Assembly: GCA_963665115.1 (NCBI GenBank)
Contig: OY762007.1
Span: 4,256,001-4,320,000 of the forward strand
Source of the DNA: an uncultured Rivularia sp.
Lineage (GTDB): Bacteria; Cyanobacteriota; Cyanobacteriia; Cyanobacteriales; Nostocaceae
Direction of reading: 5' to 3'
Length of the DNA: 64,000 bases
Shown: positions 1 through 64,000 of the stretch, in pieces
Layout of the letters: each line of letters opens with the position of its first letter
Numbering within the stretch: position 1 is the stretch's first letter
The notes under the pieces: model-generated
Told to the model about the DNA's origin: nothing
Seen by the model: only the letters and a program-made list of their open reading frames with translations
The model's database searches: none
Program-made: the position numbers and the translations under genes

Positions 1-564
1 CAGTATATTCCGCAGTTCGTACTATTTTAGCTGAAGTAACGATTTATCTTCTAAATAGATATATTTTATACAATTTATTTTTAGCATATTTGCCCTTTTA
101 AAGAAATCTATCTTTTGTCTGATTGAATAAATGGGCTTTCATTCGCTAACAAGGTAGAGAAGGAACACCGGAATATTGGTTTATGCAAAACTTTTTTAAA
201 CTTACGAGCAGTTTTTTTTCAAATGATTTCGATTTACTCATAAGTCGAGCTAATCGCAAAGCTATGTTAATTTTCTCAGTCGTTTTTACATAGGGAGAAA
301 TACGGCTCTTGTTCCGGAAAGTCGAAAATTGTAATGTAATCTTTTTCCGTTACGATAAGTAAATTGTGTAGTGTGTTCACATTCGGCACAAACTAAAGTT
401 AAAAATTTCATGCTCAACCCACCTAAAAAATATATGGGTTTTGAGAAAACACAAGATTGTAAGAGACGATTGTTGGAAGTATTTCTTTGATGAAGCCGCA
501 GGTACAAAGTTCTGGAATTCTGTGTAGAGTTATTTTACAAGAATTCGCGCCTTTCTTTTTAAGC

Positions 565-659
565 TGGAGCCATCTTGGAGCCACCTTTTATCGCTAGAAA
601 AATACAATTTCTATAACTCTTACTAATAATTAGGCTCCAGATGTCTCCAATTGTCTCCA
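565..659. repeat. Short repeats upstream of parM-like gene (candidate parC centromere/operator)
   Basis: TGGAGCCA at 565 and 576; inverted G(G/T)CTCCA at 633, 643 and 653 (10-11 bp period), directly before the ATG at 675. Confidence 0.45.
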
Positions 660-674
660 AATTTGAGCAGGTAA

Positions 675-1830
675 ATGAAAAAAAATACTGCAAAAATAAA
701 TAATTTTGACGATGCACCTTTTATTGTGATTAGCCTGGGACTTTGGGGGAAGCGGTACAAAGGGGATTTATTCGCTTTATCAAAACACCGAAGCACACTC
801 GCTATTTATGGAACCAGAAGTGATAAAGGTAACGTTAGAGTCTATCAAAAATTATGAACAGAATCTGATGGGAACAACTCATCCTGAGAATAGAGCTTGG
901 GTGTCTGTAAAGAACGAAACGAAAGCTGTCGGGTACTTAGCAAGGAACAAGTATTATGCAAATTCTGGACTTGTTGAACTAAAGTACGAACGAGCAGTTC
1001 ATAAAACGTTGGCTGCTATTTGGGTAATTAAAGAAAAACTCAAACTTCCATCTAAGCTAAGAATTGCTCTTTGTGTATTGTTTCCATCTGGAGAGTTTGA
1101 AAACAAAACAAGCTTTGAACAGTTGATTCGTGGCTGTTGTGCTGACTACTTAACACCTAGCGGCACGATGCAAGTTGAATGTGTGATGTTTAACTGTTTA
1201 CCCGAGGGTGCAGGAATATATCTATCGCATCAGAAGAAAGTAGGGGATGCGCTAAAACAGAAAGTGTGTGCGGTGGCAATGATTGGTTTTCGTAATGCAT
1301 CGCTATTAATTTCTCATCGAGGTGTTGTTTCAAGAGAGGGTAAAACGTCAGATTTAGGAATGATAAGGATGGTAGAAAAGGTTGTTGCTGCAACTGCGGG
1401 ACAAACTGTGGAGCGATTGACATCGGCAATTGCTATTTGTGGAAGCGAAATTGATACTCGTCCTTTACAAAAATTACTACGTTCTACTACTCAAGAAGGA
1501 CGCAATAATGAATTGACGCAACTTACGGGGGCAATTAAGTTTTCCCGACATGAATACTTTACCGCTTTAACAAGTTGGTTTAACCAAGTAATTCCAGCAG
1601 ATGTCGAAGAAATATTGTTTTGTGGCGGTACTGCTGACTACTTGAAAAAAGAATTGAATTCGTACTATCGGAGTACGCCATGCATCTTTTCTGGCATTAA
1701 CATTCCTTTATCAATAGACAATAATTCTCTCGGTTGCCGTTTAGCAGATGTTTACGGTGCATTTTTGTACTTCGATGAAATGGTTAAACAGCGAATTGTA
1801 ATTTCAAGTGAGGTAAATAATCGTGTCTAA
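675..1830 (+). CDS. parM: ParM/StbA-family actin-like plasmid segregation ATPase (apparent +1 frameshift at GGG 737-739)
   Basis: Removing one G joins ORFs 675 and 808 and restores the phosphate-1 motif ISLDFGGSGTKG; PEGAG, MIGFRNAS and FCGGTA actin-fold motifs also present. Confidence 0.8.
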
Positions 1831-2242
1831 ACGCCAGAATTTTCGCTGGCGATATCAACCGCGTAACAAGATGGATGTTTTAATGCTCGATTACATTATG
1901 AAGAGCGAAATTAGAAGTACCACAGAAATGATGCTGCTGTCGTTACGAGCGTTTTGGCTTCCACTTGCAGTTGCGCGATCGCCATATGAAGACAAAGCAA
2001 CTAAGGAACGCATAGTTACCGAAGCTTGCTGTACGTTGCTCAACCAACTCAATCAAATTTATGCTGCCGTTGGCTTTTCGCTGCCCAACTATCTACCGAT
2101 GCTTAATCAAGGAGAATTTGTAAAACAATCGCCTCCCGAGGAATCGAAGGATAAATCCACTCAAAATTCACCCAGCATCAACGAGCAAAAAAAAGCTGTT
2201 GGGCAATTTGATTATGACATTGATTCATTTAGTAGTTGGTAA
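1823..2242 (+). CDS. Small protein overlapping the parM stop; candidate ParR-like adaptor
   Basis: 139 aa, 8-bp overlap with parM, the usual position of the adaptor in type II partition loci. Confidence 0.55.
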   Translation: MSKRQNFRWRYQPRNKMDVLMLDYIMKSEIRSTTEMMLLSLRAFWLPLAVARSPYEDKATKERIVTEACCTLLNQLNQIYAAVGFSLPNYLPMLNQGEFVKQSPPEESKDKSTQNSPSINEQKKAVGQFDYDIDSFSSW

Positions 2243-2251
2243 TTAATAATT

Positions 2252-3224
2252 ATGGCTTTTCCACAACCTAAAAGAAAACGAGGCAGACCCTAGAAAGAAT
2301 CCTCTACCGTTTAATGTGGTATCTGAAACCGTGCAACCAATACAAGAAACTAATTATTCGCCGACTGAGCAAGTAGAAACGGATACATCATCAACCACTA
2401 AAAATTCAGAGTTTGAAGTAGAAGACTGGGAACGTGAGCTTGATGGTAATTTAACTTCAACTGATTTAAATTCACCAGATTCTACGCAGATTGAATCGCA
2501 TATTACTAATAATCTGCTAGAAAATTCTAAACAACAAACAAAAATCCATATTGTAGATTCAGAAAAAGGTGGTGCTGGTAAATCATTTTTCAGTAGAGCT
2601 TTTATTGAATACTGTGCCTTTAAAGATTTAGATGTCGCAATTGTAGATGCGGATACGAGCAATAGAGATATTGCAAAACTTTATGATGATGTTGAATTAG
2701 CATTTTTTAGCGATGATGAAAAGAAGGCTTCCTATGCCGATAAAATCTTTGATTTAGCATTTGAAAAGTCAGTAATTGTTAATTTACCTGCCCAAGTTTA
2801 CTCTAATGTAACTAACTGGATTAAACGTAATAATTTAACCGAATTGGGTAAAGAACATTCCATTTCATTTATTAAATGGTTTGTATGTACTGGCGGAGTT
2901 GATTCGGTCAATTTCTTCCTTAAATCTTTAGAGGATTTAGGTGATGATATCACTCACGTATTTGTCAAAAACTTGGGATTGTGCGATGAGTGGAACTACA
3001 TTGAACAAATGCCTGAGTTCGTTGCTGCTCAAGATAAATACAAGTTCATCGTTATGGAATTTCCCAGATTTCCATTTTGGGAACGCAATATGATAGACCG
3101 TTTAGAAATTACTTTTGAAAGAGCAGTTTCTCATCCTGAATTTAAAGCGGTATCAAAGCAGCGGGTAAAAAATTATCTCAGGAGGATTTATGCTTCTTTA
3201 GCTGCAACGGAGTTAATTGAATGA
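2252..3224 (+). CDS. MobD-like/ParA-type P-loop mobilization protein with N-terminal AT-hook (apparent +1 frameshift at CCC 2288-2290)
   Basis: Deviant Walker A DSEKGGAGKS, VDADTSN and VNLPAQ; removing one C gives MAFPQPKRKRGRPRKNPLPFNV in frame with ORF 2316. Confidence 0.65.
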
Positions 3225-3937
3225 GTACGGATGATGGTTCCAAAAATATAGAAGAAAAACCAAAAACTCCGGATGATTTACTTGCTCAAGCTTTGAAGGG
3301 GAAGAGTGAAGAGTTTAAGCAACGAGTAGTGGATTTCGCTTTTAGAAGTGGCTTATCAAAAGATGACCCATTATTTCTGGTACTGGTTGCAACGGGACAA
3401 TTGGAAGCAATGTTGCAGGATGCACCAGAAACATTAAAAGTACTTTTTAAAACTTGGAATCAAGATTTAGCAAATAATTTAGAGAAGGTAGAACAAGTTG
3501 CTGTTCAAAGACAGAAAGTAGCAATTAACCGAGCAGCACAGGCTTTGATTCATGAATCTTTGGTGCGTGAAGGTCGAAATATCATCAATTCTATTTATCC
3601 AGCTGCTATTGTATTCTTTCTGATTTTTGGGGCGGGTTTCATTGGTGGAGTTACGATACCACCTTGGATTGTTGGTGTGTTAGGGAAGGGATATACCTTG
3701 GTGAAATCAAATACTTTGACTTGGAACGAGTTGAACGCGATGAAGTGGGCAATGTCGAGTGAAGGTAAATTTGCGAAAAATTTGATTGATTGGAATCGCG
3801 GTTATTTAGACAATAAGGAATGTATCAAGGATGCTCAAAAATTGGGTGTAGTTTTATCGCAATACAACCGCAAAGCAAAGTCAGGATTTTGTACCATTTG
3901 GGTGGTTCCGGCAGGTAAACGTAAATTTGGTTCTTGA
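3221..3937 (+). CDS. DUF6753-like cyanobacterial plasmid membrane protein
   Basis: DDPLFLVLVATGQLEAML motif, coiled region and one TM segment; 4-bp overlap with the MobD-like gene. Confidence 0.6.
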   Translation: MSTDDGSKNIEEKPKTPDDLLAQALKGKSEEFKQRVVDFAFRSGLSKDDPLFLVLVATGQLEAMLQDAPETLKVLFKTWNQDLANNLEKVEQVAVQRQKVAINRAAQALIHESLVREGRNIINSIYPAAIVFFLIFGAGFIGGVTIPPWIVGVLGKGYTLVKSNTLTWNELNAMKWAMSSEGKFAKNLIDWNRGYLDNKECIKDAQKLGVVLSQYNRKAKSGFCTIWVVPAGKRKFGS

Positions 3938-4274
3938 ACCCAAACAATAAAGTTCTAAACTAAGACGTAAATTCGTAAACTAGGTCGTAAAGTTATAAAC
4001 TAACTGTCACATATAGGAATCGGGGTTAGATTTGGAGAAAGAATCTTGAACTATAACTTTTGAGACTTGTTAACCGTTTTTTAGTAAAACCTTTGAGTGC
4101 TTTAAATTAACAAGCAATGTGACAGTTTGGAACTTTATTGTTTGCAGTTTCTTACTAACCAGCAGTTTTACACCCACACAGTTTACAACTTTCTTTTTTT
4201 GCTCTTTGTAAATGTCAACGTAATATCAAGGCTTTCGGATATTTGTCAGTTTACAACTTTATTGTTTGCTTACA
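3935..4274. mobile_element. Non-autonomous mini-element bounded by Tn7-like ends
   Basis: Right end on the - strand reads TGTAAGCAAACAATAAAGTTGTAAACTG, with spaced sites at 4123-4144 and 4179-4198. Left end reads TGAACCCAAACAATAAAGTTCTAAACT, followed by two more contiguous 20-bp sites. Both resemble Tn7 TnsB sites. No target-site duplication seen. Confidence 0.55.
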
Positions 4275-4348
4275 CACCTTGAGCTTAAATCATCATCGCA
4301 AAAACGCTTATGGAAGATTTACCACAAGCGTAATAACTAAATCCCAGA

Positions 4349-4555
4349 CTAAAACTCTTCACCATCATCAGTCCAAGGAGTCTCTAGCATTTTTCTTTCA
4401 TATAAAGCAATTGCCTCTTTCTCTTTCTCATCTTGTGGGTCATAAAAATCATCGTAATTTGCATATCCCTCGCTCAGAAGTTCTTCAGGGGTCATCGATG
4501 CCATTACCTGGTATCTACTTATTTTTGGTTTCTGATTCATTGGCTGTTGATTCAT
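4349..4555 (-). CDS. Small acidic hypothetical protein
   Basis: 68-aa ATG ORF divergent from the polymerase-like gene. Confidence 0.5.
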   Translation of the reverse strand: MNQQPMNQKPKISRYQVMASMTPEELLSEGYANYDDFYDPQDEKEKEAIALYERKMLETPWTDDGEEF

Positions 4556-4659
4556 CTGTCTAACCTGTTAACTGATAACAATATTTATTCTAAATGTGAA
4601 AAACAAATTGTGTATTGCTCTGATTGTTAACAATTGTTCTTTCCTCTTTTTATAGCGCT

Positions 4660-7600
4660 ATGGTTATAAAACTCAATCATTTCGATACTAAGACAAAGCA
4701 AGATACCGGAATTGAGGAAAAATTAGAGAATACGCTAGCAGAATACTTATTTCCTGGTGTTGAGTTTCGCATTGGCACTGCTTACCCTGAAGCCACTATT
4801 CCACAAGATTTAGAAGAACACAATGGAATGACTCTACAGTTCTCGGCTCGTAAAAGAATGTATTTTGCAAACGATCCAGATGTACGCTCATTACTCTACC
4901 CAAACCCTTCTGATGGTGCTGCTTATCCTCTACCATTTACACCTTGTCGAAGTTTTCACGAGTTGCATAATATTAGGATACTGGTAATTGATGATGTAAC
5001 GGGAGATTCAGGTGGAATTATTGCTACGAGTGATGCCAAAAAATTAGTTGGTGATTGTAAAGGCTTAATAGATAAAGATTTTGCCTCCTCGAACAATATA
5101 GAACCGCGTGCTTTTCAATTCAGACTTGGTATCAGACCTCAAAAACAAAGCCATGTGATGCGAATTGCTAAAGGTACGCTTGCACCCGAAAGACTAGATA
5201 AATTAGGAGAATCGAAATTACAGATAAGCGGTAGCGCTAGAAAAGGTACTATTAGAACCAGAACTGGATATGATATGGTACTGGCTACTTCTTCTTTTAA
5301 AGGTAGAAAAGGAGAAGACGCTATCAAACCTGGAGAATACCTATTTGATATAGGTTTAGGTGTTAAATCAGTCGCTCAATACAGACAACATAGTTTAGGA
5401 ACCCAGATTTTAGTTAATTATCCTCGCGCTGTCAAAGAAGAAATCTTACCAATTCTGAAGCAGCAAGCAGAAGAATTAGCATCATCACAAAAAAGTCCCA
5501 GGGAATTAGCCCAAAAATACGTTGAAAACTACGAACACCGCAAAGCACTTTTAGAAGATATTAAGAAGGAAACTATTACGGAAACAGATGAAAAATTATC
5601 AGAAAAACTAGCTATATTAGATTGCTTTTGTTGTAATACTGAAGATGAAGAAATTAACCAAGAAGAAGAATTAAGCGCAGAGCAAAAAGACTTATTAATC
5701 TATTCTTTATTAAAAGTAGATTTAAACAATTTTTGTCAACTAATTGAACATCCTAAAATCGTAGCCGAACTGCAAGAATTCGCTCGTAAAGAATGGGTTG
5801 ATATTGCTACCGGACGTTCAATAAAGTTTATGTCGGGTTTAGCTCAACCTAATTTAGATTTACAGGAAGATGAAATCTGTATTCCATATTTGAAAGAAGG
5901 TTTAGAAATTATAGTAACTCGTTCGCCTTTAATTAATTCAAATGGCGTAATTACCTTAAATAATAAACATTTACCGAAAATGCTATCGGGATGCGTTTAT
6001 ATAAATCCTAAAACAGCAATGGATAATATGCAGTGCGATTTCGATGGTGATTTACTAGCTTTTGCATCGAGTGAAGAGTTTCCAATAATGACAGAAGAAG
6101 TCAAACAAAAGAATTTACCTGTAAATAAGTACCCTGATATTGTCAAAAAAGAAAAAGTTCCCTATCAAGGAAGTTTTCCTGAAATTGCTGTTTCTGCGAT
6201 GGAAAATAAAATTGGGATTATTGCTAATGAAATTCAAAAAAATATTGCCCTTCGGTGTGAAATTGATGAATTACCGCAATCCATAAAAGTCGAATATATA
6301 CAAAAAGTTTCAACACATTTAAATTATATTTTATCAAAGCATAGTCATACAACTTTACAACTTCCAGAAGACAGATTAAATAGAATATATCAAATTGCTC
6401 GTACTGGTAATACATCTTTAGATACAAATCAAGTTGATATACAACTTCAATCCTTTAAAAAATTATTAAAAGATTATGTTTCAGAACTTAGTAACGAATT
6501 ACAAGTTGCTACTGACGGAGCTAAAAGTGCATTGCGACCTGATAATAATATTATTCAACATTGTCAAGTAGTAACTAGTTATAAAGAAGTAGAATGGCTG
6601 GCTGATAAGAAAAATACGGAAGCTTTTACTAATAAAGGTATGGCTACAAATGGTTTGAGTCCAATTGATTTAATGATTCAACAAACAAATCGAATATTTG
6701 AAGAAAACCAAATTATAGCTAGACCTATTGAACAATTTAGAAATCTTTATCCTACAATTGAATTTACCTCCGAACACAAACAGCAAGCTCAAAATATTAG
6801 ACATAAATATAATTCTTTAATAAAAGAACGTATTGAATTACAGGAAAGAAAAAAGATAGAACCGGGTGCTTATATAGTTATTAGTTCTCCAATAAGCGGA
6901 CGCAAATTAGAAGTTACTAATTTAATTAAATATGACATATCCAAAGATACTGAATTTTGGAATGCAACAGAACTTAGTATCACGATAAAACCAAGACAAC
7001 CTACTTTAAAATTACCCCATCCTTTATCTGCCTGTATTCAATATCAGACTCCTGAAGGTGTAAATAGAATTAAACCCATTGGCACAATTAGTATGAAATC
7101 AATGGCAGAAAATAATCTTAAACCTGGAATGACAATAAAACAAGGTAAAGTTGAATTTTACTTTGGAATTAGTCATAGTATGATTGATGCTTTGAAGCAG
7201 CAAACTCTTGAATACGTCGAGTCAATTAGAAATAGCACTCCGGATAATGAAAAGCTACAGCTAGCAGCTGCAATTCATGATATTAGTCATACCGAAGAAA
7301 ATAAAAATTATGTAGGACTAAAAAAGGCAGGTGTGGCGTTTTCTATATTTATCGACGAAGTTATAGGTCAATTAAATCAGTTACAGTTTACCCAAATGAG
7401 AGTGCTTGGTACTCAGTTCAATCATTATGCTAATCAAAACTTTGCTGGTGAAAAAGTCCCAATAAAATTTGAAAATGGAATTAATCCTCGTGCCCCCAAT
7501 CAAACTGCGCGTTGGATAATAGTAGAAGGTAAAAAACTCGGTACTATCAATGGTTCTTCCCCTCATTTACTTGCTGGGTGTGAAGCAATTGCTAGCATCA

Positions 7601-8457
7601 ATTCTCTTTCCAGTAAAAGCGTAGTTATTACTAGTTCAAAAAATCCCGATAATAAATTGCAGATTGATAAGGTTAATAAATATGCTTTTAAATCTAATCA
7701 GTGGCAGAATGAAGAAGCGAATATTGCTTTAGCTATAGGACAAACTAACCCTAGGGGCGCACCAACTGTTTTCGCAAAAGTAGATAATAAAATATTAGGA
7801 ACCGTTAATAAAAAATCAGTCAAATTTTTACAAGAAAAACTTAACGCTGTTGGTAAATCAATCCAGGGATTTACGTTTTCTGGTACTTTAAAAAATGCTC
7901 CTGCTAGCTATGCGGATATTATAATTGACCCCTCGACCGTAAAATTTCCACAAATTGAAACTAGCTCACAACAGGATAATAAAAGCTTGATTGAAAGTAA
8001 TGAGCCTGTTTGCACTGTTTTATTTTTTGAAGCATCTGTAGATAGTAAGTTTCAACAGAAAACAGAGCAAATAATGGCTAATATGCTTAAACGGGCTGTT
8101 GAACGTGCGGTGGAGTTAGGTTACTCCAAGGTACAGTTTGTTGATGTTTCTACAAATACCACAGAGTCTTCAGCTTTAAGAACTGTTGAACAACTTACGG
8201 CTGAACACAAAGATATTAAAGTTGATTTTATAGGTGGTGCGTCCGTAGAAGATGCAATTGGACTGATGAAGAAACCAACAGATATTGTAATTGGGATAAA
8301 AAATACTCAAACCATTGGCATGATTGATTTTGTCGCTGCTCAAGGAAAGGCGATCGCCACTTACAATCCCCAAACACAGAAATTTGATAGACGGAATTTA
8401 CCTGCTCCGAGAAAGACTGCTGAAATAACTAAAGATATTGAACGCGACGAACGTTGA
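4660..8457 (+). CDS. Single-subunit two-barrel (eukaryotic RdRP/YonO-like) RNA polymerase-like protein with putative C-terminal SLOG/YspA-like domain
   Basis: GDCKGLI (5050), AFQFRLG...AKGTL (5110-5181), IVTRSP (5911) and catalytic-type CDFDGD (6034-6051) in the expected order; ATG 4660 preferred over TTG 4624. Confidence 0.7.
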   Translation: MVIKLNHFDTKTKQDTGIEEKLENTLAEYLFPGVEFRIGTAYPEATIPQDLEEHNGMTLQFSARKRMYFANDPDVRSLLYPNPSDGAAYPLPFTPCRSFHELHNIRILVIDDVTGDSGGIIATSDAKKLVGDCKGLIDKDFASSNNIEPRAFQFRLGIRPQKQSHVMRIAKGTLAPERLDKLGESKLQISGSARKGTIRTRTGYDMVLATSSFKGRKGEDAIKPGEYLFDIGLGVKSVAQYRQHSLGTQILVNYPRAVKEEILPILKQQAEELASSQKSPRELAQKYVENYEHRKALLEDIKKETITETDEKLSEKLAILDCFCCNTEDEEINQEEELSAEQKDLLIYSLLKVDLNNFCQLIEHPKIVAELQEFARKEWVDIATGRSIKFMSGLAQPNLDLQEDEICIPYLKEGLEIIVTRSPLINSNGVITLNNKHLPKMLSGCVYINPKTAMDNMQCDFDGDLLAFASSEEFPIMTEEVKQKNLPVNKYPDIVKKEKVPYQGSFPEIAVSAMENKIGIIANEIQKNIALRCEIDELPQSIKVEYIQKVSTHLNYILSKHSHTTLQLPEDRLNRIYQIARTGNTSLDTNQVDIQLQSFKKLLKDYVSELSNELQVATDGAKSALRPDNNIIQHCQVVTSYKEVEWLADKKNTEAFTNKGMATNGLSPIDLMIQQTNRIFEENQIIARPIEQFRNLYPTIEFTSEHKQQAQNIRHKYNSLIKERIELQERKKIEPGAYIVISSPISGRKLEVTNLIKYDISKDTEFWNATELSITIKPRQPTLKLPHPLSACIQYQTPEGVNRIKPIGTISMKSMAENNLKPGMTIKQGKVEFYFGISHSMIDALKQQTLEYVESIRNSTPDNEKLQLAAAIHDISHTEENKNYVGLKKAGVAFSIFIDEVIGQLNQLQFTQMRVLGTQFNHYANQNFAGEKVPIKFENGINPRAPNQTARWIIVEGKKLGTINGSSPHLLAGCEAIASINSLSSKSVVITSSKNPDNKLQIDKVNKYAFKSNQWQNEEANIALAIGQTNPRGAPTVFAKVDNKILGTVNKKSVKFLQEKLNAVGKSIQGFTFSGTLKNAPASYADIIIDPSTVKFPQIETSSQQDNKSLIESNEPVCTVLFFEASVDSKFQQKTEQIMANMLKRAVERAVELGYSKVQFVDVSTNTTESSALRTVEQLTAEHKDIKVDFIGGASVEDAIGLMKKPTDIVIGIKNTQTIGMIDFVAAQGKAIATYNPQTQKFDRRNLPAPRKTAEITKDIERDER

Positions 8458-8492
8458 ATTTGTATCAACCTATAACAACGGATTAGCGTAAA

Positions 8493-10310
8493 ATGACAAT
8501 GCTTTTTGATATCGAGCAATATCACCATCGGGATTCACAACATCACAAAGGTGACTGGGATGGTGTAAAGTACGATTCTGCTTGGGATGATGGTTCTGCT
8601 TTTCCACAAATTAACCATAAAACTTCTTCAAAAGAAACAGCACGTAGTAAGAAAACAGACTGTTGGTATACCCCACCTCATATTATTGAATTAGTTATCC
8701 AGGTTTTGGGAGAAATAACTCTTGACCCTTGCGCCGATGATGGACGACATATAAGAGCAGCAAAGCATTATACCTTTGATGACGATGGGTTGAAGCAGCC
8801 TTGGTACGGGAAAGTTTATATGAACCCTCCGTACTCACATCCTGGTCTTTGGATGAAGAAGCTGCAACTAGAATTTGAAACGGGTAATGTGGATGAAGCA
8901 ATTGCTCTTGTACCTGCTGCTACCGATACCAATTGGTTATCTCCGGTTTTGAAAACTCAACCTGTATGTTTTTGGAAGGGGAGAATTAAGTTTTTAGGTC
9001 AAGATTATCAACCAAAATTATCTGCAAGACAGTCTCATGTGTTGGTTTATTGGGGTAACAATTGGCAGAAATTTAGGGAAGTATTTGAAGACTATGGAGT
9101 GGTATATTTCCCAATTCCCCCTGTTGATAATAACGAGGTGCTAGGGGAAAACATATCACTTAACAATTCCCCTAGCACCCGGATGGAAGATAAGAGCCAA
9201 ACCCTTGATAATAGTTCATCAACATCAAATCTTTCAAATGCTCAACTAAGTAATGATGACCAGGTGCTAGGGGGAAATATATCACCTAACAATTACCCTA
9301 GCACCCAGATAGAAGATAACAGCCAAACCCTTGATAGTAGTTCATCAACATCAATTCTTTCAAATACTCAAATAAGTAATGATAACCAGGTGCTAGGGGG
9401 AAATATATCACTTAACAATTCCCCTAGCACCCGGATGGAAGATAAGAGCCAAACCCTTGATAATAGCTCATCGACATCAATTCTTTTAAATACTCAAATA
9501 AGTAATGATGACCAGGTGCTAGGGGAAAACATATCACCTAACAATTCCCCTAGCAACCGAATAGAAGATAATAGCCAAACCCTTGGTAATAATTCATCAA
9601 CATCAATTCTTTCAAATACTCAAGTAAGTAATGATAACCAGGAGAAGCGGGAAAACATATCACCTAACAATTCCCCTAGCACCCGAATAGAAGATGGAAG
9701 CCAAACCCTTGATAGTAGTTCTTCAACATCAAATCTTTCAAATACTCAAGTAGGTAATGATAATCAGGTGCTAGGGGGAAATATATCACTCAACAATTCC
9801 CCTAGCACCCGAATAGAAGATGGAAGCCAAACCCTTGATAATAGTTCTTCAACATCAAATCTTTCAAATGCTCAAGTAAGTAATGATAACCAGGTGCTAG
9901 GGGGAAATATATTACCTAACAATTCCCCTAGCACCCGGATAGAAGATGAAAGTCAAACCCTTGTTAATAGTTCATCAAAATTAAGTCATGCAAATACTCA
10001 ACTAAGTAATGATGACCAGGTGCTAGGGGGAAATATATCACTAAATAATCCCCCTAGCACCTATCGTAAACGCGGTGAGGGCAGCGGTAATATTTCATGG
10101 GGTTATGCAAATGCTAATAGCACTAAAAAGAAACCAGTCAAACAGCTTTATTTCGAGTGGGAATATAGGGGTAAAAGAGGAAAGACTTATGTGCGATCGC
10201 ACTTCTTCGAGCAAGTTATTTCAATGAATGAAGCGAAAGTTCCAGTTGTAGTGATATTGAAATTATTAACTTACAATCCAAAAGTAGCGGGTGCTTTGGG
10301 TCTTAATTAG
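8493..10310 (+). CDS. Phage-type DNA N6-adenine methyltransferase with internal 42-aa tandem repeats
   Basis: DCWYTPP, LDPCA, YMNPPYS, ALVPAATDTNW and GRIKF motifs; S/N-rich repeats; basic C-terminal domain. Confidence 0.8.
   Translation: MTMLFDIEQYHHRDSQHHKGDWDGVKYDSAWDDGSAFPQINHKTSSKETARSKKTDCWYTPPHIIELVIQVLGEITLDPCADDGRHIRAAKHYTFDDDGLKQPWYGKVYMNPPYSHPGLWMKKLQLEFETGNVDEAIALVPAATDTNWLSPVLKTQPVCFWKGRIKFLGQDYQPKLSARQSHVLVYWGNNWQKFREVFEDYGVVYFPIPPVDNNEVLGENISLNNSPSTRMEDKSQTLDNSSSTSNLSNAQLSNDDQVLGGNISPNNYPSTQIEDNSQTLDSSSSTSILSNTQISNDNQVLGGNISLNNSPSTRMEDKSQTLDNSSSTSILLNTQISNDDQVLGENISPNNSPSNRIEDNSQTLGNNSSTSILSNTQVSNDNQEKRENISPNNSPSTRIEDGSQTLDSSSSTSNLSNTQVGNDNQVLGGNISLNNSPSTRIEDGSQTLDNSSSTSNLSNAQVSNDNQVLGGNILPNNSPSTRIEDESQTLVNSSSKLSHANTQLSNDDQVLGGNISLNNPPSTYRKRGEGSGNISWGYANANSTKKKPVKQLYFEWEYRGKRGKTYVRSHFFEQVISMNEAKVPVVVILKLLTYNPKVAGALGLN
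9137..10061 (+). repeat. 126-bp tandem repeat (7 full units plus a partial eighth), each with an internal inverted repeat
   Basis: GGTGCTAGGGG-N21-CCCCTAGCACC starts at 9137, 9263, 9389, 9515, 9641 (degenerate left arm), 9767, 9893 and 10019. Confidence 0.95.
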
Positions 10311-10339
10311 CTATCTTTTTTCATTTATCAACCTTTGCC

Positions 10340-10948
10340 TCAATTGCGTATATCTTTCCTGAGATTTTCTTGAGCGGACACACATACCAATAGCTTTCTT
10401 ACTCCCAACAATAATCGCCAACATATAGCATGAGTTAATCCTGTATAAAGCAAATTCCTGTTCAACATAACAAAATGTTGCGAGTACAATGGCAACAATA
10501 CAACAGGATATTCCGAACCCTGGGATTTGTGAATGCTAACGCTCCAAGCCAAAGCCAGTTCGTTTAAATCAGCATAATCGTAAATAACTTCGCGTTCTTG
10601 GAACTTGACAATTACTTCCTGTTCTTCGGTGTCAATATGAATAATAAAATCCATATCACCGTTAAAAACTTCCCGTTGGTAATAGGAAGGTTAATTGAAT
10701 TACCCTATCCCCTACTCGAAAAATTATTCCGCCTCTAGTTACTTCAACCTTCTGGGGGACTAGGAGGATTAATGAGTTTTTGCAGTACGTTGTTAAGATT
10801 GCGCGTACCTACCAAGCCGTTTCAACAGCTTGATGTTGTTCGGGTGATAGCGAAACTTTACGGCTTTGGCTAAAACGTTCTAACCAAGTATGAACACGGG
10901 GAATGTCGGGATTAATGGGTTGATGTAAACGAGAAAGTATAAGTTGCG
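10340..10948 (-). pseudogene. recD2: RecD2-like SF1 helicase remnant with internal deletion and frameshifts
   Basis: LALAWSVSIHKSQGSEYPVV...RNLLYTGLT, plus upstream fragments GLVGTRNLNNVLQ, FRVGDRVIQ and LSPEQHQAV in other frames. Confidence 0.8.
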
Positions 10949-10955
10949 CTAGGTT

Positions 10956-11999
10956 TTGTTCGGTGTGGAAGAAGGTTGGTTTGTAACGACGAGCAATGTA
11001 GATTCAGCATCACGTTCTCTAATTAATTCATCCGAGCGCGACATATCACAGATGACTTTTGTTAATCCATCCTCATACAAAGACGTTGCTCTTTCTCCCG
11101 CACCTTTAGATGTCACCATGCGTCGGGCTGGGGTAATGATGAAACCATATTTTACTCTCACTCGAAATTATTACCCTAAAAACAATAACTTCTTTTATGC
11201 TGCTCACTGGTGGCATCCAGCGGTTTATGAGTCAATGATGATCGGTGGAAATGACTCAGAGCAAGACAAAATGCTCAACCAAATGGAAGACGTATTTCAG
11301 TCGGAGGTAATTCCTAATCCACCAATGAGAATGTTGCTGACTCGTGAAGGTGCGCCGCGCTATAGCCGTTTATCTCCAGAAACTGCGAATGTTTTCGACA
11401 ATCTACATATGCTCCACGGTATTACCTACGATATCTTTGCCTACGACGGTTGGACAGTTGAGCAAAAGCGAGCCGAACTTTATCGCGTGCTTAAAGCTCT
11501 AGGCTATCAACATCATCGAGTTAATCATCATCATCGAGTTACTACACCCAAACCCAATTTTAATCCTTTAGCTTACGATGAGTGGGCTAAAAGTGCTGAT
11601 GGCTCAATAACGCGGATGATGATGGAAATGATGCAAGAAATGATGCCAATGATGCACGCTTCGATGAATTCGGGAATGCGATCGCCAATGCAGAGGAATA
11701 TGAATGGTGGAATGAGCCAAGAAATGCATCAAAAAATGATGGCGCAGTTAAAAATGAAATTAACTCCCGGTATTCAGTCAGGGGAAATTCCCGGCTCTTG
11801 GATGGATGCAATGAAAGTTTTGATGCCAAATATGAAAATGTCAGCGGAAGCAATGCAGCCAGGAAAAATTAATCCGATGATGGTAGAAGCCATGCTCAAG
11901 GGTTGGCAAGAAAAATACGGTAATTTGCCCGATATCGAATCTATATCAATGGATACCGAACCCTCTGCACAAGATATTTTGGCACAAACCCAAAAGTAA
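10956..11999 (+). CDS. Met/His-rich hypothetical protein, probably N-terminally truncated
   Basis: HWWHP, DNLHMLHG and a very Met-rich C-terminal half; weak TTG start next to the recD2 remnant. Confidence 0.55.
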   Translation: MFGVEEGWFVTTSNVDSASRSLINSSERDISQMTFVNPSSYKDVALSPAPLDVTMRRAGVMMKPYFTLTRNYYPKNNNFFYAAHWWHPAVYESMMIGGNDSEQDKMLNQMEDVFQSEVIPNPPMRMLLTREGAPRYSRLSPETANVFDNLHMLHGITYDIFAYDGWTVEQKRAELYRVLKALGYQHHRVNHHHRVTTPKPNFNPLAYDEWAKSADGSITRMMMEMMQEMMPMMHASMNSGMRSPMQRNMNGGMSQEMHQKMMAQLKMKLTPGIQSGEIPGSWMDAMKVLMPNMKMSAEAMQPGKINPMMVEAMLKGWQEKYGNLPDIESISMDTEPSAQDILAQTQK

Positions 12000-12034
12000 A
12001 ATCTCTTTTCTTAAATTACACAATCTATACATTT

Positions 12035-12815
12035 ATGAATATACAGAAATTGAAATGTACAGGTATCATAGCTGGATTATTTTTAGGATTAACAGCGATT
12101 ATTTCTTTTCCTAAAACTGCTCAAGCTGCCGACCATTTAAACTTAGAAGAAGGATTACCAACGGAAGTTGAAGATGCTTACCCCATACCCTACAAAGGTA
12201 TCGAATTACAAGGAGTCACCAAATATGACCGGATTAACGGCAAAGATAGTTTTGTCATTGAACCGCGTGTAGAATACGCTATCGCTCCTAATACTCAAGC
12301 TACAATCTCGGTTCCTTTTCAATTTGGTTCCGCAGAAGATGATGGTATTAGTGATGTGGGAATAGAATTTTTGTACAACTTCAATGCCGAATCTTTGAAA
12401 ACTCCTGAAGAAAGCAGTTTCTGTTGGTGCGAATGCTCCTTATTGTGAAGGTAGTGCTGGAGTTGTGTGTAGAGTTAAGTTAATTATGACCAAAACCTTG
12501 GGTGCTGGAGCTAATCTAGATAGACTTCATCTCAATGTTGGTTATACCTTTAACGATGCAAAGAAGAATGATGAAAGAAGAAATGTTGTTAAAGCGGTTG
12601 CAGGTTACAGTCGTCGTTTGGGTTCGTCCACTATATTGGTGACGGATTTTGTTTACGAACAAGAAAAAGAAGATAGTGTTGATGCTTATATTTTAGCTGC
12701 CGGTATTCGTCAACAAGCTACACCGATTACAGTTTGGTCTGTTGGTGCTGGAGTTGGATTAAGTGATGATTCTCCAGATTTTAGAATTACGGGTGGAATT
12801 CAGCAGTCTTTGTAA
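12035..12815 (+). pseudogene. Outer-membrane beta-barrel/transporter-like protein split by a frameshift near 12405-12413
   Basis: Signal peptide, amphipathic beta strands, C-terminal ...ITGGIQQSL; the +1 frame continues AVSVGANAP into ORF 12465. Confidence 0.6.
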
Positions 12816-12970
12816 TTATAGATATTTTCCGAACGGCTGCAACTACTTTACTACTGCACAATTAATGCATTGGGTGGGCTTTTCCATAAGTCCACCCTTT
12901 CACAATGCCAGAAAAATATATCTTTTTTTACTTGTACTCTTAAACTATTCATATTTAACAAAGTTTGTAG

Positions 12971-13435
12971 TTAACTTAAAATTGCTTGCTTGAGCTTTTC
13001 TCGCAGTTGGTTAAGTACTTTCACCGCAACCTGTAACTCTTCTGCGTTCATATCTTCGGCAAGTATTTCGGCTGCTTGAGCATTTTTAAAAGTAAAGTCC
13101 TCAAATAATGTTTCTCCTTTCGCAGTTATGACTAACAGCTTTGATGTTTTATGCGCTGGATTATCAACCGACTCAATCAAACCTTCTTTTATCATTTCAT
13201 TGGCTAATTTCTGAATACCTTGACGGGAAACAGGACGAGAACGAGCGATTTGAGCGACTGTCTGCGCTCCTTCGTTTTTTAAACTATTTAGCATTCCCCA
13301 ATAACTACCCGATGATTTTATCGTTCCCATACGTTTACCTCCTTCCCGCAACAAGAAATAAGTGTAGGTTGTCTCGATAAAAAGTTCTTCCATCGCTTTT
13401 CCTGCCTGGGTTCTGGCCACGGGCTTGTCTTTCAT
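12971..13435 (-). CDS. MarR-family transcriptional regulator
   Basis: wHTH QTVAQIARSRPVSRQ...DNPAHKTSKLLVIT; GGGAG RBS before ATG 13435. Confidence 0.85.
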   Translation of the reverse strand: MKDKPVARTQAGKAMEELFIETTYTYFLLREGGKRMGTIKSSGSYWGMLNSLKNEGAQTVAQIARSRPVSRQGIQKLANEMIKEGLIESVDNPAHKTSKLLVITAKGETLFEDFTFKNAQAAEILAEDMNAEELQVAVKVLNQLREKLKQAILS

Positions 13436-13468
13436 TGCCAACACTCCCAATCAAATTTCATTAACTGT

Positions 13469-13510
13469 TTATGACAACTAGTTGTCATAATGGTAATTAG
13501 TTGTCATAAT
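13469..13510. promoter_or_regulatory. Probable MarR operator
   Basis: Perfect 22-bp palindrome TTATGACAACTAGTTGTCATAA (13469-13490) plus an extra half-site TAGTTGTCATAA, between divergent genes. Confidence 0.8.
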
Positions 13511-13533
13511 TCTAGTGTAATTGAATTCGTGTT

Positions 13534-14127
13534 ATGAACTATATTTCATCACAGTTTGGCAATCCTAGAGGAATCTTAGGGCGATTTTTTGGTCTGCTAA
13601 TGACACAAACTAATCAAGCCAAAGATCACTGGACAATAAAGATGCTTAACGTTGAACCCGAAGACCATATCTTAGAAATCGGATTTGGCTCAGGTGTGGC
13701 AATCCAAAAAATGTCTCGAATTACTAAATGCGGATTTATTGCTGGTATTGACCGTTCGGAAGTTATGTTAAATCAAGCAAGCAATCGAAATAGACAGGCT
13801 ATTGAACGGGGATTGGTTGAATTGAAACATGGGGAAGTTGCACATTTGCCTTATGGGGATAAAACCTTTGATAAAGCCATAAGTAGCAACTCCCATTTTT
13901 TTTGGATTAATCCGGTTGAAAGTTTAAAAGAAGTACGTCGAGTTTTGAAACCGGGTGGATTGATTGTACTTACTTGGCAACCGAGATGGGCAAAAACGGA
14001 AGCCATGCTGACCGAAAGCGCTCAAAACACCAAAGCGCAACTTAAAGTAGCGGGATTTATTGATATTCAACTGAAGTTTAAAGCGATGAAACCTGTATAT
14101 TGTATCTGCTTGCAGGGAATTAAATAG
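13534..14127 (+). CDS. Class I SAM-dependent methyltransferase
   Basis: ILEIGFGSG, GIDRS, LPYGDKTFD and RVLKPGG motifs. Confidence 0.9.
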   Translation: MNYISSQFGNPRGILGRFFGLLMTQTNQAKDHWTIKMLNVEPEDHILEIGFGSGVAIQKMSRITKCGFIAGIDRSEVMLNQASNRNRQAIERGLVELKHGEVAHLPYGDKTFDKAISSNSHFFWINPVESLKEVRRVLKPGGLIVLTWQPRWAKTEAMLTESAQNTKAQLKVAGFIDIQLKFKAMKPVYCICLQGIK

Positions 14128-14153
14128 TTTCGGAAGCATTACTGGAGAACGCT

Positions 14154-14648
14154 GTGATTTTAAACATTGCTCGATTACTTAGTCTTGTGCTTACTTCAAT
14201 TGCCACAGGGGTAGCTTTATGTCATGCACTCGAACTTCCCAACAAAATGGCGTTATCTGCTTCTATGTGGCTCAACGTACAGAAGGTGTTATATAACGGC
14301 TTCGGCAAAATTCTGGGACCAGTAGAATATGGTGCTTTAGCGACAACTTTACTTGTGCTGTTTTTGGTTCGCAAGCAACGGAGAACTTTTATACTGACAT
14401 TGATTACTTCAGTCTTGATTGCTATAGCGCTAATAGTTTGGTTAAGCTTTGTTGGTCCAGCAAACCTCAGAGTTGATACTGCACTAACAGTTCCGATTGA
14501 TTGGATGCAGATACGCAATCAATGGGAGTATGGACACGCTACTCGTGCTGGTTTGTTTTTGGTAGCACTGATAACGTTGAGTCTCTCTATACTTTCCGAT
14601 ATACCAATCGGTAATAACCGGAATATGAGATATCGCGATAATAATTAA
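14154..14648 (+). CDS. DUF1772/anthrone oxygenase-like membrane protein
   Basis: Four TM helices; DWMQIRNQWEYGHATR motif. Confidence 0.7.
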   Translation: MILNIARLLSLVLTSIATGVALCHALELPNKMALSASMWLNVQKVLYNGFGKILGPVEYGALATTLLVLFLVRKQRRTFILTLITSVLIAIALIVWLSFVGPANLRVDTALTVPIDWMQIRNQWEYGHATRAGLFLVALITLSLSILSDIPIGNNRNMRYRDNN

Positions 14649-14690
14649 AGTCTTAAATATTGAGGAGAAGAATATTTTAATTAATTCTCT

Positions 14691-16058
14691 CTATGCCCTT
14701 TTAATTAATTTAGTACGAGATGATTGATTACAAGGTAATATAACAATGAAAGTGCTACCTTTTCCAACTTCACTTTCTACTTCCAAACTACCGTGATGAG
14801 ATACTACAATAGCTTTTGCAATTGCTAATCCTAAACCCGAACCACCAGTATGACGAGAACGGTCACTATTAACTCGATAAAAGCGGTCAAAAACGTTAGA
14901 AAGTTCATTCTTGGGAATACCAATACCCGTATCTTTGACTCGAACTTCAGCTTCCGTTTCATACTTATCTAAAATAACTGTGACTTCCCCACCAGGTAAA
15001 GTATACTGAATTGCATTTACTATTAAATTAGAAAATAAGCGATAAAGCTGTTCGGTATTACCAATAATATTTATTTCCTTGTTAATACGAATTTCCGATT
15101 TCAAGGTAACATCAGATGAAATTGCCATTGCTGCAAATTCTTCTATCAAGTCCTCAATAATATCATTTAAAGAACATAATTCCCGCTGTACAGAAAGGGA
15201 TTGTCTATCAAAGCGAGAAAGCATTAATAAATCTACTACTAAACTAGTAAGACGTTGATTTTGACGCTTGATAGTTCCGAGAATATCCCATGCTTCTTTA
15301 ATGTCTAAATCTGGCATTAATAAAACTGAATCTATTGTTGCTTGAATTGCGGCTAACGGTGTTCTTAATTCATGAGCAGCGTCGGCTGTAAATTGTTGAA
15401 TTTGTCTGTAAGATTGATAAATTGGTCGCATTGCTAAACCTGCCAACCACCAACTAGCAAAAGCAATCATTGTCATCGCTGTCGGTAATCCTACTAACAG
15501 ACTTAATTTAACTGCATCCATATAGCTGTTAACATCGGCTATATTTCTTCCAACTTGTAAATATCCCCAATCGCGATTATCTTTGGTGTGTAATTCTAAT
15601 GACATTTGATGGTAAAAATTACCAGTATCGTCTTGAATTGTTTGCCAAAGTTTCTGATTAAAATCTGAAGATTCAGCTTGTGGGAAAGAACCTGCAACTG
15701 CTATTAAACGTGCCGAATTACCAAACAAACGCACGTAATAACCTTGATGAATTGCGTTTAGAATATGTCGTTGAGCAGTAGAATTTTGCGATATGCAACC
15801 CGTTTCTACTACACAAATACTTGGTAAAACTTCTCTTACAATTGGTTCTACTTTTTCGGGCTGTTTTAGCTTGGATTCTAAATTATTATGTAAACTTCTA
15901 GCGACAAATTCTAATTCTCTATCTAAAGCTTCCGAATGAGCATGAGATACTGCGGTGTATAAACCTGAGCCGCAAACGGTTAAAATTAAACCCATAACAA
16001 TAGCATACCAAAGTGCTAATCGAAATCGAGTTCTTTGAAAAAGTTTATTTTGATTCAT
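14691..16058 (-). CDS. rppB: Sensor histidine kinase, RppB/NrsS/CopS-like
   Basis: Two TM segments, FTADAAHELRTP H-box, N/G1/F/G2 boxes. Confidence 0.9.
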   Translation of the reverse strand: MNQNKLFQRTRFRLALWYAIVMGLILTVCGSGLYTAVSHAHSEALDRELEFVARSLHNNLESKLKQPEKVEPIVREVLPSICVVETGCISQNSTAQRHILNAIHQGYYVRLFGNSARLIAVAGSFPQAESSDFNQKLWQTIQDDTGNFYHQMSLELHTKDNRDWGYLQVGRNIADVNSYMDAVKLSLLVGLPTAMTMIAFASWWLAGLAMRPIYQSYRQIQQFTADAAHELRTPLAAIQATIDSVLLMPDLDIKEAWDILGTIKRQNQRLTSLVVDLLMLSRFDRQSLSVQRELCSLNDIIEDLIEEFAAMAISSDVTLKSEIRINKEINIIGNTEQLYRLFSNLIVNAIQYTLPGGEVTVILDKYETEAEVRVKDTGIGIPKNELSNVFDRFYRVNSDRSRHTGGSGLGLAIAKAIVVSHHGSLEVESEVGKGSTFIVILPCNQSSRTKLIKRA

Positions 16059-16066
16059 GTTTATAA

Positions 16067-16762
16067 TTAATTCTTAAAATTAAAACGATATCCCATACCA
16101 TGTAAAGTTTCGATGGGATTTCCACAGCCGCTAGCAGCTAATTTTCGTCGTAATAAACGTACCTGTGCGGCTACTACATTGCTACTTGATTCTGCACTTG
16201 CTTCCCAAAGTTGATTGCGAATTTGTTCGGTTGTGAGAATTTGGTTGGGGTGGTTCATAAAATATTCTAGTAACTGAAATTCTTTGTTAGTCAAAGACAT
16301 TTCTTGTTTATCTGATGAAGCATTTTTATTAATTATTGTATTATTCCCATAGTCCAAAGTTAGATTACCCATAGTAACTTGAGGGGGTTGAAATTGAGGT
16401 ACCCTTCTTTGCAAAGCTCGTAACCTTGCCAATAATTCCTCCATCCCAAAAGGTTTCACTAAATAATCATCTGCCCCAGCATCCAAACCAGCTACCTTAT
16501 CTTCCATACTATCTTTAGCTGTTAACATTAAAACGGGCATCGCATTTTTATTCTGACGCAGTTTTTGACATAATTCCAATCCCGAGATTCCTGGAAGCAG
16601 CCAATCGAAAATACCTATTTTATATTCCGTCCATTTATCTTCTAAAAGCTCCCATGCTTCATTACCATCCATTACCCAATCAACTAAATACCTTTGTTGA
16701 GTTAAAATTCGCTTAATCGCTGCACCCAAATCCGGTTCGTCTTCTACTAATAGTATTCTCAT
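16067..16762 (-). CDS. rppA: OmpR-family response regulator, RppA/NrsR/CopR-like
   Basis: MRILLVEDE, FDWLLPG, GADDYLVKPF and NVVAAQVRLLRRKL. Confidence 0.9.
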   Translation of the reverse strand: MRILLVEDEPDLGAAIKRILTQQRYLVDWVMDGNEAWELLEDKWTEYKIGIFDWLLPGISGLELCQKLRQNKNAMPVLMLTAKDSMEDKVAGLDAGADDYLVKPFGMEELLARLRALQRRVPQFQPPQVTMGNLTLDYGNNTIINKNASSDKQEMSLTNKEFQLLEYFMNHPNQILTTEQIRNQLWEASAESSSNVVAAQVRLLRRKLAASGCGNPIETLHGMGYRFNFKN

Positions 16763-16823
16763 AAAACACCCATAAAATTTGAGTTTAATAAATTTCACTC
16801 TAAAAATAGATTTACATAAAATT

Positions 16824-16840
16824 ATGAAATTAGGATGAAA
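16824..16840 (-). promoter_or_regulatory. TTTCAT-N5-TTTCAT box upstream of rppA
   Basis: ATGAAATTAGGATGAAA on the + strand. Confidence 0.8.
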
Positions 16841-16982
16841 ACTAAAGCGATATCTCTTATTTACGCTATTTGAATGCTTTCAAGGTGGATTCTTTTTAAT
16901 ATTATTCTACTGTTTGGATAAAAAATATTGTTAATGAATCTAGGTTAAATTGTACAAATAACAATCTTCATAACATACAAGT

Positions 16983-16999
16983 ATGAAATCAAGATGAAA
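16983..16999 (-). promoter_or_regulatory. TTTCAT-N5-TTTCAT box between rppA and the Csp-like gene
   Basis: ATGAAATCAAGATGAAA on the + strand. Confidence 0.7.
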
Positions 17000-17099
17000 T
17001 CGACTTACATCAATAGTTAGAAATAATATTATTTCTTTTGTTAGATGGAACGGTGCTTTATTAGCGAATAATCTGAACACATAGTAAGTAATAAAAGCT

Positions 17100-17447
17100 A
17101 TGACGACTACTCAAACTCAGCCCTCCAATTTGGATTCTTGTATTCAAGTTTGTCTAGATTGCTTGAAAGATTGTGAAAATTGCGCCACTGCTTGTTTAAG
17201 CAGCGATATGGTGCAAATGATGTCGGAATGCATCAAATTATGTCGAGACTGTTCGGATACCTGCTCTCTGTGCGCTCGTTTGATGGTGCGTCAGTCAGGT
17301 ATTCATGCTCAAATGTGCGGTGTATGTGCTGAAGCTTGCGACCGTTGTGCCGCTGAATGTAGCAAACACGACAGCGACCACTGCCAACGCTGTGCCCAAT
17401 CCTGCCGTCGTTGTGCAGAGTCTTGTCGTCAAATGGCGACTGCATAA
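17100..17447 (+). CDS. Four-helix-bundle copper storage protein (DUF326/Csp3-like)
   Basis: Repeated CxxxC/CxxC motifs across 115 aa; no signal peptide. Confidence 0.9.
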   Translation: MTTTQTQPSNLDSCIQVCLDCLKDCENCATACLSSDMVQMMSECIKLCRDCSDTCSLCARLMVRQSGIHAQMCGVCAEACDRCAAECSKHDSDHCQRCAQSCRRCAESCRQMATA

Positions 17448-17560
17448 GTAATTATTACTGTCTAGCTGTCAGGATATTAGTGTAGCGTGTTCCTTTGAAG
17501 CTACATTATCCCTCAGCTAGTAATTATGCTTTTCACATTTAAAATATTTTCTCAAACCAC

Positions 17561-17592
17561 TTGACTCTATAGTTAACTTGAGATTTTACCTT
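17561..17592 (+). promoter_or_regulatory. MerR-type promoter/operator
   Basis: TTGACT-20 bp-TACCTT with dyad CTCTATAGTTAACTTGAG. Confidence 0.75.
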
Positions 17593-17619
17593 TGATGTAT
17601 AGTTGCTCGAATAAAGAAT

Positions 17620-18412
17620 ATGAATAGCACAACCTTAGAAAAAGTTAGACTATATCGGATGTCTACCCCAGAACACGAATGTCCCTTGGGGATTAAAAGC
17701 AGTTAATCTACTTCAGGAAAAAGGAATTGACTTTGAAGATCATAAACTTACATCTCGTGAAGAAATAGATGAATTCAAAGCCAAACATCATGTCGAAACC
17801 ACACCACAGATTTTCTCTGGTGACGAAAGAATTGGTGGCTATACCGATTTAGCCGAAAAGCTAGACGTTGAAGCAGAAGGTGCAGAATATTCCTATACTC
17901 CCGTTATTGCCATATTTTCCAGCGCAGGATTGATGGCTTTAGCAACGACTATGGGGTTGACTGGCTTTATGGGTTTCTCCCTTTCCTTGCTAGCTACTTT
18001 AAAGCTGATGGATATCGAATCTTTTGCTGAGAGTTTCGAGAAGTATGATTTGATAACCAAAAAAATTAAACCCTATGCCAAAGTATATCCATTCGCAGAA
18101 TTAGCGATTGGTTTGGGTTATCTTTCCGGAATTGCACCACTATTAACCGGAATCACTTCTTTATTCGTTGGTGTTAGCGGTGGTATTTCGGTATTTAAAG
18201 CAGTGTATATTGATAAACTTGCGCTCAACTGTGCTTGTGTTGGAGGAAATTCCAAAGCACCTTTAGGGGTTGTTAGCTTTACTGAAAATGCGATTATGGC
18301 AATTATGGGAGGAATGTTGATTTACTCTGCTGCTACAGGAGAAGTGGAATCTGCAAAGATTAAAGAAATTGAACCTGCTGCGGTTGTTCAAATGCAAGAT
18401 GCAAAAAGATAG
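17620..18412 (+). CDS. Glutaredoxin-MauE/DoxX fusion protein (apparent +1 frameshift at CCC 17683-17685)
   Basis: Removing one C gives HECPWGLKA...TTPQIF...RIGGYTDL in frame with ORF 17930 (LNCACVGG MauE motif). Confidence 0.8.
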
Positions 18413-18446
18413 TCAGAGAATACAGATACTTCTAACTATCATCAGC

Positions 18447-18478
18447 TTGACTCTCTAGTTAACTAGAGAGTTTATCAT
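18447..18478 (+). promoter_or_regulatory. MerR-type promoter/operator (autoregulatory)
   Basis: TTGACT-20 bp-TATCAT containing the perfect dyad ACTCTCTAGTTAACTAGAGAGT. Confidence 0.85.
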
Positions 18479-18511
18479 TAAGAAATCGTAGAAATAGGCA
18501 GTGAAAAAACT

Positions 18512-18937
18512 ATGAATAAATTAGCCTATCTAAAAATTGGAGAATTAGCGAAACAAACAGGACTTACCGTAGGAACTTTACGTTATTACAGCGATATCGG
18601 ACTTTTGCAACCCGCACAGAGAGGAGACAATGGTTATCGATATTATGCCGCGAATGCGTCCGAGCAAGTAAAATTTATCAAGAAAGCTCAAGCTCTGGGA
18701 TTTACCTTAGAAGAAATCAAACAAATTCTGGATGTTCGCAACGGTGGTGAAATTCCTTGTGATTTAGTACAAAGTTTATTAGAGAATAAAATCGAACAGT
18801 TGGCAATTCAAATTAAACAAATGACTTTGTTTAAGAGGGAGTTAGAAGAATATCGTGCTAATTGGGAAAATAAATCAAAGAAGACATTGAAACTCGAAGA
18901 AGTTTGTCCTTTAATCGATAGCGTCCCTTTACATTAG
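18512..18937 (+). CDS. MerR-family heavy-metal-responsive regulator
   Basis: KIGELAK...TLRYY...NGYRYY, AQALGFTLEEIK, PC and CPLI cysteines. Confidence 0.9.
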   Translation: MNKLAYLKIGELAKQTGLTVGTLRYYSDIGLLQPAQRGDNGYRYYAANASEQVKFIKKAQALGFTLEEIKQILDVRNGGEIPCDLVQSLLENKIEQLAIQIKQMTLFKRELEEYRANWENKSKKTLKLEEVCPLIDSVPLH

Positions 18938-19113
18938 CTCTGTATCGGATTATAGTTTCAAATTCTGAGAACATTTTATTCGCTTCATTTAAACTTTTTG
19001 CAATATCGAAAATGAATAAAACTATTATCAATCTCTGATTTTTATTCAGCTATATAAAGCTTTAATCCTCGGTGTTAATATTGACAATACATATTTGAAT
19101 TATAAGTAATTAC

Positions 19114-19206
19114 AAGAAAAGCTTAGTAGAACTTATTGCGATAATTGGGTATGGTGAAATATAGAGGAGTAACAGTGTTAACTGTTAGCAATAAGTCTAT
19201 TGAGCT
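19114..19206 (-). ncRNA. Candidate small RNA 1
   Basis: Downstream of box 19229 with -10-like CAAGAT; 5' and 3' ends pair in a ~18-bp stem followed by a U tract; loop carries ACUCCUC. Confidence 0.45.
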
Positions 19207-19228
19207 ATTTTCATCTTGACGGATAAAA

Positions 19229-19245
19229 ATGAAATTAAGATGAAA
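19229..19245 (-). promoter_or_regulatory. TTTCAT-N5-TTTCAT box with no downstream CDS
   Basis: ATGAAATTAAGATGAAA on the + strand. Confidence 0.7.
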
Positions 19246-19300
19246 TTTATCCTTTATTATCCTATTCAATAGAATAGTAAGAGATAAATCAAATAATTTA

Positions 19301-19783
19301 TCAATCATCATATGTATTAATTTGAGTAATGCCAAGTGGAATATTATCTGTGAACTCAGCTATTTTGGCATCAACTTTGAATTGCCAAGTTTCTGCATAA
19401 CCAGGAGTAATAACATCTTTCATCAAAATAGATAACTTTGTTTCAGGGGCTACTGGTTGTGAGAAAATGACTTGAGCTTTATTTTCATTTATAGAAACTT
19501 CCGTAGCTATTTTTTCACCTTCAGCATTTTTTACTTCTATCCCATCATCTATTTTTATTTCAGAAGGTATATCTATTGAAAGTCCCTCAAGAGGCTTCCC
19601 TTGTACATGGACTTCTATTTCGTAAGTAGCAGTCATTGCTTCTGCATCGTTTGGAAACGCAGCACTATCAATTATATGAGAAGCTTGATAATCATTTGGT
19701 TTGCCACTTGCTAATACAGCAGTAACCGGAGATGACAATAATAACGTAAAGGCAGCAGTGTAAATATTTTTTTTTAATTTCAT
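19301..19783 (-). CDS. Secreted DUF2808-like protein
   Basis: Signal peptide, FSQPVAPETKL motif; paralog of 57504 and 58225. Confidence 0.75.
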   Translation of the reverse strand: MKLKKNIYTAAFTLLLSSPVTAVLASGKPNDYQASHIIDSAAFPNDAEAMTATYEIEVHVQGKPLEGLSIDIPSEIKIDDGIEVKNAEGEKIATEVSINENKAQVIFSQPVAPETKLSILMKDVITPGYAETWQFKVDAKIAEFTDNIPLGITQINTYDD

Positions 19784-19844
19784 GACTATTATCCTCTACA
19801 ACTAATAAGACGAATCGTTCTATTTATAAGTATGGTTATTAGTT

Positions 19845-19861
19845 ATGAAATAGACATGAAA
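19845..19861 (-). promoter_or_regulatory. TTTCAT-N5-TTTCAT box upstream of DUF2808 gene
   Basis: ATGAAATAGACATGAAA on the + strand; CATACT 10 bp downstream on the - strand. Confidence 0.8.
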
Positions 19862-19938
19862 TTTTATCGTTAATTATAATATATTTTTATTTATAAATGC
19901 GAATGAGATTACAAGAATATACTTGTTTTTATAAAGTC

Positions 19939-20022
19939 AAGAAAACAAGTTTTTAATCCTATTGACAGGACTAAAAACTTGCTAATGGAATAAAATCTAG
20001 ATAAAAGCCAAAGAAGGCATAT
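19939..20022 (-). ncRNA. Candidate small RNA 2
   Basis: Downstream of box 20045 with -10 TATATT; ends in a 15-bp stem (19946-19981) plus U tract. Confidence 0.45.
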
Positions 20023-20044
20023 ATAAATAATATACGAGATAAAA

Positions 20045-20061
20045 ATGAAATTAGGATGAAA
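20045..20061 (-). promoter_or_regulatory. TTTCAT-N5-TTTCAT box with no downstream CDS
   Basis: ATGAAATTAGGATGAAA on the + strand. Confidence 0.75.
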
Positions 20062-20107
20062 TATTTTAGTTAGATTATTTTTTTTAATTTATTTATTTAA
20101 TCATAGT

Positions 20108-20212
20108 AAAAAAACGGACTTATAAATGTGCCCCTAGAGCATTTATAAGTCCGAGATTAAATCCATTAAATTAATTTAATGGAGAGCCGAGTATGAGGAA
20201 CTAACTCAACCA
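20108..20212 (-). ncRNA. Candidate small RNA 3
   Basis: Downstream of box 20235; hairpin 20162-20183 and a perfect 14-bp terminator stem (20115-20153) plus U7. Confidence 0.5.
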
Positions 20213-20234
20213 ATAACCAATTTCTCATAAACAA

Positions 20235-20251
20235 ATGAAATTAAGATGAAA
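20235..20251 (-). promoter_or_regulatory. TTTCAT-N5-TTTCAT box in the 3' region of the RND operon
   Basis: ATGAAATTAAGATGAAA on the + strand. Confidence 0.7.
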
Positions 20252-20299
20252 TTACTGAATAATAAAGTCTTTTTGATATAGTTAAAAATGCTTTTCATC

Positions 20300-23200
20300 T
20301 TAACCGTGCCATCTTAATTTTTTCCTCATCCCAGACAACCCATTCGTAATATCATCGACAAGCGAATAAACTACAGGTACAACAATTAAAGTCAGCAGTG
20401 TGGAAATAACCAAACCACCCAAAATTACCGTAGCGATAGGTGAATAAGCGTCCATCCCGGTTTCTGGAAAAAAGGCGAGTCGAAAAATTACAATGATTGT
20501 AGTAAAGGTGGTCATCACAATCGCTTTGAGTCGAACTGGTCCGGCTTCCCGAATTGCAATGTCTCTTGGTTCTCCTTCCTGACGTTTTGTCAAAATTAAT
20601 TCTAGTAATAAAATAGCTGCGGAAACTGATAAACCAGATAGAATAATAATTCCCAAAATCGAAACTGTAGACAAAGTTTGTCCTGCAAGCAATAGCGCTC
20701 CAAATACCCCTACCAACTGCAAAGGAATTGACAGCATCATTACCAAAGGTTGGATAAACGAACCAAATTGAATTACCAATATGAGATAAATCAGTAACAA
20801 AGAAACCACCAAGCCTTGTAAAAGTCGCTCAAACTCAATCATCATATCCGTCATGTCCCCCATCGAATCGATACCGTAACCGGGGGGAAAGTCTAATTTA
20901 CTACCCGCATTCATGGCGATCGCCATTGATAAGTCCATAGAAGCGGGACCATCTTTACGATAATATCCGTTGACATAAACCACCCGTTTTCCGTTGACTC
21001 GTTCAATTAACGTCGGTCCTTGTTCCCGTTGTAATGTTGCTACGGTACTTAGTGGAACTTGCCGATTGTCCGAGGTAGTAATATAGGTTGATGACAAGTC
21101 TTGCTGAGTTCCCCGGTCTTGTTCGTCGTACCGTACTAAAATAGAATTTTGTCTTAGATTGGGACGATTATAATATCTGCGAGTGTAACCCCCATTCAAA
21201 GCATAACGAGCTTGTTCGGCGATGTCTTTGATATTTAACCCTAGTTCCTTGGCTCTACGACGGTCAATTTTTAACTGAAATTCTGGCTGAGTCATTGCCG
21301 AACTTGTATGTGGCATTACTAAGTCTGGGGTGTCTTCAGCGATACCCAGCACACCCTGAGCTAAACGATGTAATTCGTCCAAATCTTCACCATAAACCGC
21401 CAACTGTACCGGCGCTGCCGATGTAGCCATTACGTCTACACCCATTTCCTTCATCGCAATGCGTCGCAAACCGGGAATAGTACTGCGAGCTTCGGTTTTG
21501 ACTTCATCAATAATTTGCCAAATATCCCTTTCTCGTGCCCCAACATCCTTGAGAGTCACAATCGCTGAAGCGGTATTGACTCCCCCCATGCTGTAACCAC
21601 TAAAGTAAGTACTGTTGCGCGTTAGTTCAAAACCAACTTGTGAAGAAACCTTTTCGACTTCCGGCTGTTCTAACAGAATTTTTTCAAACTTTTGAGCAAG
21701 CTGGTCAGTTTTACTAAAAGATGTCCCCGGTTCAAATTCTATCGTTGCCATAATTTGACCGGAATCACCCAAAGGCATCATTTCTTGCCCAATTAACGGA
21801 TATAAACTAAATGCTAGAACAATAGAAGCACCTGTCAAAGCTAAAGTAATTTCACGGTTTTTCATGCAGATGTCGAGCAACCAACCGTAACCTTGCTCTA
21901 ACTTATAAAAGCTGTAACGTATCGGAGTCAGCAATCTCTGCAACCAGGTTTTACGTCTGCCTTTTTGATGTAGTGGTTTAAGGAAGAATGCTGCAAGTAA
22001 AGGAATCAAAGTAATTGAAACAATCAGCGAAGAGAGAAAAGCAAACACCATCGGATAAACCAACCCGACAAACATCAGCCCAGTTAATCCACCAGCAAGT
22101 ATCGTCGGTAATAAAGCCGCAATCATTACACAGCTTGCAGCAGCACTTGCTAAAAATACCTCTCCCGTTCCTTTAATTGCTGCTTCGTGGGGTTTATGTC
22201 CTTCTTGTAGTTTCCGGTCAATGGAATCAATTACAATAATCGAGTCATCCACCAGTTTACCAATAGCCATCATCATCCCAATCAAAGTTGACGAATTAAG
22301 CGACATTCCAATTGGGATAAAAGGAAGCATCGATAGCGCTAGGGATGTGGGGATAGAAATCATTACAATAGCTGTGGCTCGGAAGTTTTCTAAGAAAACC
22401 AGAATTACCAAACCCGCAAGCACAACGCTAATCAGTAATTCCCCGGTGGTACTATCTTTAATTAAATTAACCAAATAAGAATTATCATAAGCAACCTCAA
22501 ATTCTAAACCCGGATACTGTGCCTGTATTTTGGTTAATTCAGCGCGTACCCGTTCGATAACTTGCGGCGAACTAGAATCCGGTTTTTGAATAACGTTTAC
22601 TGCTAATGCGGCTTCACCATTGTAGCGATAACCACTGCGACGTTCTTCATAAGTATCTTTAACAGTAGCAACATCTCTGACATAAACCACCTGTCCCGAC
22701 TTTTCCAACACCGGGTAATCCATCACCGCACGAGCATTCAGCGCTCGTTCGTCGGTACGTACCAGAATTTCACTATCTCCCCTCGTCAGCACCCCCGCAC
22801 CTTGACTAACATTATTTGCGTCGATCGCATCTCGTACTTGTAATATAGATAAACCGTAAGCAGCCAACTTTTGACGGTCAATAATTATCTGCAACTGTCG
22901 CCGATAACCGCCAAAAATTGACACCGCTTGTACATCCCGCACCTGAGTTAATCTATCAACCAAAGTGTTGTCAGCAAACTCCCGTAAACGTACCGGGTCC
23001 CAACCTTCTCCCCGTAAAGCCAGAGTTAATACAGGACGGTTGAGCGGGTCGATGGGTAAAACCCAGTAGGAACGGGTATTAATCCCATCAAGCGTCAAAT
23101 CTCCCTCCGCAGCAGTCATCACGCTTTGTACTTCCTGCACCGAGTTTTCAATATCTCCCCCCCATTCAAACTGCACAGAAACTAAAGACATATCCTGTTG

Positions 23201-23458
23201 CGAACTCGAACGGATAAACCGCACGCCATCTAAAACAGTTAAACGCTGCTCAATTGGTTTACTGATATAGGTTTCCACTTCATAGGGTGAGGAACCGGGA
23301 GCCATTGTCACAATTGCTACCAAAGGACTTTGGACATAAGGCATCATCCTTACCGGGAGTAGGAATAACGTAAGGGTAGCGAGGACGAGGATACCGATGT
23401 ATAAAGCCGCGAGTACTACCGGATTTTTGATTGACCAGCGAGTGAGGAAGTATTTCAT
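20300..23458 (-). CDS. RND efflux permease (AcrB/CusA superfamily, Met-rich, probably copper)
   Basis: 1052 aa, RND topology, GKLVDDSII and RLKAIVMT; several periplasmic Met clusters. Confidence 0.9.
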   Translation of the reverse strand: MKYFLTRWSIKNPVVLAALYIGILVLATLTLFLLPVRMMPYVQSPLVAIVTMAPGSSPYEVETYISKPIEQRLTVLDGVRFIRSSSQQDMSLVSVQFEWGGDIENSVQEVQSVMTAAEGDLTLDGINTRSYWVLPIDPLNRPVLTLALRGEGWDPVRLREFADNTLVDRLTQVRDVQAVSIFGGYRRQLQIIIDRQKLAAYGLSILQVRDAIDANNVSQGAGVLTRGDSEILVRTDERALNARAVMDYPVLEKSGQVVYVRDVATVKDTYEERRSGYRYNGEAALAVNVIQKPDSSSPQVIERVRAELTKIQAQYPGLEFEVAYDNSYLVNLIKDSTTGELLISVVLAGLVILVFLENFRATAIVMISIPTSLALSMLPFIPIGMSLNSSTLIGMMMAIGKLVDDSIIVIDSIDRKLQEGHKPHEAAIKGTGEVFLASAAASCVMIAALLPTILAGGLTGLMFVGLVYPMVFAFLSSLIVSITLIPLLAAFFLKPLHQKGRRKTWLQRLLTPIRYSFYKLEQGYGWLLDICMKNREITLALTGASIVLAFSLYPLIGQEMMPLGDSGQIMATIEFEPGTSFSKTDQLAQKFEKILLEQPEVEKVSSQVGFELTRNSTYFSGYSMGGVNTASAIVTLKDVGARERDIWQIIDEVKTEARSTIPGLRRIAMKEMGVDVMATSAAPVQLAVYGEDLDELHRLAQGVLGIAEDTPDLVMPHTSSAMTQPEFQLKIDRRRAKELGLNIKDIAEQARYALNGGYTRRYYNRPNLRQNSILVRYDEQDRGTQQDLSSTYITTSDNRQVPLSTVATLQREQGPTLIERVNGKRVVYVNGYYRKDGPASMDLSMAIAMNAGSKLDFPPGYGIDSMGDMTDMMIEFERLLQGLVVSLLLIYLILVIQFGSFIQPLVMMLSIPLQLVGVFGALLLAGQTLSTVSILGIIILSGLSVSAAILLLELILTKRQEGEPRDIAIREAGPVRLKAIVMTTFTTIIVIFRLAFFPETGMDAYSPIATVILGGLVISTLLTLIVVPVVYSLVDDITNGLSGMRKKLRWHG

Positions 23459-23540
23459 TGAGGAGAGGGAAGTTTTTTAACGCAAAGTTACGCAGAGGTA
23501 AGCGCGGAGGTACGCGGAGGGGTTTGGTTAAATTCTCTAT

Positions 23541-23966
23541 CTATTTAACATCAAATGTATAATTCGCTTGACCATTAAGTTTGGGGTCTTTTACTTGTGT
23601 AATAACATTCCATTTACCCTTCATTCCAAAATTGGTTTTGATTTTATATCTTCCTGGTTGCGTGTCTGGTTCTACTTTTGCCATTGAGGTCATATCTTCT
23701 TCACCTTCCATTGGCATGGAAACGTTTACGTCTAAGGTTTCTACAGCAACGGGTTTCTGGGTTTGGGGGTCGATAACTTCTACAATTAGCTGATTGTTGC
23801 CCATTTTTACGGCTTCTTGAGAATTGGGACTAACTAGATTTATTTTGGCGCTTTCTATTTGTTGTTGGGATGCGGTGGTTGATGTTGTTTCTGTTTGTGC
23901 TTCTGGAGTGGAGCAAGCGATTGTGAAAAAGCTGAGTGTTAGTAGTAGGGGGAGTAGTTTAATCAT
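23541..23966 (-). CDS. YtkA/FixH-like lipoprotein
   Basis: Lipobox IAC, VSMPM...PGRYK...FGMKGKW. Confidence 0.75.
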   Translation of the reverse strand: MIKLLPLLLTLSFFTIACSTPEAQTETTSTTASQQQIESAKINLVSPNSQEAVKMGNNQLIVEVIDPQTQKPVAVETLDVNVSMPMEGEEDMTSMAKVEPDTQPGRYKIKTNFGMKGKWNVITQVKDPKLNGQANYTFDVK

Positions 23967-24149
23967 TGTTTTGTTTGTGATTAGGTGAGTTGAAGATTTA
24001 TGAACCGCAGAGGACGCTGAGGACGCTGAGAAAGAGATGGGGAGAGAAGGTAGAGGGAAAGTGAGGAAATATTTGTAGTGGGAGCATCTTGCTCCCTAGC
24101 TGCTTAATAAACGATGCCCAATGCCCTTCGGCCCCATGCCCAATTCCCA

Positions 24150-25986
24150 TTACTCAACATTAAAATCAAATTCTGCTTTCCCTTGATGTTTGGGGGTCTT
24201 TGATTTTAACTACGACATCCCATTTCCCTTTCATCCCAAAGTGGGTATCGACTTTGAAGCGTCCGGGTTGTGAGTCGGGTTGGACTTCTACCATTGATGT
24301 CATTGGAGCCATATTTTTCATGGGCATGGTTACTTTCACGTCTAGGTTTTCTACTGCTATGGATTTATTAGTTTTTTTATCTAAAATTTCTAAAATTAAT
24401 TCTGCGCTACCTTTTTTAACTGGGTTTTTAGGACTGATTAATTTGATTTGTGCGTTTCCTTGGGATGTATTATTCCGCTTTGCTAGAGTTTCTCCAGATT
24501 CGTCAACTACAGATACTTTTTGATTTTCGATTAGTCTGGAATGTCCGGAGGTAATTACCATGTCACCGGGTTTTAAACTGCTGGTAATTTCAATTTGTTC
24601 GCCGCTGACTAATCCCGTATTTACTGTTTTGCGTAAAGCTGTTTCTCCATCAACTACCCAAACTGCTGTTTTATCTTTAAATTGAGTTAAAGCAGATTGG
24701 GGTACTGATAAAGCGTTTGGTTGACGCTCGGTAATAATTTGCATTTCCAGAAATTGCCCGGATAGCAATTGATTGCCGGGATTGTTAACAACGGCTTCGA
24801 TGGTAACGGTGCGGGTGTTGTCGTTGGTTTGCGGAAATATGCTGGTAATTGAAGCTGTAATTTCTTTAACGTTGCTACCGGGAACTTTGGCGACGATGGG
24901 AGTCCCGACTTGTATTTTCGCTGCATCTCGCTGGGAAACGTTAGCACGCAGACGTACACGCTGATAGTCGCCTATTTTAAGAATTCCCATACTTGGCTGC
25001 ACTACCACACCGGGATCTACCATCCTTTCTTGAACGATACCGGCGATGGGTGACTGGATTTTGGTATATCCTTTCATAATTGAGGCAGTAGCACTTTTTG
25101 CTCTGGCTTGCTTAACATTACTGCGAGCGCTGCGAACCTGAGCTTCTAACCGTCTTATTTTTACTTGTGCTGTTTTTAACGCAGCTTGGGCGGTTTTAGC
25201 TTTAGTATTTTCAATATCGTATTGGTCTTGAGAAATTGCGCCTTCTTTGACTAACAAAGCATAGCGATCGCGTTTCTTTTCTTGATATTCTAATTCGGCT
25301 TTTAGTCGCGCAATCTCTTGTCGTTGCTCGTTTACTTCGATTTGCGATGCTTCTAATTCAGTTTCCATCGAATCGGCTTGGGCGGCGGCTTCGGCTACTT
25401 GAGTTAATTTTTCAGCAGCATCGAGTGTCGCTAATGGTTGTCCGGAAGTAACTTTGTCTCCAGGATACACTGAGTAATTAGTAAGCTGTCCGGCTATCCG
25501 GGGATACACGGTAACTTCTTGGTAAGGATGAATCGAACCAGTATACTGAACGCTAGCCGAAAGTAAACTCGGTTTGACTACTTTCACAGTTACGGGAGTT
25601 GGATTAAACGAGCCGTTGACCTGCATCATATCGTCGTGGGACATATTCGACATATCATGTCCTTCCATCCCAGCCATTGACGAAGCAGGTTTTAACTGAT
25701 TGGTAACTGCTAAGATACCTCCGGAAAGCAAGACGAAAATGCCAATACCTAAAAGTGTTTTCCCCGGACGCAGCGAAGATTCCACGGGTTTTTTATCCTC
25801 CTTGCGAGAACGTTTAAGTAAAAATCCACCGACAATTGTTAACAAACCAACTAGAAAAATTCCTCCACCCAGCAAAGTTGTGTGAGTTAGTAAATTGTTA
25901 TCGGGTGCGCCACCATGATTCATTCCCTCGTGACTTTCCGACGGTTTCATTTGGGACAGAATTACAGGTGTTGCTGTGAAAGGCAT
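24150..25986 (-). CDS. RND periplasmic adaptor with C-terminal YtkA-like domain (apparent +1 frameshift at G5 24192-24196)
   Basis: Lipoyl/hairpin adaptor motifs and Met/His tract; removing one base gives ...KDPKHQGKAEFDFNVE*, matching the end of the 23541 paralog domain. Confidence 0.85.
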
Positions 25987-26046
25987 GGTTAAGGAGCAAT
26001 TGCGGTTTACATATCCACTTACATTTGCCCATGATGCCAGCTAATT

Positions 26047-26063
26047 ATGAAATTGGGATGAAA
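26047..26063 (-). promoter_or_regulatory. TTTCAT-N5-TTTCAT box upstream of the RND operon
   Basis: ATGAAATTGGGATGAAA on the + strand; CATCAT 10 bp downstream. Confidence 0.8.
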
Positions 26064-26255
26064 TTTCTTGTTCGTGGTTTGCAGAAATAATTATGCACCC
26101 CCTCACAGCAATTTTTGAGGTATGCAACGCAGCGTGAAGGCTTTGTATAGCGTCTGTAAAGTATGCAAGTGCTACTAATAACTGTCAAAATAGAAGGTTA
26201 GTATAAAAATAAAATTATTAACTTAAAAAATAGATAATTTTAACCATTTAAAAGA

Positions 26256-27512
26256 CTATACTCTAAACACAATTGCGGGGTCTACTTTGCTGACTTTCTG
26301 AATTGCAAATAAGGCGGAACCAATACACATCAAGACAGTTATGCCAAAAACCCCAATAGCTGTTAATGGAGTAATTAAAATTACAATACCTTGAGTTGCT
26401 GAAGTCCAAGCACCTACCCCTAAGCAAAGCAACATTCCTGGAATATAACCAAGAATTGACATCCATAGAGCTTGCTCAATGATTACGCCATATATCACCC
26501 TGTTTGATGCCCCCATAGCTTTGAGCGTGCCAAATTCTTTTAAATGGTCGGTGACTGCTGAGTATAGAATTTGACTAACAATCACAACTCCTACAACCAC
26601 ACCAACTCCTGCACCCAAACCTAAAATAAATCCAATTCCCGTGGATTTTTGCCAATAAATTTGTATTTTTTCAGATAATTCTGCTGTCGTATATGCTTTA
26701 GTTTCTGGGAAAGTGGCTTCTAAGCGTTTTTTTAATTGTTGAATATTTTGACCTGGCTGTGCCTGAATCAATACGTAAGATATGGGCGAATTTAAGCTTA
26801 ATTGTGGTGGTGGTTCGTTCTGCGATTGTTGTTTCTTAGCATCAGCATCTTTATCTTTTTTGTAAACGTTGCGACACTGAAGTTCTTCTCCAACCCAGGT
26901 ACAGTTAACGTTTGTAGTAACGCTAGCATTAAGGTAGGCATTTGCAGTGTCTAAAGAAGTAAATAAAAAGGGACTTGAAACAACTGATTGAGTATCTTGG
27001 GTTAAGCCGATTACTTGTACTGGTAATGAGCCAATTTGACCCATATCTCCAATTTTTTTTATTTGGAGAGACTTTAAATTACTTTTATCAATTATTGCTG
27101 TATAGGGATTTTCCAGAGATTTGACGTTATTATTAACCGTGTTTCCAGGTACAAATAATTTTCCCGTAGGCGAAAATCCGTATATCTTAACCACATTGAT
27201 TTTGCCACCAGGTACACTCCAATTAGCCGCACCCTGAAGCAATGCTTCGGCTCTTTTTACACCATCAACTTTTTTAGCTCTAACGGCATAATCAAACAGA
27301 AGTGGTCGCGTCAGTTCAAGTTGTATCATCTTATCCGATGCTAACCAGATATCGGCTGGGGAATTTTCGACTAAAGCTACAGTAGAACGAATAACCCCAT
27401 TCAAGACTCCAGTTTGAATAGTCACTAAGCTGACAGCAAACATGATTCCCGCTTGAGCTACTAAAAAGCGCGGAATGTCTTCAAACAGGTTTTTGCGAGC
27501 AATAGAAACCAT
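26256..27512 (-). CDS. FtsX/DevC-like ABC permease (no adjacent ATPase)
   Basis: MVSIARKNL, EFGTLKAMGA and VDPAIVF motifs; four TM segments. Confidence 0.85.
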   Translation of the reverse strand: MVSIARKNLFEDIPRFLVAQAGIMFAVSLVTIQTGVLNGVIRSTVALVENSPADIWLASDKMIQLELTRPLLFDYAVRAKKVDGVKRAEALLQGAANWSVPGGKINVVKIYGFSPTGKLFVPGNTVNNNVKSLENPYTAIIDKSNLKSLQIKKIGDMGQIGSLPVQVIGLTQDTQSVVSSPFLFTSLDTANAYLNASVTTNVNCTWVGEELQCRNVYKKDKDADAKKQQSQNEPPPQLSLNSPISYVLIQAQPGQNIQQLKKRLEATFPETKAYTTAELSEKIQIYWQKSTGIGFILGLGAGVGVVVGVVIVSQILYSAVTDHLKEFGTLKAMGASNRVIYGVIIEQALWMSILGYIPGMLLCLGVGAWTSATQGIVILITPLTAIGVFGITVLMCIGSALFAIQKVSKVDPAIVFRV

Positions 27513-27627
27513 TTGAATTGAAAATTGTTAAGAACTAATTCTGCAAAAAAGCTTCAACATATTGAAAATTTGAATTTAAAAAGACTTTAATAAAGACACG
27601 AGAATGAACTGCTTTCTTGCAGAAGTA

Positions 27628-27735
27628 ACTTTAGTTAAACAATGTCAAGAACTCGGAAAGATTACAATGCCTTTATTTAGTTACAGTTCTAAAAGGCGGA
27701 ATCTTATCAAGTTCTTGACACTTCAAAAGTAAGTT
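27628..27735. promoter_or_regulatory. Divergent pair of TCTT-box promoters
   Basis: - strand TCTTTCCGAGTTCTTGACA (27661-27643)-9 bp-TAAAGT; + strand TCTTATCAAGTTCTTGACA (27702-27720)-9 bp-TAAGTT. Confidence 0.7.
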
Positions 27736-27764
27736 AATAAGCAGGTAATTTACTATAAAATCAA

Positions 27765-29477
27765 ATGACAAGCCTTTCTTTGTCAGTTCTGGCTGCTTAT
27801 GCTTCCTATCACAAAGTTAAGTTAACTCGTAAAACTCTTCAGGTCTATACAGTCCAAGAGCGGTTTTTGCTTAATCTCCTCAAAGCCCACCAAAACACTG
27901 AAATGGGGAGAAACTTGGGATTAAGCAGCATTAAAACTATTGGTCAATTTCGCCAGCAAGTTCCGATTCTGCCTTATGAAAGCTACGAGCCTTACGTTAA
28001 ACGCATCAGCCAAGGAGAGAAAAATGTTCTCAATCCTGAACCAGTAGTCTATATTAATCTGACCAGTGGTTCCACTGGAAACAAAAAGCAAGTGCCTGTG
28101 ACTCGCACTTTTCAAGCTTCCTTACGACGGGCAGATTTAGCTAGTATGGGCTTTGCAATCGAATTGCTACAGCAGCGGGGGCTAGAGTTTGGCAAAACGC
28201 TGCTCCCTAACTCGGCGAATTTACAAGGAATTACAAATGGTGGTATTCCTTACGGTCCGGTGAGTGTGGGCAGTATTCGCAAGGGTAAGTTTCTGTTTGA
28301 GCAAGCTTTTGTGCATCCCTTTGAAGCGCTCAAAATTGCCGATAGTCTTGCTAGACATTATGTCTGCCTGCTATTTGCCCTGCGAAATCGAGATATGCGG
28401 GGATTTACGGCTAATTTTCCGATGTTGGTTTTGCGTACCTGCGGCTATCTAGAACGCTACGGGGAAGACTTAATTAATGACCTAGAAACTGGTGCGATCG
28501 CCTCTTGGTTAAAATTAGAACCGCATATTCGCGCCAAGCTAGAGCGTAAATTATTCCCAGTATCAGAAAGAGCCGCAGAGCTAAGGCAAATCCTCGAAAC
28601 AGAGGGAAGACTTACGCCGAAGCAAGTATGGTCTGGTTTATCCTACATTCTCACGGCTCAAGGAGGAACATCGGACTTTTATTTGCAGCATTTCCCGCAT
28701 TACTTTGGAGATACTCCTGTGTTTGGTGGTGTCTACGGTTCGGCGGAAGCTACATTTAGCGTTTATCATAAATTCAATTCCGAAAGTGGCATCCTGGCAA
28801 TTGAAAGCGGGTTTTTTGAATTTATTCCCCAAGAACAGTGGGAAGTCGAAAATCCTCAAACTTTTCTGGCAACAGAAGTACAGCCTGGAAAACTTTACCG
28901 CATTTTAGTTACAAGCTACAGTGGTTTTTACCGTTATGACATTGGCGACGTTGTAGAAGTAGTAGGATTTTATAATCAAGCTCCCTTGATTGCCTTTCGC
29001 TACCGTCGGGGTGGACTGCTATCTTCCACGACCGAAAAGACAACTGAATGTCACGCAATTGGGGTAATGCAAGCACTCCACCAAGAGTTTAATCTGCGCT
29101 TAGATGATTTCTGCATCACACTTTCAGAGCAGGAATTTCCCGCTCATTATATAGTTAATATCGAACTGGCTGCGGGAGAAACATTAAGTAATCCCCAAGC
29201 GTTCCTGAATCGTTTTGAGTATTGGCTCAAACAGATAAATACTCCTTACGGAACCGTGCGTGAGGGACAAGTACCACCACCTATATTAAGAATTTTAAAA
29301 CAAGGCAGTTTTAATATTGTTCGTCAGCGACAGTTAAAAAAAGGTATGCCTGATTCTCAACTCAAGTTACCCCACATCACTGAAGACCGTTCGTTTTTAG
29401 CTGAACTCCCTATCGAATATGAAGTCACATTATCTGATGAATGTGTCAATCAAATTCTCTATCCTCTTGCTGATTAA
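27765..29477 (+). CDS. GH3-family acyl-adenylate/amido synthetase
   Basis: LTSGSTGNKK, YGSAE and YRYDIGD GH3 motifs. Confidence 0.9.
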   Translation: MTSLSLSVLAAYASYHKVKLTRKTLQVYTVQERFLLNLLKAHQNTEMGRNLGLSSIKTIGQFRQQVPILPYESYEPYVKRISQGEKNVLNPEPVVYINLTSGSTGNKKQVPVTRTFQASLRRADLASMGFAIELLQQRGLEFGKTLLPNSANLQGITNGGIPYGPVSVGSIRKGKFLFEQAFVHPFEALKIADSLARHYVCLLFALRNRDMRGFTANFPMLVLRTCGYLERYGEDLINDLETGAIASWLKLEPHIRAKLERKLFPVSERAAELRQILETEGRLTPKQVWSGLSYILTAQGGTSDFYLQHFPHYFGDTPVFGGVYGSAEATFSVYHKFNSESGILAIESGFFEFIPQEQWEVENPQTFLATEVQPGKLYRILVTSYSGFYRYDIGDVVEVVGFYNQAPLIAFRYRRGGLLSSTTEKTTECHAIGVMQALHQEFNLRLDDFCITLSEQEFPAHYIVNIELAAGETLSNPQAFLNRFEYWLKQINTPYGTVREGQVPPPILRILKQGSFNIVRQRQLKKGMPDSQLKLPHITEDRSFLAELPIEYEVTLSDECVNQILYPLAD

Positions 29478-29680
29478 AAGTTTAAAAAACCTTAATATTA
29501 GGTCAGAGTAGTCATCGTAATACCCGATCTTGTGAAGTAAAAATAAGTATATTGTTCTGTACGTTAAACTCCGTGCAGAGTCAGTTTGCCAAGAAAAACT
29601 TAGTCAGTAAAAAATACTGAAGGGGAATGAAGAGCAATGGGAGTTTTATTAATTTATCCTTACTTGTAACTCTTTAATCT

Positions 29681-30091
29681 ATGAAAAAAAACAGCACGTT
29701 CCAAAATTGGAAACAAAGAGTTAGACAGCTAAAAGGGGAAACCTCTGCTCTTTATTATGCTAGCAAAGACCCAAGAACACCTTGGTATACTAAATTTCTT
29801 GCTATATGTGTAGTTGCTTATTTATTCAGTCCGATTGATTTGATTCCGGATGTAATTCCTATACTGGGTTATTTAGATGATTTGATATTAATACCGTTGG
29901 GAATTTTTTTACTTTTGAAGCTAATACCTAAAACTGTAATGGATGAATCTCGTGAAAAGGCAAAAATAATTGAGAATACACCAAACAGCAAATTTATCAC
30001 AATAATTATAGTTTGCATCTGGATATTTACCGGAATGCTAACAGTTTTTTTAATTCATAGTTTGTTCCAAAATAGTAAAAAATCATTTTAA
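29681..30091 (+). CDS. YkvA/DUF1232 membrane protein
   Basis: YLFSPIDLIPDVIPILGYLDD. Confidence 0.9.
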   Translation: MKKNSTFQNWKQRVRQLKGETSALYYASKDPRTPWYTKFLAICVVAYLFSPIDLIPDVIPILGYLDDLILIPLGIFLLLKLIPKTVMDESREKAKIIENTPNSKFITIIIVCIWIFTGMLTVFLIHSLFQNSKKSF

Positions 30092-30377
30092 CGATTAATG
30101 TTCGTGTTGTTTCACCTTGCAATTAAATTATTTTTGAAACTGAAATTTGTCGAGACTAAAACTGAAGTAAGTTACAAGTTATGTCTTTGAAACAGAATGA
30201 TTTCTAATTAGATGTTTAATGAATAACTGACATCGCCTTGTTTAAGTAGAAAAAACAAATTACTGGTAAAATCCTGGTTATGGTAGTTCATGGGAAGCGG
30301 CTAAAGTATGGATTATAAATCATATTTTTTTGATTATTAATATCATTTTATAAAAATTTACAAAATGTGAATATAAA

Positions 30378-30411
30378 TCTTCCCAACTTCTTGACATTTA
30401 AGTTTTATTGT
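30378..30411 (+). promoter_or_regulatory. TCTT-box promoter upstream of the response regulator
   Basis: TCTTCCCAACTTCTTGACA-9 bp-TATTGT. Confidence 0.7.
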
Positions 30412-30501
30412 GAAATAACAAACCGAATTCAACACTATAAAATTGTTTTACCATAAACTAATATGCTTGATTTTATTGGTAAGAAGGTAAAAGCTGAAAC
30501 C

Positions 30502-31182
30502 ATGAAAATCTTAATTGTGGAAGATGATAGCCGAATAGCTAAAGCGCTGGCTGAAGATTTAAGACATCAACATCATGTAGTTGATATTGCTCCCGATGGA
30601 ATTGAGGGATGGAATTATGCTCAAACAACTGAGTATGACTTAATACTATTAGATTTGTTGCTACCGCGCTTAGATGGTGTTAGTCTTTGCAAAAAATTGC
30701 GAGCAGATAGATGTAATGCTCTAATTTTGATGTTAACATCCAAAGATACTACCACTGATAAAGTAATTGGACTGGATGTCGGAGCAGATGACTATTTAAT
30801 AAAGCCCTTTGAATTAGAAGAATTAGCCGCACGAATTCGCGCTTTATCCCGTAGAACTCCAGAATTTAAACCACCAATTTTAACTCACGGTAAACTACAA
30901 ATTGACCCCAATAGTAGCGAAGTTTTTTATGCAGGCAATGCTCTTTATTTGACACCCAAAGAATACTTAATTTTAGAATACTTTCTGCGCCATACCCAGC
31001 AAGTTTTAACCCGTTCGGCAATTCTTGAAAAACTTTGGGAATTCGACAAATTTTCTGGAGAAGGAACGGTGAAAACTCATATTACCAACTTGCGTAGTAA
31101 ACTCAGAACTGCTGGAAGTCCAGATAATTTAATTGAAACAGTCTATGGTGTGGGTTATCGTTTAGGCGCGGTTGATGATTAA
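30502..31182 (+). CDS. OmpR-family response regulator
   Basis: MKILIVEDD, LLDLLLP, GADDYLIKPF and IETVYGVGY; alternative start at 30463. Confidence 0.9.
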   Translation: MKILIVEDDSRIAKALAEDLRHQHHVVDIAPDGIEGWNYAQTTEYDLILLDLLLPRLDGVSLCKKLRADRCNALILMLTSKDTTTDKVIGLDVGADDYLIKPFELEELAARIRALSRRTPEFKPPILTHGKLQIDPNSSEVFYAGNALYLTPKEYLILEYFLRHTQQVLTRSAILEKLWEFDKFSGEGTVKTHITNLRSKLRTAGSPDNLIETVYGVGYRLGAVDD

Positions 31183-31218
31183 AAAAGTTTAGAAAATGTT
31201 ATCAACACCCTTCAAGTA

Positions 31219-32460
31219 ATGTTTCAGAAAATTCGCGATCGCCTACTTTTATCTAACTTAATTGTTTTTGCAATTGTTCTAGGAGGATTTGCAATTGTTG
31301 TGCGAGTTGTTTTTGTTCGCAGCCTCAATCAGCAAGTCATAGATAAACTTGTAGTTTTAGGACAAGGTGTAACTGTAGATGCAGAATTAGAAGCAGGAAA
31401 ACTAGATGTTGATGAACATTGGCAAGTTAGAGATTTAGATGCTCGTCAAGGTGGCATACAATGGTTTGATACTCAAGGTAATTTACTCAAGCAGCAAGGT
31501 AAATACATTTTAAATTTACCTTTGAATCCAAATACAACCGTGCAAAAACAAACTGAAGAAGAACGAAAAATTCAAGCAGTAACCTTACCAGTTTTGGATA
31601 ATGAAACTCAACAAAAAATTGGTTATATCAGAGTCAGTCAATCTTTAGAAGAGTTTGATGAAACTATCCAAAAATTAGACTTTGGTTTAGGTTCTGGCGT
31701 AATTTTTGCTTTATTTTTAAGCGGATTTGGGGGATTGTGGCTTAACCGTCAATCAATGCAGCCAATTGAAGAAAGTTTTGAACGTCTCAAGCAATTTACT
31801 GCTGATGCTTCTCATGAATTACGCAATCCTTTGATGGCAATTAAAAGTAGTGTCGCAGTCGCTTTGAAGTATCCAGAAGGAATGAGAACTATTGATGAGG
31901 AAAAATTTACCGCTATTGCCAGCGCCACCAATCAAATGACTCAATTAACCGAAGATTTACTACTTCTAGCACGCACGGATAAAATTGCCGATATCGAGCG
32001 AAAAACTATTAACTTAAGTATAATTATTTATAACTTAATACAATTATATAAACCTCAAGCACAAGCTAAAAAAATCGATTTAAAAGCAGAAATTAAGAAC
32101 CATTTATTATTGCCTGGAGATGCAAAACAACTGAGTCGAGCATTGGGTAATCTTATTCAAAATGCGATTTATTATACTCACAAAGGTGGAACAGTTGAAG
32201 TAAAAGCAAATCGTGTAGATTCTTACTATCAGGTAACGGTAGAAGATACAGGTGTAGGTATTGCAACAGAAAATTTACAGCGAATTTTTGAGCGGTTTTG
32301 GCGTTCCGATCAAGCTCGTTCTTATGAATCGGGTTGTTCTGGTTTGGGTTTAGCAATTTCTCAAGCAATTATCCAAAATCATTCAGGTTCAATTACTGTT
32401 ACCAGTGAGTTAGGGGTAGGTAGTTGTTTTACTGTCACTTTACCCACTTACCTTGAATAA
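31219..32460 (+). CDS. Sensor histidine kinase
   Basis: Two TM segments, FTADASHELRNP and an HATPase domain. Confidence 0.9.
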   Translation: MFQKIRDRLLLSNLIVFAIVLGGFAIVVRVVFVRSLNQQVIDKLVVLGQGVTVDAELEAGKLDVDEHWQVRDLDARQGGIQWFDTQGNLLKQQGKYILNLPLNPNTTVQKQTEEERKIQAVTLPVLDNETQQKIGYIRVSQSLEEFDETIQKLDFGLGSGVIFALFLSGFGGLWLNRQSMQPIEESFERLKQFTADASHELRNPLMAIKSSVAVALKYPEGMRTIDEEKFTAIASATNQMTQLTEDLLLLARTDKIADIERKTINLSIIIYNLIQLYKPQAQAKKIDLKAEIKNHLLLPGDAKQLSRALGNLIQNAIYYTHKGGTVEVKANRVDSYYQVTVEDTGVGIATENLQRIFERFWRSDQARSYESGCSGLGLAISQAIIQNHSGSITVTSELGVGSCFTVTLPTYLE

Positions 32461-32577
32461 ATTTCACTTAATTTAATATTGTTTGCGATGTTGATTAATT
32501 TTAAGAAGATAAAATTATTCATCTGAATAATATCAAACTCTCTTTATTATAAATATTTTCATTCACCATACACAATT

Positions 32578-33282
32578 ATGAAAAATCATCTCCAAGAATT
32601 AAAAAATTTCTGGTTTTCTCGCGTACATCGTCGTATAGCTCCTCTAATTGCTACTATTGAAGTTACTGGTTTAGTTATATGTTTATTAATTATTTACCTT
32701 TTAGCAAAGCTCTCAGAAGAAGTTTGGGAAAAAGAAGCCTTTGCTTTTGATAAAACTATTTTGCTGTGGATACATCAGTTTGCGAATCCCACATGGGATA
32801 ATATCATGCTTAATATTACAAAAATTGGTAATCCTACGACGGTAGTGACAATTACTATCATCACTTTCGGCATACTTTGGTGGAAACGGTATCGAAAAGA
32901 AGCAACAATTTTTGGTATTCACGCCCTCGGAGGTGCAATTCTTAGTTATGGTTTGAAACTGTCTTTCAGCAAACCGCGTCCGCAACTTTGGCAGCAACTA
33001 ATTACAGAAACAAGCTATAGTTATCCTAGCGGTCATGCGTTGGGTTCGATGGTGCTTTATGGTTTTATAGCTTATTTGCTAGCATCCCATTATCCAAAAC
33101 AGAGCAAAATCATTTATACTTTCGCGGTTATATTAATTGGTGCTATCGGTTTAAGTCGGCTGTACTTGGGGGTACATTGGCCAACAGATGTGATTGCTGG
33201 TTATGGAGTTGGTTATCTGTGGTTGATGTTTTCTATTACTATGCTTAAATTACAAAAATCACGATACGTTAGAGGCGTATAA
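32578..33282 (+). CDS. PAP2-family membrane phosphatase
   Basis: KxxxxxPRP, SYPSGH and SRLYLGVHWPTD. Confidence 0.9.
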   Translation: MKNHLQELKNFWFSRVHRRIAPLIATIEVTGLVICLLIIYLLAKLSEEVWEKEAFAFDKTILLWIHQFANPTWDNIMLNITKIGNPTTVVTITIITFGILWWKRYRKEATIFGIHALGGAILSYGLKLSFSKPRPQLWQQLITETSYSYPSGHALGSMVLYGFIAYLLASHYPKQSKIIYTFAVILIGAIGLSRLYLGVHWPTDVIAGYGVGYLWLMFSITMLKLQKSRYVRGV

Positions 33283-33416
33283 TAATTTTATTAATCTATT
33301 AATCGCCCACTGAGTGTGAAAACTGTGCGATCGCACATTGATTGTGCCGACCTAAAACTATTAGATCGGCTCTCCACTCTTAAGCAACATGGCAAATAAT
33401 TTTCTGTAAATCGCTA

Positions 33417-34184
33417 TCAATGTTGTCTATCAATTGGTTGAGAAGCTGGTTTCTTGTGCTTAAAGCTGAAGTAAATAACCAAACTCAGGATTATACAAAG
33501 AAAAAGTATACTGGTTCCAGTTGTACCTAAACCATAGCCACCATTTTTAGCAGGTTGAGATAGTAAATCACCGATAGATGCTCCCAGGGGACGAGTCAAG
33601 ATGTAAGCTAACCAAAATGCCAATACTCCATTCATTCCGAAGTAATAATAACAGCCCGTTATAATTGCAATTAAAGCACCAAATATTAATGCTGATTGTG
33701 CATAACCAAGTTTCAAAGCTTCTGCTAATAAATCTCCAGTTGCAGTACCTAAAGCAAACGTAAATAAAATAGCCATCCAGTAGAAAAATTCTCTTTCATT
33801 TGTGTTAATGGAGTGCATAGCTAATGTCTTTTCTTTGGAATACCAAAGCCCAAAAACTACCAGCAAGACAACAGTAAAAGCTATAGTTGTTGTGACTAAA
33901 CTAACGCCAAGATTGTCTACCAGACTATCAGTAATCAACGTGCCAGTGATACTCATAAAAACTACTACAATCCAGTAACTTGCTGGAACATACTTTTTAA
34001 GCCTAAACTGATTCAAAAGCGCAATCAGTAATACCCCGCTCATAAGATAAGATGTTAGGGTCAAACCAAGGTTTAGAGTTACTGACAGAAAATCTGCCGC
34101 AGTTTCACCTACCGTTGTTGCTAGAATCTTGATAATCCAGAAATAAATTGTTACTTCTGGAACTCTGCTTAATACTTTTGTCAT
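33417..34184 (-). CDS. COG4705/DUF347 repeat membrane protein
   Basis: FWIIKILATTVGETAAD, FALGTATGD and LTRPLGASIGD. Confidence 0.85.
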   Translation of the reverse strand: MTKVLSRVPEVTIYFWIIKILATTVGETAADFLSVTLNLGLTLTSYLMSGVLLIALLNQFRLKKYVPASYWIVVVFMSITGTLITDSLVDNLGVSLVTTTIAFTVVLLVVFGLWYSKEKTLAMHSINTNEREFFYWMAILFTFALGTATGDLLAEALKLGYAQSALIFGALIAIITGCYYYFGMNGVLAFWLAYILTRPLGASIGDLLSQPAKNGGYGLGTTGTSILFLCIILSLVIYFSFKHKKPASQPIDRQH

Positions 34185-34274
34185 GATGTTTTTCCTACTT
34201 GATTTTTTGAAAGTAATATTATGAGGGTTCAAAAACTTCGATCTACATATGACAGTTGAGGAGCGGAATGTGGG

Positions 34275-34658
34275 TTATAGTTTATGAACAAATATTGGAT
34301 CTAGAAGCGTATAATCATTAATATTAGTCCAATATTGAATCGCTACAATCGCAGTACCGAAATTAGCTTCAAGCAAGGCTCTATTGAAATCTGCTTTTTT
34401 CTCCGCTAATTGATTTGCTAAGGTGAAAGGATCGAGTAAATTTTTGAACATTATTTCTTCAGTGCCAAAGTATTGAACCAGTATATGCGGGTCACTACCT
34501 ACTATTAACACCGTATCTAATGGTGTAATCAAACTAAATTCAGAAAAGCTATCAACTTCGAGTTTTACAAAAGCTGGTAAGTTATGTTGAGCGTAATAAG
34601 AAATCATCAGCTCAACCTCTTTGTAGATACGTGATATTAAGATGTCAGAGATTTTCAC
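34275..34658 (-). CDS. Hypothetical protein
   Basis: 127-aa ORF co-oriented with its neighbours; no motif recognised. Confidence 0.45.
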   Translation of the reverse strand: MKISDILISRIYKEVELMISYYAQHNLPAFVKLEVDSFSEFSLITPLDTVLIVGSDPHILVQYFGTEEIMFKNLLDPFTLANQLAEKKADFNRALLEANFGTAIVAIQYWTNINDYTLLDPIFVHKL

Positions 34659-34791
34659 CGTTAGTTAAAACAGAGAGGGATATAAAAGCAAGAATTAAGA
34701 AAGGGTTTTGAGAACAAGAAATAAATTACTTACCTCAAAACCCGTTAATTGGTGTGAGTGAGAAAAATTATCTGTGACGAATACTTACAGA

Positions 34792-35364
34792 CTATTGCTT
34801 TTCATTTTCATTATCAGTATCGGGGACTTGAATACTGCTGCGGGGACGATTGGCTTCTGTAGCTTCGTCGTCTTCTTGATTTTCGTCTTCTGTATAGAGA
34901 ACTTTACCGTTACCCGCATCAACAATTACTTCTTTTTTGCCAATCTCCACGTCATACACGAGATTACCATCTTCGTTTTCTAATTCCACCTTTGTGGCTT
35001 TTCCTCCTATCTCTGCTTCTGCTGCTGAAGCAGCTTGTTCGGGAGTAATTTTTGCTAAAGATTGATATTTTGCAGCTTCTTGTTTTTCTTCTGCATCATC
35101 ATTTGTTTCACCATCACCATCGCTTGCTTGAGCTATTTTGATGGTTTTACTATTATTGTTTACTGCTACGGTTTGACCAAGTTGATTATTTTCAGGTGCT
35201 TCAGTAGCATCATTTGCTTCACCATCACCGTCGCTAGTTTGATATTGAGACACACCTGGTAACTGCGACTCGGTTTGTTTTGCAGACACGTTGCGAGTGA
35301 ATCCAGCAAAACCTAAAGTACCTACTAAAGCTGCTGCTAAAGCGATTCTTGTTGTTCTATTCAT
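34792..35364 (-). CDS. Secreted PepSY-domain protein with two acidic SDGDGExND repeats
   Basis: Signal peptide; AKITPEQA...VELENEDGNLVYDVEI...VDAGNGKVL. Confidence 0.85.
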   Translation of the reverse strand: MNRTTRIALAAALVGTLGFAGFTRNVSAKQTESQLPGVSQYQTSDGDGEANDATEAPENNQLGQTVAVNNNSKTIKIAQASDGDGETNDDAEEKQEAAKYQSLAKITPEQAASAAEAEIGGKATKVELENEDGNLVYDVEIGKKEVIVDAGNGKVLYTEDENQEDDEATEANRPRSSIQVPDTDNENEKQ

Positions 35365-35397
35365 GATGTGATTTCTTGTTCTTGGTTTGTTATTTAC

Positions 35398-35431
35398 ACT
35401 GTAGATATAAATAGTTAAGAAGTTGAGAAGA
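35398..35431 (-). promoter_or_regulatory. TCTT-box promoter upstream of the PepSY gene
   Basis: TCTTCTCAACTTCTTAACT-9 bp-TACAGT on the - strand. Confidence 0.65.
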
Positions 35432-35579
35432 ATTTGATCGAATATATTAGAAGTATTGAAACTAGAAATAAAATTTAACCTTAAAAGCTAGTTTATACAG
35501 CTAATATTTTAATTTCTAAATGTTTGAAGACTGTGTTTGAATAATTACGATAAATATTAAGGTTTTATTCCCTGCTGTT

Positions 35580-35613
35580 TCTTGCCAACTTCTTGACATT
35601 TTCTCTCTACTAT
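35580..35613 (+). promoter_or_regulatory. TCTT-box promoter upstream of the COG4705 gene
   Basis: TCTTGCCAACTTCTTGACA-9 bp-TACTAT. Confidence 0.7.
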
Positions 35614-35663
35614 AAAGCCGAAAGCTCAGATTATATATCGCCCCATAGCAAGCAGGAGCAGAA

Positions 35664-36410
35664 ATGAACAAAGTTGCACAAGTGACAATTTTCTTCTGGA
35701 TTATGAAGATCATCGCCACGACACTCGGTGAGACGGCAGGTGACTTCATCTCAATGTCTCTCGGACTGGGTTATTACGTAGGCTTTGCCGTAACGGTTGC
35801 CATCCTCGCCATTCTCCTGTTTTTTCAAATTCAATCCGATAGATATCGTCCAGCCCTTTATTGGGCGGCTATCATCGCCACGACTACAGCCGGAACTGAA
35901 GTTTCAGACTTGATGGATCGTTCTCTAGGGCTAGGCTACGCAGTGGGTTCGCTGATTTTAGTAGCCTGTCTCCTCAGCGTTCTTGCTATCTGGTATTACC
36001 GCGATCGCGATCTAAGTGTTTATCCGATTGTGAGGAAAGACGCAGAAACTACCTATTGGTTGGCTATCGTGTTTTCCAACAGTTTAGGAACGGCTTTTGG
36101 TGATTTTCTGACAAGCAACTTGGGACTGAGCTATATCCAAGGTGCATTCGTGACAGCCAGCGTCATTGGTGTTGTAATTGCCCTTCACTATGTATCAAAG
36201 CTGAGCGATATCCTGTTATTCTGGCTCGCGTTTATATTTACACGACCTTTCGGAGCCACCTTTGGAGATTTTCTTACTAAACCAATCAAAAATGGCGGTT
36301 TATCGCTGCCGAGAGGCTATGCTTCTGCGATCGCCTTCATCCTGCTGGCAGTTGTATTATTCTTCTCGGTACGAAGGGAGAGAAAAAAAGTGCGTCACTC
36401 AACTGAGTGA
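35664..36410 (+). CDS. COG4705/DUF347 repeat membrane protein (second paralog)
   Basis: FWIMKIIATTLGETAGD, NSLGTAFGD and FTRPFGATFGD. Confidence 0.85.
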   Translation: MNKVAQVTIFFWIMKIIATTLGETAGDFISMSLGLGYYVGFAVTVAILAILLFFQIQSDRYRPALYWAAIIATTTAGTEVSDLMDRSLGLGYAVGSLILVACLLSVLAIWYYRDRDLSVYPIVRKDAETTYWLAIVFSNSLGTAFGDFLTSNLGLSYIQGAFVTASVIGVVIALHYVSKLSDILLFWLAFIFTRPFGATFGDFLTKPIKNGGLSLPRGYASAIAFILLAVVLFFSVRRERKKVRHSTE

Positions 36411-36600
36411 TACGTTTAAGCAGATAGACGACTCACTCCTTTAAAGGAACACCCTTCATCCTTGGAGGAGCAACAATTTTATTTCTTAGGAACACAGGAG
36501 ATTATTCTATTTGAGTATTCCAAATTTTGGGGAATCGTGGTAGGGAAGTCAAACTGGTAAATGCTCATCATTTGTTCATCCTCAGAAATAAAGAAATTAA

Positions 36601-37573
36601 ATGAAATTATTAAGTCAAAAAAGTGGTTCAAGGAATTGGAAGCAAAAGTTTCATTCCCACACTGGCGAAAGATTAAATTGGTTTCAAATAATTTTACGAC
36701 TTCAAAGTTCAAATTTAGCAAGCATCATTCCTTGGGTAGCATTTTCAACTGGATATAGTTTGATTATTGCCTTACTTGATTATGATGAAAAACATTTATC
36801 ATTGCCAAAAATAAGTGCTGGTGTTCCTAATATTATTTTGAGCTTCAATCTTGTTTTAAGCTTGCTGCTAGTTTTTCGGGTAAATGCAGCTTACGACCGA
36901 TATTGGGAAGGTCGAAAATTGTGGGGAGCTTTAGTTAATTCAGTTCGTAACTTGACTCGTGGGATTGCAGTAATAATTGAGGTTCGCTCAGAACAAGATC
37001 GACTAGAAAAACAAGAAATCTTGAGGCTGATAGTTGCTTTTACCGTAGCTATAAAGTTACATTTGCGTCGTCAACCAGCAGACAAGCAATTAATGGTACT
37101 GATGACTTCATCTCGATATGCAAAACTTCAAAATACTAATCACCTGCCATTAGAAGTTGCTCTTTGGATTGGAGAATACTTGCAGAAGCAGTATCGCCAA
37201 AATCTTATTGATGTATATCAACTAACTACCTTACAAAAACTAGTTGATGACTTGGTAGATATTTTGGGCGGCTGCGAGCGTATTTTAAAAACACCAACAC
37301 CTTTAGCGATTTCAATTTTACTCAAACAATTGTTGGTGCTTTATTTTCTAAGTCTACCTATTGAAATGGTTGATAGTTTAAAGTGGTGGACAGTTCCTGT
37401 AATTGCTGTTATTTCTATAGTTTTGTTTGGAATTGAGGATATCGGCTCTGAATTAGAAAATCCTTTTGGATGCGACCCCGAATAATTTACCTTTGCATCT
37501 AATTTGTGACGCGATATCTACCAACGTTGAAGAGTTAATTCAATCTCAAGAATCATTCCCAATCTCGTCGTGA
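36601..37573 (+). CDS. Bestrophin-family channel (apparent +1 frameshift at C4 37476-37479)
   Basis: LLLVFRVNAAYDRYWEGR, GGCERI and ELENPFG; removing one C restores DPNNLPL and extends the ORF to 37573. Confidence 0.85.
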
Positions 37574-37577
37574 GAAA

Positions 37578-37829
37578 TTGTCTGGGAAGTTTCGATTCCA
37601 AGAGCTATATTTTCAAGAACAAGTAGAAATAGATTCTCTATCTACAAGAGAAGAGAAAATAAACCGTCTTGCGGAATTGAATGTCCGAAAGCAAGTTAAA
37701 AACCTCTACCAAACATTAATTTTACGTAAGTGTATGCGAGAAGAGAATGCACCTTTCATTCATGGTTGGGTAATTAATGTTAAAACTGGCTTAATTAAAG
37801 ATATGCAGGTACAAACTTCAGAAGCGTAA
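37578..37829 (+). pseudogene. C-terminal fragment of a beta-carbonic anhydrase
   Basis: LAELNVRKQVKNL...IHGWVINVKTGLI; the N-terminal half with the zinc ligands is absent. Confidence 0.65.
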
Positions 37830-37875
37830 AAATGCGATGAGTAGAAATAAATAATTATTTGTCTTCTGAAATACA

Positions 37876-37923
37876 AAATCTCTCAAGCATTCCTACTAGT
37901 TCAAGACGCTTAAGAGATTTTTT
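37876..37923. terminator. Bidirectional intrinsic terminator
   Basis: AAAATCTCTCAAGC...GCTTAAGAGATTTTTT between convergent genes. Confidence 0.55.
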
Positions 37924-38038
37924 GCGAGTTAATAAAAAATCGAAAAATATGAACAAATAGTATCAGTTAACGGTAGTTTACCCTGTTATCATCCCAGATA
38001 AAACCAGAAACCTGAAGAGGGGTAAGTCAATATCAACT

Positions 38039-38419
38039 CTAGTAAACCATCGCTTGTTGATTGCGGAGAGCGCGTAGAGCATTAATGCAGTAGGGACAGT
38101 CGCAGGTAAAAAGTGCGATCGCCGCATTGCTTTCTTCTTCGGTAAAATCGAGCATCATTCCTTCAGCCTCGGATGGTTTTGCTGAAATCACTTCTGTGTC
38201 TGCTTCTAGACGACTAGCAACTAGGTTTTTTTGATTTTGCGATCGCGTACAGACAATACTTATACCGCCGTGTGGATGGCTGATACAGGAACGACCATCT
38301 GAAGTCTGAAATGCTCTTTGAGCAGCTTGTGCTGGGGAATTCACAACTCCTAATACGGACATCAAAGATGTAAAAATTATCTGACTAGAAAGCAGCGAAA
38401 GTATAAATTTCCTGTTCAT
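38039..38419 (-). CDS. Secreted Cys-containing hypothetical protein
   Basis: Signal peptide, CISHPH and C-terminal FTCDCPYC. Confidence 0.7.
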   Translation of the reverse strand: MNRKFILSLLSSQIIFTSLMSVLGVVNSPAQAAQRAFQTSDGRSCISHPHGGISIVCTRSQNQKNLVASRLEADTEVISAKPSEAEGMMLDFTEEESNAAIALFTCDCPYCINALRALRNQQAMVY

Positions 38420-38608
38420 GAAATTAATTTTATTTAGAACATTTACCTGACTGATAATGATATTTAATAACTTGTTAGAAGTCAATATTTTTATGTATCA
38501 AAGTATCTTATAAGTCAAAGCAATACTTAATATTATCAATCTATGTTTATAAAGTAGGATAAGTAAATTTTACTTACCCTCGATAATGATTCTAATTTTC
38601 ACTTTGAT

Positions 38609-39280
38609 TTATTTTTTAACTTGCTCAATTATAGCTTGAGTTTGTTGATAATTTTGGGTATCTCTCTGTTGACGAAAAAGACTTGCGGCTTTTTGTAAAT
38701 CCGCTACAGCGCTACGCTTATTTCCTAAAGCGTATTCTGCCAAACCCCGATTACCATAAGCTTCGGCTAAGTTTGGATTCAGTTTTAATGCTTTATTCAA
38801 GTCCGTAATAGCTTGTTTGTGATTTCCTTGTCTATAATTTGCGAGTCCTAAATTATAGTAAGCATCGACAAACTTTGGATCTATTTTTATCGTCTTCTCA
38901 AAGTCAGCCACAGCTGAGGGGGTATCTCCCAATGTTGCATAGACATTTCCTCGACTGTGATAAGCATCTGCATGGCTAGGATTAAGGCGTATTGCTTGAT
39001 TAAAATCTGTTATCGCTGCTTGATGATTGCCTAATTGGGATTTAGCAAGACCCCTCAGACAGAAACCTTCATAAAATTGAGGATTAGTTTGTACTACGTT
39101 ATCAAAATCTTTTATAGCTTCCTGGAAGTTACCTCGTTCGAGTTGTTGCATCCCCTGCTTAAATTGTTGCTGAAAATTAATTTGTTTTGTGCGCGGTGCT
39201 TGGGCATTGACTACAACAGGTATTCCGCTAAGTATACCTGTTAATCCGACAATGGCGAATCCTATGCGGATATAGTTCAT
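38609..39280 (-). CDS. Secreted TPR protein
   Basis: Signal peptide and about five TPR units. Confidence 0.9.
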   Translation of the reverse strand: MNYIRIGFAIVGLTGILSGIPVVVNAQAPRTKQINFQQQFKQGMQQLERGNFQEAIKDFDNVVQTNPQFYEGFCLRGLAKSQLGNHQAAITDFNQAIRLNPSHADAYHSRGNVYATLGDTPSAVADFEKTIKIDPKFVDAYYNLGLANYRQGNHKQAITDLNKALKLNPNLAEAYGNRGLAEYALGNKRSAVADLQKAASLFRQQRDTQNYQQTQAIIEQVKK

Positions 39281-39502
39281 GTTACCTGCTCCATTTTCTT
39301 GCTCTATATTCCATTGTAAGGCGGCAATAAAGTAACAGGTATACCAATAAAAAGTAATATTAAATTTAAGTATTTTAACTTAAAAATTCAAATTCAATTA
39401 TTTTTATTTTCTCTAATAGATGAAAAACATTATTTAAAAAATTCTTAATTTATCTTTTTTCAATCAGATTGCTAATAAAAAAATGCTGATTAATTAATAG
39501 CT

Positions 39503-39964
39503 TTATGAAACTTGCCTCCTAACAAACCAAACAATTATCAAAGGTAAAATTATCCATTGAAGTATCGGCGTTAAACCCGTACCTAATACCGGAAGCCTCG
39601 GCATGATATTGGCGTATTCCCATCTGTTGAGAACTCCAGTAGCTAGCACTTCAAAAATAATTGTAATTACAAGACTTACTAAAATAAAAATACTTAACTG
39701 CCACCATTTCGATTGACGAAACCAGTAACGGGATTTAGAAAAAAATGCAACAGTCCAAAATCCTGTTAGTGCAATTAAAACATCACCAAAAGTAGCTAAA
39801 GTACAGTTTCTCGTTCTTTCCCAGCAAGATAAATCGGAAAGTTCAAAAAATGGCATTTGCTGAACTTCCCAAAGAAAATTTAGCAGAAACGCGAAAATAG
39901 CAATATTTAATTCGGGTAAATTTAACCAACCCCGGTTACGGGTAAGATTTTGATGATTTGACAT
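39503..39964 (-). CDS. Membrane protein downstream of the multicopper oxidase
   Basis: Four TM segments; LNFLWEVQQMPF, RWEY and GLTPILQW. Confidence 0.7.
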   Translation of the reverse strand: MSNHQNLTRNRGWLNLPELNIAIFAFLLNFLWEVQQMPFFELSDLSCWERTRNCTLATFGDVLIALTGFWTVAFFSKSRYWFRQSKWWQLSIFILVSLVITIIFEVLATGVLNRWEYANIMPRLPVLGTGLTPILQWIILPLIIVWFVRRQVS

Positions 39965-39968
39965 ACAA

Positions 39969-41462
39969 CTAGTTTACAATTTCTAAATTCCCCATCATCC
40001 CTAAATCTTCATGGTCAAGAATATGACAGTGATAAACTGTTTTACCTGCATAATCGCGGAAAGGAATCCGAATCCGAACGGTTTCCCCTTGAGGCACCAA
40101 AACTGTATCTCTCCAAGCATGATAAGGTTCTGGCTTACCGTTACGGCTAATAACTTGAAAGTGATTAACGTGGAGATGAAAGGGATGATCCATCGTCCCT
40201 GTATTCACAATTTCCCAATCTTCCACTGTATTTAACTTAACTTGCGTATCAATGCGATCGCGCTCGTAAGATTTACCGTTAATCAGAAAAGCCATACCAA
40301 CACTCCTGAGCATACCGTGATTTAATTTAAAGCTACGTACTTGTTGGGGTTCTCTTAAAGCTGGTACTGATAAAAGTTTAGTTGGTAAAGGAATTGTTTC
40401 AACAGCAGAATCGTAGTTAACAGTTGCTAATACTGCTGATGTGTTGTTTTTATCGTTATTACTTCCACCCATCATACCTCTACCGCCCATCATGCCACCA
40501 CCACCCATCATTCCCATTGAACCGCGATTGTAAGGCAAATTGAGCAAGCGATATTGTCCGGGTTCTTTATCTCCTTTTATCAATACTTCTACTCTTTGCC
40601 CTGGAGTTAATAATAAATCGTTCGTTTCTACAGGTTCGGCTAATGCACCTCCATCGGTAGCAATTAGATAAAAAGGATGATTTTCTAAAGAAAGTTTATA
40701 AAAGCGGGAAGGAGAAGCATTGACAATTCGCCAATGTAATAAGCCATTTGCGGGAATTGAAAAACTGGGGTTGGTTTTACCGTTAACTGCAATTAAATCA
40801 CCTTCTCTTCCTGACATCAGCGACATATGAGCCGAAGAATCAATCATTTTTCCTTCACCGTCGAGAGCAAAATCTTGTAATACTAAAAATTCTTCTTTGG
40901 CGGCTTTAATTTCCGGAATTTCATCGAAATCACCCCGCACTACAAATAAACCCGCCAAACCTCCAAACAATTGATCTGCAACTAAACCGTGACGATGGGG
41001 ATGATACCAGAAAGTACCAGCAGGATGATTTTGAGGAATAGTAAATTCGTAATTAAAAGTTTCTCCAGGTTTAATGTTGAGAAAAACATTATCGGCATTT
41101 CCCGTAGGTGGAATATGCAGTCCGTGCTGATGTAAATTTGTTGGATTTGAAAGGTTATTAGTAAAACGAATCCGAACTTTATCCCCTGGATTAGCTTCCA
41201 AACGCGGCGCGGGAACTTGTCCGTTGTAAGCTAATAGATATGCCTGTTTATCTCCCAATTTTACGGGACGATAACTAGCTTCTAAATCGACGGATAACAA
41301 ACCATTACTACTTTTGTGCAATTTGGGTAAATCAACTGCCTCTTTTAGCGAAACTTTTTGTGATGGTTGAGAAGAATTACCTCTCACGCAACTGGTAACA
41401 ATAGCACCACCCGCACCAGCACCAGCTAGAGCAAGAAACTGACGACGATTAATTTTTTTCAT
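39969..41462 (-). CDS. Tat-exported multicopper oxidase (CueO/SufI family)
   Basis: NRRQFL, HQHG, WYHPH, HPFHLH and HCHILDHEDLGMM; Met/Gly loop. Confidence 0.95.
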   Translation of the reverse strand: MKKINRRQFLALAGAGAGGAIVTSCVRGNSSQPSQKVSLKEAVDLPKLHKSSNGLLSVDLEASYRPVKLGDKQAYLLAYNGQVPAPRLEANPGDKVRIRFTNNLSNPTNLHQHGLHIPPTGNADNVFLNIKPGETFNYEFTIPQNHPAGTFWYHPHRHGLVADQLFGGLAGLFVVRGDFDEIPEIKAAKEEFLVLQDFALDGEGKMIDSSAHMSLMSGREGDLIAVNGKTNPSFSIPANGLLHWRIVNASPSRFYKLSLENHPFYLIATDGGALAEPVETNDLLLTPGQRVEVLIKGDKEPGQYRLLNLPYNRGSMGMMGGGGMMGGRGMMGGSNNDKNNTSAVLATVNYDSAVETIPLPTKLLSVPALREPQQVRSFKLNHGMLRSVGMAFLINGKSYERDRIDTQVKLNTVEDWEIVNTGTMDHPFHLHVNHFQVISRNGKPEPYHAWRDTVLVPQGETVRIRIPFRDYAGKTVYHCHILDHEDLGMMGNLEIVN

Positions 41463-41535
41463 ACTTTCTAATTACTCTTGAATTTAACTCCTCATACCAT
41501 TTGATTAAATTCTCAATGCTAATCGTGCGGATATG

Positions 41536-41562
41536 GAGACGTAGCAGTGCTACGTCTCTACA
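41536..41562. repeat. Cyanobacterial REP-like palindrome
   Basis: GAGACGTAGCAGTGCTACGTCTCTACA. Confidence 0.7.
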
Positions 41563-41575
41563 ACTCCTAACTTTC

Positions 41576-42133
41576 TTAGTAAGTTTGATATTCTTTGAAA
41601 ATCTTGATTTCGCCATCTTTATTGAAAGATGCGATCGCAAATGGTTGTTTCTTTGCTGCTTCCATTCCTGGAGTACCTAATGGCATTGCGGGTACTGCTA
41701 ATCCTGCTTGCTTTGGTTTAGAAGCGACAAAACGTTTAATATCATCAGCAGGAATATGTCCTTCCATCACATAACCATCAATAACTGAGGTATGACAAGA
41801 TGCTAAGTTTTGAGGTACGTTATATTTCTGCTTGATTGCTTCCATATCATCGGTTTTAATGTCTGTAATTTTAAAACCGTGCTTCTCCATGTGTTTCACC
41901 CATTCACCACAACAGCCACAGTTCGGACTGCGATAAACGGTAACTTCTTTGACTCCGGAATAAGAGGGTTCTGTTTCCTTATCCCATACGCTAGTCATAG
42001 CCATAGCTTGAGAATTGCTACCAACGGTTTGAGTATTATTTCCCATCCCACCAAACCAGAATGTCCCTGCTACTCCTGCAACAGCAACACCCGCGATTAA
42101 AGAAACCAACAATTTAGAATTAGATTTAAACAT
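41576..42133 (-). CDS. DUF411 (CopG-like) metal-binding protein
   Basis: SPNCGCC, SCHT, EGHIPA and MPLGTPGME. Confidence 0.9.
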   Translation of the reverse strand: MFKSNSKLLVSLIAGVAVAGVAGTFWFGGMGNNTQTVGSNSQAMAMTSVWDKETEPSYSGVKEVTVYRSPNCGCCGEWVKHMEKHGFKITDIKTDDMEAIKQKYNVPQNLASCHTSVIDGYVMEGHIPADDIKRFVASKPKQAGLAVPAMPLGTPGMEAAKKQPFAIASFNKDGEIKIFKEYQTY

Positions 42134-42181
42134 TAATAAAACCTCACAATAATTTTTTTCTTAAGATTAAAACTTGACTTA

Positions 42182-42213
42182 ATTTTAAACTCTCTAGTTA
42201 GCTAGAGAGTCAA
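42182..42213 (-). promoter_or_regulatory. MerR-type promoter/operator for the DUF411-oxidase operon
   Basis: - strand TTGACT-20 bp-TAAAAT with dyad ACTCTCTAGCTAACTAGAGAGT. Confidence 0.85.
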
Positions 42214-42340
42214 TCTTTACCAATAAAATCAAATAACAGACGTTCCATATTGTTTCTTCGTTTGAAATTCAATTAATCTTTCAAAACTACAAATGGCAGC
42301 AGGTGTTTTTATGCTCCATTTATAAGTATTGCATTTCAAA

Positions 42341-42357
42341 ATGAAATCAAGATGAAA
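42341..42357 (-). promoter_or_regulatory. TTTCAT-N5-TTTCAT box upstream of the DUF411-oxidase operon
   Basis: ATGAAATCAAGATGAAA on the + strand; AATACT 10 bp downstream. Confidence 0.7.
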
Positions 42358-42443
42358 TTACAACCCCTTCTCTATCCGTGGTAGCAACAAAAAGGCAATA
42401 GTATCTCTGTATAATTCCATCATGAGCATAAATTGGAGATTCC

Positions 42444-42683
42444 ATGCCACAGATTCCTCGCGATAAAAGTCTTGATAGTACGCTCGCACTGCTGTCGGAT
42501 GGCTACAACTTCATCTCAAAATGCTGCAAATGGATTACAATCGCAATTATGAAGGAGGCGCTAAAGTTGCTGAGTGCAATGCGCTATGATGTGCCAGAAC
42601 AGGATTTGCAGATTAACCTCTCAACAATGCCAGCTATCCCGAAAAGTCAGTTTTTGATTAATAATGTCAGGCAAATTGATTAA
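42444..42683 (+). pseudogene. CYP152-like cytochrome P450 remnant (N- and C-termini fused, core deleted)
   Basis: MPQIPRDKSLDSTLALL joined to WITIAIMK...YDVPEQDL...MPAIPKS, both resembling the termini of CYP152 peroxygenases. Confidence 0.7.
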
Positions 42684-42716
42684 ACAATTGTTTATGTAAA
42701 TAAATGTTGCTAGTAC

Positions 42717-42748
42717 TTGACTCTATACCTAACTAGAGAATTTAACAT
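42717..42748 (+). promoter_or_regulatory. MerR-type promoter/operator
   Basis: TTGACT-20 bp-TAACAT with dyad CTCTATACCTAACTAGAG. Confidence 0.75.
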
Positions 42749-42857
42749 TATTCTAGTTATACAAAATTTGTCAATGACGGCAAGTTTATTTAAGCAGCGT
42801 TTTTGAACATAACGAAGCAATAAAAAATATTTTGTACGATTTATATCTATCCATACT

Positions 42858-43199
42858 ATGAATCACCCAGAAACCAGAATTCCCGCAGAATTGGCACCAG
42901 AAGTCTTTGAGAAGGCATCTCGTCTCTATGCCCAACATCAATATGAGACTTATTCGTTGTCAGAATTGATAGAAGCTGGAACAGAGGCAAAAATCCCCCC
43001 AGAGTTTATCCATAAAGCTGTAGAGCAAATTCAAGCCCAGCAAATTCAGGCTCACCAACGCTCAGAAAACCTCAAAGATGCTGCTATTGCTAGTGTAATT
43101 GCCGTAACTTTATTTGGATGAATGGCTTTCGGAAGTCCGTGTCATGCCACGACAAGCGAGGTAAATCAAGTTCCGAGCCAAACTACTCAACTCAAATAG
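42858..43199 (+). pseudogene. Small cyanobacterial membrane-anchored protein with probable premature TGA at 43119
   Basis: YSLSELIEAGTEAKIPPEFI motif; the TM helix is cut by TGA and the frame stays open to 43199. Confidence 0.5.
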
Positions 43200-43349
43200 T
43201 TTGAGAAAAAAACTACATTCGCAACCAATTTTCAAAAAAGCCAAGATGTTTTGGATTAGGCTGTTGACAAGAGGATTTAAGGCGTTGCTGAATTTAACTA
43301 TGAATTTAGATGTAGAGAGAGAGGCGTTCTAACCATTTAATCGAGCGTG

Positions 43350-43520
43350 CATTCAACAGCTTTATTTGGGGGATTGCTTCTGCTCAAACAGTTTGACAAG
43401 AGCGATCGCCCCAACAATCTTAAGGAAGCTAATGCGGTTTGCTTTCTTCGAGTTAGCTGCTGGATTATTGAATGATAATGTTGCTGTAGTTGATTGATGA
43501 GCGTAACTGGCGATCTATTT
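43350..43520 (-). pseudogene. Possible coaR (MerR/CobH fusion) internal remnant
   Basis: TLINQLQQHYHSIIQQL...QTA...LLGR/DRSCQ...AEA coiled-coil fragment, divergent from the coaT-like gene. Confidence 0.45.
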
Positions 43521-43521
43521 T

Positions 43522-43554
43522 CTTGACTTTAAGATCAATGTCAAGGTTTATGTT
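43522..43554 (+). promoter_or_regulatory. CoaR-type operator/promoter
   Basis: CTTGACTTT-N6-AATGTCAAG dyad; TTGACT-20 bp-TATGTT. Confidence 0.7.
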
Positions 43555-43588
43555 AATGTTGATCGAGTCATCATATTTTCGTGCGTTA

Positions 43589-45520
43589 ATGGCTCAAAGA
43601 CATTTATCTAATTTATCGAACTTCTCTCTCAACCGAATAAAGGAATATTCAGACGCTTTAGCCGCTGTTGCCTGTGCAATTCTCATTGTCTTGGGTTGGT
43701 TATTTCTTCATTTAGGTTGGATTAGTATTGCTTTGTTAATTTTTCCAGCGGCTTACGTCATTGGTGGTTACGAAAGCACCAAAGAAGGGTTGACGACTTT
43801 ATTTAAGGAAAAAGAGTTAGATGTAGATTTACTAATGATTGTTGCTGCTTTGGGAGCAGCTATTTTAGGTTTATGGCAACGTGATTATTATTTGATTGTC
43901 GATGGAGGAATGCTGATTCTGATTTTTGCTGTCAGTGGTGCTTTAGAAAGCATAGCCATGCAGCGCACCGAGCGAAATATTCGTTCTCTGATGGCAACTG
44001 CACCGAATACAGCTATAGTCATCCAAGATGAACAAGAAATTGAAATTGAAATTGCTAAATTGCAGCTAGGAGATTTAGTACTAGTCAAGCCAGGAGAACT
44101 GATTCCTGTTGATGGGGTGATTTTAGATGGTTGGACGAGTGTTAACCAAGCATCAATTACTGGAGAGTCGATTCCTGTAGATAAAAATGTTGGAGATGAA
44201 GTCTTTGCTGGTACGCTCAACGGCAATGGAGCTTTGAAACTAAAAGTAGATCGATCGCCAGAAAACAATCTCATTCAACGAGTAATTCGGTTAGTAGAAA
44301 AAGCACAAACTGAAGCACCTCCATCCCAGCAGTTTATCGAAGGATTCGAGCGCAGCTATGCACGAATTATCGTGTTGGTGGGATTATTGTTAGCAATTTT
44401 ACCGCCATTTTTATTCGGTTGGGACTGGGAAACCACAATTTATCGAGCATTAATATTTTTAGTTGTAGCTTCTCCCTGCGCGTTAATGGCTGCAATTATG
44501 CCGACTCTACTATCAGGAATTGCTCGTGGTGCTAGGGCAGGAATTTTATTTAAGAATGGATCGCAGATAGAGAAAATCGGGAAAATAAAGGCGATCGCTT
44601 TTGATAAAACTGGTACTTTGACTACCGGAAAACTAGAGGTGGCAAAGATTGTTCCAGTAGTAGGGCAATCTGGCGATCGGGTTTTGGAGGTAGCTGCTGC
44701 CTTAGAATCGCGTTCGGAACATCCTATCGGTGAAGCAATTACCCAAGCTGCTTTACAGAAAAACCGAACATTGCAAAATGCTAGTCAAGTACAAGCAAAA
44801 ACGGGTTTGGGAATTGTTGGTGAAGTCGCAGGAAAAACAGTTATGGTAGGAAAAACTGCTTTTATTCGTCAAGAAATCCCCGATTTGAACCCCGAATTTA
44901 TTCAAGTAAATAATCGCCTAGAAAAACAAGGTAAAACTGTTGTCTGGGTGGTTGAATCTGCAAAAGTTATAGGCTTGATAGCTGTTGCTGACACTATTCG
45001 ATCGGAAGCAGCCGCTTCAATCAAGGAATTAAAAAAATTGGGTATCGAACAAATAGTTTTACTTACGGGAGACAATCAAGTTACAGCAAATAGTGTTGCT
45101 AAATCCCTGGGGATAGAAATAGTTTATGCCGAACTTCTGCCAGAAGATAAATTGACAGTTATTCGACAGCTACAGCAAAAATATAAGAATGTGGCAATGG
45201 TGGGAGATGGGATTAACGATGCTCCTGCACTTGCTATGGCAACAGTAGGTATAGCTATGGGTGGTGCTGGAAATGATGTCGCCTTAGAAACTGCCGATGT
45301 GATTTTGATGAGCGATCGCCTAGAAAAATTACATACGGCAATTAGCCTCGGTCGTCGTGCCAATCGTATTATCAAACAAAATATTACTTTTGCGCTTTCA
45401 TTTATTTTCCTATTACTTATAGCCAACTTTACAGGTAATATTAATATGCCTTTGGGGGTAATCGGACATGAAGGTTCTACAGTTTTGGTAATTTTAAGCG
45501 GTCTACGCTTGTTGCTGTAA
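43589..45520 (+). CDS. coaT: P1B-4 heavy-metal ATPase, CoaT-like (Co2+)
   Basis: ASPC, DKTGT, SEHP, GDGINDAP and HEGST; no N-terminal metal-binding domain. Confidence 0.85.
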   Translation: MAQRHLSNLSNFSLNRIKEYSDALAAVACAILIVLGWLFLHLGWISIALLIFPAAYVIGGYESTKEGLTTLFKEKELDVDLLMIVAALGAAILGLWQRDYYLIVDGGMLILIFAVSGALESIAMQRTERNIRSLMATAPNTAIVIQDEQEIEIEIAKLQLGDLVLVKPGELIPVDGVILDGWTSVNQASITGESIPVDKNVGDEVFAGTLNGNGALKLKVDRSPENNLIQRVIRLVEKAQTEAPPSQQFIEGFERSYARIIVLVGLLLAILPPFLFGWDWETTIYRALIFLVVASPCALMAAIMPTLLSGIARGARAGILFKNGSQIEKIGKIKAIAFDKTGTLTTGKLEVAKIVPVVGQSGDRVLEVAAALESRSEHPIGEAITQAALQKNRTLQNASQVQAKTGLGIVGEVAGKTVMVGKTAFIRQEIPDLNPEFIQVNNRLEKQGKTVVWVVESAKVIGLIAVADTIRSEAAASIKELKKLGIEQIVLLTGDNQVTANSVAKSLGIEIVYAELLPEDKLTVIRQLQQKYKNVAMVGDGINDAPALAMATVGIAMGGAGNDVALETADVILMSDRLEKLHTAISLGRRANRIIKQNITFALSFIFLLLIANFTGNINMPLGVIGHEGSTVLVILSGLRLLL

Positions 45521-45696
45521 GATATTAAAAAAGAATGCAAATATCTTATATTTATTGCAAAGCTTTTCAGTAATTACCTAATACTTCAAAAATGAAAGAT
45601 AAGTGAATAGAAAATGAAAAAACTATGATAATGCAAGTCATTTATGATCGGTTATACTAAGCAATCATATAGTTTATCTTTTACTTAACAAAATTT

Positions 45697-46248
45697 GTGG
45701 CAATCATTTTAATCGGATTAGGGTTAGCTGCCGATGCTTGTGCAGTTTCTCTTAGTAGTGGAATGATAATTAAACATATAAAACTTAGTAAAGCTTTAAA
45801 AATTGCTTTATCTTTTGGTATTTCTCAAGGCTTAATGCTTTTAATAGGCTTGTTAATTGGACTTAGTTTTAGAGAGTTGCTATCAAGAGTAGACCATTGG
45901 ATTGCTTTTGGCTTATTGAGTTTTCTTGGTGGCAAATTAATTTATGAATCCATGCACGTAGACACCAATCGTAAACCCTTTAATCCGCTAGAGTTTTACA
46001 CTCTTTTAGGATTGTCAATAGCTACTAGTATTGACGCATTAGCAGTAGGCATTAGCTTATCAGCGTTACAAATTCAGATTATTTCGGCAGCTATTTTAGT
46101 TGGCTTAATTACATTTAGTATATGTCTTATTTCTGTTTATGTTGGTCACAGTTTTGGCGATTTATTTAAAAATAGAATTGAAGTAATTGGTGGTTTAATC
46201 TTAATTTTTCTAGGTAGCAAGATTTTATTTGAGCATTTAAGTCAATAA
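45697..46248 (+). CDS. mntP: Manganese efflux pump MntP
   Basis: LAADACAVS, DHWIAF and ATSIDALAVG. Confidence 0.85.
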   Translation: MAIILIGLGLAADACAVSLSSGMIIKHIKLSKALKIALSFGISQGLMLLIGLLIGLSFRELLSRVDHWIAFGLLSFLGGKLIYESMHVDTNRKPFNPLEFYTLLGLSIATSIDALAVGISLSALQIQIISAAILVGLITFSICLISVYVGHSFGDLFKNRIEVIGGLILIFLGSKILFEHLSQ

Positions 46249-46444
46249 ATTGTGTTTTTTATTCCTCAATTCAAAACCTGTTTTTTAGATGTCTACTCAA
46301 CAAATATTCAGTTGTCACTAGCACAACTAAACTTTTGATTCGTCATATAGCAATCCTAAATGATTTATAAGAAGTTTAAACACAATCTGGCGAATATAAT
46401 TTAACATTAAAAGCTCTAATGTTGTCTACGTATTTTCTCATGTC

Positions 46445-47080
46445 TCAGTTCGGATTGCTATATCGTAAAGCTGTAACAACCATCAGTCCCCAAATAAACC
46501 TAAAACGAACTTTAGCTGCACGGTGAATTTTGAAATCAGCAGATATCAATAACTGATGCAATTGTGCTTGGGTATAACATTGTTGATGAGCGGAATCGAA
46601 AATTTGTAAAACCCAGTCGCAAATTCTACAGATAAGATAATCTTTACTCCAGTCAAGAATCACTACCTTACCATTGGGTTTAAGCACTCGTTTAATTTCT
46701 GCTAATGCGACTTGAGGAAGATCAAAATAATGAAAAGCATTTGCACAAACAACTACATCAAAAGTATGACTGGCAAATGGTAGTGAATTAGCTGAGGTTT
46801 GATGAAATTCAACGTTAGAATAAACCCGATATTTTTTCCTGGCTATATCCAACATCTTTTCTGATATATCAACACCAGTAATTCTCTGCGTAGGATTTTT
46901 ACCAAGCAAAAGCCGCTCAAATTCACCAGTACCACAAGCAACATCTAAGATTGTAGATTGTGAGTCTATTTGCTCCCAGTTATAGAGGAAGGTAAGAGTA
47001 TTATTGATATATTTGCGCCAACGTAAATCGTAAATATCCGCAAGTTGCTCGTACTGAGCGCGAACCTTTATTTCACTCAT
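46445..47080 (-). CDS. Class I SAM-dependent methyltransferase
   Basis: ILDVACGTG, GVDIS and RVLKPNG. Confidence 0.9.
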   Translation of the reverse strand: MSEIKVRAQYEQLADIYDLRWRKYINNTLTFLYNWEQIDSQSTILDVACGTGEFERLLLGKNPTQRITGVDISEKMLDIARKKYRVYSNVEFHQTSANSLPFASHTFDVVVCANAFHYFDLPQVALAEIKRVLKPNGKVVILDWSKDYLICRICDWVLQIFDSAHQQCYTQAQLHQLLISADFKIHRAAKVRFRFIWGLMVVTALRYSNPN

Positions 47081-49009
47081 TTAATTAACTCTCAAAACCC
47101 TACCTGCATTCAAAATAGCCAACAACGCTACACCGACATCTGCAAATACTGCTTCCCATAAGGTTGCAACACCAAATATTCCCAAGACAATAAATAAACC
47201 CTTAACTCCCATAGCCAGAATAATATTCTGCCAGACAATTTTATGGGTTTTTTTACCAACTTGAATTGCTTCAGCTATCTTAGAAGGAGCATCCGTCATC
47301 AGCACCACATCCGCTGTCTCAATTGCTGCATCCGAACCCAACGCTCCCATAGCCATACCCACGTCAGCCCTAGCAATTACAGGTGCGTCGTTAATTCCAT
47401 CACCGACAAACACAACTTTCTTGTTTTTAGCAGCTTTACCTAAATATCTTTCAATTGCCTCTACTTTATCTTCAGGCAGTAACTCTGCTTCAAAATCATC
47501 TAAATTTAACTGCTGTGCAATACTTTGAGCAACAGCTTGATTATCTCCAGTAAGCATGACAATCTGCTCAACACCAACGCTTCTCAACTTCCGAATCGCT
47601 TCAACTGCATCGTCTTTAAGTTCATCAGCAATAATAATTCTTCCTGCATAAACCCCGTCTACTGCCAAATGAACCACTGTTCCCTCCACCGAGCATACAT
47701 CATGTTCGATATTCTCTCGATGCAGCAAACGGTCGTTACCTGCGATCGCGATTTGATTCCCTACTCTGGCTTGAATACCATGTCCAGGAATTTCCTGATA
47801 ATCTTCTACATCAAAAGTATCAACAGATTCACCGTATGCTGTTAAAATTGATTTTGCTACTGGATGGTTCGATTGAGATTCTATTTTTGCTGCTAATTGT
47901 AATAATTCTGCTTCACTAAAGCCGTTTTTAGTAACTATTTGAGTAACCTTAAAAACCCCTTGCGTCAAAGTTCCGGTTTTATCAAACACAACGGTTTCAA
48001 CTTCTGTCAGGGTATCGAGAAACGTCGAACCTTTAACTAAAATACCTCTTTTTGCGGCACCTCCAACACCGCCGAAATAGCCTAAAGGAATGCTAATTAC
48101 TAAGCCGCAAGGACAAGAAATTACTAATAAAACTAAAGCACGATAAACCCATTGTTCTGATGTTTCACCCGGTATAATTAATGGCGGAAGTATTGCCACT
48201 GCTAAGGATAAGAAAACGACAACAGGAGTGTAATACCGAGCAAAACGGGTAATAAATTTCTCTGTAGCGGCTTTTTTACTGCTAGCGTTTTCTACTAAAT
48301 GAAGAATTTTGGCAATCGAAGACTCTTCAAATAACTTGGTAACTCGAACGGTTAAAACGCCCGATTTATTTATCATTCCCGCTAAAACAGTTTCTCCAGG
48401 TTTTACTGTTCGCGGTACCGATTCTCCCGTTAATGCCGAAGTATCTACTTGAGAAGCACCCTCATTAATTTCACCGTCTAAAGGGATTTTCTCACCCGGC
48501 TTGACGATAATTACATCCCCAACTTGCACGCTCTCGGGGGAAACCTGTTTTATTTCACCATTAACCTTGAGATTAGCTGAATTTGGACGTACTTCTAACA
48601 AAGATTTTATCGACCTACGAGAGCGACTTACTGAAAAATCCTGAAATAATTCCCCAACTTGGAAAAACAGCATCACCGCTACAGCTTCAGGAATTTCGTG
48701 AATGGCGATCGCACCTAATGTGGCTATTGTCATCAGGAAGTTTTCATCAAATATTTTACCTCGCAAAATATTACGTCCGGCTGTAGTCAAAACGCTCCAA
48801 CCGCTGATGAGATAAGCAGGGACAAAAACCAAATATTCACCTAGAGAAAAAGGAGTGTTGTGCAAAGGTTCATAGAAAATCAAACCCATGACAAACAAAA
48901 TTATCGACACCCCAACAGGTATAGCTTCACGCTTCAAGCTGAATTCTCCACCATGACTATGCCCGTGGTCATTTCCACAACAACCAGAATCCGTTGACTG
49001 TGATACCAT
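47081..49009 (-). CDS. ziaA: P1B-2 Zn/Cd/Pb ATPase (ZiaA/CadA-like)
   Basis: N-terminal CC/His tract, SCPC, DKTGT, GDGINDAP and ADVG. Confidence 0.9.
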   Translation of the reverse strand: MVSQSTDSGCCGNDHGHSHGGEFSLKREAIPVGVSIILFVMGLIFYEPLHNTPFSLGEYLVFVPAYLISGWSVLTTAGRNILRGKIFDENFLMTIATLGAIAIHEIPEAVAVMLFFQVGELFQDFSVSRSRRSIKSLLEVRPNSANLKVNGEIKQVSPESVQVGDVIIVKPGEKIPLDGEINEGASQVDTSALTGESVPRTVKPGETVLAGMINKSGVLTVRVTKLFEESSIAKILHLVENASSKKAATEKFITRFARYYTPVVVFLSLAVAILPPLIIPGETSEQWVYRALVLLVISCPCGLVISIPLGYFGGVGGAAKRGILVKGSTFLDTLTEVETVVFDKTGTLTQGVFKVTQIVTKNGFSEAELLQLAAKIESQSNHPVAKSILTAYGESVDTFDVEDYQEIPGHGIQARVGNQIAIAGNDRLLHRENIEHDVCSVEGTVVHLAVDGVYAGRIIIADELKDDAVEAIRKLRSVGVEQIVMLTGDNQAVAQSIAQQLNLDDFEAELLPEDKVEAIERYLGKAAKNKKVVFVGDGINDAPVIARADVGMAMGALGSDAAIETADVVLMTDAPSKIAEAIQVGKKTHKIVWQNIILAMGVKGLFIVLGIFGVATLWEAVFADVGVALLAILNAGRVLRVN

Positions 49010-49041
49010 TATTTACCGCTCCGATATATGAACGTTTTTAC

Positions 49042-49061
49042 ATCTGAATAGTTGTTCATAT
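49042..49061. promoter_or_regulatory. SmtB/ZiaR operator upstream of the ATPase
   Basis: ATCTGAATAGTTGTTCATAT, with the TGAA-N6-TTCA core. Confidence 0.75.
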
Positions 49062-49109
49062 ATTATCAAAGGTTAGGCTATTTATACAAGGTTTAATGAT
49101 TAATTTTAA

Positions 49110-49505
49110 TTAAACTTCTGGTTCATCAATGTGTTTCGCAACTTCGCGGTAGATATTTGTGACATGGCTATCTTTCAAACTGTAATAGACGTTGCGTCCT
49201 TCGCGGCGGTATTTAACTAAACGCATAGTACGCAGGATTCGCAGTTGGTGAGAGACAGCGGATTCACTCATCTTGACAGATGCGGCTAAATCGCAAACGC
49301 ACAACTCTTGTTTTGCTAAAGCCGAAAGCAAACGCAAACGATGTGGATCTGCGAGGGTTCCGAAGAAATCAGCCATCTGCTGTGCTTTTTCTGTGGGTAT
49401 AATTTCTGGCTGTACCTCGCGGACATTATCTAGATGAATTTCACTCGAATCACAACTGGGTGAATCAAGATTTGATAGTTGCTCTTTTGGTTTTGATTTA
49501 GTCAT
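49110..49505 (-). CDS. ziaR: ArsR/SmtB-family Zn sensor
   Basis: ELCVCDL, SESAVSHQLR and alpha5 DSH...HIDE site. Confidence 0.9.
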   Translation of the reverse strand: MTKSKPKEQLSNLDSPSCDSSEIHLDNVREVQPEIIPTEKAQQMADFFGTLADPHRLRLLSALAKQELCVCDLAASVKMSESAVSHQLRILRTMRLVKYRREGRNVYYSLKDSHVTNIYREVAKHIDEPEV

Positions 49506-49603
49506 GGGAGTTGCATCTACAACAGACAGAGCCTATTTCTTCGCTGTTTTGGAAGACAACTTTAAGAAGAAATAGTGATACTGATTATCATTGTAGCCAA
49601 GTT

Positions 49604-49617
49604 TGAACAATTGTTCA
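49604..49617. promoter_or_regulatory. SmtB/ZiaR operator upstream of the repressor
   Basis: Perfect palindrome TGAACAATTGTTCA. Confidence 0.75.
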
Positions 49618-49727
49618 TTTGTCTGAGTTAGCAGCAACTACATCAATTAATAAAAATTAAATTAAAGCGAGGTAGGATTTCAGTCAAAGTCCCTCGCTTG
49701 TAAATGGAATCGTAAAAAAACTAAGAT

Positions 49728-51017
49728 TCAGGAGCTAATTCCTAACAACTTTCCCTCAAAAGCTTGACCTTTGAGCATTCTATTCCAGTAGATATAGGGA
49801 AAGCCATATTTTTTTAGCAGCCACATAATATATCGTTCCTTAGTTGGATCTATTGGAAATGTGGGGCAAAGCTCGTTGTCATAACCAAATTCGGCAAGTA
49901 CGACTTTGCCGTATCCCGTAGTTATTGGACAGCAAGTATAGCCAAAGTATTCTTGAGCGAGATTTTTTGAGTTCATTAAAGCCAGCAAGTTATGAACAAC
50001 AACTGGCGCTTGTTTTCTTACAGCAGCAGCAGTTTTTGATGTCGGGAGACTCGCCGCGTCACCCAAGCTAAAAACGTTGGGGTAAATATTGTGCTGTAGC
50101 GTGTATTTGTTTACATCAACCCAGCCTTGTGTGGCTCCGTCAAATACGGCTAATTTGCTTTGTTTGATAAAGTCAGGTGCGCTCATGGGTGGCGTAACGT
50201 GAAGTAAGTCGTATTGGATAGCTATCTCAGAAACACCTGAGCCTGTTGATACATCAAAAATCGCTGTTTTGGTATCAGCTTGAATTTCTTTGAGATTGTG
50301 TTTATATGCCACATCTATCTGTTTGCGCTCTACTACACAAAGCAGTGTTTGTGCGAATTCTTTTACAGGAAAAATTGCTCCTTTCGCCGTACAAAACATG
50401 ACTTTTGACTGATTGCGAACTCCTTGTTTTCTAAAGGCATCATCAGCCAAATACATAATCTTTAATGGTGCCCCTCCACATTTAACCGGAGTGCTAGGGT
50501 AGGTGAATATAGCGTTACCGCCTTTGAAATTTTTAATAGCTTCCCAAGTATAAGGCGCGTATTCGTAAGCATAATTACTGCAAACGCCATTTTGCCCAAT
50601 TGCTTCTTTAAGACCTTTAATTAAATGCCAGTCAATTTGAATACCCGGAGCTAAAATCAGATATTCATAGCAAATACGTTTTCCCTCTTTAGTAATAACT
50701 GTATTGTTGTCTGGGTCTAAATGAGCTACAGAGTATTTAAGCCAAGTAGCACCATCAGGGATGTAGTCTTTTTCGTCTTTAACTGTATCCTCAGCTTTGT
50801 AAACGCCACCACCAACTAGTGTCCAAGCGGGTTGGTAGTAATGTTTCTCTCTGGGTTCAATAATGGCAATATCAAGCTGCTTGTTTGTTTTCAGTAGTTG
50901 TGCGGCGACTGTAATACCTGCGGCTCCACCTCCGACAACTACAACTTGGTGCTGTACCCTAGCTGTATCAGTTGAAATAGCTGATTCGCTATCTACGGGC
51001 TTAACTTGTGTAGACAT
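49728..51017 (-). CDS. sqr: Sulfide:quinone oxidoreductase (type II-like)
   Basis: VVGGGAAG, HYYQPAWTLVGGG, VKCGGAP, SKTAAA and YTCCP. Confidence 0.85.
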   Translation of the reverse strand: MSTQVKPVDSESAISTDTARVQHQVVVVGGGAAGITVAAQLLKTNKQLDIAIIEPREKHYYQPAWTLVGGGVYKAEDTVKDEKDYIPDGATWLKYSVAHLDPDNNTVITKEGKRICYEYLILAPGIQIDWHLIKGLKEAIGQNGVCSNYAYEYAPYTWEAIKNFKGGNAIFTYPSTPVKCGGAPLKIMYLADDAFRKQGVRNQSKVMFCTAKGAIFPVKEFAQTLLCVVERKQIDVAYKHNLKEIQADTKTAIFDVSTGSGVSEIAIQYDLLHVTPPMSAPDFIKQSKLAVFDGATQGWVDVNKYTLQHNIYPNVFSLGDAASLPTSKTAAAVRKQAPVVVHNLLALMNSKNLAQEYFGYTCCPITTGYGKVVLAEFGYDNELCPTFPIDPTKERYIMWLLKKYGFPYIYWNRMLKGQAFEGKLLGISS

Positions 51018-51066
51018 GATACTTTTCTCACCCTTGAAGCTATAAATGAAATATTGAGCCGAACAT

Positions 51067-51831
51067 TTAACTAGAGGAAGCGAGGTTTCCACAACGCCGG
51101 TTAGCGGGAACAGCTTCCATAATCTTTTCAGGCTGCGGTAAATCTAGATTGTCCATCAACTCAATAAAACCTGCACGGTCACGTAGACAGGAAATGTCTT
51201 CCGTAGCAGGCTCAGGAGATTCATCTACAAATCGGGGGTTCCATCGCTTCTCTTCTCCAATTGTAGAAACTGTACGACCTTGATAATCATGAGCGGGATA
51301 CACTTGAGTGTTATCTGGTAAACTAAATAGCCGTTGTGTTACCGAATCATACAGAGTTCCCGCATCACCATCTTGAAAGTCTGTTCGTCCACAACCTCGA
51401 ATGAATAAAGCATCTCCGGTAAGAACCTTAAGCTGTTTTCGGGAAGTCTCATCGCTAACACCATGAACTAAGTAAGCCATATGGCTACCAGTGTGACCTG
51501 GTGTGGCGATCGCCTCGATAGAAATACTTCCTATATGCAGCATTTCTCCATCTCGAATAAATTGATTAGCGCAATCAGTCGGAGTCTTTTGTGGTAGCAC
51601 TCCCCGACAACCAGTCAACTCCCGCAGTTTTGCAGTTCCTGTAATGTGGTCTGCGTGGATATGGGTTTCCAGACAATATCGCAGTGTAAAGCCAAGTTCT
51701 TTGAGAAGATTGCGATCGCGTTCAACTTGTTCTAACACTGGATCGACCAGAACTGCTTCTTTTGTATTTGGGTCGGCAATTAAGTATGTATATGTACAGG
51801 ATTCGCGGTCAAACAATTGTCGAAAAAACAT
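51067..51831 (-). CDS. Persulfide dioxygenase (ETHE1-like MBL fold)
   Basis: LETHIHADHITG, TPGHT, TGDALFIRGCGRTDFQ and YPAHDY. Confidence 0.9.
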   Translation of the reverse strand: MFFRQLFDRESCTYTYLIADPNTKEAVLVDPVLEQVERDRNLLKELGFTLRYCLETHIHADHITGTAKLRELTGCRGVLPQKTPTDCANQFIRDGEMLHIGSISIEAIATPGHTGSHMAYLVHGVSDETSRKQLKVLTGDALFIRGCGRTDFQDGDAGTLYDSVTQRLFSLPDNTQVYPAHDYQGRTVSTIGEEKRWNPRFVDESPEPATEDISCLRDRAGFIELMDNLDLPQPEKIMEAVPANRRCGNLASSS

Positions 51832-51857
51832 CTTTCGCTCTCCTAATTAAAATTATT
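51770..51857. repeat. 88-bp direct repeat, copy 1
   Basis: Identical to 54008-54095. Confidence 0.95.
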
Positions 51858-52824
51858 TTCTTTGGATCTGCGCTTCATCTATCTTTGGATTCAAATCTTG
51901 GAATAGTGGTGTACTCAAATACCTCTCTCCAAAACTTGGTTGTACCATCACAATTAAATTTCCTTTGTTTTCTGGGCGTTGGGCTACGCGAATCGCAGCA
52001 CATAAAGCCGCTCCGCTAGATATACCGGATAGTAACCCTTCTTGTCTTACTAACAACCTGCCATAATGAATTGCTTCTTCATGAGTAATAGTGATTACTT
52101 CATCGATTAATTTTACATTTAAGACTTGAGGAATAAACCCCGCACCAATTCCTTGTATTTTATGCGAGCCAGGACTACCACCTGACAATATCTGACTGCT
52201 GGCTGGTTCAACAGCAATCGCTTGAAAGCCGGGTTTACGGGCTTTTATGACTTCTGCTATACCTGTAATTGTTCCGCCAGTTCCTACACCTGCGACAATT
52301 GCATCCACCTTTCCATCTGTATCCTGCCAGATTTCTTCGGCAGTTGTTTCCCTGTGTATTTTTGGGTTTGCTGGGTTACGAAACTGTTGCAGCATAAATG
52401 CATTAGCTGTTGTGTCTACTATTTGTTGCGCCTGTTGAATTGCTCCAGTCATCCCTTTTATTCCCGGTGTCAGTTCGAGTTTGGCTCCATAGGCTTTCAA
52501 CATTGCCTTTCTTTCCGCACTCATGGTTTCTGGCATGGTTAAAATTAATTCATATCCCCTCGCTGCTGCGACCATTGCTAAAGCAATACCAGTATTTCCA
52601 GATGTAGGTTCTACCAATACCGTTTTACCAGGAGAAATCAAACCTTCAGCTTCAGCAGCGTTAATCATACTCACACCAATACGGTCTTTGACTGATGCTG
52701 CTGGATTCATGCTTTCTAATTTCACGACAATATTCGCCACGCATCCTTCTGCTTGCGGAACGCGGTTTAGTTGCACTAAGGGAGTACGACCAATTAATTC
52801 TGTAATATTAGGAGCAATATGCAT
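51853..52824 (-). CDS. cysK: Cysteine synthase A
   Basis: [24 protein letters not shown] and ERYLST; start MHIAPN at 52824. Confidence 0.95.
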
Positions 52825-52957
52825 TTTTCTTGTTACCTCCTCTACTTGCATGACTAAATGCTTACACGAGAATTGTGCGCTTATAGGATTTAGGACAAAC
52901 CAATCTTTGAAAGATACGCTAATTTTTATTCCTTTGATAGATGTGTTTAGCGTGTAT

Positions 52958-53488
52958 TTACCACCATCTCCTTCTGCCACCTCCCATCCAAGGTTTGCCT
53001 CCTTCTACAAAGCCACTAACCTCGCGGCTGTGTTCGCGAAGAACGGTTACTAAATTAGGATCGTCGGAAGTTTTCGTGACAACTATCCCTTTCGGAGTAA
53101 GTTCAAATTTGCGCTCGTAGCGATTGGCATTGCGAAACATAATCGGTAAAGTGCGGCTCATCATCGCAAACCGTCGTCCTTCATCTACTCTTCGGTGCAT
53201 ACTTTGAACGTGGGCTTGAATCAAAGCTGTAACTTGCGGAATATCCGACTCTGTGACAGTGCGAACTCCACCTGGGATTTCCTTAACGGTGCGGCGGATC
53301 AGGCTATGGTTAGCAAATAACTGATGAACAATTCCCATGTCTTGCCTATTGCCACCCATCATGTCACCATCCATCATGCATCCTTGGCAGGCAATTCTTG
53401 GAGTTGCTTGAGTAATTTGTCCTGCCGTGAAAGCCAGACTTAATGTCAGTAGGAATAAAATTATCCCAAGTCGTAATTGTCGATTCAT
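52958..53488 (-). CDS. Secreted Met/Gly-rich hypothetical protein
   Basis: Signal peptide, [18 protein letters not shown] and LREH. Confidence 0.7.
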
Positions 53489-53555
53489 CTTAAACTCCTT
53501 AATTTAAGAAGTTATTAATTGAACTATCACCATACTTAGTTATGGCATCATACAT

Positions 53556-53592
53556 ATTAATGGTTGATGAATTTAGTATATCAGCTATTAAT
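53556..53592. promoter_or_regulatory. Inverted repeat; candidate ArsR operator
   Basis: ATTAATGGTTGAT...ATCAGCTATTAAT (11/13 match) between divergent genes. Confidence 0.5.
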
Positions 53593-53621
53593 GATATAGT
53601 GATATTGAAATATGTTAATTT

Positions 53622-53969
53622 ATGCAAACACCTACCTCGTCTCAAATAATTGCTCTAAAAGCCAAGCTTTTTAGGGGTTTTGCTGATTCTTCTCGTCTAT
53701 CTATTTTGAATGCTTTACGTAAAGGTTCTCTCAAGGTAGGTGAGATTGTTAAAGTGACTGGTCTGAGTCAGTCGAATGCTTCTAACCATTTAGCCTGTCT
53801 CAGAGATTGTGGTTTAGTAACCCGTTCCCAAAAAAGTAATTTCGTTTATTACCAACTTAGCGATGAACGGGTAGCTACGTTAATGAATTTGGCTGACGAA
53901 TTGTTGGCTGATGCGGCAAAGGGGGTTTATGAATGCACTCGCTATGAAGTTTCTGAAACACAGGAGTAG
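53622..53969 (+). CDS. ArsR/SmtB-family regulator
   Basis: LFRGFADSSRL, SNHLACLRDCGLV and C-terminal YECTRY. Confidence 0.9.
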   Translation: MQTPTSSQIIALKAKLFRGFADSSRLSILNALRKGSLKVGEIVKVTGLSQSNASNHLACLRDCGLVTRSQKSNFVYYQLSDERVATLMNLADELLADAAKGVYECTRYEVSETQE

Positions 53970-54007
53970 GCTTTGGCTTTTTTTTCAAAACTACTTTTTG
54001 TGTATCC

Positions 54008-54095
54008 GGGTCGGCAATTAAGTATGTATATGTACAGGATTCGCGGTCAAACAATTGTCGAAAAAACATCTTTCGCTCTCCTAATTAAAATTATT
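54008..54095. repeat. 88-bp direct repeat, copy 2 (contains the 5' stub of the persulfide dioxygenase gene)
   Basis: Identical to 51770-51857; encodes MFFRQLFDRESCTYTYLIADP. Confidence 0.95.
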
Positions 54096-55079
54096 CAAAT
54101 AAATGCGTGAGTTCGTTCCATATCGTCGTAAAAAAGTAAAAGCTTGTCGCTGTAGCAGTAGCACTCTATCTTGAGCAATACCTGTTCGCTGACTAATTTG
54201 TTTTAGCGTAAGTTCTTCTTCCCCCGTTAAACCGAATCGCAAGGTCAATATTTCTTGCTGTTGAGGAGAAAGTTTAGATAATAAATTTTGAACAGTTTGC
54301 TTAAGGGATTCTTTTACAACATAGTCGAATGGAGAATAATTTTCTGAAACTAATAAATCTTGCAATTGCGTATTTTGTTCTGTTCCTACTTTTACATCTA
54401 AAGACATCGGTTTACAAGCTAATCTCAAGCATTCTCTGACTTGATTTGGTTTGAAACCCAGAGCCTCAGCAATTTCAATCACAGTTGGATTGCGACCAAG
54501 TTTCTGAGATAATTCTCGCTGAACTCGTTTAATTTTATTCAACTTCTCAGTAATGTGAATCGGTAAGCGAATTGTACGAGATTGTTGGGATATGGCTCGC
54601 GTAATTCCCTGACGAATCCACCAGTAAGCATAGGTTGAAAACTTGTATCCTAATGCTGGTTGAAATTTATCAACTGCTCGCTCCAATCCTAAAGTTCCTT
54701 CTTGAATTAAGTCGGGAAAATCCAAGTTGCGCTTTTGGTATTTTTTAGCAATTGTGACAACCAAACGTAGATTAGCCGCAATCATTTTTTGTTTGGCTTT
54801 TTGTCCCCGATCTATTTGTTCAAGTAGCTCCGAATCATTCAATTGAGCTTTATCTGACCATTCTTGTAAAGTTGGTTGACGCTGTAATTTTTCAGATAAT
54901 TCTTCTTTTAATGCTAACAAAGAAATTTTTTGCTGAACTTGTTTAGCTAGAAAAATTTCTTCTTCAGAAGTTAATAGCGGTATGCGGACAATATCTTGAA
55001 AATAACTACCGACAGCATCTTTTGAATATTTACGATTTTTGTTACTGTCATTATTTGGTTGGGAGTTATAGTTAGACAT
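54081..55079 (-). CDS. Sigma-70 family factor, group 2-like
   Basis: Region 1.2 DAVGSYF...LLT.EEE, ANLRLVV, DLIQEG, YAYWWIRQ and RTIRLP; no region 1.1. Confidence 0.9.
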   Translation of the reverse strand: MSNYNSQPNNDSNKNRKYSKDAVGSYFQDIVRIPLLTSEEEIFLAKQVQQKISLLALKEELSEKLQRQPTLQEWSDKAQLNDSELLEQIDRGQKAKQKMIAANLRLVVTIAKKYQKRNLDFPDLIQEGTLGLERAVDKFQPALGYKFSTYAYWWIRQGITRAISQQSRTIRLPIHITEKLNKIKRVQRELSQKLGRNPTVIEIAEALGFKPNQVRECLRLACKPMSLDVKVGTEQNTQLQDLLVSENYSPFDYVVKESLKQTVQNLLSKLSPQQQEILTLRFGLTGEEELTLKQISQRTGIAQDRVLLLQRQAFTFLRRYGTNSRIYLNNFN

Positions 55080-55235
55080 GGTTAGGTTAGTCTCAGAAGT
55101 AACGCACGCTGGTTAATTGGTGTGAATGTTAAATAAAAAATTGCTTAAATCTCAAGCATTAAAATAGAAAATACTTTCTGTGATAAACCCCTTAGTAACT
55201 TATTATTTTGGATAAATTTATAAAACTCAAAAATT

Positions 55236-55332
55236 AAAAGAAAAAGGTTGTACTCTTAACGTAGAGTAACGCGAAGTACAACCGAGTGGTGTGTGTGTGA
55301 AAGTTTTGAATAATATAGTTATTTATGTTTAC
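55236..55332 (-). ncRNA. Candidate small RNA 4 (or terminated leader of the sigma gene)
   Basis: Downstream of box 55355; CACACACACACCACUC tract, then a GGUUGUACU/AGUACAACC stem plus U tract. Confidence 0.5.
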
Positions 55333-55354
55333 TTAATTAGTGTGACATCTTGAA

Positions 55355-55371
55355 ATGAAATTAGGATGAAA
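55355..55371 (-). promoter_or_regulatory. TTTCAT-N5-TTTCAT box
   Basis: ATGAAATTAGGATGAAA on the + strand; CACACT 10 bp downstream. Confidence 0.75.
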
Positions 55372-55396
55372 TTTCTCAACGCTGGGAGAATTATCT

Positions 55397-56779
55397 TCAG
55401 ATATTTGATGGGGGAATAACTTTCAAAGGTAGACGAATGCTAAAAATACTACCTTTACTCAATTGACTTTGTACCAGTATTTTTCCTCCATGTGCTTGAG
55501 CGATAACTTGTGCGATCGCCAATCCCAAACCCGAGCCACCACTGCGACGAGAGCGAGAAGTATTGACGCGATAGAAGCGGTCAAAAATTACTTGTTGTTC
55601 TTGAGGTGAAATGCCAATACCTGTATCAATTACTTCTATAACTGCATCGCCGTTGTTTTTTTTCAAAATAAGATTTATATTGCCACCAGCAGGAGTGTAT
55701 TGAATGGCATTGGCAATTAAATTAGAAAGTAGGCGTAACAGTTGGTCTTCATCTCCCATAACGTATAAGGGTTGATGAGATAAAATCGAGTATTCTAATC
55801 GCAAAGAAGATGCATTTGCTAAAGCTGAAAATTCTTCGATTAAATCCTCAATCAATATATTAAGAGAGCAAGGTTGCTTTGTAGGTATTAGAGTTTGCTG
55901 TTCCAATCGGGAAAGTAATAGCAAATCTTGTACTAATTCAGCCAAGCGAATATTTTGACGTTTTACCGATGTTAGAACATCTCGCGCTTGTTGTTCGGAC
56001 AGTTCAGAACTATCGAGTATAGTTTCTACCTTGGCATTAACTGCTGCTAGGGGAGTCCGCAATTCATGAGAGACATCAGAGGTAAACTGCTGCATTTGTT
56101 TGTAGGAGCGATTAATCGGTTGTATTGCCAAACCAGCTAGCCACCAACTCGAACCGCCAACTAATAGTATTGTAATTGGTAATCCAAATCCCAAAATCAA
56201 TTTAAAAGCCGCCAAACGATTATCTAGTTCTTTAAGACTGCGACCTACTTGTATGTAGCCCCAAAGTTGATTATTTTGGGTATGCAGTGGCAAAGATTTT
56301 TGACTGTAACGAATTCCTCTGGTGTCTTTGAGTGTTTGCCATCCTTTGGTTTGTACCTTCTGAGGTAATTCATTTGGAGGAAAGCCAGCCACAGCAATCA
56401 AATTTTTAGAATTATCAATAAAACGGACGTAATATATTTTATCTTGGTAAAAGGTACTAAAAATGCCGTGTTGAGAATGAACAAGTCGAATGTGGGTAGG
56501 AATTTTATTATTAATTGAACAATCGGAGTCAGGTAAGCATAGATTGGGTAAAACCACTTGAAAAATCGGCTCCAAGCGTTTGGGTTGCTGTAAAGTCGGT
56601 TCGATAACGCTGTGTAAAGTACCCGTGACAGCTTCTAATTCCCTATCAATGGAAAGCAGGTAAGCACGAATCATTACCTGGTAGATAGCGACACCGCACA
56701 GGCTCAAAAACAAACCCATAGCTACCCCATACCATGCCGCCAGTCGCCACCGAGTTTTATTAAATACTTTAATCTGCAT
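55397..56779 (-). CDS. rppB: Sensor histidine kinase, RppB/NrsS/CopS-like (second copy)
   Basis: FNKTRWRLAAWY, FTSDVSHELRTP and an HATPase domain; start MQIK at 56779. Confidence 0.9.
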   Translation of the reverse strand: MQIKVFNKTRWRLAAWYGVAMGLFLSLCGVAIYQVMIRAYLLSIDRELEAVTGTLHSVIEPTLQQPKRLEPIFQVVLPNLCLPDSDCSINNKIPTHIRLVHSQHGIFSTFYQDKIYYVRFIDNSKNLIAVAGFPPNELPQKVQTKGWQTLKDTRGIRYSQKSLPLHTQNNQLWGYIQVGRSLKELDNRLAAFKLILGFGLPITILLVGGSSWWLAGLAIQPINRSYKQMQQFTSDVSHELRTPLAAVNAKVETILDSSELSEQQARDVLTSVKRQNIRLAELVQDLLLLSRLEQQTLIPTKQPCSLNILIEDLIEEFSALANASSLRLEYSILSHQPLYVMGDEDQLLRLLSNLIANAIQYTPAGGNINLILKKNNGDAVIEVIDTGIGISPQEQQVIFDRFYRVNTSRSRRSGGSGLGLAIAQVIAQAHGGKILVQSQLSKGSIFSIRLPLKVIPPSNI

Positions 56780-57470
56780 TGGCAGGATTAAAGCGATAAC
56801 CCATACAGGGAATAGTTTCGATAAAAGTATCCCAACCATACTTAGATAATTTGCGTCGTAAAAGTCGCATTTGAGCCGCTACTACATTACTCACCCGTTC
56901 CGTATCAAATGTATAAAGATGATTCAAAATTTGGTCGCGGGTAACAATTACGTCAGGATGTTTCATCAAGTATTCTAATAAGTGAAACTCTTTTTTGGTT
57001 AAAGTAATTATTTTTGTTTCGCCATTAGCATACTGACAAGTAACTGCAAAATTACCGTAGTCTAAAGTTAGATTACCTACTTCCAAATGCTGGGACTGAA
57101 ATTGCGGTACGCGCCTTTGCAAAGCCCGCAACCGTGCTAATAATTCTTCCATTCCGAAAGGTTTTACCAAGTAATCATCCGCACCAGCATCCAAACCAGC
57201 AACTTTATCTTCCATGCTATCCCTAGCTGTTAATATCAGTACGGGTAATGGATTGTTCCGAAGCCGTAAATGCTTGCATAATTCCAAACCCGATAATCCC
57301 GGTAATAACCAGTCAAAGACTGCTAATGTATATTGATTTGAGTTATTTTGCAAGCAACTCCAAGCTTCATCCCCATCTAACACCCAGTCAACAATATATC
57401 TTTCTTTGCTCAATTTCTGCTGAATTGATGCACCCAAATCTGGTTCATCTTCTACCAGTAAAACTTTCAT
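56769..57470 (-). CDS. rppA: OmpR-family response regulator, RppA-like (second copy)
   Basis: MKVLLVEDE, FDWLLPG and NVVAAQMRLLRRKL. Confidence 0.9.
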   Translation of the reverse strand: MKVLLVEDEPDLGASIQQKLSKERYIVDWVLDGDEAWSCLQNNSNQYTLAVFDWLLPGLSGLELCKHLRLRNNPLPVLILTARDSMEDKVAGLDAGADDYLVKPFGMEELLARLRALQRRVPQFQSQHLEVGNLTLDYGNFAVTCQYANGETKIITLTKKEFHLLEYLMKHPDVIVTRDQILNHLYTFDTERVSNVVAAQMRLLRRKLSKYGWDTFIETIPCMGYRFNPANAD

Positions 57471-57503
57471 AACTAGCGTTGCCTTTTTAAATCAGTCAAA
57501 CTA

Positions 57504-57986
57504 TTAACTAACGCGCAGTCGGGCTATACCTATGGGTACTGCTTGATTTGAATTAACAAAATTCGCAAATACTTTGTAGAGCATTTCACCTCTAGTAGCA
57601 CCTCGTTTTCTAACTTGATTCATTTCTATAGTAAGCTTAGTTCCCGGAGCAACGGGTTCGGAAAATGTTAATGTTGCTTTTTTCTTATCATCGATAGCAA
57701 TTTCAGCATTAATCTTTTCTCCCGATTGGTTAGAGATATCAATATTATCATCTAGTTTTATGTTCTCAGGGGCTTCAATAATAATTTTTGACACAGCATT
57801 ACTTCGTTCAGAAATTGCGATTTTGAAAGTGTGTCTAGGAGTACTCCAATAGCGAATGCGTTGAGGAAATTCTGAAAAACTAGTAATACGAGCAAAATTA
57901 CTAGCTGTTGTTGTCTGTGCGATGGCAGTACCAGTTGATACACCCAATGTAAGGATAGCGGCGGTAGTAAACAATAATTTTTTCAT
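57504..57986 (-). CDS. Secreted DUF2808-like protein
   Basis: Signal peptide and FSEPVAPGTKL motif. Confidence 0.75.
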   Translation of the reverse strand: MKKLLFTTAAILTLGVSTGTAIAQTTTASNFARITSFSEFPQRIRYWSTPRHTFKIAISERSNAVSKIIIEAPENIKLDDNIDISNQSGEKINAEIAIDDKKKATLTFSEPVAPGTKLTIEMNQVRKRGATRGEMLYKVFANFVNSNQAVPIGIARLRVS

Positions 57987-58075
57987 TTCATTTTTTCTGT
58001 TACACAACAAGTTGATTCACTTCTACAATTGCATTAGTGAATCACGGGGTATACTTAATAGTTTTACAAACTGAA

Positions 58076-58092
58076 ATGAAAATTCGATGAAA
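58076..58092 (-). promoter_or_regulatory. TTTCAT-N5-TTTCAT box
   Basis: ATGAAAATTCGATGAAA on the + strand. Confidence 0.75.
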
Positions 58093-58224
58093 TTTTCATA
58101 CAGATAAGAAAGCAACACTATTTGATGAATTTATGACTCAATTTGTTTGGAGTTTTAGTATTTCACTTTTTCGCGTTGCTCCCTTACATTTTGATTCGCT
58201 TTAGTGAACTTACGAAGGAATAAT

Positions 58225-58695
58225 TTAGCCACTGTAAGTGTTAACCCTTGCTAAACCGAGCGGAATTTCTTCTTTAATTCCTACTTTTTTGGCTGATACA
58301 GAATAATGCCAAGTATTGGCATAACCTGGAGTCATAACTCCCTGCATTTGAATTGATAGTGAAGTTCCTGGGTTGACAGCTTCTGAAAATGTAATGGTGG
58401 CTTTTTTGCCATTAATAGAAACTGTGGCAGGAATTTTTTCACCTGATTTATTGTTCACTTCAATTCCTTCAGTAATTTTCACATCTTCTGGTGACTCAAT
58501 CATCAATTTAGAAACAGCTTTACCTTGAACGTGAACATCAAATTTATGGGTAGCATCATAAGCTTGAGCGTTGTCAGGTAGGGCTGCACTATTCCCTAAA
58601 TGAGTAATTTTTGCGTCACTTGGACTTTTGGCAAATACTGGAATTGTAGATGAAATAGCGAAGGTAAATGCAGCCGCATAGATGATTTTTTTCAC
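58225..58695 (-). CDS. Secreted DUF2808-like protein
   Basis: Close paralog of 19301 (VHVQGK, TPGYA.TW, IPLG). Confidence 0.75.
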   Translation of the reverse strand: MKKIIYAAAFTFAISSTIPVFAKSPSDAKITHLGNSAALPDNAQAYDATHKFDVHVQGKAVSKLMIESPEDVKITEGIEVNNKSGEKIPATVSINGKKATITFSEAVNPGTSLSIQMQGVMTPGYANTWHYSVSAKKVGIKEEIPLGLARVNTYSG

Positions 58696-58762
58696 TTGTA
58701 TTCTCCTAATCAGCTAATAATTATTTTGAATTGTCTCTATATATTTATTGTGAAATATGTAA

Positions 58763-58779
58763 ATGAAAATAAGATGAAA
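58763..58779 (-). promoter_or_regulatory. TTTCAT-N5-TTTCAT box
   Basis: ATGAAAATAAGATGAAA on the + strand; CACAAT 10 bp downstream. Confidence 0.75.
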
Positions 58780-59215
58780 AAATCATATATATTTCAAAAT
58801 TGATTGATTATCTTAAATTTTATTTAGATATTTTTTAACGCAAACAAATTAAGCAATAATAAAACTCACCTTTAATTTTTAATAGAAAAGGTGAGAAAAT
58901 GGTTGAATTATTGTTGATTGATAGTATTTATTATCTGCTATGCTAAAAACTAATATAAAATAGCGTAATCTTTACTGGATAAAATAGATAGCTTTTAATT
59001 TTGACTTTTAAGCCTTTGAGAGGATATTTGGAAAGTATTAAACAATTTAATTAACACGAGAAGGGTACTTAGTTTACGAAATAATCGTAAAATTTAGCCA
59101 ATTTAAAAAAATCACCCAAATTCCATTTGAACCCGATATAAAGTTTGCCCAATAGGAGAGTATCCGTAGGCAAACTTTAGGGTTTAGAAACTTTTAGAAC
59201 TGTTTAACCTATAAA

Positions 59216-59713
59216 TTATCTTTTAAAGCTAAAGCGACCGTTAACTTTTTCACCATCAACTTCGGAAAGAATAGCTACTTTGTATTCTCCTGCTGCTTTT
59301 TCTGGAAGTACAGCGTGGTAATGCTTTTCATCAGCTTCATATTCAAGGGGAATTGTTTTTTGTTCTCCACCAGGTAACTGAACTTGAGCCGTTACTTGAG
59401 CATTGCTAATTTTTTCGTGTTTTTCGCCTTTTTCTAGATAAAAATCCATATGGATTCCTTCATCATTTGGTGCTGCTACAAGTTCCAAATGATATTGGCC
59501 CGATTCTATAACTTGTCCACCATGAGAATGTTCGCCTTCTTTTTCACCGTCAGAATGGTCGTGACCGTCATTTTCTGAGTGACCTTTCTGTGCTACGGTT
59601 TCGGTTTTGCTAGCCGCTGAATCTTCTGAATTTGCAGTTTGATCACTACAAGCGCCTACAAAAATTAATCCTATACTACCTAAAATAATCGCACTTAGTT
59701 TTAGAGATTTCAT
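59216..59713 (-). CDS. His-rich lipoprotein associated with the RND system
   Basis: Lipobox VGAC, GHDHSD...HSHGGQV and YHLELV. Confidence 0.8.
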   Translation of the reverse strand: MKSLKLSAIILGSIGLIFVGACSDQTANSEDSAASKTETVAQKGHSENDGHDHSDGEKEGEHSHGGQVIESGQYHLELVAAPNDEGIHMDFYLEKGEKHEKISNAQVTAQVQLPGGEQKTIPLEYEADEKHYHAVLPEKAAGEYKVAILSEVDGEKVNGRFSFKR

Positions 59714-59825
59714 TTTTTTGATTCCTTGATTTTTCAGAATATAATTTATTAACGCAAAGGAACGCTGAGGGGTTCGCAGAGAAGCGCTAAGAACTAATTT
59801 AAGTGTTAGTTTTTTAGTTTTTTAT

Positions 59826-62800
59826 TCATCTCCTCTTACTATTATTGAGAATAGTTAAATCTTGATTCGCAGTAATTTCTGAAGCGGTTTCCATCTGAAC
59901 TACGGCTGAGTTTTGTTTGGGTATTAAATACTTGCCGAATTTACTATACAAAGCCGGAAGCACCAACAAAGTTAAAGCTGTAGAAGTAAACAAACCACCC
60001 AATACAACTATCGCTAAAGGCTGCAAAATTTCTTTACCCGCACCAGTCCCGATTACCAGAGGAACCATACCTAATGCAGATGTTAAAGCTGTCATTAAAA
60101 TAGCAACAAGTCTTTCCATTGAACCTTGAGAAATGACTTCTCGTAAAGGCATTCCCATTGCAAACTTGCTGTTATAGTTTTCTACTAAAAGCAAACCGTT
60201 ACGAGTAGCTACGCCGAATAAAGTAATAAATCCCACCATTGATGCTACCGAAAGAATACCACCACCCAAAGCCACGGAAAAAACTCCACCAGCTAACGCT
60301 AAAGGTAGATTACTCATAATCATTAAAGTTGCTGGTATTGATTTGACTGCGAAGTACATCAAAACAGCGATGACAATCATTGATAAACCGCCAAATATCA
60401 GGAAATTTTGGGAGGCTCGTTGTTCGGATTCAAACTGACCGCCATACTGAATAAAATAACCAGATGGTACTTGCACTTGCTCTTTAACTTTGGCGCGAAT
60501 TTCATCCACAGCAGAACCTAAGTCTCTACCGGAAACGTTGGTAGAAACAACTATTAAGCGGGAAACGTTTTCTCGGTTAATGGTATTGGGACCAGTTCCG
60601 TAGTCAATTTTTGCTACTGCTGCTAAAGGTATTTTCTGTCCGTTGGGAGTATCGACAAGTAAATTGCGAATGGTGTCTAAGTTGTTTCGTGCTTGTGGTT
60701 TTAACCATACTAATAAGTCAAAAAGCTGCTGTTTCTCTAATACCTGAGATACTACCCGACCATTTAATGCAGTTTCGGTGATTGATGATAAATCCCCCAC
60801 GGAAAGACCGTAACGAGCTGCTGCATCGCGGTCAAATTGAATTTGCACCTGTTTTATGGGTACTTGCGGTTCTAACTGCAAATCTACTAAACCGGGAATA
60901 TCTTGCATTACTCCTTCCACTTCTTTCCCCAAAGCGCGTAACTCTTCGAGTTCCGGACCGAATATTTTCACGGCGATCGCACTTCTGACACCGGACAAAA
61001 TTTCATCCATGCGGTGGGAAATAAAACCTCCTATAACCCCTACTGAACCAGGTATTTTGGCGAATTCCTCTCTAACTTTTTCTACCGTTGCTTCCCTATC
61101 TTTCATTCCTTCATCGCTAATCTCAATATCGAGGTGCGATAAGTTGACGGGTGCTGCATCCGCATCTCCAGGAGCGCGTCCGGAACGCATTTGTACTGAT
61201 GTAATCCGGGGGGTCATCTTTGAGTGCTGCTTCAATTGCATTTCCAGCTTGGTTGGTAACTTCTAAGGATGTACCGGGATAAAGCAGCATGGAATTAACT
61301 AAAGTACGCTCCTGAAATTCCGGTAAAAATACTCGTCCCAAACTTGTAAAAATGACCATTGATGCCACAAAAGCCGCAACAGCAGTTAAAATCACCACGT
61401 TGCAACGTTTTATAGAAAAATTCAATAGGGGACGGTATAGCTTTTGCGACCAGCGAGTTAACCAGGTTTCATCATCCCGCAGTCTCTTTTTAGTTAACAG
61501 TATGGCGCACAACGCTGGAGATAAAGTCATTGCTACCAAGGTTGAAGATAAAATTGACACCAAATAAGCCCAACCCATCGGTGCAAAAATCCGACCTTCT
61601 ACCCCAGTTAAAGTAAAAATTGGCGCGAAAACTACGGCTATAATTACTGTCGAAAAAATAACGCTGGTTCGTACCTGCACTGAAGTGTCAAATACCACCT
61701 GGAAAGGATGTACGGGATTTTCTGCTTGCTGATTTTCCTGCAATCCCCGGTAGGCATTTTCCATATCAACAATAGAATCATCAACTACCGAACCGATAGC
61801 TACTACCAATCCTCCCAAAGTCATAGTATTAATACCTTGACCAAAGAAATTGAGAATCATCATCCCAATTAACACCGACAAAGGAATAGCGCTAAGAGTA
61901 ATAATTGCAGTGCGCCAATTCATCAAAAACATCAGCAAAATAATTGAAACAATTATCGTGCCATCCCTGAGAGAACTAGTAACATTTTTTATAGCATCAT
62001 CAATAAAATTTTGCTGGCGAAAAGTAACTGTATATTTAACATTGGCAGGTAAGCTAGGCTCAAGTTCTGCCATTGCCGCTTCTACAGCCCGACTTATCGT
62101 AGGAGTATCAGCTTGGGGTTGTTTGTTAACCATCACTACAACCGCAGGTTGGGTATTAAAACTACCATCACCCCGCTTTAATGCCGCACCAATTTGCACA
62201 TCGGCAATATCTCTTAATAATACAGGGGTACCATCACGAGCGGTAACAACTGACTTCTGCAAATCCTCAATTTCAGTAACTCTTCCGATACCGCGAATTA
62301 ATAATTCTTGGTCTGGGTCAATTAAAAATCCACCAGCCGCATTACTATTAGCTTTAGCAGCAGCTGTGGTGACATCTTCTAAAGAAACATTAAAAGCCTT
62401 TAGTTTAGCAGGGTCAACTAAAACTTGATATTGGCGGATATCTCCCCCATAAGTAATTAATTGAGAAACACCCGGAACAGCGAGCAGACGGTTTGTCACA
62501 ACTAAGTCAACAAATCGTCTTACCTCCATCATGTCAGTTGTCGTTTTCCCTTCTTCTGAATCGATAGTAAAAGCATAGGAAAGTACTGTTCCGATGGGGG
62601 AACTAATCGGAGAAATTTGTGGTGATTCAATATTATCTGGCAGTTTTTGCGACGCTTGCTGCAATCTCTCGGTGACTAACTGTCGAGCTTGATAAATATC
62701 TGTACCCCAATTAAAAATAACTTTGACAACAGAAATACCAACCCCAGAAGAAGAGCGCACGGTTTCTACACCAGGAGTACCATTGACAGCACTTTCAATC

Positions 62801-63003
62801 GGTAAACTAATTAAAGATTCTACTTCTTCGGGAGCTAATCCCGGTGCTTCGGTTTGAATTTCTACTTGGGGTGGAGCAAAGTTAGGAAAAACATCCAAAG
62901 GCATTTGAGTTAGGTTGTAAACTCCTAACATCATGACAATCATTGCTCCAATCACCACCAGCCACCGCTGTACAATCGACCATTTCAGAATGTTATCAAT
63001 CAT
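59826..63003 (-). CDS. CusA/CzcA-family heavy-metal RND permease (apparent +1 frameshift at G6 61208-61213)
   Basis: PLDVFP, GSVVDDSIV and ERLVAILMT; removing one base gives DDPRITSVQMR and joins ORFs 61123 and 59826. Confidence 0.9.
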
Positions 63004-63011
63004 GATGCAGT

Positions 63012-64000
63012 TTATGATTCGGAATTATTTTTTGAGGTGGATTCTAGCTGACCAATTTGAGTTGTTGGTTCGCGATGGTTATTTTCAATGTCATCAAAAT
63101 TTTGATGTTGAATATCTTCTTCTAATTCCGTTGATGTAACATATTCATTACCTAACCCTCCTGCGTAAGCTGCAACCATGTGGTTTTGGCTGCGACGACC
63201 AGACATGGTTCCTGCTGCAAAAGCACCACCAGCAACAATTGTTCCTCCCAAGGTAGCCATTAACCATAAAGGTAGGGGAAAATTATTAGTATTAGTTTCT
63301 TGCAATTGCGAACCTTCATCTTCCGAGTGGTCGTCTTCTTTTGTGCTACCACCCCGTAAAGATTGAGCGTAAAGTTGCGTAGCACGTTGGGTAACTACTG
63401 CATCACCTTCAAATAAACCACTGGTAACTTCGATTAAATTTCCAGAAGTTTGACCGAATTCAGGTTCAACAGATTGAAAAGCGTTACCGTTTTTGATATA
63501 AATTAATTTTTTACCATTGGCATCCACCATAGCAGAAGTAGGAATTGCCAAAACTGCGGCATTTGTCTTATCCGTAACCACTTCCAACTCAGCAAACATT
63601 CCTGGTTTTAATTGACCGTTAGCGTTATTAATTTCAGCTTGTACTGGTACTATTTGGGTTTCCCCTTCCACTACGGAACCAATGCGCTTAATTCTACCCC
63701 TAAAAATTTGATTGGGTACGCTAGAAACCTTTACATTCACTGGTTGACCAATTTGTACTTTACCCAAATCTTTTTCATAAATACTTGCTGTAGCAAAAAC
63801 CTCGCGGTCATTAACAATGGTCATCAACTGACTACCAGCTTCCTCAAAGGATTGACCGATGCTTACTTGTCTGTCAGCAACTTGACCGCTGATAGGAGCC
63901 GTCACCGTTATCAACCCCTTTTTGTTAGCAATAGCTCCTAGTTGAGCCAATCGAGTTTGATAAGTAGTATTACTAAGGTTAATTTGTTCTTTTGCTACCT
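63012..64000 (-). CDS. RND periplasmic adaptor (CzcB/NrsB-like); 5' part lies outside the window
   Basis: TAPISG, LKPGMFA and GLFEGD motifs; frame open to the window edge. Confidence 0.85.
   Translation of the reverse strand, partial: VAKEQINLSNTTYQTRLAQLGAIANKKGLITVTAPISGQVADRQVSIGQSFEEAGSQLMTIVNDREVFATASIYEKDLGKVQIGQPVNVKVSSVPNQIFRGRIKRIGSVVEGETQIVPVQAEINNANGQLKPGMFAELEVVTDKTNAAVLAIPTSAMVDANGKKLIYIKNGNAFQSVEPEFGQTSGNLIEVTSGLFEGDAVVTQRATQLYAQSLRGGSTKEDDHSEDEGSQLQETNTNNFPLPLWLMATLGGTIVAGGAFAAGTMSGRRSQNHMVAAYAGGLGNEYVTSTELEEDIQHQNFDDIENNHREPTTQIGQLESTSKNNSES

Follow-up and report, generated by a model that had tools for sequence, protein, structure and literature searches.

In this study, we describe a chromosomal gene of an uncultured Rivularia sp. 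whose product, P0001, is predicted to function as a two-barrel RNA polymerase in a single chain, and we find that its family goes with the conjugation module, not with vegetative maintenance. We propose, with belief and doubt in equal measure, that the polymerase is delivered with the transferred single-stranded DNA (ssDNA) through the T4SS of its element and primes the complementary strand in the recipient. The family and the general primase idea are already published. The window, that is the whole stretch of DNA analyzed, is 64,000 nucleotides long; positions below are those of the window unless the contig is named.

Polymerase gene and two-barrel core

4660..8457, + strand: polymerase gene, P0001, single-subunit two-barrel RNA polymerase-like protein of 1265 aa (ORF, motifs, fold)
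4660..6864, + strand: polymerase core, aa 1-735, two predicted double-psi beta-barrels and helical domains (AF2 model, Foldseek, VIA)
6037..6051, + strand: DFDGD catalytic aspartate triad (D460, D462, D464), invariant in 70/70 homologs and found in 131/133, 132/133, and 134/135 representatives

The reading frame of P0001 runs from an ATG at 4660 to a stop at 8457, with a TTG in frame at 4624. The motifs from which the original prediction started are all present in the order it gave, GDCKGLI (aa 131-137), AFQFRLG (aa 151-157) with AKGTL (aa 170-174), IVTRSP (aa 418-423), and MQCDFDGD (aa 457-464); KPIGTIS (aa 805-811), KKLGTIN (aa 958-964), KILGTVN (aa 1044-1050), and an alpha/beta tail follow. 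The available text of PMC2919709 gives eight invariant residues for two-barrel enzymes, in QDE-1 numbering D709, R738, K743, R962, P964, D1007, D1009, and D1011. The P0001 residues equated with them by order of motifs, without residue-level superposition, are D132, R155, K171, R421, P423, D460, D462, and D464. All eight, including the aspartates whose conservation had been a point of the prediction, are invariant in 70/70 aligned homologs, and each is 95-99% conserved among aligned stretches of the 50%-identity representatives (150 sequences; 127-137 aligned stretches per position).

The AF2 model of the core (pLDDT 84.8, pTM 0.80) has a double-psi beta-barrel fold around DFDGD, matched by Foldseek, and bears out the suggestion of a single-subunit RdRP/YonO-like polymerase: Foldseek places it with RDR2 and QDE-1 (E 2e-10 to 6e-10), and the best VIA structural comparison reaches Z 16.5 (rmsd 4.2 across 477 residues). 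The model also resembles gp64 (Z 15.1) and Rpb1, and further Foldseek matches are the virion polymerases phi14:2 and P23-45 gp96. RdRPs align with the entire core (Z 13-16.5), whereas multisubunit RNAPs align over one barrel (Z <=11.5). Judged by the model, P0001 is predicted to have the two double-psi beta-barrels and single active site of the two-barrel superfamily, and it would belong to the YonO-like/RdRP-like single-subunit branch, with both barrels in one chain and nearer to RdRP than to multisubunit RNAP. At the sequence level, P0001 gave no match to Pfam RdRP (PF05183), which the distant relative P0262 barely passes (24.7 vs. 23.8 bits), and no meaningful match in Pfam, NCBIfam, and PDB sequence searches; PHROGs returned one unnamed family (phrog_34895), and a lactococcal phage protein matched weakly (E 0.06).

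With RDR2 and QDE-1 as the nearest solved folds, P0001 might be thought a genuine RNA-dependent RNA polymerase, with RNA of the element or of the host as its template and a part in silencing or counter-defence. We consider this very improbable, since the annotated recurrent families include no Argonaute, Dicer-like, or RNA-processing neighbor and the fusions and gene context described below are DNA-related. PDB titles show that QDE-1 structures on DNA templates exist, a point in favor of the delivered primase.

Beta modules and C-terminal tail

6865..7176, + strand: beta module 1, aa 736-839 (hhalign to module 3; secondary structure)
7384..7614, + strand: beta module 2, aa 909-985 (hhalign to module 3; HIRAN lead)
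7615..7959, + strand: beta module 3, aa 986-1100, with a topology like that of HIRAN as a lead only (Atlas matches)
8002..8394, + strand: degenerate YpsA/SLOG-like alpha/beta domain, aa ~1115-1245, clade-specific (VIA-wide Z)
8380..8454, + strand: disordered charged C-terminus with an ER-type motif at its end, putative T4SS translocation signal (pLDDT <50)

The three modules of the original prediction are, by profile comparison, genuine, homologous internal repeats (hhalign 1/3, P 94.9%, E 5e-8; 2/3, P 97.8%, E 7e-13; 1/2, P 19% only), but the GxLGTI motifs that were said to end them lie about two-thirds along each module. Their proposed HIRAN-like nature is a lead only. All named matches among the Atlas top 10 for module 3 belong to the HIRAN family or clan (best 0.86), but the module scores of 0.85-0.86 fall under the tool threshold of 0.9, the PF08797 (HIRAN) profile matched 0/47 modules, and hhalign to a shallow HIRAN alignment gave nothing significant. 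HIRAN was also not among the matches listed in a VIA search of the C-terminal model, which is dominated by the tail, and Foldseek with this multi-domain model against PDB and BFVD returned weak, non-specific matches only.

The suggestion of a SLOG-like tail finds support in structure comparison. The best VIA-wide match is YpsA (2nx2, Z 8.8 with an rmsd of 2.9 across 112 residues), LOG reaches 8.1, and five SLOG entries besides YpsA are among the matches listed, but the fucosyltransferases and CARF, near-tied Rossmannoid folds, lie within 1 Z of YpsA. A glycine-rich nucleotide-binding loop is expected of SLOG proteins of the YpsA clade; no such conserved loop is present in an alignment of 68 tails, the tail has no match in a Pfam SLOG search, and it aligns neither with cpYpsA nor with YAcAr as found in relatives. 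Going by structural similarity, the tail is like a degenerate YpsA/SLOG domain; this tail class accounts for 82/153. At the extreme C-terminus, E[RLM] occurs within the last 5 residues of 29/93 long representatives versus 152/3090 genome ORFs, a ~six-fold enrichment; the motif is found in only 6/33 MobV relaxases and is missing from the four prophage-like members examined.

Host element and gene neighborhood

Contig 4,227,199-4,366,628, no strand: element of 139,430 bp that splits hupS and encloses the whole window, 1..64000 (gene content)
362..383, + strand: putative oriT hairpin, loop matching the MOBV nick site, predicted nick 375/376 (9-mer recurrence, pMV158 nick site)
808..1830, + strand: ParM-like actin, start probably farther upstream (family 2, 48/79 loci)
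1823..2242, + strand: putative ParR-like adaptor, suggested by position (family 1, 49/79 loci; no Pfam/NCBIfam match)
2316..3224, + strand: TraL-like P-loop protein (NF010461 E 1e-10, below cut-off; 44/79 loci)
3221..3937, + strand: DUF6753 protein (PF20538 E 8e-101; 45/79 loci)
8493..10310, + strand: Dam-type N6-adenine methyltransferase with a tandem-repeat linker, directly 3' of the polymerase gene (PF05869 E 7e-18)
10340..10654, - strand: RecD2-like helicase gene remnant, metal-resistance cargo beyond (PF13538)

The gene had been assigned to a plasmid backbone. It is element-encoded, but here the element is chromosomal, on a single 8.69-Mb contig; the gene lies in the hupS-splitting element, one of four copies in the chromosome. 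The element has an XisF-like serine recombinase at its start (NF041201 above cut-off), and the part upstream of the window also encodes an MPF_C T4SS, a T4CP, and a MobV relaxase. Judged by its genes (recombinase, MobV, T4CP, VirB4, VirB10) and chromosomal insertion, it would be an integrative conjugative element, and P0001 would have the context expected of a transferred primase, an element equipped for conjugation by a T4SS, a T4CP, and a relaxase. In the short-read contigs examined, only the integrated left junction was found. Single-base insertions disrupt VirB4, T4CP, a 455-aa protein, AAA, MobV, and XisF in the assembly; since contigs from one to three runs lack them, they seem to be errors of the assembly, and decay of the element was set aside as an explanation.

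With a MOBV-type nick site before it, the polymerase gene is predicted to sit in the leading region. In the relaxase-parM intergenic regions, the exact nick 9-mer occurs on this strand in 15/29 and as a near match in 9 more, and exactly on the other strand in 0. A nick at 375/376 would send the + strand into the recipient first. The ParM-like assignment follows from a paralog that matches Pfam ALP_N and a homolog annotated ParM/StbA. Downstream, the Dam-type gene is present in 15/79 loci, always downstream of the polymerase and on the same strand, and related loci carry an intact RecD2 on the minus strand. Six conserved gene families, RecD2 and DUF6876 among them, have 68/68 of their downstream ORFs on the minus strand, so that the predicted transferred strand would be their template.

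This arrangement bears on the chief rival of the delivered primase, in which the polymerase enters with the DNA and, like the N4 virion polymerase, transcribes leading-region genes from incoming ssDNA before the second strand is made. It shares all the evidence for transfer, and the Foldseek matches to virion polymerases speak for it as well. However, the adjacent co-oriented parM, traL, and dam genes sit on the transferred strand itself, and the RNase H, Prim-Pol, and DUF3854 fusions, together with the partial MobF-DUF3854 exclusion (below), favor priming. We regard early transcription as unlikely, yet the two roles are compatible.

Association with MPF_C transfer

MPF_C VirB4 is co-encoded on 59 of the best 60 PLSDB polymerase matches and on 79/94 polymerase plasmids among the matches listed, with 15/94 absent from the VirB4 lists. 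The same six plasmids head the polymerase and VirB4 lists for the queries from this element, and another common set heads both lists for the L102 clade. In this sense, polymerase and VirB4 clades match at depth; fine-scale co-divergence of the core with its neighbors was unsupported (Spearman 0.09-0.22, 27 loci). A gyrA-linked chromosomal VirB4 cluster lacks the polymerase and has no relaxase or T4CP in the 60 kb covered (2 loci). For about 24 genome loci, tallied by eye, the contig shows no VirB4 match; among them is a prophage-like sister clade of ~890 aa proteins, placed by a quick version of the family tree. The pCC7120alpha homolog of Nostoc PCC 7120 (WP_010999746.1) lies 8 kb from the MobV gene of that plasmid. 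A MobF-DUF3854 relaxase is encoded by 19/38 VirB4 plasmids without the polymerase versus 11/79 with it, and 19 have neither, kin not being independent; since 11 plasmids have both, strict mutual exclusion was given up for a partial one.

The original prediction had raised the possibility of replication priming, and the polymerase could accordingly be a vegetative replication primase or initiator of the plasmid or excised element. The polymerase adjoins ParM/adaptor genes in 48-49/79 loci or ParA/ParB in 6-7/79, it is mostly single-copy on large plasmids, and a replication-primase role is proposed in the available text of PMC3417536. We nevertheless judge this reading improbable: the polymerase gene tracks VirB4, ParM flanks the relaxase in pCC7120gamma too, where the polymerase is absent, and the element has its own separate candidate primase-helicase of 742 aa (weak PHROG 1139 match, E 9e-4).

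Co-occurrence with VirB4 is also predicted by a donor-side role, in which the polymerase would be a dsDNA-dependent enzyme like YonO that transcribes the long transfer operon upon induction of the element. The prophage-like sister clade and the characterized bacterial relative YonO, which transcribes prophage genes (PMC5467207, available text), fit this reading. It seems quite unlikely to us, as homologous T4SS operons exist without the polymerase, and it leaves unexplained the relaxase-shared domain, the anti-defence-type fusions, and the ER-type ends, which the prophage-like members lack.

Domain fusions and proposed role

In Chroococcales members, the C-terminal ~100 aa are homologous to the C-terminus of the MobP relaxases of the same elements (33% over 122 aa, pairwise E 7e-12, within L071; tail-class HMM versus MobP relaxases, E 3e-21). 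An HMM of the tail of the P0001 clade had no match among the non-polymerase ORFs of the loci fetched, and an early HMM match that had suggested sharing between the P0001 tail and MobP was dropped, as it came from mixed tail classes. Relatives carry DNA-related fusions to RNase H (found again in P0216 of locus L079), Prim-Pol, DUF3854, and a RecD-like helicase, and others to cpYpsA, YAcAr, NADAR, and DUF4326.

We propose the following course for the delivered primase. Firstly, MobV would nick at 375/376, and the + strand would enter the recipient first. Secondly, the polymerase would be recruited to the coupling protein by its charged C-terminus or, among certain relatives, by the relaxase-shared domain. 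The three HIRAN-like modules might then hold the ssDNA while the core synthesizes RNA de novo on it, to be extended by the host DNA polymerase. Finally, the SLOG-like tail may be cargo against NAD/ADP-ribose defences of the recipient, a role that the SLOG, NADAR, and DUF4326 domains found in relatives would share.

The delivered-primase reading draws on the conserved active-site residues, a predicted fold like that of RDR2/QDE-1, the link with MPF_C, the place after the nick-site match, the relaxase-shared C-termini in Chroococcales, the enrichment of ER-type ends, the fusions, and the partial MobF-DUF3854 exclusion. It is weakened by the absence of the relaxase-shared domain from the P0001 clade, the ER motif in 6/33 MobV relaxases, the exclusion being partial, the weak fine-scale correlation, the 15/94 plasmids outside the VirB4 lists, the ~24 loci without VirB4, the transcribing relative YonO, and a HIRAN identity that is a lead only. 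The broader claim, of a third class of transferred primase at work in cyanobacterial conjugation, an injected RdRP-fold enzyme with anti-defence domains that primes and perhaps transcribes, we hold as somewhat short of an even balance.

If this is true, a long-noted bacterial RdRP-like polymerase family gains a function that bears on the origin of the eukaryotic RNAi polymerase, whose close bacterial structural relatives would have a concrete job as ssDNA-templated enzymes. MPF_C conjugation would likewise gain a first mechanistic component, no experimental studies of it having been found (Guglielmini 2014); pCC7120alpha is reported as the sole cyanobacterial plasmid with shown transfer (PMC8600333).

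Comparison with known systems

P0001 is a member of the cyanobacterial YonO-like/RdRP-like family (Ruprich-Robert and Thuriaux 2010, PMC2919709; Aravind et al. 2012, PMC3417536), with which, going by the available text, it shares the eight invariant residues and cyanobacterial hosts; the RNase H fusion of that family recurs among the relatives of P0001. As the original prediction had it, such relatives are known from computation only: the family is in print, and no functional study was found in the literature searched, with most subscription papers outside its scope. The available texts place the family in 'main genomes' or selfish elements, with a primase role in the latter proposed in PMC3417536, and are silent on conjugation, MPF_C, the leading region, and relaxase-shared tails, to which Iyer and Aravind 2012 may add.

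The eukaryotic RNAi polymerases RDR2 and QDE-1 are the best structural matches (Z 13-16.5, ~470-510 residues), but P0001 has 10-16% identity to them, no Pfam RdRP match, a bacterial mobile element as its home, and extra beta repeats and a tail. The phage polymerases SPbeta YonO, Thermus phage gp64/gp62/gp96, and phi14:2 have, like P0001, two barrels per chain; these are phage-encoded, and YonO, a DNA-dependent transcription polymerase and the sole characterized bacterial relative in the literature examined (PMC5467207, available text), transcribes dsDNA, whereas P0001 is on a conjugative element.

In its proposed job, P0001 would be alike to RP4 TraC1, R64 SogL, and polyvalent proteins, which move with ssDNA, prime in the recipient, and are often multi-domain; the movement of the TraC1 and SogL primases during conjugation is the precedent (PMC5512222, available text). 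Their folds are Toprim or Primpol, and that modeled for P0001 is different, so that it would not be a member of these transferred primases but may work similarly. In cyanobacteria, polyvalent proteins are reported to be few (PMC5512222), and 'RdRP' is absent from the text of that paper.

The host element is alike to the heterocyst gene-interrupting elements (Hilton et al. 2016, PMC4874684) in that it splits hupS and starts with an XisF-like recombinase. 'Conjug' is absent from the main text of that paper, and the element described here, at 139 kb versus an average of 41.5 kb and with a full conjugation module, ties heterocyst excision elements to integrative conjugative elements.

Catalytic residues and predicted fold

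On its sequence, the polymerase is a real, intact member of a family known from computation, and the features on which our reading of it rests are as follows.

Upstream of the window: XisF-like serine recombinase, VirB4, VirB10, coupling protein (T4CP) and MobV relaxase
362-383, + strand: hairpin whose loop matches the pMV158 nick site (sequence match)
4660-8457, + strand: polymerase gene, 1265 aa, ORF confirmed

Every motif named in the original prediction occurs in this ORF in the same order. D132, R155, K171, R421, P423, D460, D462 and D464 are invariant in 70 aligned homologs, selected out of 120 among the matches listed, so that the expected conservation of the DFDGD aspartates holds in 70/70; mapped by motif order, these residues match the eight that PMC2919709 lists as invariant in two-barrel polymerases. 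Searching 1.84 billion representatives with a profile gave 455 proteins (E ≤0.001), and retention in the 150 of them that were listed, counted over the stretches aligned at each position, was 125/127 for D132 and R155, 122/127 for K171, 130/137 for R421, 134/136 for P423, 131/133 for D460, 132/133 for D462 and 134/135 for D464.

The RdRP/YonO-like fold is borne out by the AlphaFold model of the core (aa 1-735; pLDDT 84.8, pTM 0.80), for which Foldseek returned maize RDR2 (E 2e-10), QDE-1 (E 6e-10), Thermus phage gp64 and gp62, and the phi14:2 virion polymerase. VIA gave Z 16.5 across 477 residues against RDR2, compared with at most 11.5, over a single barrel, against multisubunit enzymes. RNA-templated activity, which may be weighed beside these matches, seems to us very improbable. 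The proposed repetition of the beta modules holds (three internal repeats), whereas their HIRAN-like character is a lead only, from Atlas proximity (0.85-0.86), HMM tests for HIRAN in the modules being negative. The SLOG/YspA-like tail likewise stood in part: YpsA is its best match (Z 8.8, rmsd 2.9, 112 residues), but other Rossmannoid folds tie, and the tail alignment has no conserved glycine-rich loop. The tail behaves as a swappable module, the 153 tails sorting into four classes (82, 31, 30 and 7 members) and three singletons. One relative, P0061, carries three copies of the SLOG-like tail.

Among 51 representatives, mostly long, we found fusions to cpYpsA (4), YAcAr (1), NADAR (2), DUF4326 (3), RNase H or RNase H-like domains (2), a RecD-like helicase (1, P0230) and Prim-Pol (1, at the N-terminus of P0187); three further relatives bear RNase H, DUF3991 and DUF3854, and in P0109 DUF3854 is inserted within the polymerase helical domain. 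SLOG, NADAR and DUF4326 are predicted to counter NAD/ADP-ribose defences (PMC9503650, in part).

Association with conjugation genes

The core query matched 92 PLSDB plasmids, cyanobacterial throughout among the matches listed and including pCC7120alpha and pCC7120beta, and a second query brought the total to at least 94 distinct records. At least 79 of these 94 are in the VirB4 list (117 plasmids counted from about 130 VirB4 records), as are 59 of the best 60 polymerase matches. Polymerase and VirB4 clade orders agree at depth and weakly at fine scale. In 79 loci, many incomplete, the genes alongside encode an adaptor (49), ParM (48), DUF6753 (45), a TraL-like protein (44) and MobV (36). The gene is present in 29/201 genomes; outside the source genome, reading by eye placed 13 loci at 7-32 kb from VirB4, two more on a plasmid-size contig also bearing VirB4, and about 24 on contigs without a VirB4 match, some of these being a shorter, prophage-like sister clade. 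A further reading of this linkage, that the polymerase transcribes transfer genes in the donor, we consider unlikely.

Members of the sister clade (L098-L101, ~890 aa) lie in prophage-like regions between a conserved 5' gene of unknown type (440-540 aa) and a 3' HU-like gene, and genes for RNase H, a ligase and DUF4326 are found close by. An MPF_C-like VirB3/4/6/8/9/10 cluster adjoins gyrA on the chromosome of two genomes (L095-L096, L106-L107); no match to a relaxase or T4CP lies near it and, in the two loci read, no polymerase gene; about a dozen further genomes have a similar VirB4 clade, and the cluster may be a domesticated secretion system.

The element splitting hupS

The "plasmid backbone" of the original prediction was not borne out, as the window belongs to one 8.69-Mb contig, for which Rivularia are the closest relatives with a name. 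The 3' end of hupS lies immediately left of the recombinase and the remainder 139,430 bp away; therefore the entire window is inside an element splitting hupS. This 139-kb element (G000:C1:4,227,199-4,366,628, source chromosome) combines a full MPF_C module with the XisF-like recombinase and breaks hupS 24 codons before its end; uptake hydrogenase in heterocysts would require its excision. Six element genes are broken by single-base insertions missing from short-read contigs (1-3 runs, one study), and the element is thus probably intact. The directly adjacent hupL is interrupted too, by another element (~9 kb) that carries a tyrosine recombinase (L001:678-10947).

Three additional polymerase copies occur in the chromosome, two within tRNA-targeting elements: an intact copy, 72% identical, in a tRNA-Phe element (5,882,103-6,012,98x), an internally truncated one in a tRNA-Cys element (1,62-1,64 Mb to 1,767,704), and one, carrying a frameshift in the assembly, close to a solitary T4CP (6,059,003-6,062,086). 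From 10,956 to 64,000 of the window and beyond, ~78 kb of cargo for resistance to copper, heavy metals and arsenic (RND pumps, P-type ATPases, two-component systems, sigma factors) separates a recD2 remnant from the genes usually found downstream. At 9,100-10,050 a tandem repeat linker (126-bp, 42-aa unit) lies inside a methyltransferase gene whose length in relatives varies between 237 and 689 aa. A 742-aa zinc-finger protein (L001:15110-17335), weakly matching a phage primase-helicase, is a candidate replication protein of the element. Vegetative replication as the task of the polymerase itself we hold to be improbable. According to PMC10899382, most Rep proteins of the large Synechocystis plasmids were unknown.

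Putative nick site and proposed role

The 9-mer matching the pMV158 nick site (PMC3105389) has a single copy in the window, on the + strand, and 32 copies genome-wide. Of 29 relaxase-parM intergenic regions, 15 contain it exactly and 9 more hold a near match, and none has an exact copy on the opposite strand. If nicking takes place at the hairpin, the polymerase gene would lie 4.3 kb into the leading region. Early transcription on ssDNA is a possible but rather doubtful role for the polymerase. Polymerases of Chroococcales elements are homologous, over their final ~100 aa, to the C-terminus of MobP relaxases, a domain absent from the clade of the window's own polymerase. Protein ends of the E[RLM] type can mark T4SS substrates. 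This pattern, picked post hoc after the ends were inspected, terminates 37/56 full-length members from related loci and 29/93 diverse representatives, against 152/3090 genome ORFs, but only 6/33 MobV proteins. Two conserved unknown proteins beside T4CP or VirB4 (a 455-aa family, L002:12482-13853, and L102:6706-8751) have the same acidic end motif and are possibly additional T4SS substrates.

The best fit, to which we give about even chances, is that the polymerase would be delivered together with the T-strand and would prime second-strand synthesis. We infer its catalytic activity, its translocation, which template it uses and what the modules and tail do. pCC7120gamma is without the polymerase and its own MobF bears DUF3854, presumably a Toprim-like domain; one DUF3854 fusion is labelled 'DNA primase' in one source. 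The MobF-DUF3854 relaxase is found in 19/38 VirB4 plasmids without the polymerase versus 11/79 with it (records listed, which are not independent). Iyer and Aravind 2012 may already describe part of the gene context, and the supplement of the study defining MPF_C may include the family.

As had been stated, cyanobacterial relatives are known computationally: PMC2919709 and PMC5467207 both treat the family, and our literature searches found no functional study in the text available. An RNase H fusion and a proposed primase role in selfish elements are reported in PMC3417536, and MPF_C is defined by eight profiles in PMC4027160 (both in part). Transferred primases are treated in PMC5512222, the accessible part of which does not cover this polymerase. 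The tie to conjugation, the putative leading-region position and the relaxase-shared tail in relatives give the polymerase a testable role.

Follow-up and report, generated by a model that had tools for sequence, protein, structure and literature searches.

Among the described cyanobacterial two-component systems, the locus reported here compares most directly with CopRS (Hik31/Rre34) of Synechocystis PCC 6803. In the available text of its description, CopRS seemed to govern copMRS and copBAC only, the CopR motif was given as TTCATN4-5TTCAT, and the outputs were mRNAs only (PMC4182526). The window analysed here, a stretch of 64,000 nucleotides from an uncultured Rivularia sp., sits inside a metal-resistance island of 62 kb, in a genome of 8.7 Mb. 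This island carries the same box as copM and copB of the CopRS regulon, its regulator is like those of the CopRS systems, including All7584/All7583 and All7606/All7605 of Nostoc PCC 7120, and the gene kit of the regulon (RND efflux, multicopper oxidase and a four-helix DUF326 protein) is also found near its units. The difference lies in the outputs, since several boxes of the island would drive short, gene-free, terminated units. Two of them, U1 and U2, had been proposed from the sequence as metal-induced small RNAs (sRNAs); both were recovered, and three more had been missed, U3 and U4 in the window and U5 7 kb beyond it, from which at least five box-driven sRNA units (U1 to U5) are inferred in the island.

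Control by cyanobacterial CopRS has been described for efflux and copper-binding genes only, and a set of sRNAs would widen that description. In the literature searched, which was thin on subscription papers, no sRNA was found under cyanobacterial CopRS, NrsRS or RppAB. Sets of sRNAs controlled by two-component systems and sRNAs with the Yfr1 motif are already known; the candidate novelty is such units under a CopRS-type box. In streptococci, CiaRH is not known as a dedicated metal sensor. It places several sRNAs, the Ccn/csRNAs, under one two-component regulator, with a link to zinc resistance in the accessible part of the report (PMC11478796). The streptococcal csRNAs are five homologous RNAs, whereas the island units have no fewer than four scaffolds that are unrelated to each other, and their island is mobile. 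In enterobacteria, porins are repressed by the sRNAs MicF and OmrA/B, and MicL and DapZ are examples of 3'-UTR sRNAs with an internal promoter. By its sequence U1 fits this last form, with its own promoter just past a stop codon and a terminator that it would have in common with the mRNA; it is, however, also found behind another gene (locus L028), the form does not apply to U2, and U2, U3 and U4 differ from it in being free-standing. In Pseudomonas aeruginosa, the metal two-component systems CzcRS and CopRS lower a porin in a process that needs Hfq, and the accessible part of that report names no sRNA (PMC5083921); this is a different phylum, with no sequence link to the island. The likeness to Yfr1 (RF01116) and Yfr10-like RNAs is closer at the level of the seed, with the exact 11-mer in U5 and related CU-rich seeds in U1, U3 and U4, and the predicted porin and murC targets of Yfr1 overlap with those predicted for island units. 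However, Yfr1 is near-constitutive and encoded between guaB and trxA, whereas the island units stand under the box of a metal regulator and give no RF01116 match.

The reading favoured here is that U1 and U2 are sRNA genes under CopRS-type two-component control, induced by metal (probably copper) and base-pairing with mRNAs. Judged from sequence, this is on balance probable; that the units are real induced transcripts is considered quite probable, and that they are base-pairing regulators somewhat probable.

The box as a promoter element

The box in the island is the direct repeat TTTCAT-N5-TTTCAT, and it is a promoter element. The window holds 11 boxes against 0.45 expected, and 15 of the 16 strict copies found genome-wide fall within the island, 13 of these 15 being followed by xAxxxT 10 nt downstream. 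By extending the count to the window and 86 loci, which are the surroundings of related regulators, xAxxxT was found at an offset of exactly 10 nt in 232 of 268 boxes, against 2–64 for other offsets. The identical box form stands ahead of Synechocystis copM and copB; counted from TTCAT to TTCAT, the gap in the island box is 6 nt, compared with the published N4-5. In the available text of the Synechocystis study, the motif is also found ahead of mntC and the nrs genes, without copper response (PMC4182526), and therefore the box does not name the metal.

On the beta plasmid of Nostoc PCC 7120, 11 transcript starts were predicted from boxes, and five of them (79531, 89203, 90096, 133055 and 122866) lie at most 3 nt from 5' ends given in the accessible part of a published data set, four of the five at most 1 nt away (PMC10287535). 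The other six are unmatched in that part, including both that lead into sRNA-like units: the starts at ~79200 and ~90946 are absent from its 54 beta-plasmid units (PMC10287535), and also from the four beta-plasmid rows in the accessible part of a second set (PMC4734099). These published transcript sets, as far as available, stem from experiments on nitrogen, and no beta unit among the 54 is shorter than 142 nt. One of the matched box-driven genes is all7633, whose induction by copper is described in the available text of another study (PMC4335983). In the proposed scheme, a phosphorylated regulator of the RppA/CopR type would bind the box over the -35 position and activate transcription.

Island setting and regulators

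U1 and U2 occupy a 516-nt spacer between the RND permease and DUF2808 genes, all on the minus strand. The neighbouring features, in window coordinates, are:

26062-26047, minus strand: box of the RND operon, driving the operon that ends in the RND permease
20300..23458, minus strand: RND permease, terminal gene of this box-driven operon, with U1 in its 3' region
19301-19783, minus strand: DUF2808 gene, driven by a third box (19861-19845)
14691..16798, minus strand: RppA/RppB (CopR/CopS-like) two-component pair 1, itself behind two boxes
55397..57470, minus strand: RppA/RppB two-component pair 2, identified by profile match

Because the DUF2808 gene has its own box, U2 is not its leader. Both regulator/kinase pairs score above the NCBIfam cut-offs for RppA and RppB, and pair 1 is the likely activator of the boxes. 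The nearer regulator shares 63% identity with Synechocystis CopR and 77% with Nostoc PCC 7120 All7584, which the available text of one study describes as a CopR homologue of unknown role (PMC12282138).

Two boxes lie ahead of the regulator gene of pair 1, at 16983-16998 and 16824-16839 of the window. At the far one, the -10 pattern is absent in several relatives, and this box may serve the divergent DUF326 gene.

Anatomy of U1 and U2

The box, -10 element, hairpins and terminator of both units were found where the original prediction had placed them:

20235..20251, minus strand: U1 box, TTTCAT-N5-TTTCAT, ~50 nt past the RND stop codon
20219..20224, minus strand: predicted U1 -10 element GAAATT, 10 nt after the box
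20108..20212, minus strand: predicted U1 sRNA of ~105 nt, with a seed hairpin, an AU-rich hairpin and a terminator
20191..20200, minus strand: candidate U1 seed UUCCUCAUAC, two C-to-U changes away from the part CUCCUCACAC of the Yfr1 motif
20108..20153, minus strand: U1 intrinsic terminator, a perfect 14-bp stem (20153-20140 with 20128-20115) and U7 ending at 20108
20045..20061, minus strand: U2 box, CopR/RppA-type
20029..20034, minus strand: predicted U2 -10 element TATATT, 10 nt after the box
19939..20022, minus strand: predicted U2 sRNA of ~85 nt, with a small 5' hairpin, a conserved single-stranded stretch and a terminator (19981-19939)
19997..20020, minus strand: 7-codon micro-ORF in U2

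The first hairpin of U1 spans 20211-20185, with UUCCUCAUACUC beginning at 20200 and lying mostly in the loop, and a second, palindromic hairpin spans 20183-20162. In U2, the terminator stem has 15 bp including one G-U (19981-19967 with 19960-19946) and is followed by UUUUCUU to 19939. The folding z-scores are -6.6 for U1 and -5.9 for U2, and none of 200 shuffles folds as well in either case. Within the 516-nt spacer, two long stems with a U tract arose in none of 2000 shuffles and one in 4 of them; a stock terminator scan called no site in the U1/U2 region and missed both stems. Rfam gave no match in the window at gathering score, with chance-level matches only at 18900-20320. As originally predicted, U1 holds no credible ORF, none being common to 11 homologues; for U2 the claim needs qualifying, as the 7-codon ORF at 20020-19997 is kept in 8 of 8 homologues.

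Conservation and the question of leftovers

In 27 genomes of the genus, box-free covariance models found U1 ten times and U2 eight times (one genome each), counts in which related genomes are not independent samples. Among 151 genomes of the family, U1 occurs in three, all within the genus, with none in the 147 family genomes outside it; U2 also occurs in three, namely the own genome, a weak boxed copy in Calothrix and one match without a visible box. The covariance search proposed with the original prediction recovered both units within the genus, and U1 nowhere in the family beyond it. A metagenome pattern scan returned 56 matches, of which four are true U1 copies.

Every locus inspected, 13 for U1 and 8 full ones for U2, retains box and -10 element; most of these loci were first retrieved with a query that contained the box. 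In the U1 -10 element, the A of position 2 and the T of position 6 are present in all 13. The order of genes around the units varies while the box stays, with arrangements U1-U2-U3 and U1-U3, U1 after another gene (L028) and U1 after another, insertion-like ORF. U1 and U2 are conserved and reshuffled as whole modules. In a comparison of three loci against three, between-clade identity in U2 is 0.91 for the promoter and 0.85 for the 5' part, compared with 0.65-0.73 at four-fold sites and 0.50 in the spacer that follows, so that both parts of U2 are more conserved than synonymous sites. In the distant Calothrix copy, promoter and terminator are kept and the 5' part is different. The 5' part of U1 has an identity of 0.60 between clades, which is not above synonymous sites, and its seed drifts among homologues, with indels. 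The U1 terminator covaries (6 of 15 pairs changed on both sides, a score reached by 0 of 500 shuffles), and the covariation of U2 is not above shuffles, 66 of 500 reaching its score.

An origin of U1 and U2 as repeats or MITEs was considered and rejected: no second genomic copy appeared among the BLAST matches listed, and the covariance models find one each.

The same data bear on the reading that the units are leftovers or plumbing, with U1 forming the RND operon's 3' UTR and terminator, U2 a second, insulating terminator, the boxes relics or spare sites, and the transcripts idle. The U1 terminator probably serves the RND operon mRNA as well as U1, because it is the first terminator after the RND stop codon; a caveat to this effect had accompanied the original prediction and probably holds, as a shared rather than an exclusive role. 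Clear constraint in U1 is limited to box and terminator, the island decays and rearranges, a deletion at L027 having joined an RND remnant to the U2 terminator, and the target search for U1 and U2 described below came up empty. However, a terminator needs no promoter, and yet the spacing of box and -10 is kept in all the U1 and full U2 loci inspected; U2, whose promoter and 5' part are conserved above neutral, already stands behind a terminator; and, in the case of U3, box-driven structured RNAs are maintained across families. Idle leftovers are rated as rather unlikely, and the reading of U1 and U2 as regulated sRNA genes is kept.

Sister units and likeness to Yfr1

The further units and their counterparts in Nostoc PCC 7120 are:

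19229..19245, minus strand: U3 box, with a -10 element CAAGAT 10 nt downstream
19114..19206, minus strand: predicted U3 sRNA of ~93 nt, a single long stem joining both ends and a U tract
L114:34109-34202 = NC_003240.1 ~79201-79108, minus strand: U3 homologue on the PCC 7120 beta plasmid, matched by the U3 model
L114:45870-45950, minus strand: box-driven unit of the PCC 7120 beta plasmid with a U1/U2-like terminator
55236..55371, minus strand: U4, with box (55371-55355), start near 55332, a CACACACA stretch and a terminator; paralogue of U5
G000:C1 ~4326989-4326862 (L177), minus strand: U5, 7 kb past the window, with box, two hairpins and a terminator

U3 has a CU-rich loop with ACUCCUC and CACC, and its stem covaries. 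The U3 model matches 25 of 151 genomes of the family, in 20 of 68 genera, and three genomes of another family in a set of 151 genomes of the order. With this box-free model, a box was found upstream in 29 of 32 inspected matches, two of the three without a box being among the weakest; from these 32 loci the own genome and one training locus were left out, and at least one other is a training sequence. Many U3 loci lie ahead of a regulator gene, usually with its own box, or directly beside a porin, and five U3-neighbour ORFs that were tested are OprB porins. The homologue on the PCC 7120 beta plasmid (~79200-79108, minus strand) lies just upstream of all7584 and makes the proposal testable in a model strain.

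A DNA search with U5 matched 8 of 27 genomes of the genus, one of them through the box alone. Further box-driven units of 70-90 nt were found in plasmid islands of Nostoc and Calothrix (L031:7782, L032:7346, L033:3562 and L033:9701), with CUCCU-type loops or CACAC stretches and terminators. Of 84 gene-free box leaders, 23 have motifs of the CUCCUC type, compared with 9 of 148 mRNA leaders, counts that are inflated by kin.

U5 carries the exact Yfr1 11-mer, one of three copies in the genome, unpaired between its hairpins and the terminator; the available text describes the same layout for Yfr1 itself (PMC2190773). The exact motif ACUCCUCACAC is found in neither U1 nor U2. The U1 seed agrees with it at 8 of 10 positions, with changes that are wobble-compatible, and lies partly in a stem, and U2 lacks the Yfr1 motif. 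The RF01116 covariance model gave no match in the window or at U5, whereas the canonical yfr1, which lies between guaB and trxA and away from the island units, scored 62.5 bits as a positive control. Among 401 genomes of the order, the combination of box and exact Yfr1 motif was found in the own genome only, and U5 copies with the exact motif also occur in other genomes of the genus. At two published additional families of Yfr1-motif sRNAs of PCC 7120, no box was found at the diagnostic distance.

One PCC 7120 sRNA with the Yfr1 motif, at 3750139f, belongs to a family (L297-L310) with GTTAC direct repeats upstream and, in some genomes, tandem copies. These repeats resemble RpaB HLR1 sites, and RNAs with a Yfr1 seed may be wired to several different regulators.

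Predicted targets and porins

Targets were predicted on start regions of the own genome only, with genes from a crude caller, and plain duplex ranking was noisy. A seed-first pipeline recovered the porin and murC targets of Yfr1, both known target classes in the available text of (PMC6974561). Of the 16 genes of the porin family, the U5 seed brought 8 into the top 34 of 6805 genes, the strongest porin prediction among the units, and Yfr1, as the control, brought 9 into the top 67. For the U3 seeds, the median number of the 16 porins ranked in the top 2% was 4-5, against ~1 for shuffles, and for the U4/U5 seeds the number was 2-10, against 0-4 for shuffles. The best duplex of U3 among 11,660 start regions was with a Mur ligase of the murC type. 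The U1 seed placed 6 of 16 porins in the top 2%; in both of two controls, its subsample score of 4 of 16 was reached by shuffles in 2 of 25 trials, and among the seeds of 11 U1 homologues, 8 placed 0-1 porins in the top 2%. For U2, porin pairing was found with none of eight seeds.

The original prediction had also proposed a target search, and nothing convincing emerged for U1 or U2 from the pipeline that recovers Yfr1 targets. Pooling of homologue seeds on start regions of the own genome gave no conserved target for either unit. Porins, on these model predictions, are slightly favoured as targets of U3 and U5, doubtful as targets of U1 and scarcely credible as targets of U2.

The leader of the multicopper oxidase pairs with U1 over 14 contiguous bases (-20.9 kcal/mol; 41484-41497 of the window, minus strand), at a site 22-35 nt upstream of the start codon. 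As a U1 target this gene was set aside and kept as a lead only, the site being present in 3 of 6 retrieved leaders (11 loci given), all of one clade.

It may also be asked if the RNAs, once made, would act as sponges or decoys for a protein or for another sRNA such as Yfr2 instead of repressing mRNAs. In the accessible part of its description, Yfr1 and Yfr10 are bound by Yfr2 at the conserved motif that they have in common (PMC6778093); several different seeds stand under one box in the island, and U1 and U2 lack clear mRNA targets. However, the U5 and U3 seeds are predicted to pair well with porin start regions, and a role as sponges is considered quite improbable.

The micro-ORF of U2

Translation of U2, as a leaderless mRNA for a 7-residue peptide or with an effect in cis, is given a low probability: the ORF begins ~2 nt past the predicted transcript start, it is unbroken in each of the 8 homologues, its stop codon marks the end of the conserved block and, of the three differences between clades that fall within it, two are synonymous, but any ORF inside the conserved 24-nt block would be kept, the same clade changes lengthen the 5' hairpin, one homologue has a GTG start and the distant Calothrix copy retains promoter and terminator with a different 5' part. 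Seven codons are too short for a substitution test of the coding type.

Proposed mechanism and significance

Promoter anatomy, conservation, modular shuffling, covariation of the U1 terminator and the Yfr1-like seeds of the sister units favour the interpretation of U1 and U2 as sRNA genes controlled by a two-component system, the original suggestion, which is in part supported. Three runs from one mat metatranscriptome sample matched only pieces of relatives and are uninformative about expression, and a look-up of sequencing runs listed no RNA run as holding the sequence.

Under the sRNA reading, the CopRS-type system encoded in the island would switch on U1 and U2 under metal stress, from predicted starts near 20212 and 20022, and yield RNAs of ~105 and ~85 nt. 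Yfr1-like seeds, those of U5, U3, U4 and weakly that of U1, would then cover the GUGUGAGGA ribosome-binding site of mRNAs for housekeeping OprB-type porins and cell-wall genes, so that copper influx would go down while the efflux genes are induced. Silencing of porins is the least supported step of this proposal, and the predictions behind it come from U3, U4 and U5 more than from U1 and U2.

The idea of porin silencing has a good rationale in observations made with copper elsewhere. In the available texts, porin mutants of PCC 7120 resist copper (PMC9705863) and porin genes of Synechocystis drop under copper (PMC4182526). In the literature searched, no regulator linking copper stress to a porin decrease was reported; box-driven sRNAs, if confirmed, would supply this link, and a Yfr1-like seed would give mobile islands a hold on core genes of the envelope. 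In a comparison of six porin leaders from the retrieved loci, the four box-driven OprB-type porins (L101, L108, L109 and L127, three of them close kin) have a degenerate Yfr1 site, and the two boxless ones keep it. A wider scheme, offered tentatively as a speculation, is that mobile CopRS-type islands of filamentous cyanobacteria carry metal-induced sRNAs which borrow the Yfr1 seed and silence chromosomal porin and cell-wall mRNAs, while a box-driven island porin with a mutated site escapes, U1 and U2 being recent, genus-specific recruits. In such a scheme, a layer of RNAs encoded on a plasmid would exchange one porin for another under copper.

Other features of the island

Plasmid-type genes on one edge of the island (4624-10654) suggest that an element has integrated there; they encode a protein of 1277 aa that matches nothing in Pfam, a methylase of the Dam type with a repeat tract and a helicase-like fragment. 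In the island of a relative (L027, G013:C3, 2400-2620), deletions have fused the 3' part of U2 with what remains of the RND gene, and the joint 20008-20353 of such an RND-U2 fusion is present in runs X4 and X6. The second RND permease of the window (59826-63003) is broken into two overlapping ORFs. The operon of DUF411 and the multicopper oxidase has a box-driven, structured leader of 185 nt (42133-42356 of the window), which contains the palindrome CTCTCTAG...CTAGAGAG, similar to a MerR operator; the same palindrome occurs near 18470.

What the first reader, a model, noticed from the sequence alone, without database searches (positions are those of the whole stretch)
26256..36410. Second regulon: a TCTT direct-repeat box joins GH3 ligase, ABC permease, PAP2, DUF347 and PepSY genes
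Seen: five copies of TCTTnnC(A/G)AnTTCTT(G/A)AC at 27643(-), 27702, 30378, 35413(-) and 35580, each followed after exactly 9 bp by TAnnnT. They precede the DevC-like permease, GH3, the regulator-kinase(-PAP2) genes, PepSY and a DUF347 gene. Established: OmpR-family regulators bind direct repeats with a ~11-bp period and often autoregulate. Inference: an undescribed envelope or lipid-carrier stress system that gives a functional context to a bacterial GH3 enzyme and DUF347 proteins.
Basis: partly seen in the sequence, partly recalled or inferred. Interest (0 to 1): 0.7.

Follow-up and report, generated by a model that had tools for sequence, protein, structure and literature searches.

The report
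Cyanobacterial mmf-like regulon and its box
A short repeated DNA box sits at a fixed place in front of five genes here and in front of the same kinds of cell-envelope genes in many other cyanobacteria; it is likely the switch site of the neighbouring sensor-regulator pair and likely turns on a little-understood metal-stress toolkit, to which a lipid-making GH3 enzyme has been added in some lineages.

Summary
The box is real. The five copies are the only exact matches in the 8.69-Mb genome. Each lies 10 bp (not 9) before a TAnnnT element, which is pho-box geometry. The box recurs in 87 of 401 genomes of the order (18 of 401 with a 9-bp spacer), co-occurs with this kinase clade, and its base 16 covaries with the regulator's recognition helix. 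The conserved core is PepSY, two DUF347 proteins, PAP2 and the regulator-kinase pair. These effectors are homologous to the zinc/lead-induced mmf cassette of Cupriavidus Tn6048, but the regulator (33% to MmfR) and the box differ. GH3 is an accessory member: most cyanobacterial GH3 genes lie, box-free, in a ceramide-like lipid cluster, and box-led second copies appear in a few lineages. devC is the weakest member: here it inherited the box when the small secreted-protein gene that the box serves in congeners was deleted. Best reading: an activator-controlled response to excess metal at the cell envelope. Binding, start sites and signal are untested. New variant of a known kind; interest 0.45.

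The parts
27644..27661 (-). Box 1 (40.5 bits), TAnnnT at 27628-27633; now leads devC
   Evidence: in congeners G699 and G691 the orthologous box leads a 132-133-aa secreted-protein gene missing here
27702..27719 (+). Box 2 (27.3 bits), TAnnnT at 27730-27735; leads GH3
   Evidence: near-identical footprint in G699 and G691 while flanks diverge
30378..30395 (+). Box 3 (35.0 bits), TAnnnT at 30406-30411; leads regulator-kinase(-PAP2), predicted autoregulation
   Evidence: kept in G686
35414..35431 (-). Box 4 (26-30 bits), TAnnnT at 35398-35403; leads PepSY, possibly read through to the 127-aa ORF and DUF347a
   Evidence: kept in G686, G691, G699
35580..35597 (+). Box 5 (39.9 bits), TAnnnT at 35608-35613; leads DUF347b
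   Evidence: kept in G686
26256..27512 (-). DevC-like FtsX/MacB permease; second copy of the resident chromosomal devC (87% aa, 82% nt); no ATPase gene next to it
27765..29477 (+). GH3 acyl-acid amido synthetase with all three nucleotide-binding motifs; 55% to the resident GH3 of the lipid cluster
29681..30091 (+). DUF1232 membrane protein; no box of its own, membership unclear
30502..31182 (+). OmpR-family regulator, A-type recognition helix TVKTHITNLR (longest ORF starts at 30463)
31219..32460 (+). Sensor kinase; two membrane helices, ArlS_N-like periplasmic domain, acidic EEFDE patch just before the second helix
32578..33282 (+). PAP2 phosphatase with intact K-x6-RP, PSGH and SR-x5-H-x3-D motifs; MmfB counterpart (28%)
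33417..34232 (-). DUF347a, MmfC1 counterpart (54%)
34275..34658 (-). 127-aa ORF of no family; seen in the same place in two congeners only
34792..35364 (-). Secreted acidic PepSY protein with two DGDGE repeats; MmfA counterpart (44% over 52 aa)
35664..36410 (+). DUF347b, MmfC2 counterpart (47%); predicted eight-helix membrane bundle with one invariant Asp per repeat

Best explanation
The box is likely the binding site of the adjacent OmpR-family regulator, which would switch on, likely in response to excess metal cations at the cell envelope, a cyanobacterial version of the mmf gene set: a secreted acidic PepSY protein, two DUF347 membrane proteins and a PAP2 phosphatase. Shown by sequence: a direct repeat (TCTT(T/G)(C/A)C, four bases, TCTTGAC; period 11 bp) 10 bp before a -10-like element, kept before PepSY, DUF347, PAP2 and regulator genes across many families. 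Inferred: the phosphorylated regulator dimer binds head to tail over the -35 position and recruits RNA polymerase as PhoB does (about 0.85). Inferred, weaker: the kinase senses Zn/Pb/Fe/Mn-type cations with the acidic patch beside its second membrane helix (about 0.55); PepSY binds metal or tunes the sensor; PAP2 frees phosphate and recycles the lipid carrier; the DUF347 pair moves a cation. GH3 is an add-on that likely changes, on induction, the amide lipid made by the resident lipid cluster. devC is a passenger that inherited a promoter.
For: Spacing: 87 of 401 genomes with a 10-bp spacer against 18 of 401 with 9 bp; E. coli pho boxes lie 10 bp upstream of the -10 (PMC1906773 passage). Held-out test in 14 loci picked by kinase similarity, matrix retrained without them: PepSY 9 of 9, DUF347a 3 of 5, DUF347b 5 of 11, other genes 10 of 268. 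Co-occurrence over 400 genomes: 47 with box and kinase, 22 kinase only, 39 box only, 292 neither; 22 of 26 multi-site genomes have the kinase (kin are not independent). Helix-box covariation: A-type regulators go with G at position 16 in 32 genomes and T in 2 (4 ties); B-type with T in 9 and G in 1; A and B are separate clades. Effector homology to mmfA, B, C1, C2. [quoted passage not shown] DUF347 with UppP is up under lead stress in a Bacillus isolate (as cited in PMC4531530, passage). The ColS ExxE motif next to the second helix senses Zn and Fe (PMC4074579 passages); here E145 is kept in 28 and E148 in 26 of 37 kinases, and the patch is absent from the two RppB-type and the ManS-like kinases of this genome. 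Six of the nine plasmid copies viewed lie among metal-resistance genes (RND and TolC genes in 23), as does the window's copy.
Against: No binding, start-site or expression data. The signal rests on homology and neighbourhood, and mobile islands collect unrelated stress genes; three of nine plasmid copies viewed have no metal genes near them. The ExxE patch is not invariant (25 of 32 close kinases, and 3 of 8 more distant ones). MmfR/MmfS are not orthologs and mmfA has no such box, so zinc/lead induction need not carry over. The mmf phenotype itself is unsettled (Fe/V uptake and bacitracin resistance in PMC4914505). Some box-led genes point elsewhere: SbtA/SbtB in 6 genomes, bestrophin in 2, carbonic anhydrase in 2. 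22 genomes have the kinase but no strict-pattern site; of 5 re-examined, 4 whose kinase loci were fetched had a degenerate box.
Confidence: 0.55

Rival explanations
1. Same regulator and box, but the signal is envelope damage or shortage of lipid carrier, not metal; PepSY would act as a periplasmic brake on the kinase, as DbfQ does on DbfS.
For: PepSY is the most constant target (first gene in 31 genomes). PepSY next to a two-component system is a widespread module and DbfQ binds DbfS (PMC12714742 passages). PAP2, BacA (3 genomes), ArnT-like transferases (2) and HtrA (2) are box-led. A plasmid with mmfA-mmfB conferred bacitracin resistance (PMC4914505).
Against: The acidic sensor patch, the acidic repeats of PepSY and the zinc/lead induction of the homologous cassette fit a cation signal better. 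The two readings overlap, since metals act on the envelope.
Confidence: 0.2
2. The system senses pH, calcium or inorganic carbon at the cell surface.
For: Box-led SbtA/SbtB in 6 genomes, bestrophin in 2, RTX calcium-binding proteins in 9; a bestrophin and a carbonic-anhydrase fragment follow DUF347b here; a proton P-type ATPase and a Ca/H exchanger lie beside the G068 copy.
Against: These targets are lineage-limited, and several RTX-led sites go with the B-type paralog. The core genes are the mmf homologs.
Confidence: 0.12
3. The boxes are Pho boxes of SphR and the genes answer phosphate shortage (phosphatases, a phosphorus-free amide lipid).
For: SphR binds 8-bp repeats CTTAACCT with 3-bp linkers, also an 11-bp period (PMC1906773); one window copy reads CTTAAC.
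Against: Only six sites score above 14 bits in the whole genome, five in this island and one far below them, too few for a Pho regulon. The box is patchy and tracks this kinase clade.
Confidence: 0.04
4. The box is read by another regulator or is a sigma-factor promoter element, and the neighbouring pair is a bystander.
For: 39 genomes have a site but no close kinase hit; the box contains TTGAC.
Against: At least 8 of those 39 carry the B-type sister regulator beside a CTTTAC box and one carries an A-type regulator; single chance hits are expected at roughly the 18-of-401 level. Box base 16 covaries with the recognition helix.
Confidence: 0.05
5. The pair is a manganese sensor like ManS/ManR, as some database labels say.
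For: Several homologs carry a JGI label 'manganese sensing sensor histidine kinase'.
Against: The genome has a separate, stand-alone kinase that I take to be ManS (25% over the sensor region; name recalled, not from a call) and an Mn/Zn ABC transporter locus with a different ATGA-type repeat. ManR represses an importer (PMC7020235); this box has activator geometry.
Confidence: 0.04

Closest known systems
mmfABC1DC2RS ('multiple metal response') cassette of Tn6048, Cupriavidus metallidurans CH34, pMOL98, pHB44 (PMC4914505; PMC2864759)
   Same: Same effector set: PepSY (44% over 52 aa), PAP2-type phosphatase (28%), two DUF347 paralogs matching C1 (54%) and C2 (47%), an OmpR pair; mobile; MmfD homologs are box-led in other cyanobacteria.
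   Different: Regulator 33% to MmfR and in another clade; kinase alike only in the catalytic part (30%); no box before mmfA; several separate promoters instead of one operon; no mmfD in this window; extra members such as GH3.
ColRS of Pseudomonas putida (PMC2689224, PMC4074579)
   Same: ExxE beside the second membrane helix; adjacent PAP2 gene; ArnT-like and RTX calcium-binding targets; window boxes match 10-11 of the 13 defined positions of the ColR consensus.
   Different: Orthology not tested; ColR's second half-site is TTTTT(C/G)AC, here TTCTTGAC; PepSY and DUF347 are not among the ColR targets in the passages read. The box likeness has no control and may be generic to OmpR sites.
DbfQRS of Vibrio cholerae and PepSY-plus-two-component modules (BqsRS, UipRS) (PMC12714742, PMC8963506)
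   Same: Small secreted PepSY protein encoded within four genes of the sensor pair and under its control.
   Different: Here PepSY has long acidic DGDGE repeats and its own promoter, and the module includes DUF347 and PAP2.
Cyanobacterial RppA/RppB (CopR/CopS-type) and ManS/ManR
   Same: Nearest named cyanobacterial families by profile score; the TTTCAT repeat of the window's other regulon also has an 11-bp period.
   Different: Below both NCBIfam cut-offs (229.5 of 250; 280.8 of 400), while the window's two other pairs pass; different clade, box and promoters.
OlsH, GH3-type N-acyl-ornithine synthetase of Singulisphaera (PMC12493201)
   Same: GH3 fold, three nucleotide-binding motifs; OlsC-like hydroxylases lie near cyanobacterial GH3 genes.
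   Different: Far below the OlsH cut-off (88 of 620 bits); resident context is an Spt-like/GNAT/reductase cluster; substrate unknown.

Membership tests
OmpR/PhoB-type activator site | Direct repeat with about 11-bp period | tested here: met
   Positions 1-7 and 12-18 of the matrix from 158 sites
OmpR/PhoB-type activator site | Fixed position 10 bp upstream of a -10 element | tested here: met
   5 of 5 window copies; 87 vs 18 of 401 genomes for 10 vs 9 bp
OmpR/PhoB-type activator site | Bound by the cognate regulator, with mapped start sites | not testable with these tools
   Only indirect: co-occurrence and helix-box covariation
mmf cassette (Tn6048) | PepSY, phosphatase and two DUF347 paralogs of C1 and C2 type | tested here: met
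   BLAST against L299, a canonical cassette by gene sizes
mmf cassette (Tn6048) | mmfD secreted protein | tested here: not met
   No match among window proteins; homologs box-led in G248, L131 and G686
mmf cassette (Tn6048) | Orthologous MmfR/MmfS and single-operon order | tested here: not met
   33% and 30% identity; MmfR in a separate clade with support 99 (quick tree); genes on both strands
mmf cassette (Tn6048) | Induction by zinc and lead | not testable with these tools
   Needs expression data
ColRS | ExxE motif next to the second membrane helix | tested here: met
   EEFDE at 144-148; E145 28 and E148 26 of 37
ColRS | ColR consensus box | tested here: inconclusive
   10-11 of 13 defined positions, no control
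ColRS | Orthology of regulator and kinase | not tested
   No ColR or ColS sequence was fetched
RppA/RppB (CopRS-type) | NCBIfam equivalog cut-offs and TTTCAT box | tested here: not met
ManS/ManR | Orthologous sensor; control of the Mn importer | tested here: not met
   Separate ManS-like kinase (identity recalled) and a different repeat at the Mn/Zn ABC locus
SphR Pho regulon | Sites spread over the genome's phosphate-uptake genes | tested here: not met
   Only the five island sites score above 17 bits genome-wide
DbfQRS-like module | PepSY gene within four genes of the sensor pair | tested here: met
   Kinase, PAP2, DUF347a, 127-aa ORF, PepSY; adjacent or nearly so on plasmids
DbfQRS-like module | Direct PepSY-sensor binding | not testable with these tools
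   Needs a binding assay
GH3 acyl-acid amido synthetases | Three nucleotide-binding motifs and full GH3 domain set | tested here: met
   LTSGSTGNKK at 99, VYGSAE, GFYRYDIGD at 387; PF03321, PF23571, PF23572
OlsH equivalog | NCBIfam cut-off 620 bits | tested here: not met
   88 bits
DevBCA exporter | DevC cut-off and adjacent ATPase and adaptor genes | tested here: not met
   146 of 290 bits; a DevA-like gene lies only beside the resident copy

The most novel reading that the evidence does not exclude
Cyanobacteria have a metal-triggered membrane-remodelling switch: under this regulator a second GH3 ligase is swapped into an undescribed ceramide-like lipid pathway (box-led second GH3 copies sit inside the resident cluster in G686, G500 and G080), while the DUF347 pair, an eight-helix fold with four invariant intramembrane aspartates, acts as a new kind of cation transporter and the acidic PepSY protein as its metal-binding partner.
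Probability: 0.2. Interest if true: 0.7.

Novelty: new variant of a known kind. Interest (0 to 1): 0.45.

Why it matters
It gives a precise operator and a target list for an uncharacterised OmpR clade present in about a fifth of the genomes sampled from this order. Copies lie on plasmids of culturable strains (Nostoc punctiforme PCC 73102, Tolypothrix PCC 7601/7712, Anabaena cylindrica PCC 7122), so one reporter experiment could find the signal. That would also bear on the long-unexplained mmf cassette and on DUF347, whose transporter role is only a guess in the papers seen. The A/B pair of sister regulators, with one box base tracking the recognition helix, is a small natural test of how OmpR specificity diverges. 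The GH3 link offers an inducible handle on an unstudied cyanobacterial lipid cluster.

Tried and rejected
Complex prediction of the kinase sensor domain with the PepSY domain: no verdict (score 0.00), used neither for nor against. DUF347 fold searches found nothing clear (Foldseek best E 0.095; VIA-align best Z 7.3, none at 8 or more), which shows neither a shared nor a new fold; the ESM Atlas returned only DUF347 clusters. The full-length kinase model matched only catalytic domains, so the sensor fold was not tested. The careful GH3 tree did not finish; the quick tree is cited. The UipA paper (PMC8857325) was not held; UipA is known to me only through a review passage. A generic sigma-70 scan found no excess of promoters (31 vs 35.7 in shuffles), as expected if the box replaces the -35. 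Rejected: the 9-bp spacer; RppA/CopR, ManR and SphR identity; devC as a conserved member; the regulon as the main context of GH3. Literature: full-text searches for DUF347; cyanobacter + PepSY + two-component + response regulator; GH3 + cyanobacteria; cyanobacteri + OmpR + direct repeat + PAP2 + regulon; ManR/ManS showed no paper on this regulon or box in their listings. The library lacks most subscription papers, and no supplements were read; ChIP or DAP-seq tables there could already hold this motif.

Full report
Setting. The window lies at 4,256,001-4,320,000 of a single 8.69-Mb contig. The nearest named relatives of the kinase are from Rivularia and Calothrix at 77-81%. From my reading of the ORF translations (no family scan), the flanks look like conjugation and partition genes, and the middle is a large copper/cadmium/arsenic resistance cluster, so the region looks like an integrated mobile element.

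Observation. The pattern has five exact copies in the window and none extra at 2 mismatches; 0 of 100 shuffles reach five. They are the only exact copies in the genome. All five are followed by 10 bp and then TAnnnT. My first genome-wide search used 9 bp by mistake and so serves as a control: 0 sites here and 18 of 401 genomes, against 4 sites here (the fifth has TTAAC, outside that pattern) and 87 of 401 genomes with 10 bp. A matrix from 158 sites of other genomes puts the five copies at 26-41 bits and the next site in this genome at 16. Columns left free in the search are conserved too. The element is TCTT(T/G)(C/A)C, four bases, TCTTGAC, then (A/T)TTT: two half-sites 11 bp apart. E. coli pho boxes have the same period and lie 10 bp before the -10 (PMC1906773, passages). 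The window's other regulon uses TTTCAT repeats at different promoters, including the one for the RND operon right behind devC.

Which protein reads it. Over the same 400 genomes, 47 have both the box and a close kinase (E at most 1e-27 on the sensor region), 22 the kinase only, 39 the box only and 292 neither; 22 of 26 genomes with two or more sites have the kinase. Kin are not independent, so the odds ratio overstates. In 14 loci picked by kinase similarity and scored with a matrix retrained without them, a box lies before PepSY in 9 of 9, DUF347a in 3 of 5, DUF347b in 5 of 11, the regulator in 0 of 16, PAP2 in 0 of 3, and other genes in 10 of 268; the misses are mostly inner genes of box-led operons. 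Two sister regulator clades exist. A-type (TxKTHxTNLR, as here) goes with CTTGAC in 32 genomes, CTTTAC in 2, with 4 ties; B-type (TVKVHxRxLR) goes with CTTTAC in 9 and CTTGAC in 1 (loci holding both types were left out). This is the best indirect evidence that the regulator contacts the box.

What the regulon holds. In 131 loci, most of them fetched around box hits, 218 sites in 89 genomes or records scored 22 bits or more; 21 had no downstream ORF. Genomes in which a family is the first gene, or any gene, of the unit: PepSY cluster 31/32, DUF347 21/26, regulator 4/17, kinase 0/15, PAP2 8/14, RTX calcium-binding proteins 7/9, a small PepSY_TM protein 5/8, SbtA 4/6, a 114-146-aa secreted protein 6/6, GH3 1/2, DevC 0. 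Rarer members are BacA, a metallophosphoesterase, ArnT-like transferases, HtrA, a Pls/PosA-type synthetase, DUF2127 and bestrophin. These are compositions, not enrichments. Fourteen plasmid records carry the kinase; nine were viewed, and all have DUF347 or PepSY beside it.

The closest known system. An earlier finding of this scan (e1-5299241) pointed to the mmf cassette. [quoted passage not shown] A Janthinobacterium plasmid holds a cassette with the same gene sizes. Against it, PepSY is 44% over 52 aa, PAP2 28%, DUF347a 54% to C1, DUF347b 47% to C2, but the regulator only 33% and in another clade, and mmfA has no box. So it works like mmf but is not a member: the effectors are shared and the control is different. 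ColRS is a second analog: PAP2 next door, an ExxE before the second helix, and a consensus that the window boxes match at 10-11 of 13 positions (PMC2689224 and PMC4074579, passages). RppA/RppB cut-offs are not met.

Likely mechanism of the parts. The kinase has EEFDE at 144-148, absent from the genome's RppB-type and ManS-like kinases but present in 3 of 8 more distant relatives. PepSY is secreted and acidic, with DGDGE in 17 of 38 cluster members; PepSY proteins bind metals (UipA; review PMC8963506, passages) or restrain their sensor (DbfQ; PMC12714742, passages). DUF347b folds as eight helices at pLDDT 92.6; D27, D82, D147 and D202, one per repeat, plus K15, E23 and R194 are invariant in 42 sequences. 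One genome fuses the two paralogs into an eight-repeat protein, so they likely act as a pair.

GH3. GH3 homologs occur in 95 of 331 genomes of the order. Of the 29 best loci in other genomes, 2 have a box at 22 bits or more, 1 has a weak one (17) and 26 have none. The usual context is a cluster with an Spt-like aminotransferase (best PDB match a serine palmitoyltransferase), a 380-aa GNAT protein, an NAD-dependent reductase, Rieske, JmjC, fatty-acid and OlsC-like hydroxylases, a radical-SAM enzyme, an MFS and DevA/DevC. This genome has that cluster at 2.17-2.19 Mb, box-free. The window's GH3 is 55% identical to the resident one and falls in a clade of five (support 96, quick tree), four with a box; the box label needs at least three changes on the tree. 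In G686 the ortholog of the window's GH3 (87%) sits, with a 36-bit box, directly behind the resident GH3 and before the OlsC-like gene. G500 (weak box, divergent from a box-led PepSY) and G080 (exact 18-mer, but an 11-bp spacer) show the same two-copy layout; one other tandem pair viewed has no box (L292). G394 and G557 have box-led GH3 genes, but no close kinase was found in them. OlsH makes N-acyl ornithine (PMC12493201, passages), but this protein scores far below its cut-off. I infer that the regulon has repeatedly recruited a second GH3 to alter a lipid; the substrate is unknown.

devC. It is a second copy of the resident devC (87% aa, 82% nt) without an ATPase partner. In congeners G699 and G691 the orthologous box leads a 132-133-aa secreted protein of a family that is box-led in six other genomes; the window matches G699 on both sides of that gene and lacks about 530 bp holding it. 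In G699 devC follows the small gene; in G691 only a fragment remains, elsewhere. So devC expression from this box is plausible here but not a conserved function. Three of 25 other genomes of the genus carry three or more strict sites and the island.

Verdict. A real regulon with a defined operator, not seen in the literature searches I could run (listings only). Regulator-box assignment about 0.85; metal as the signal about 0.55; the GH3 lipid-switch reading about 0.2. New variant of a known kind; interest 0.45. Other papers consulted, as passages only: PMC4531530, PMC8895605, PMC9756366, PMC13079394 (Hrr1 binds a different repeat), PMC7020235.

Noticed in passing
G000:C1:2,170,800-2,191,600 (L270, L289); also L273-L275, L040, L285, L288, L292: Conserved cluster of Spt-like aminotransferase, GNAT protein, NAD-dependent reductase, GH3, hydroxylases, radical-SAM enzyme, MFS and DevA/DevC; looks like a ceramide-like or amino-lipid pathway. 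PMC8895605 reports ceramides in two cyanobacteria and none in N. punctiforme.
   Followed up: partly
window 16824-58763, minus strand (about 11 sites, e.g. 16824, 16983, 19229, 19845, 20045, 20235, 26047, 42341, 55355, 58076, 58763): TTTCAT-N5-TTTCAT repeats before copper and metal-resistance genes: the window's other regulon, likely read by the two RppA-type regulators at 16067-16798 and 56769-57470.
   Followed up: partly
L210, L211, L200, L198, L181, L194, L195, L222, L306: B-type sister two-component system with a CTTTAC box, leading RTX calcium-binding proteins, a small PepSY_TM protein, ferritin-like proteins and an MmfD homolog; absent from this window.
   Followed up: partly
L141, L142, L143, L144, L146, L196: SbtA/SbtB bicarbonate transporter genes under the same box in six genomes, twice with a carbonic anhydrase; an unexpected input to carbon uptake.
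   Followed up: no
L164:6025-10083, L155, L152, L158: A Pls/PosA-type (poly-amino-acid) synthetase gene under the box in four genomes of one family, two of them seen only in part.
   Followed up: no
L277:10065-11621; L038:1160-2401: Natural fusions: an eight-repeat DUF347a-b protein, and a DUF347 protein fused to an MmfD-like domain.
   Followed up: partly
window 36601-37829: Bestrophin_2 gene followed by an 83-aa carbonic-anhydrase fragment, no box here; in G699 the orthologous box leads bestrophin directly.
   Followed up: partly
window 59826-63003: A CusA/CzcA-like RND permease appears split into two overlapping ORFs (626 and 471 aa).
   Followed up: no
window 808-10310 and L280: ParM/ParA-like, large replication or primase-like and conjugation-like ORFs (read by eye) suggest a plasmid integrated into the chromosome.
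   Followed up: no
G000:C1:2,267,952-2,275,426: A third, divergent GH3 gene beside Rieske, ferredoxin and sterol-desaturase-like ORFs, unrelated to the box.
   Followed up: no
L017-L020: A TCTTAAC-N4-TCTTAAC repeat with the same 10-bp spacing between two small genes in four genomes of genus g9; probably the site of another OmpR regulator.
   Followed up: no
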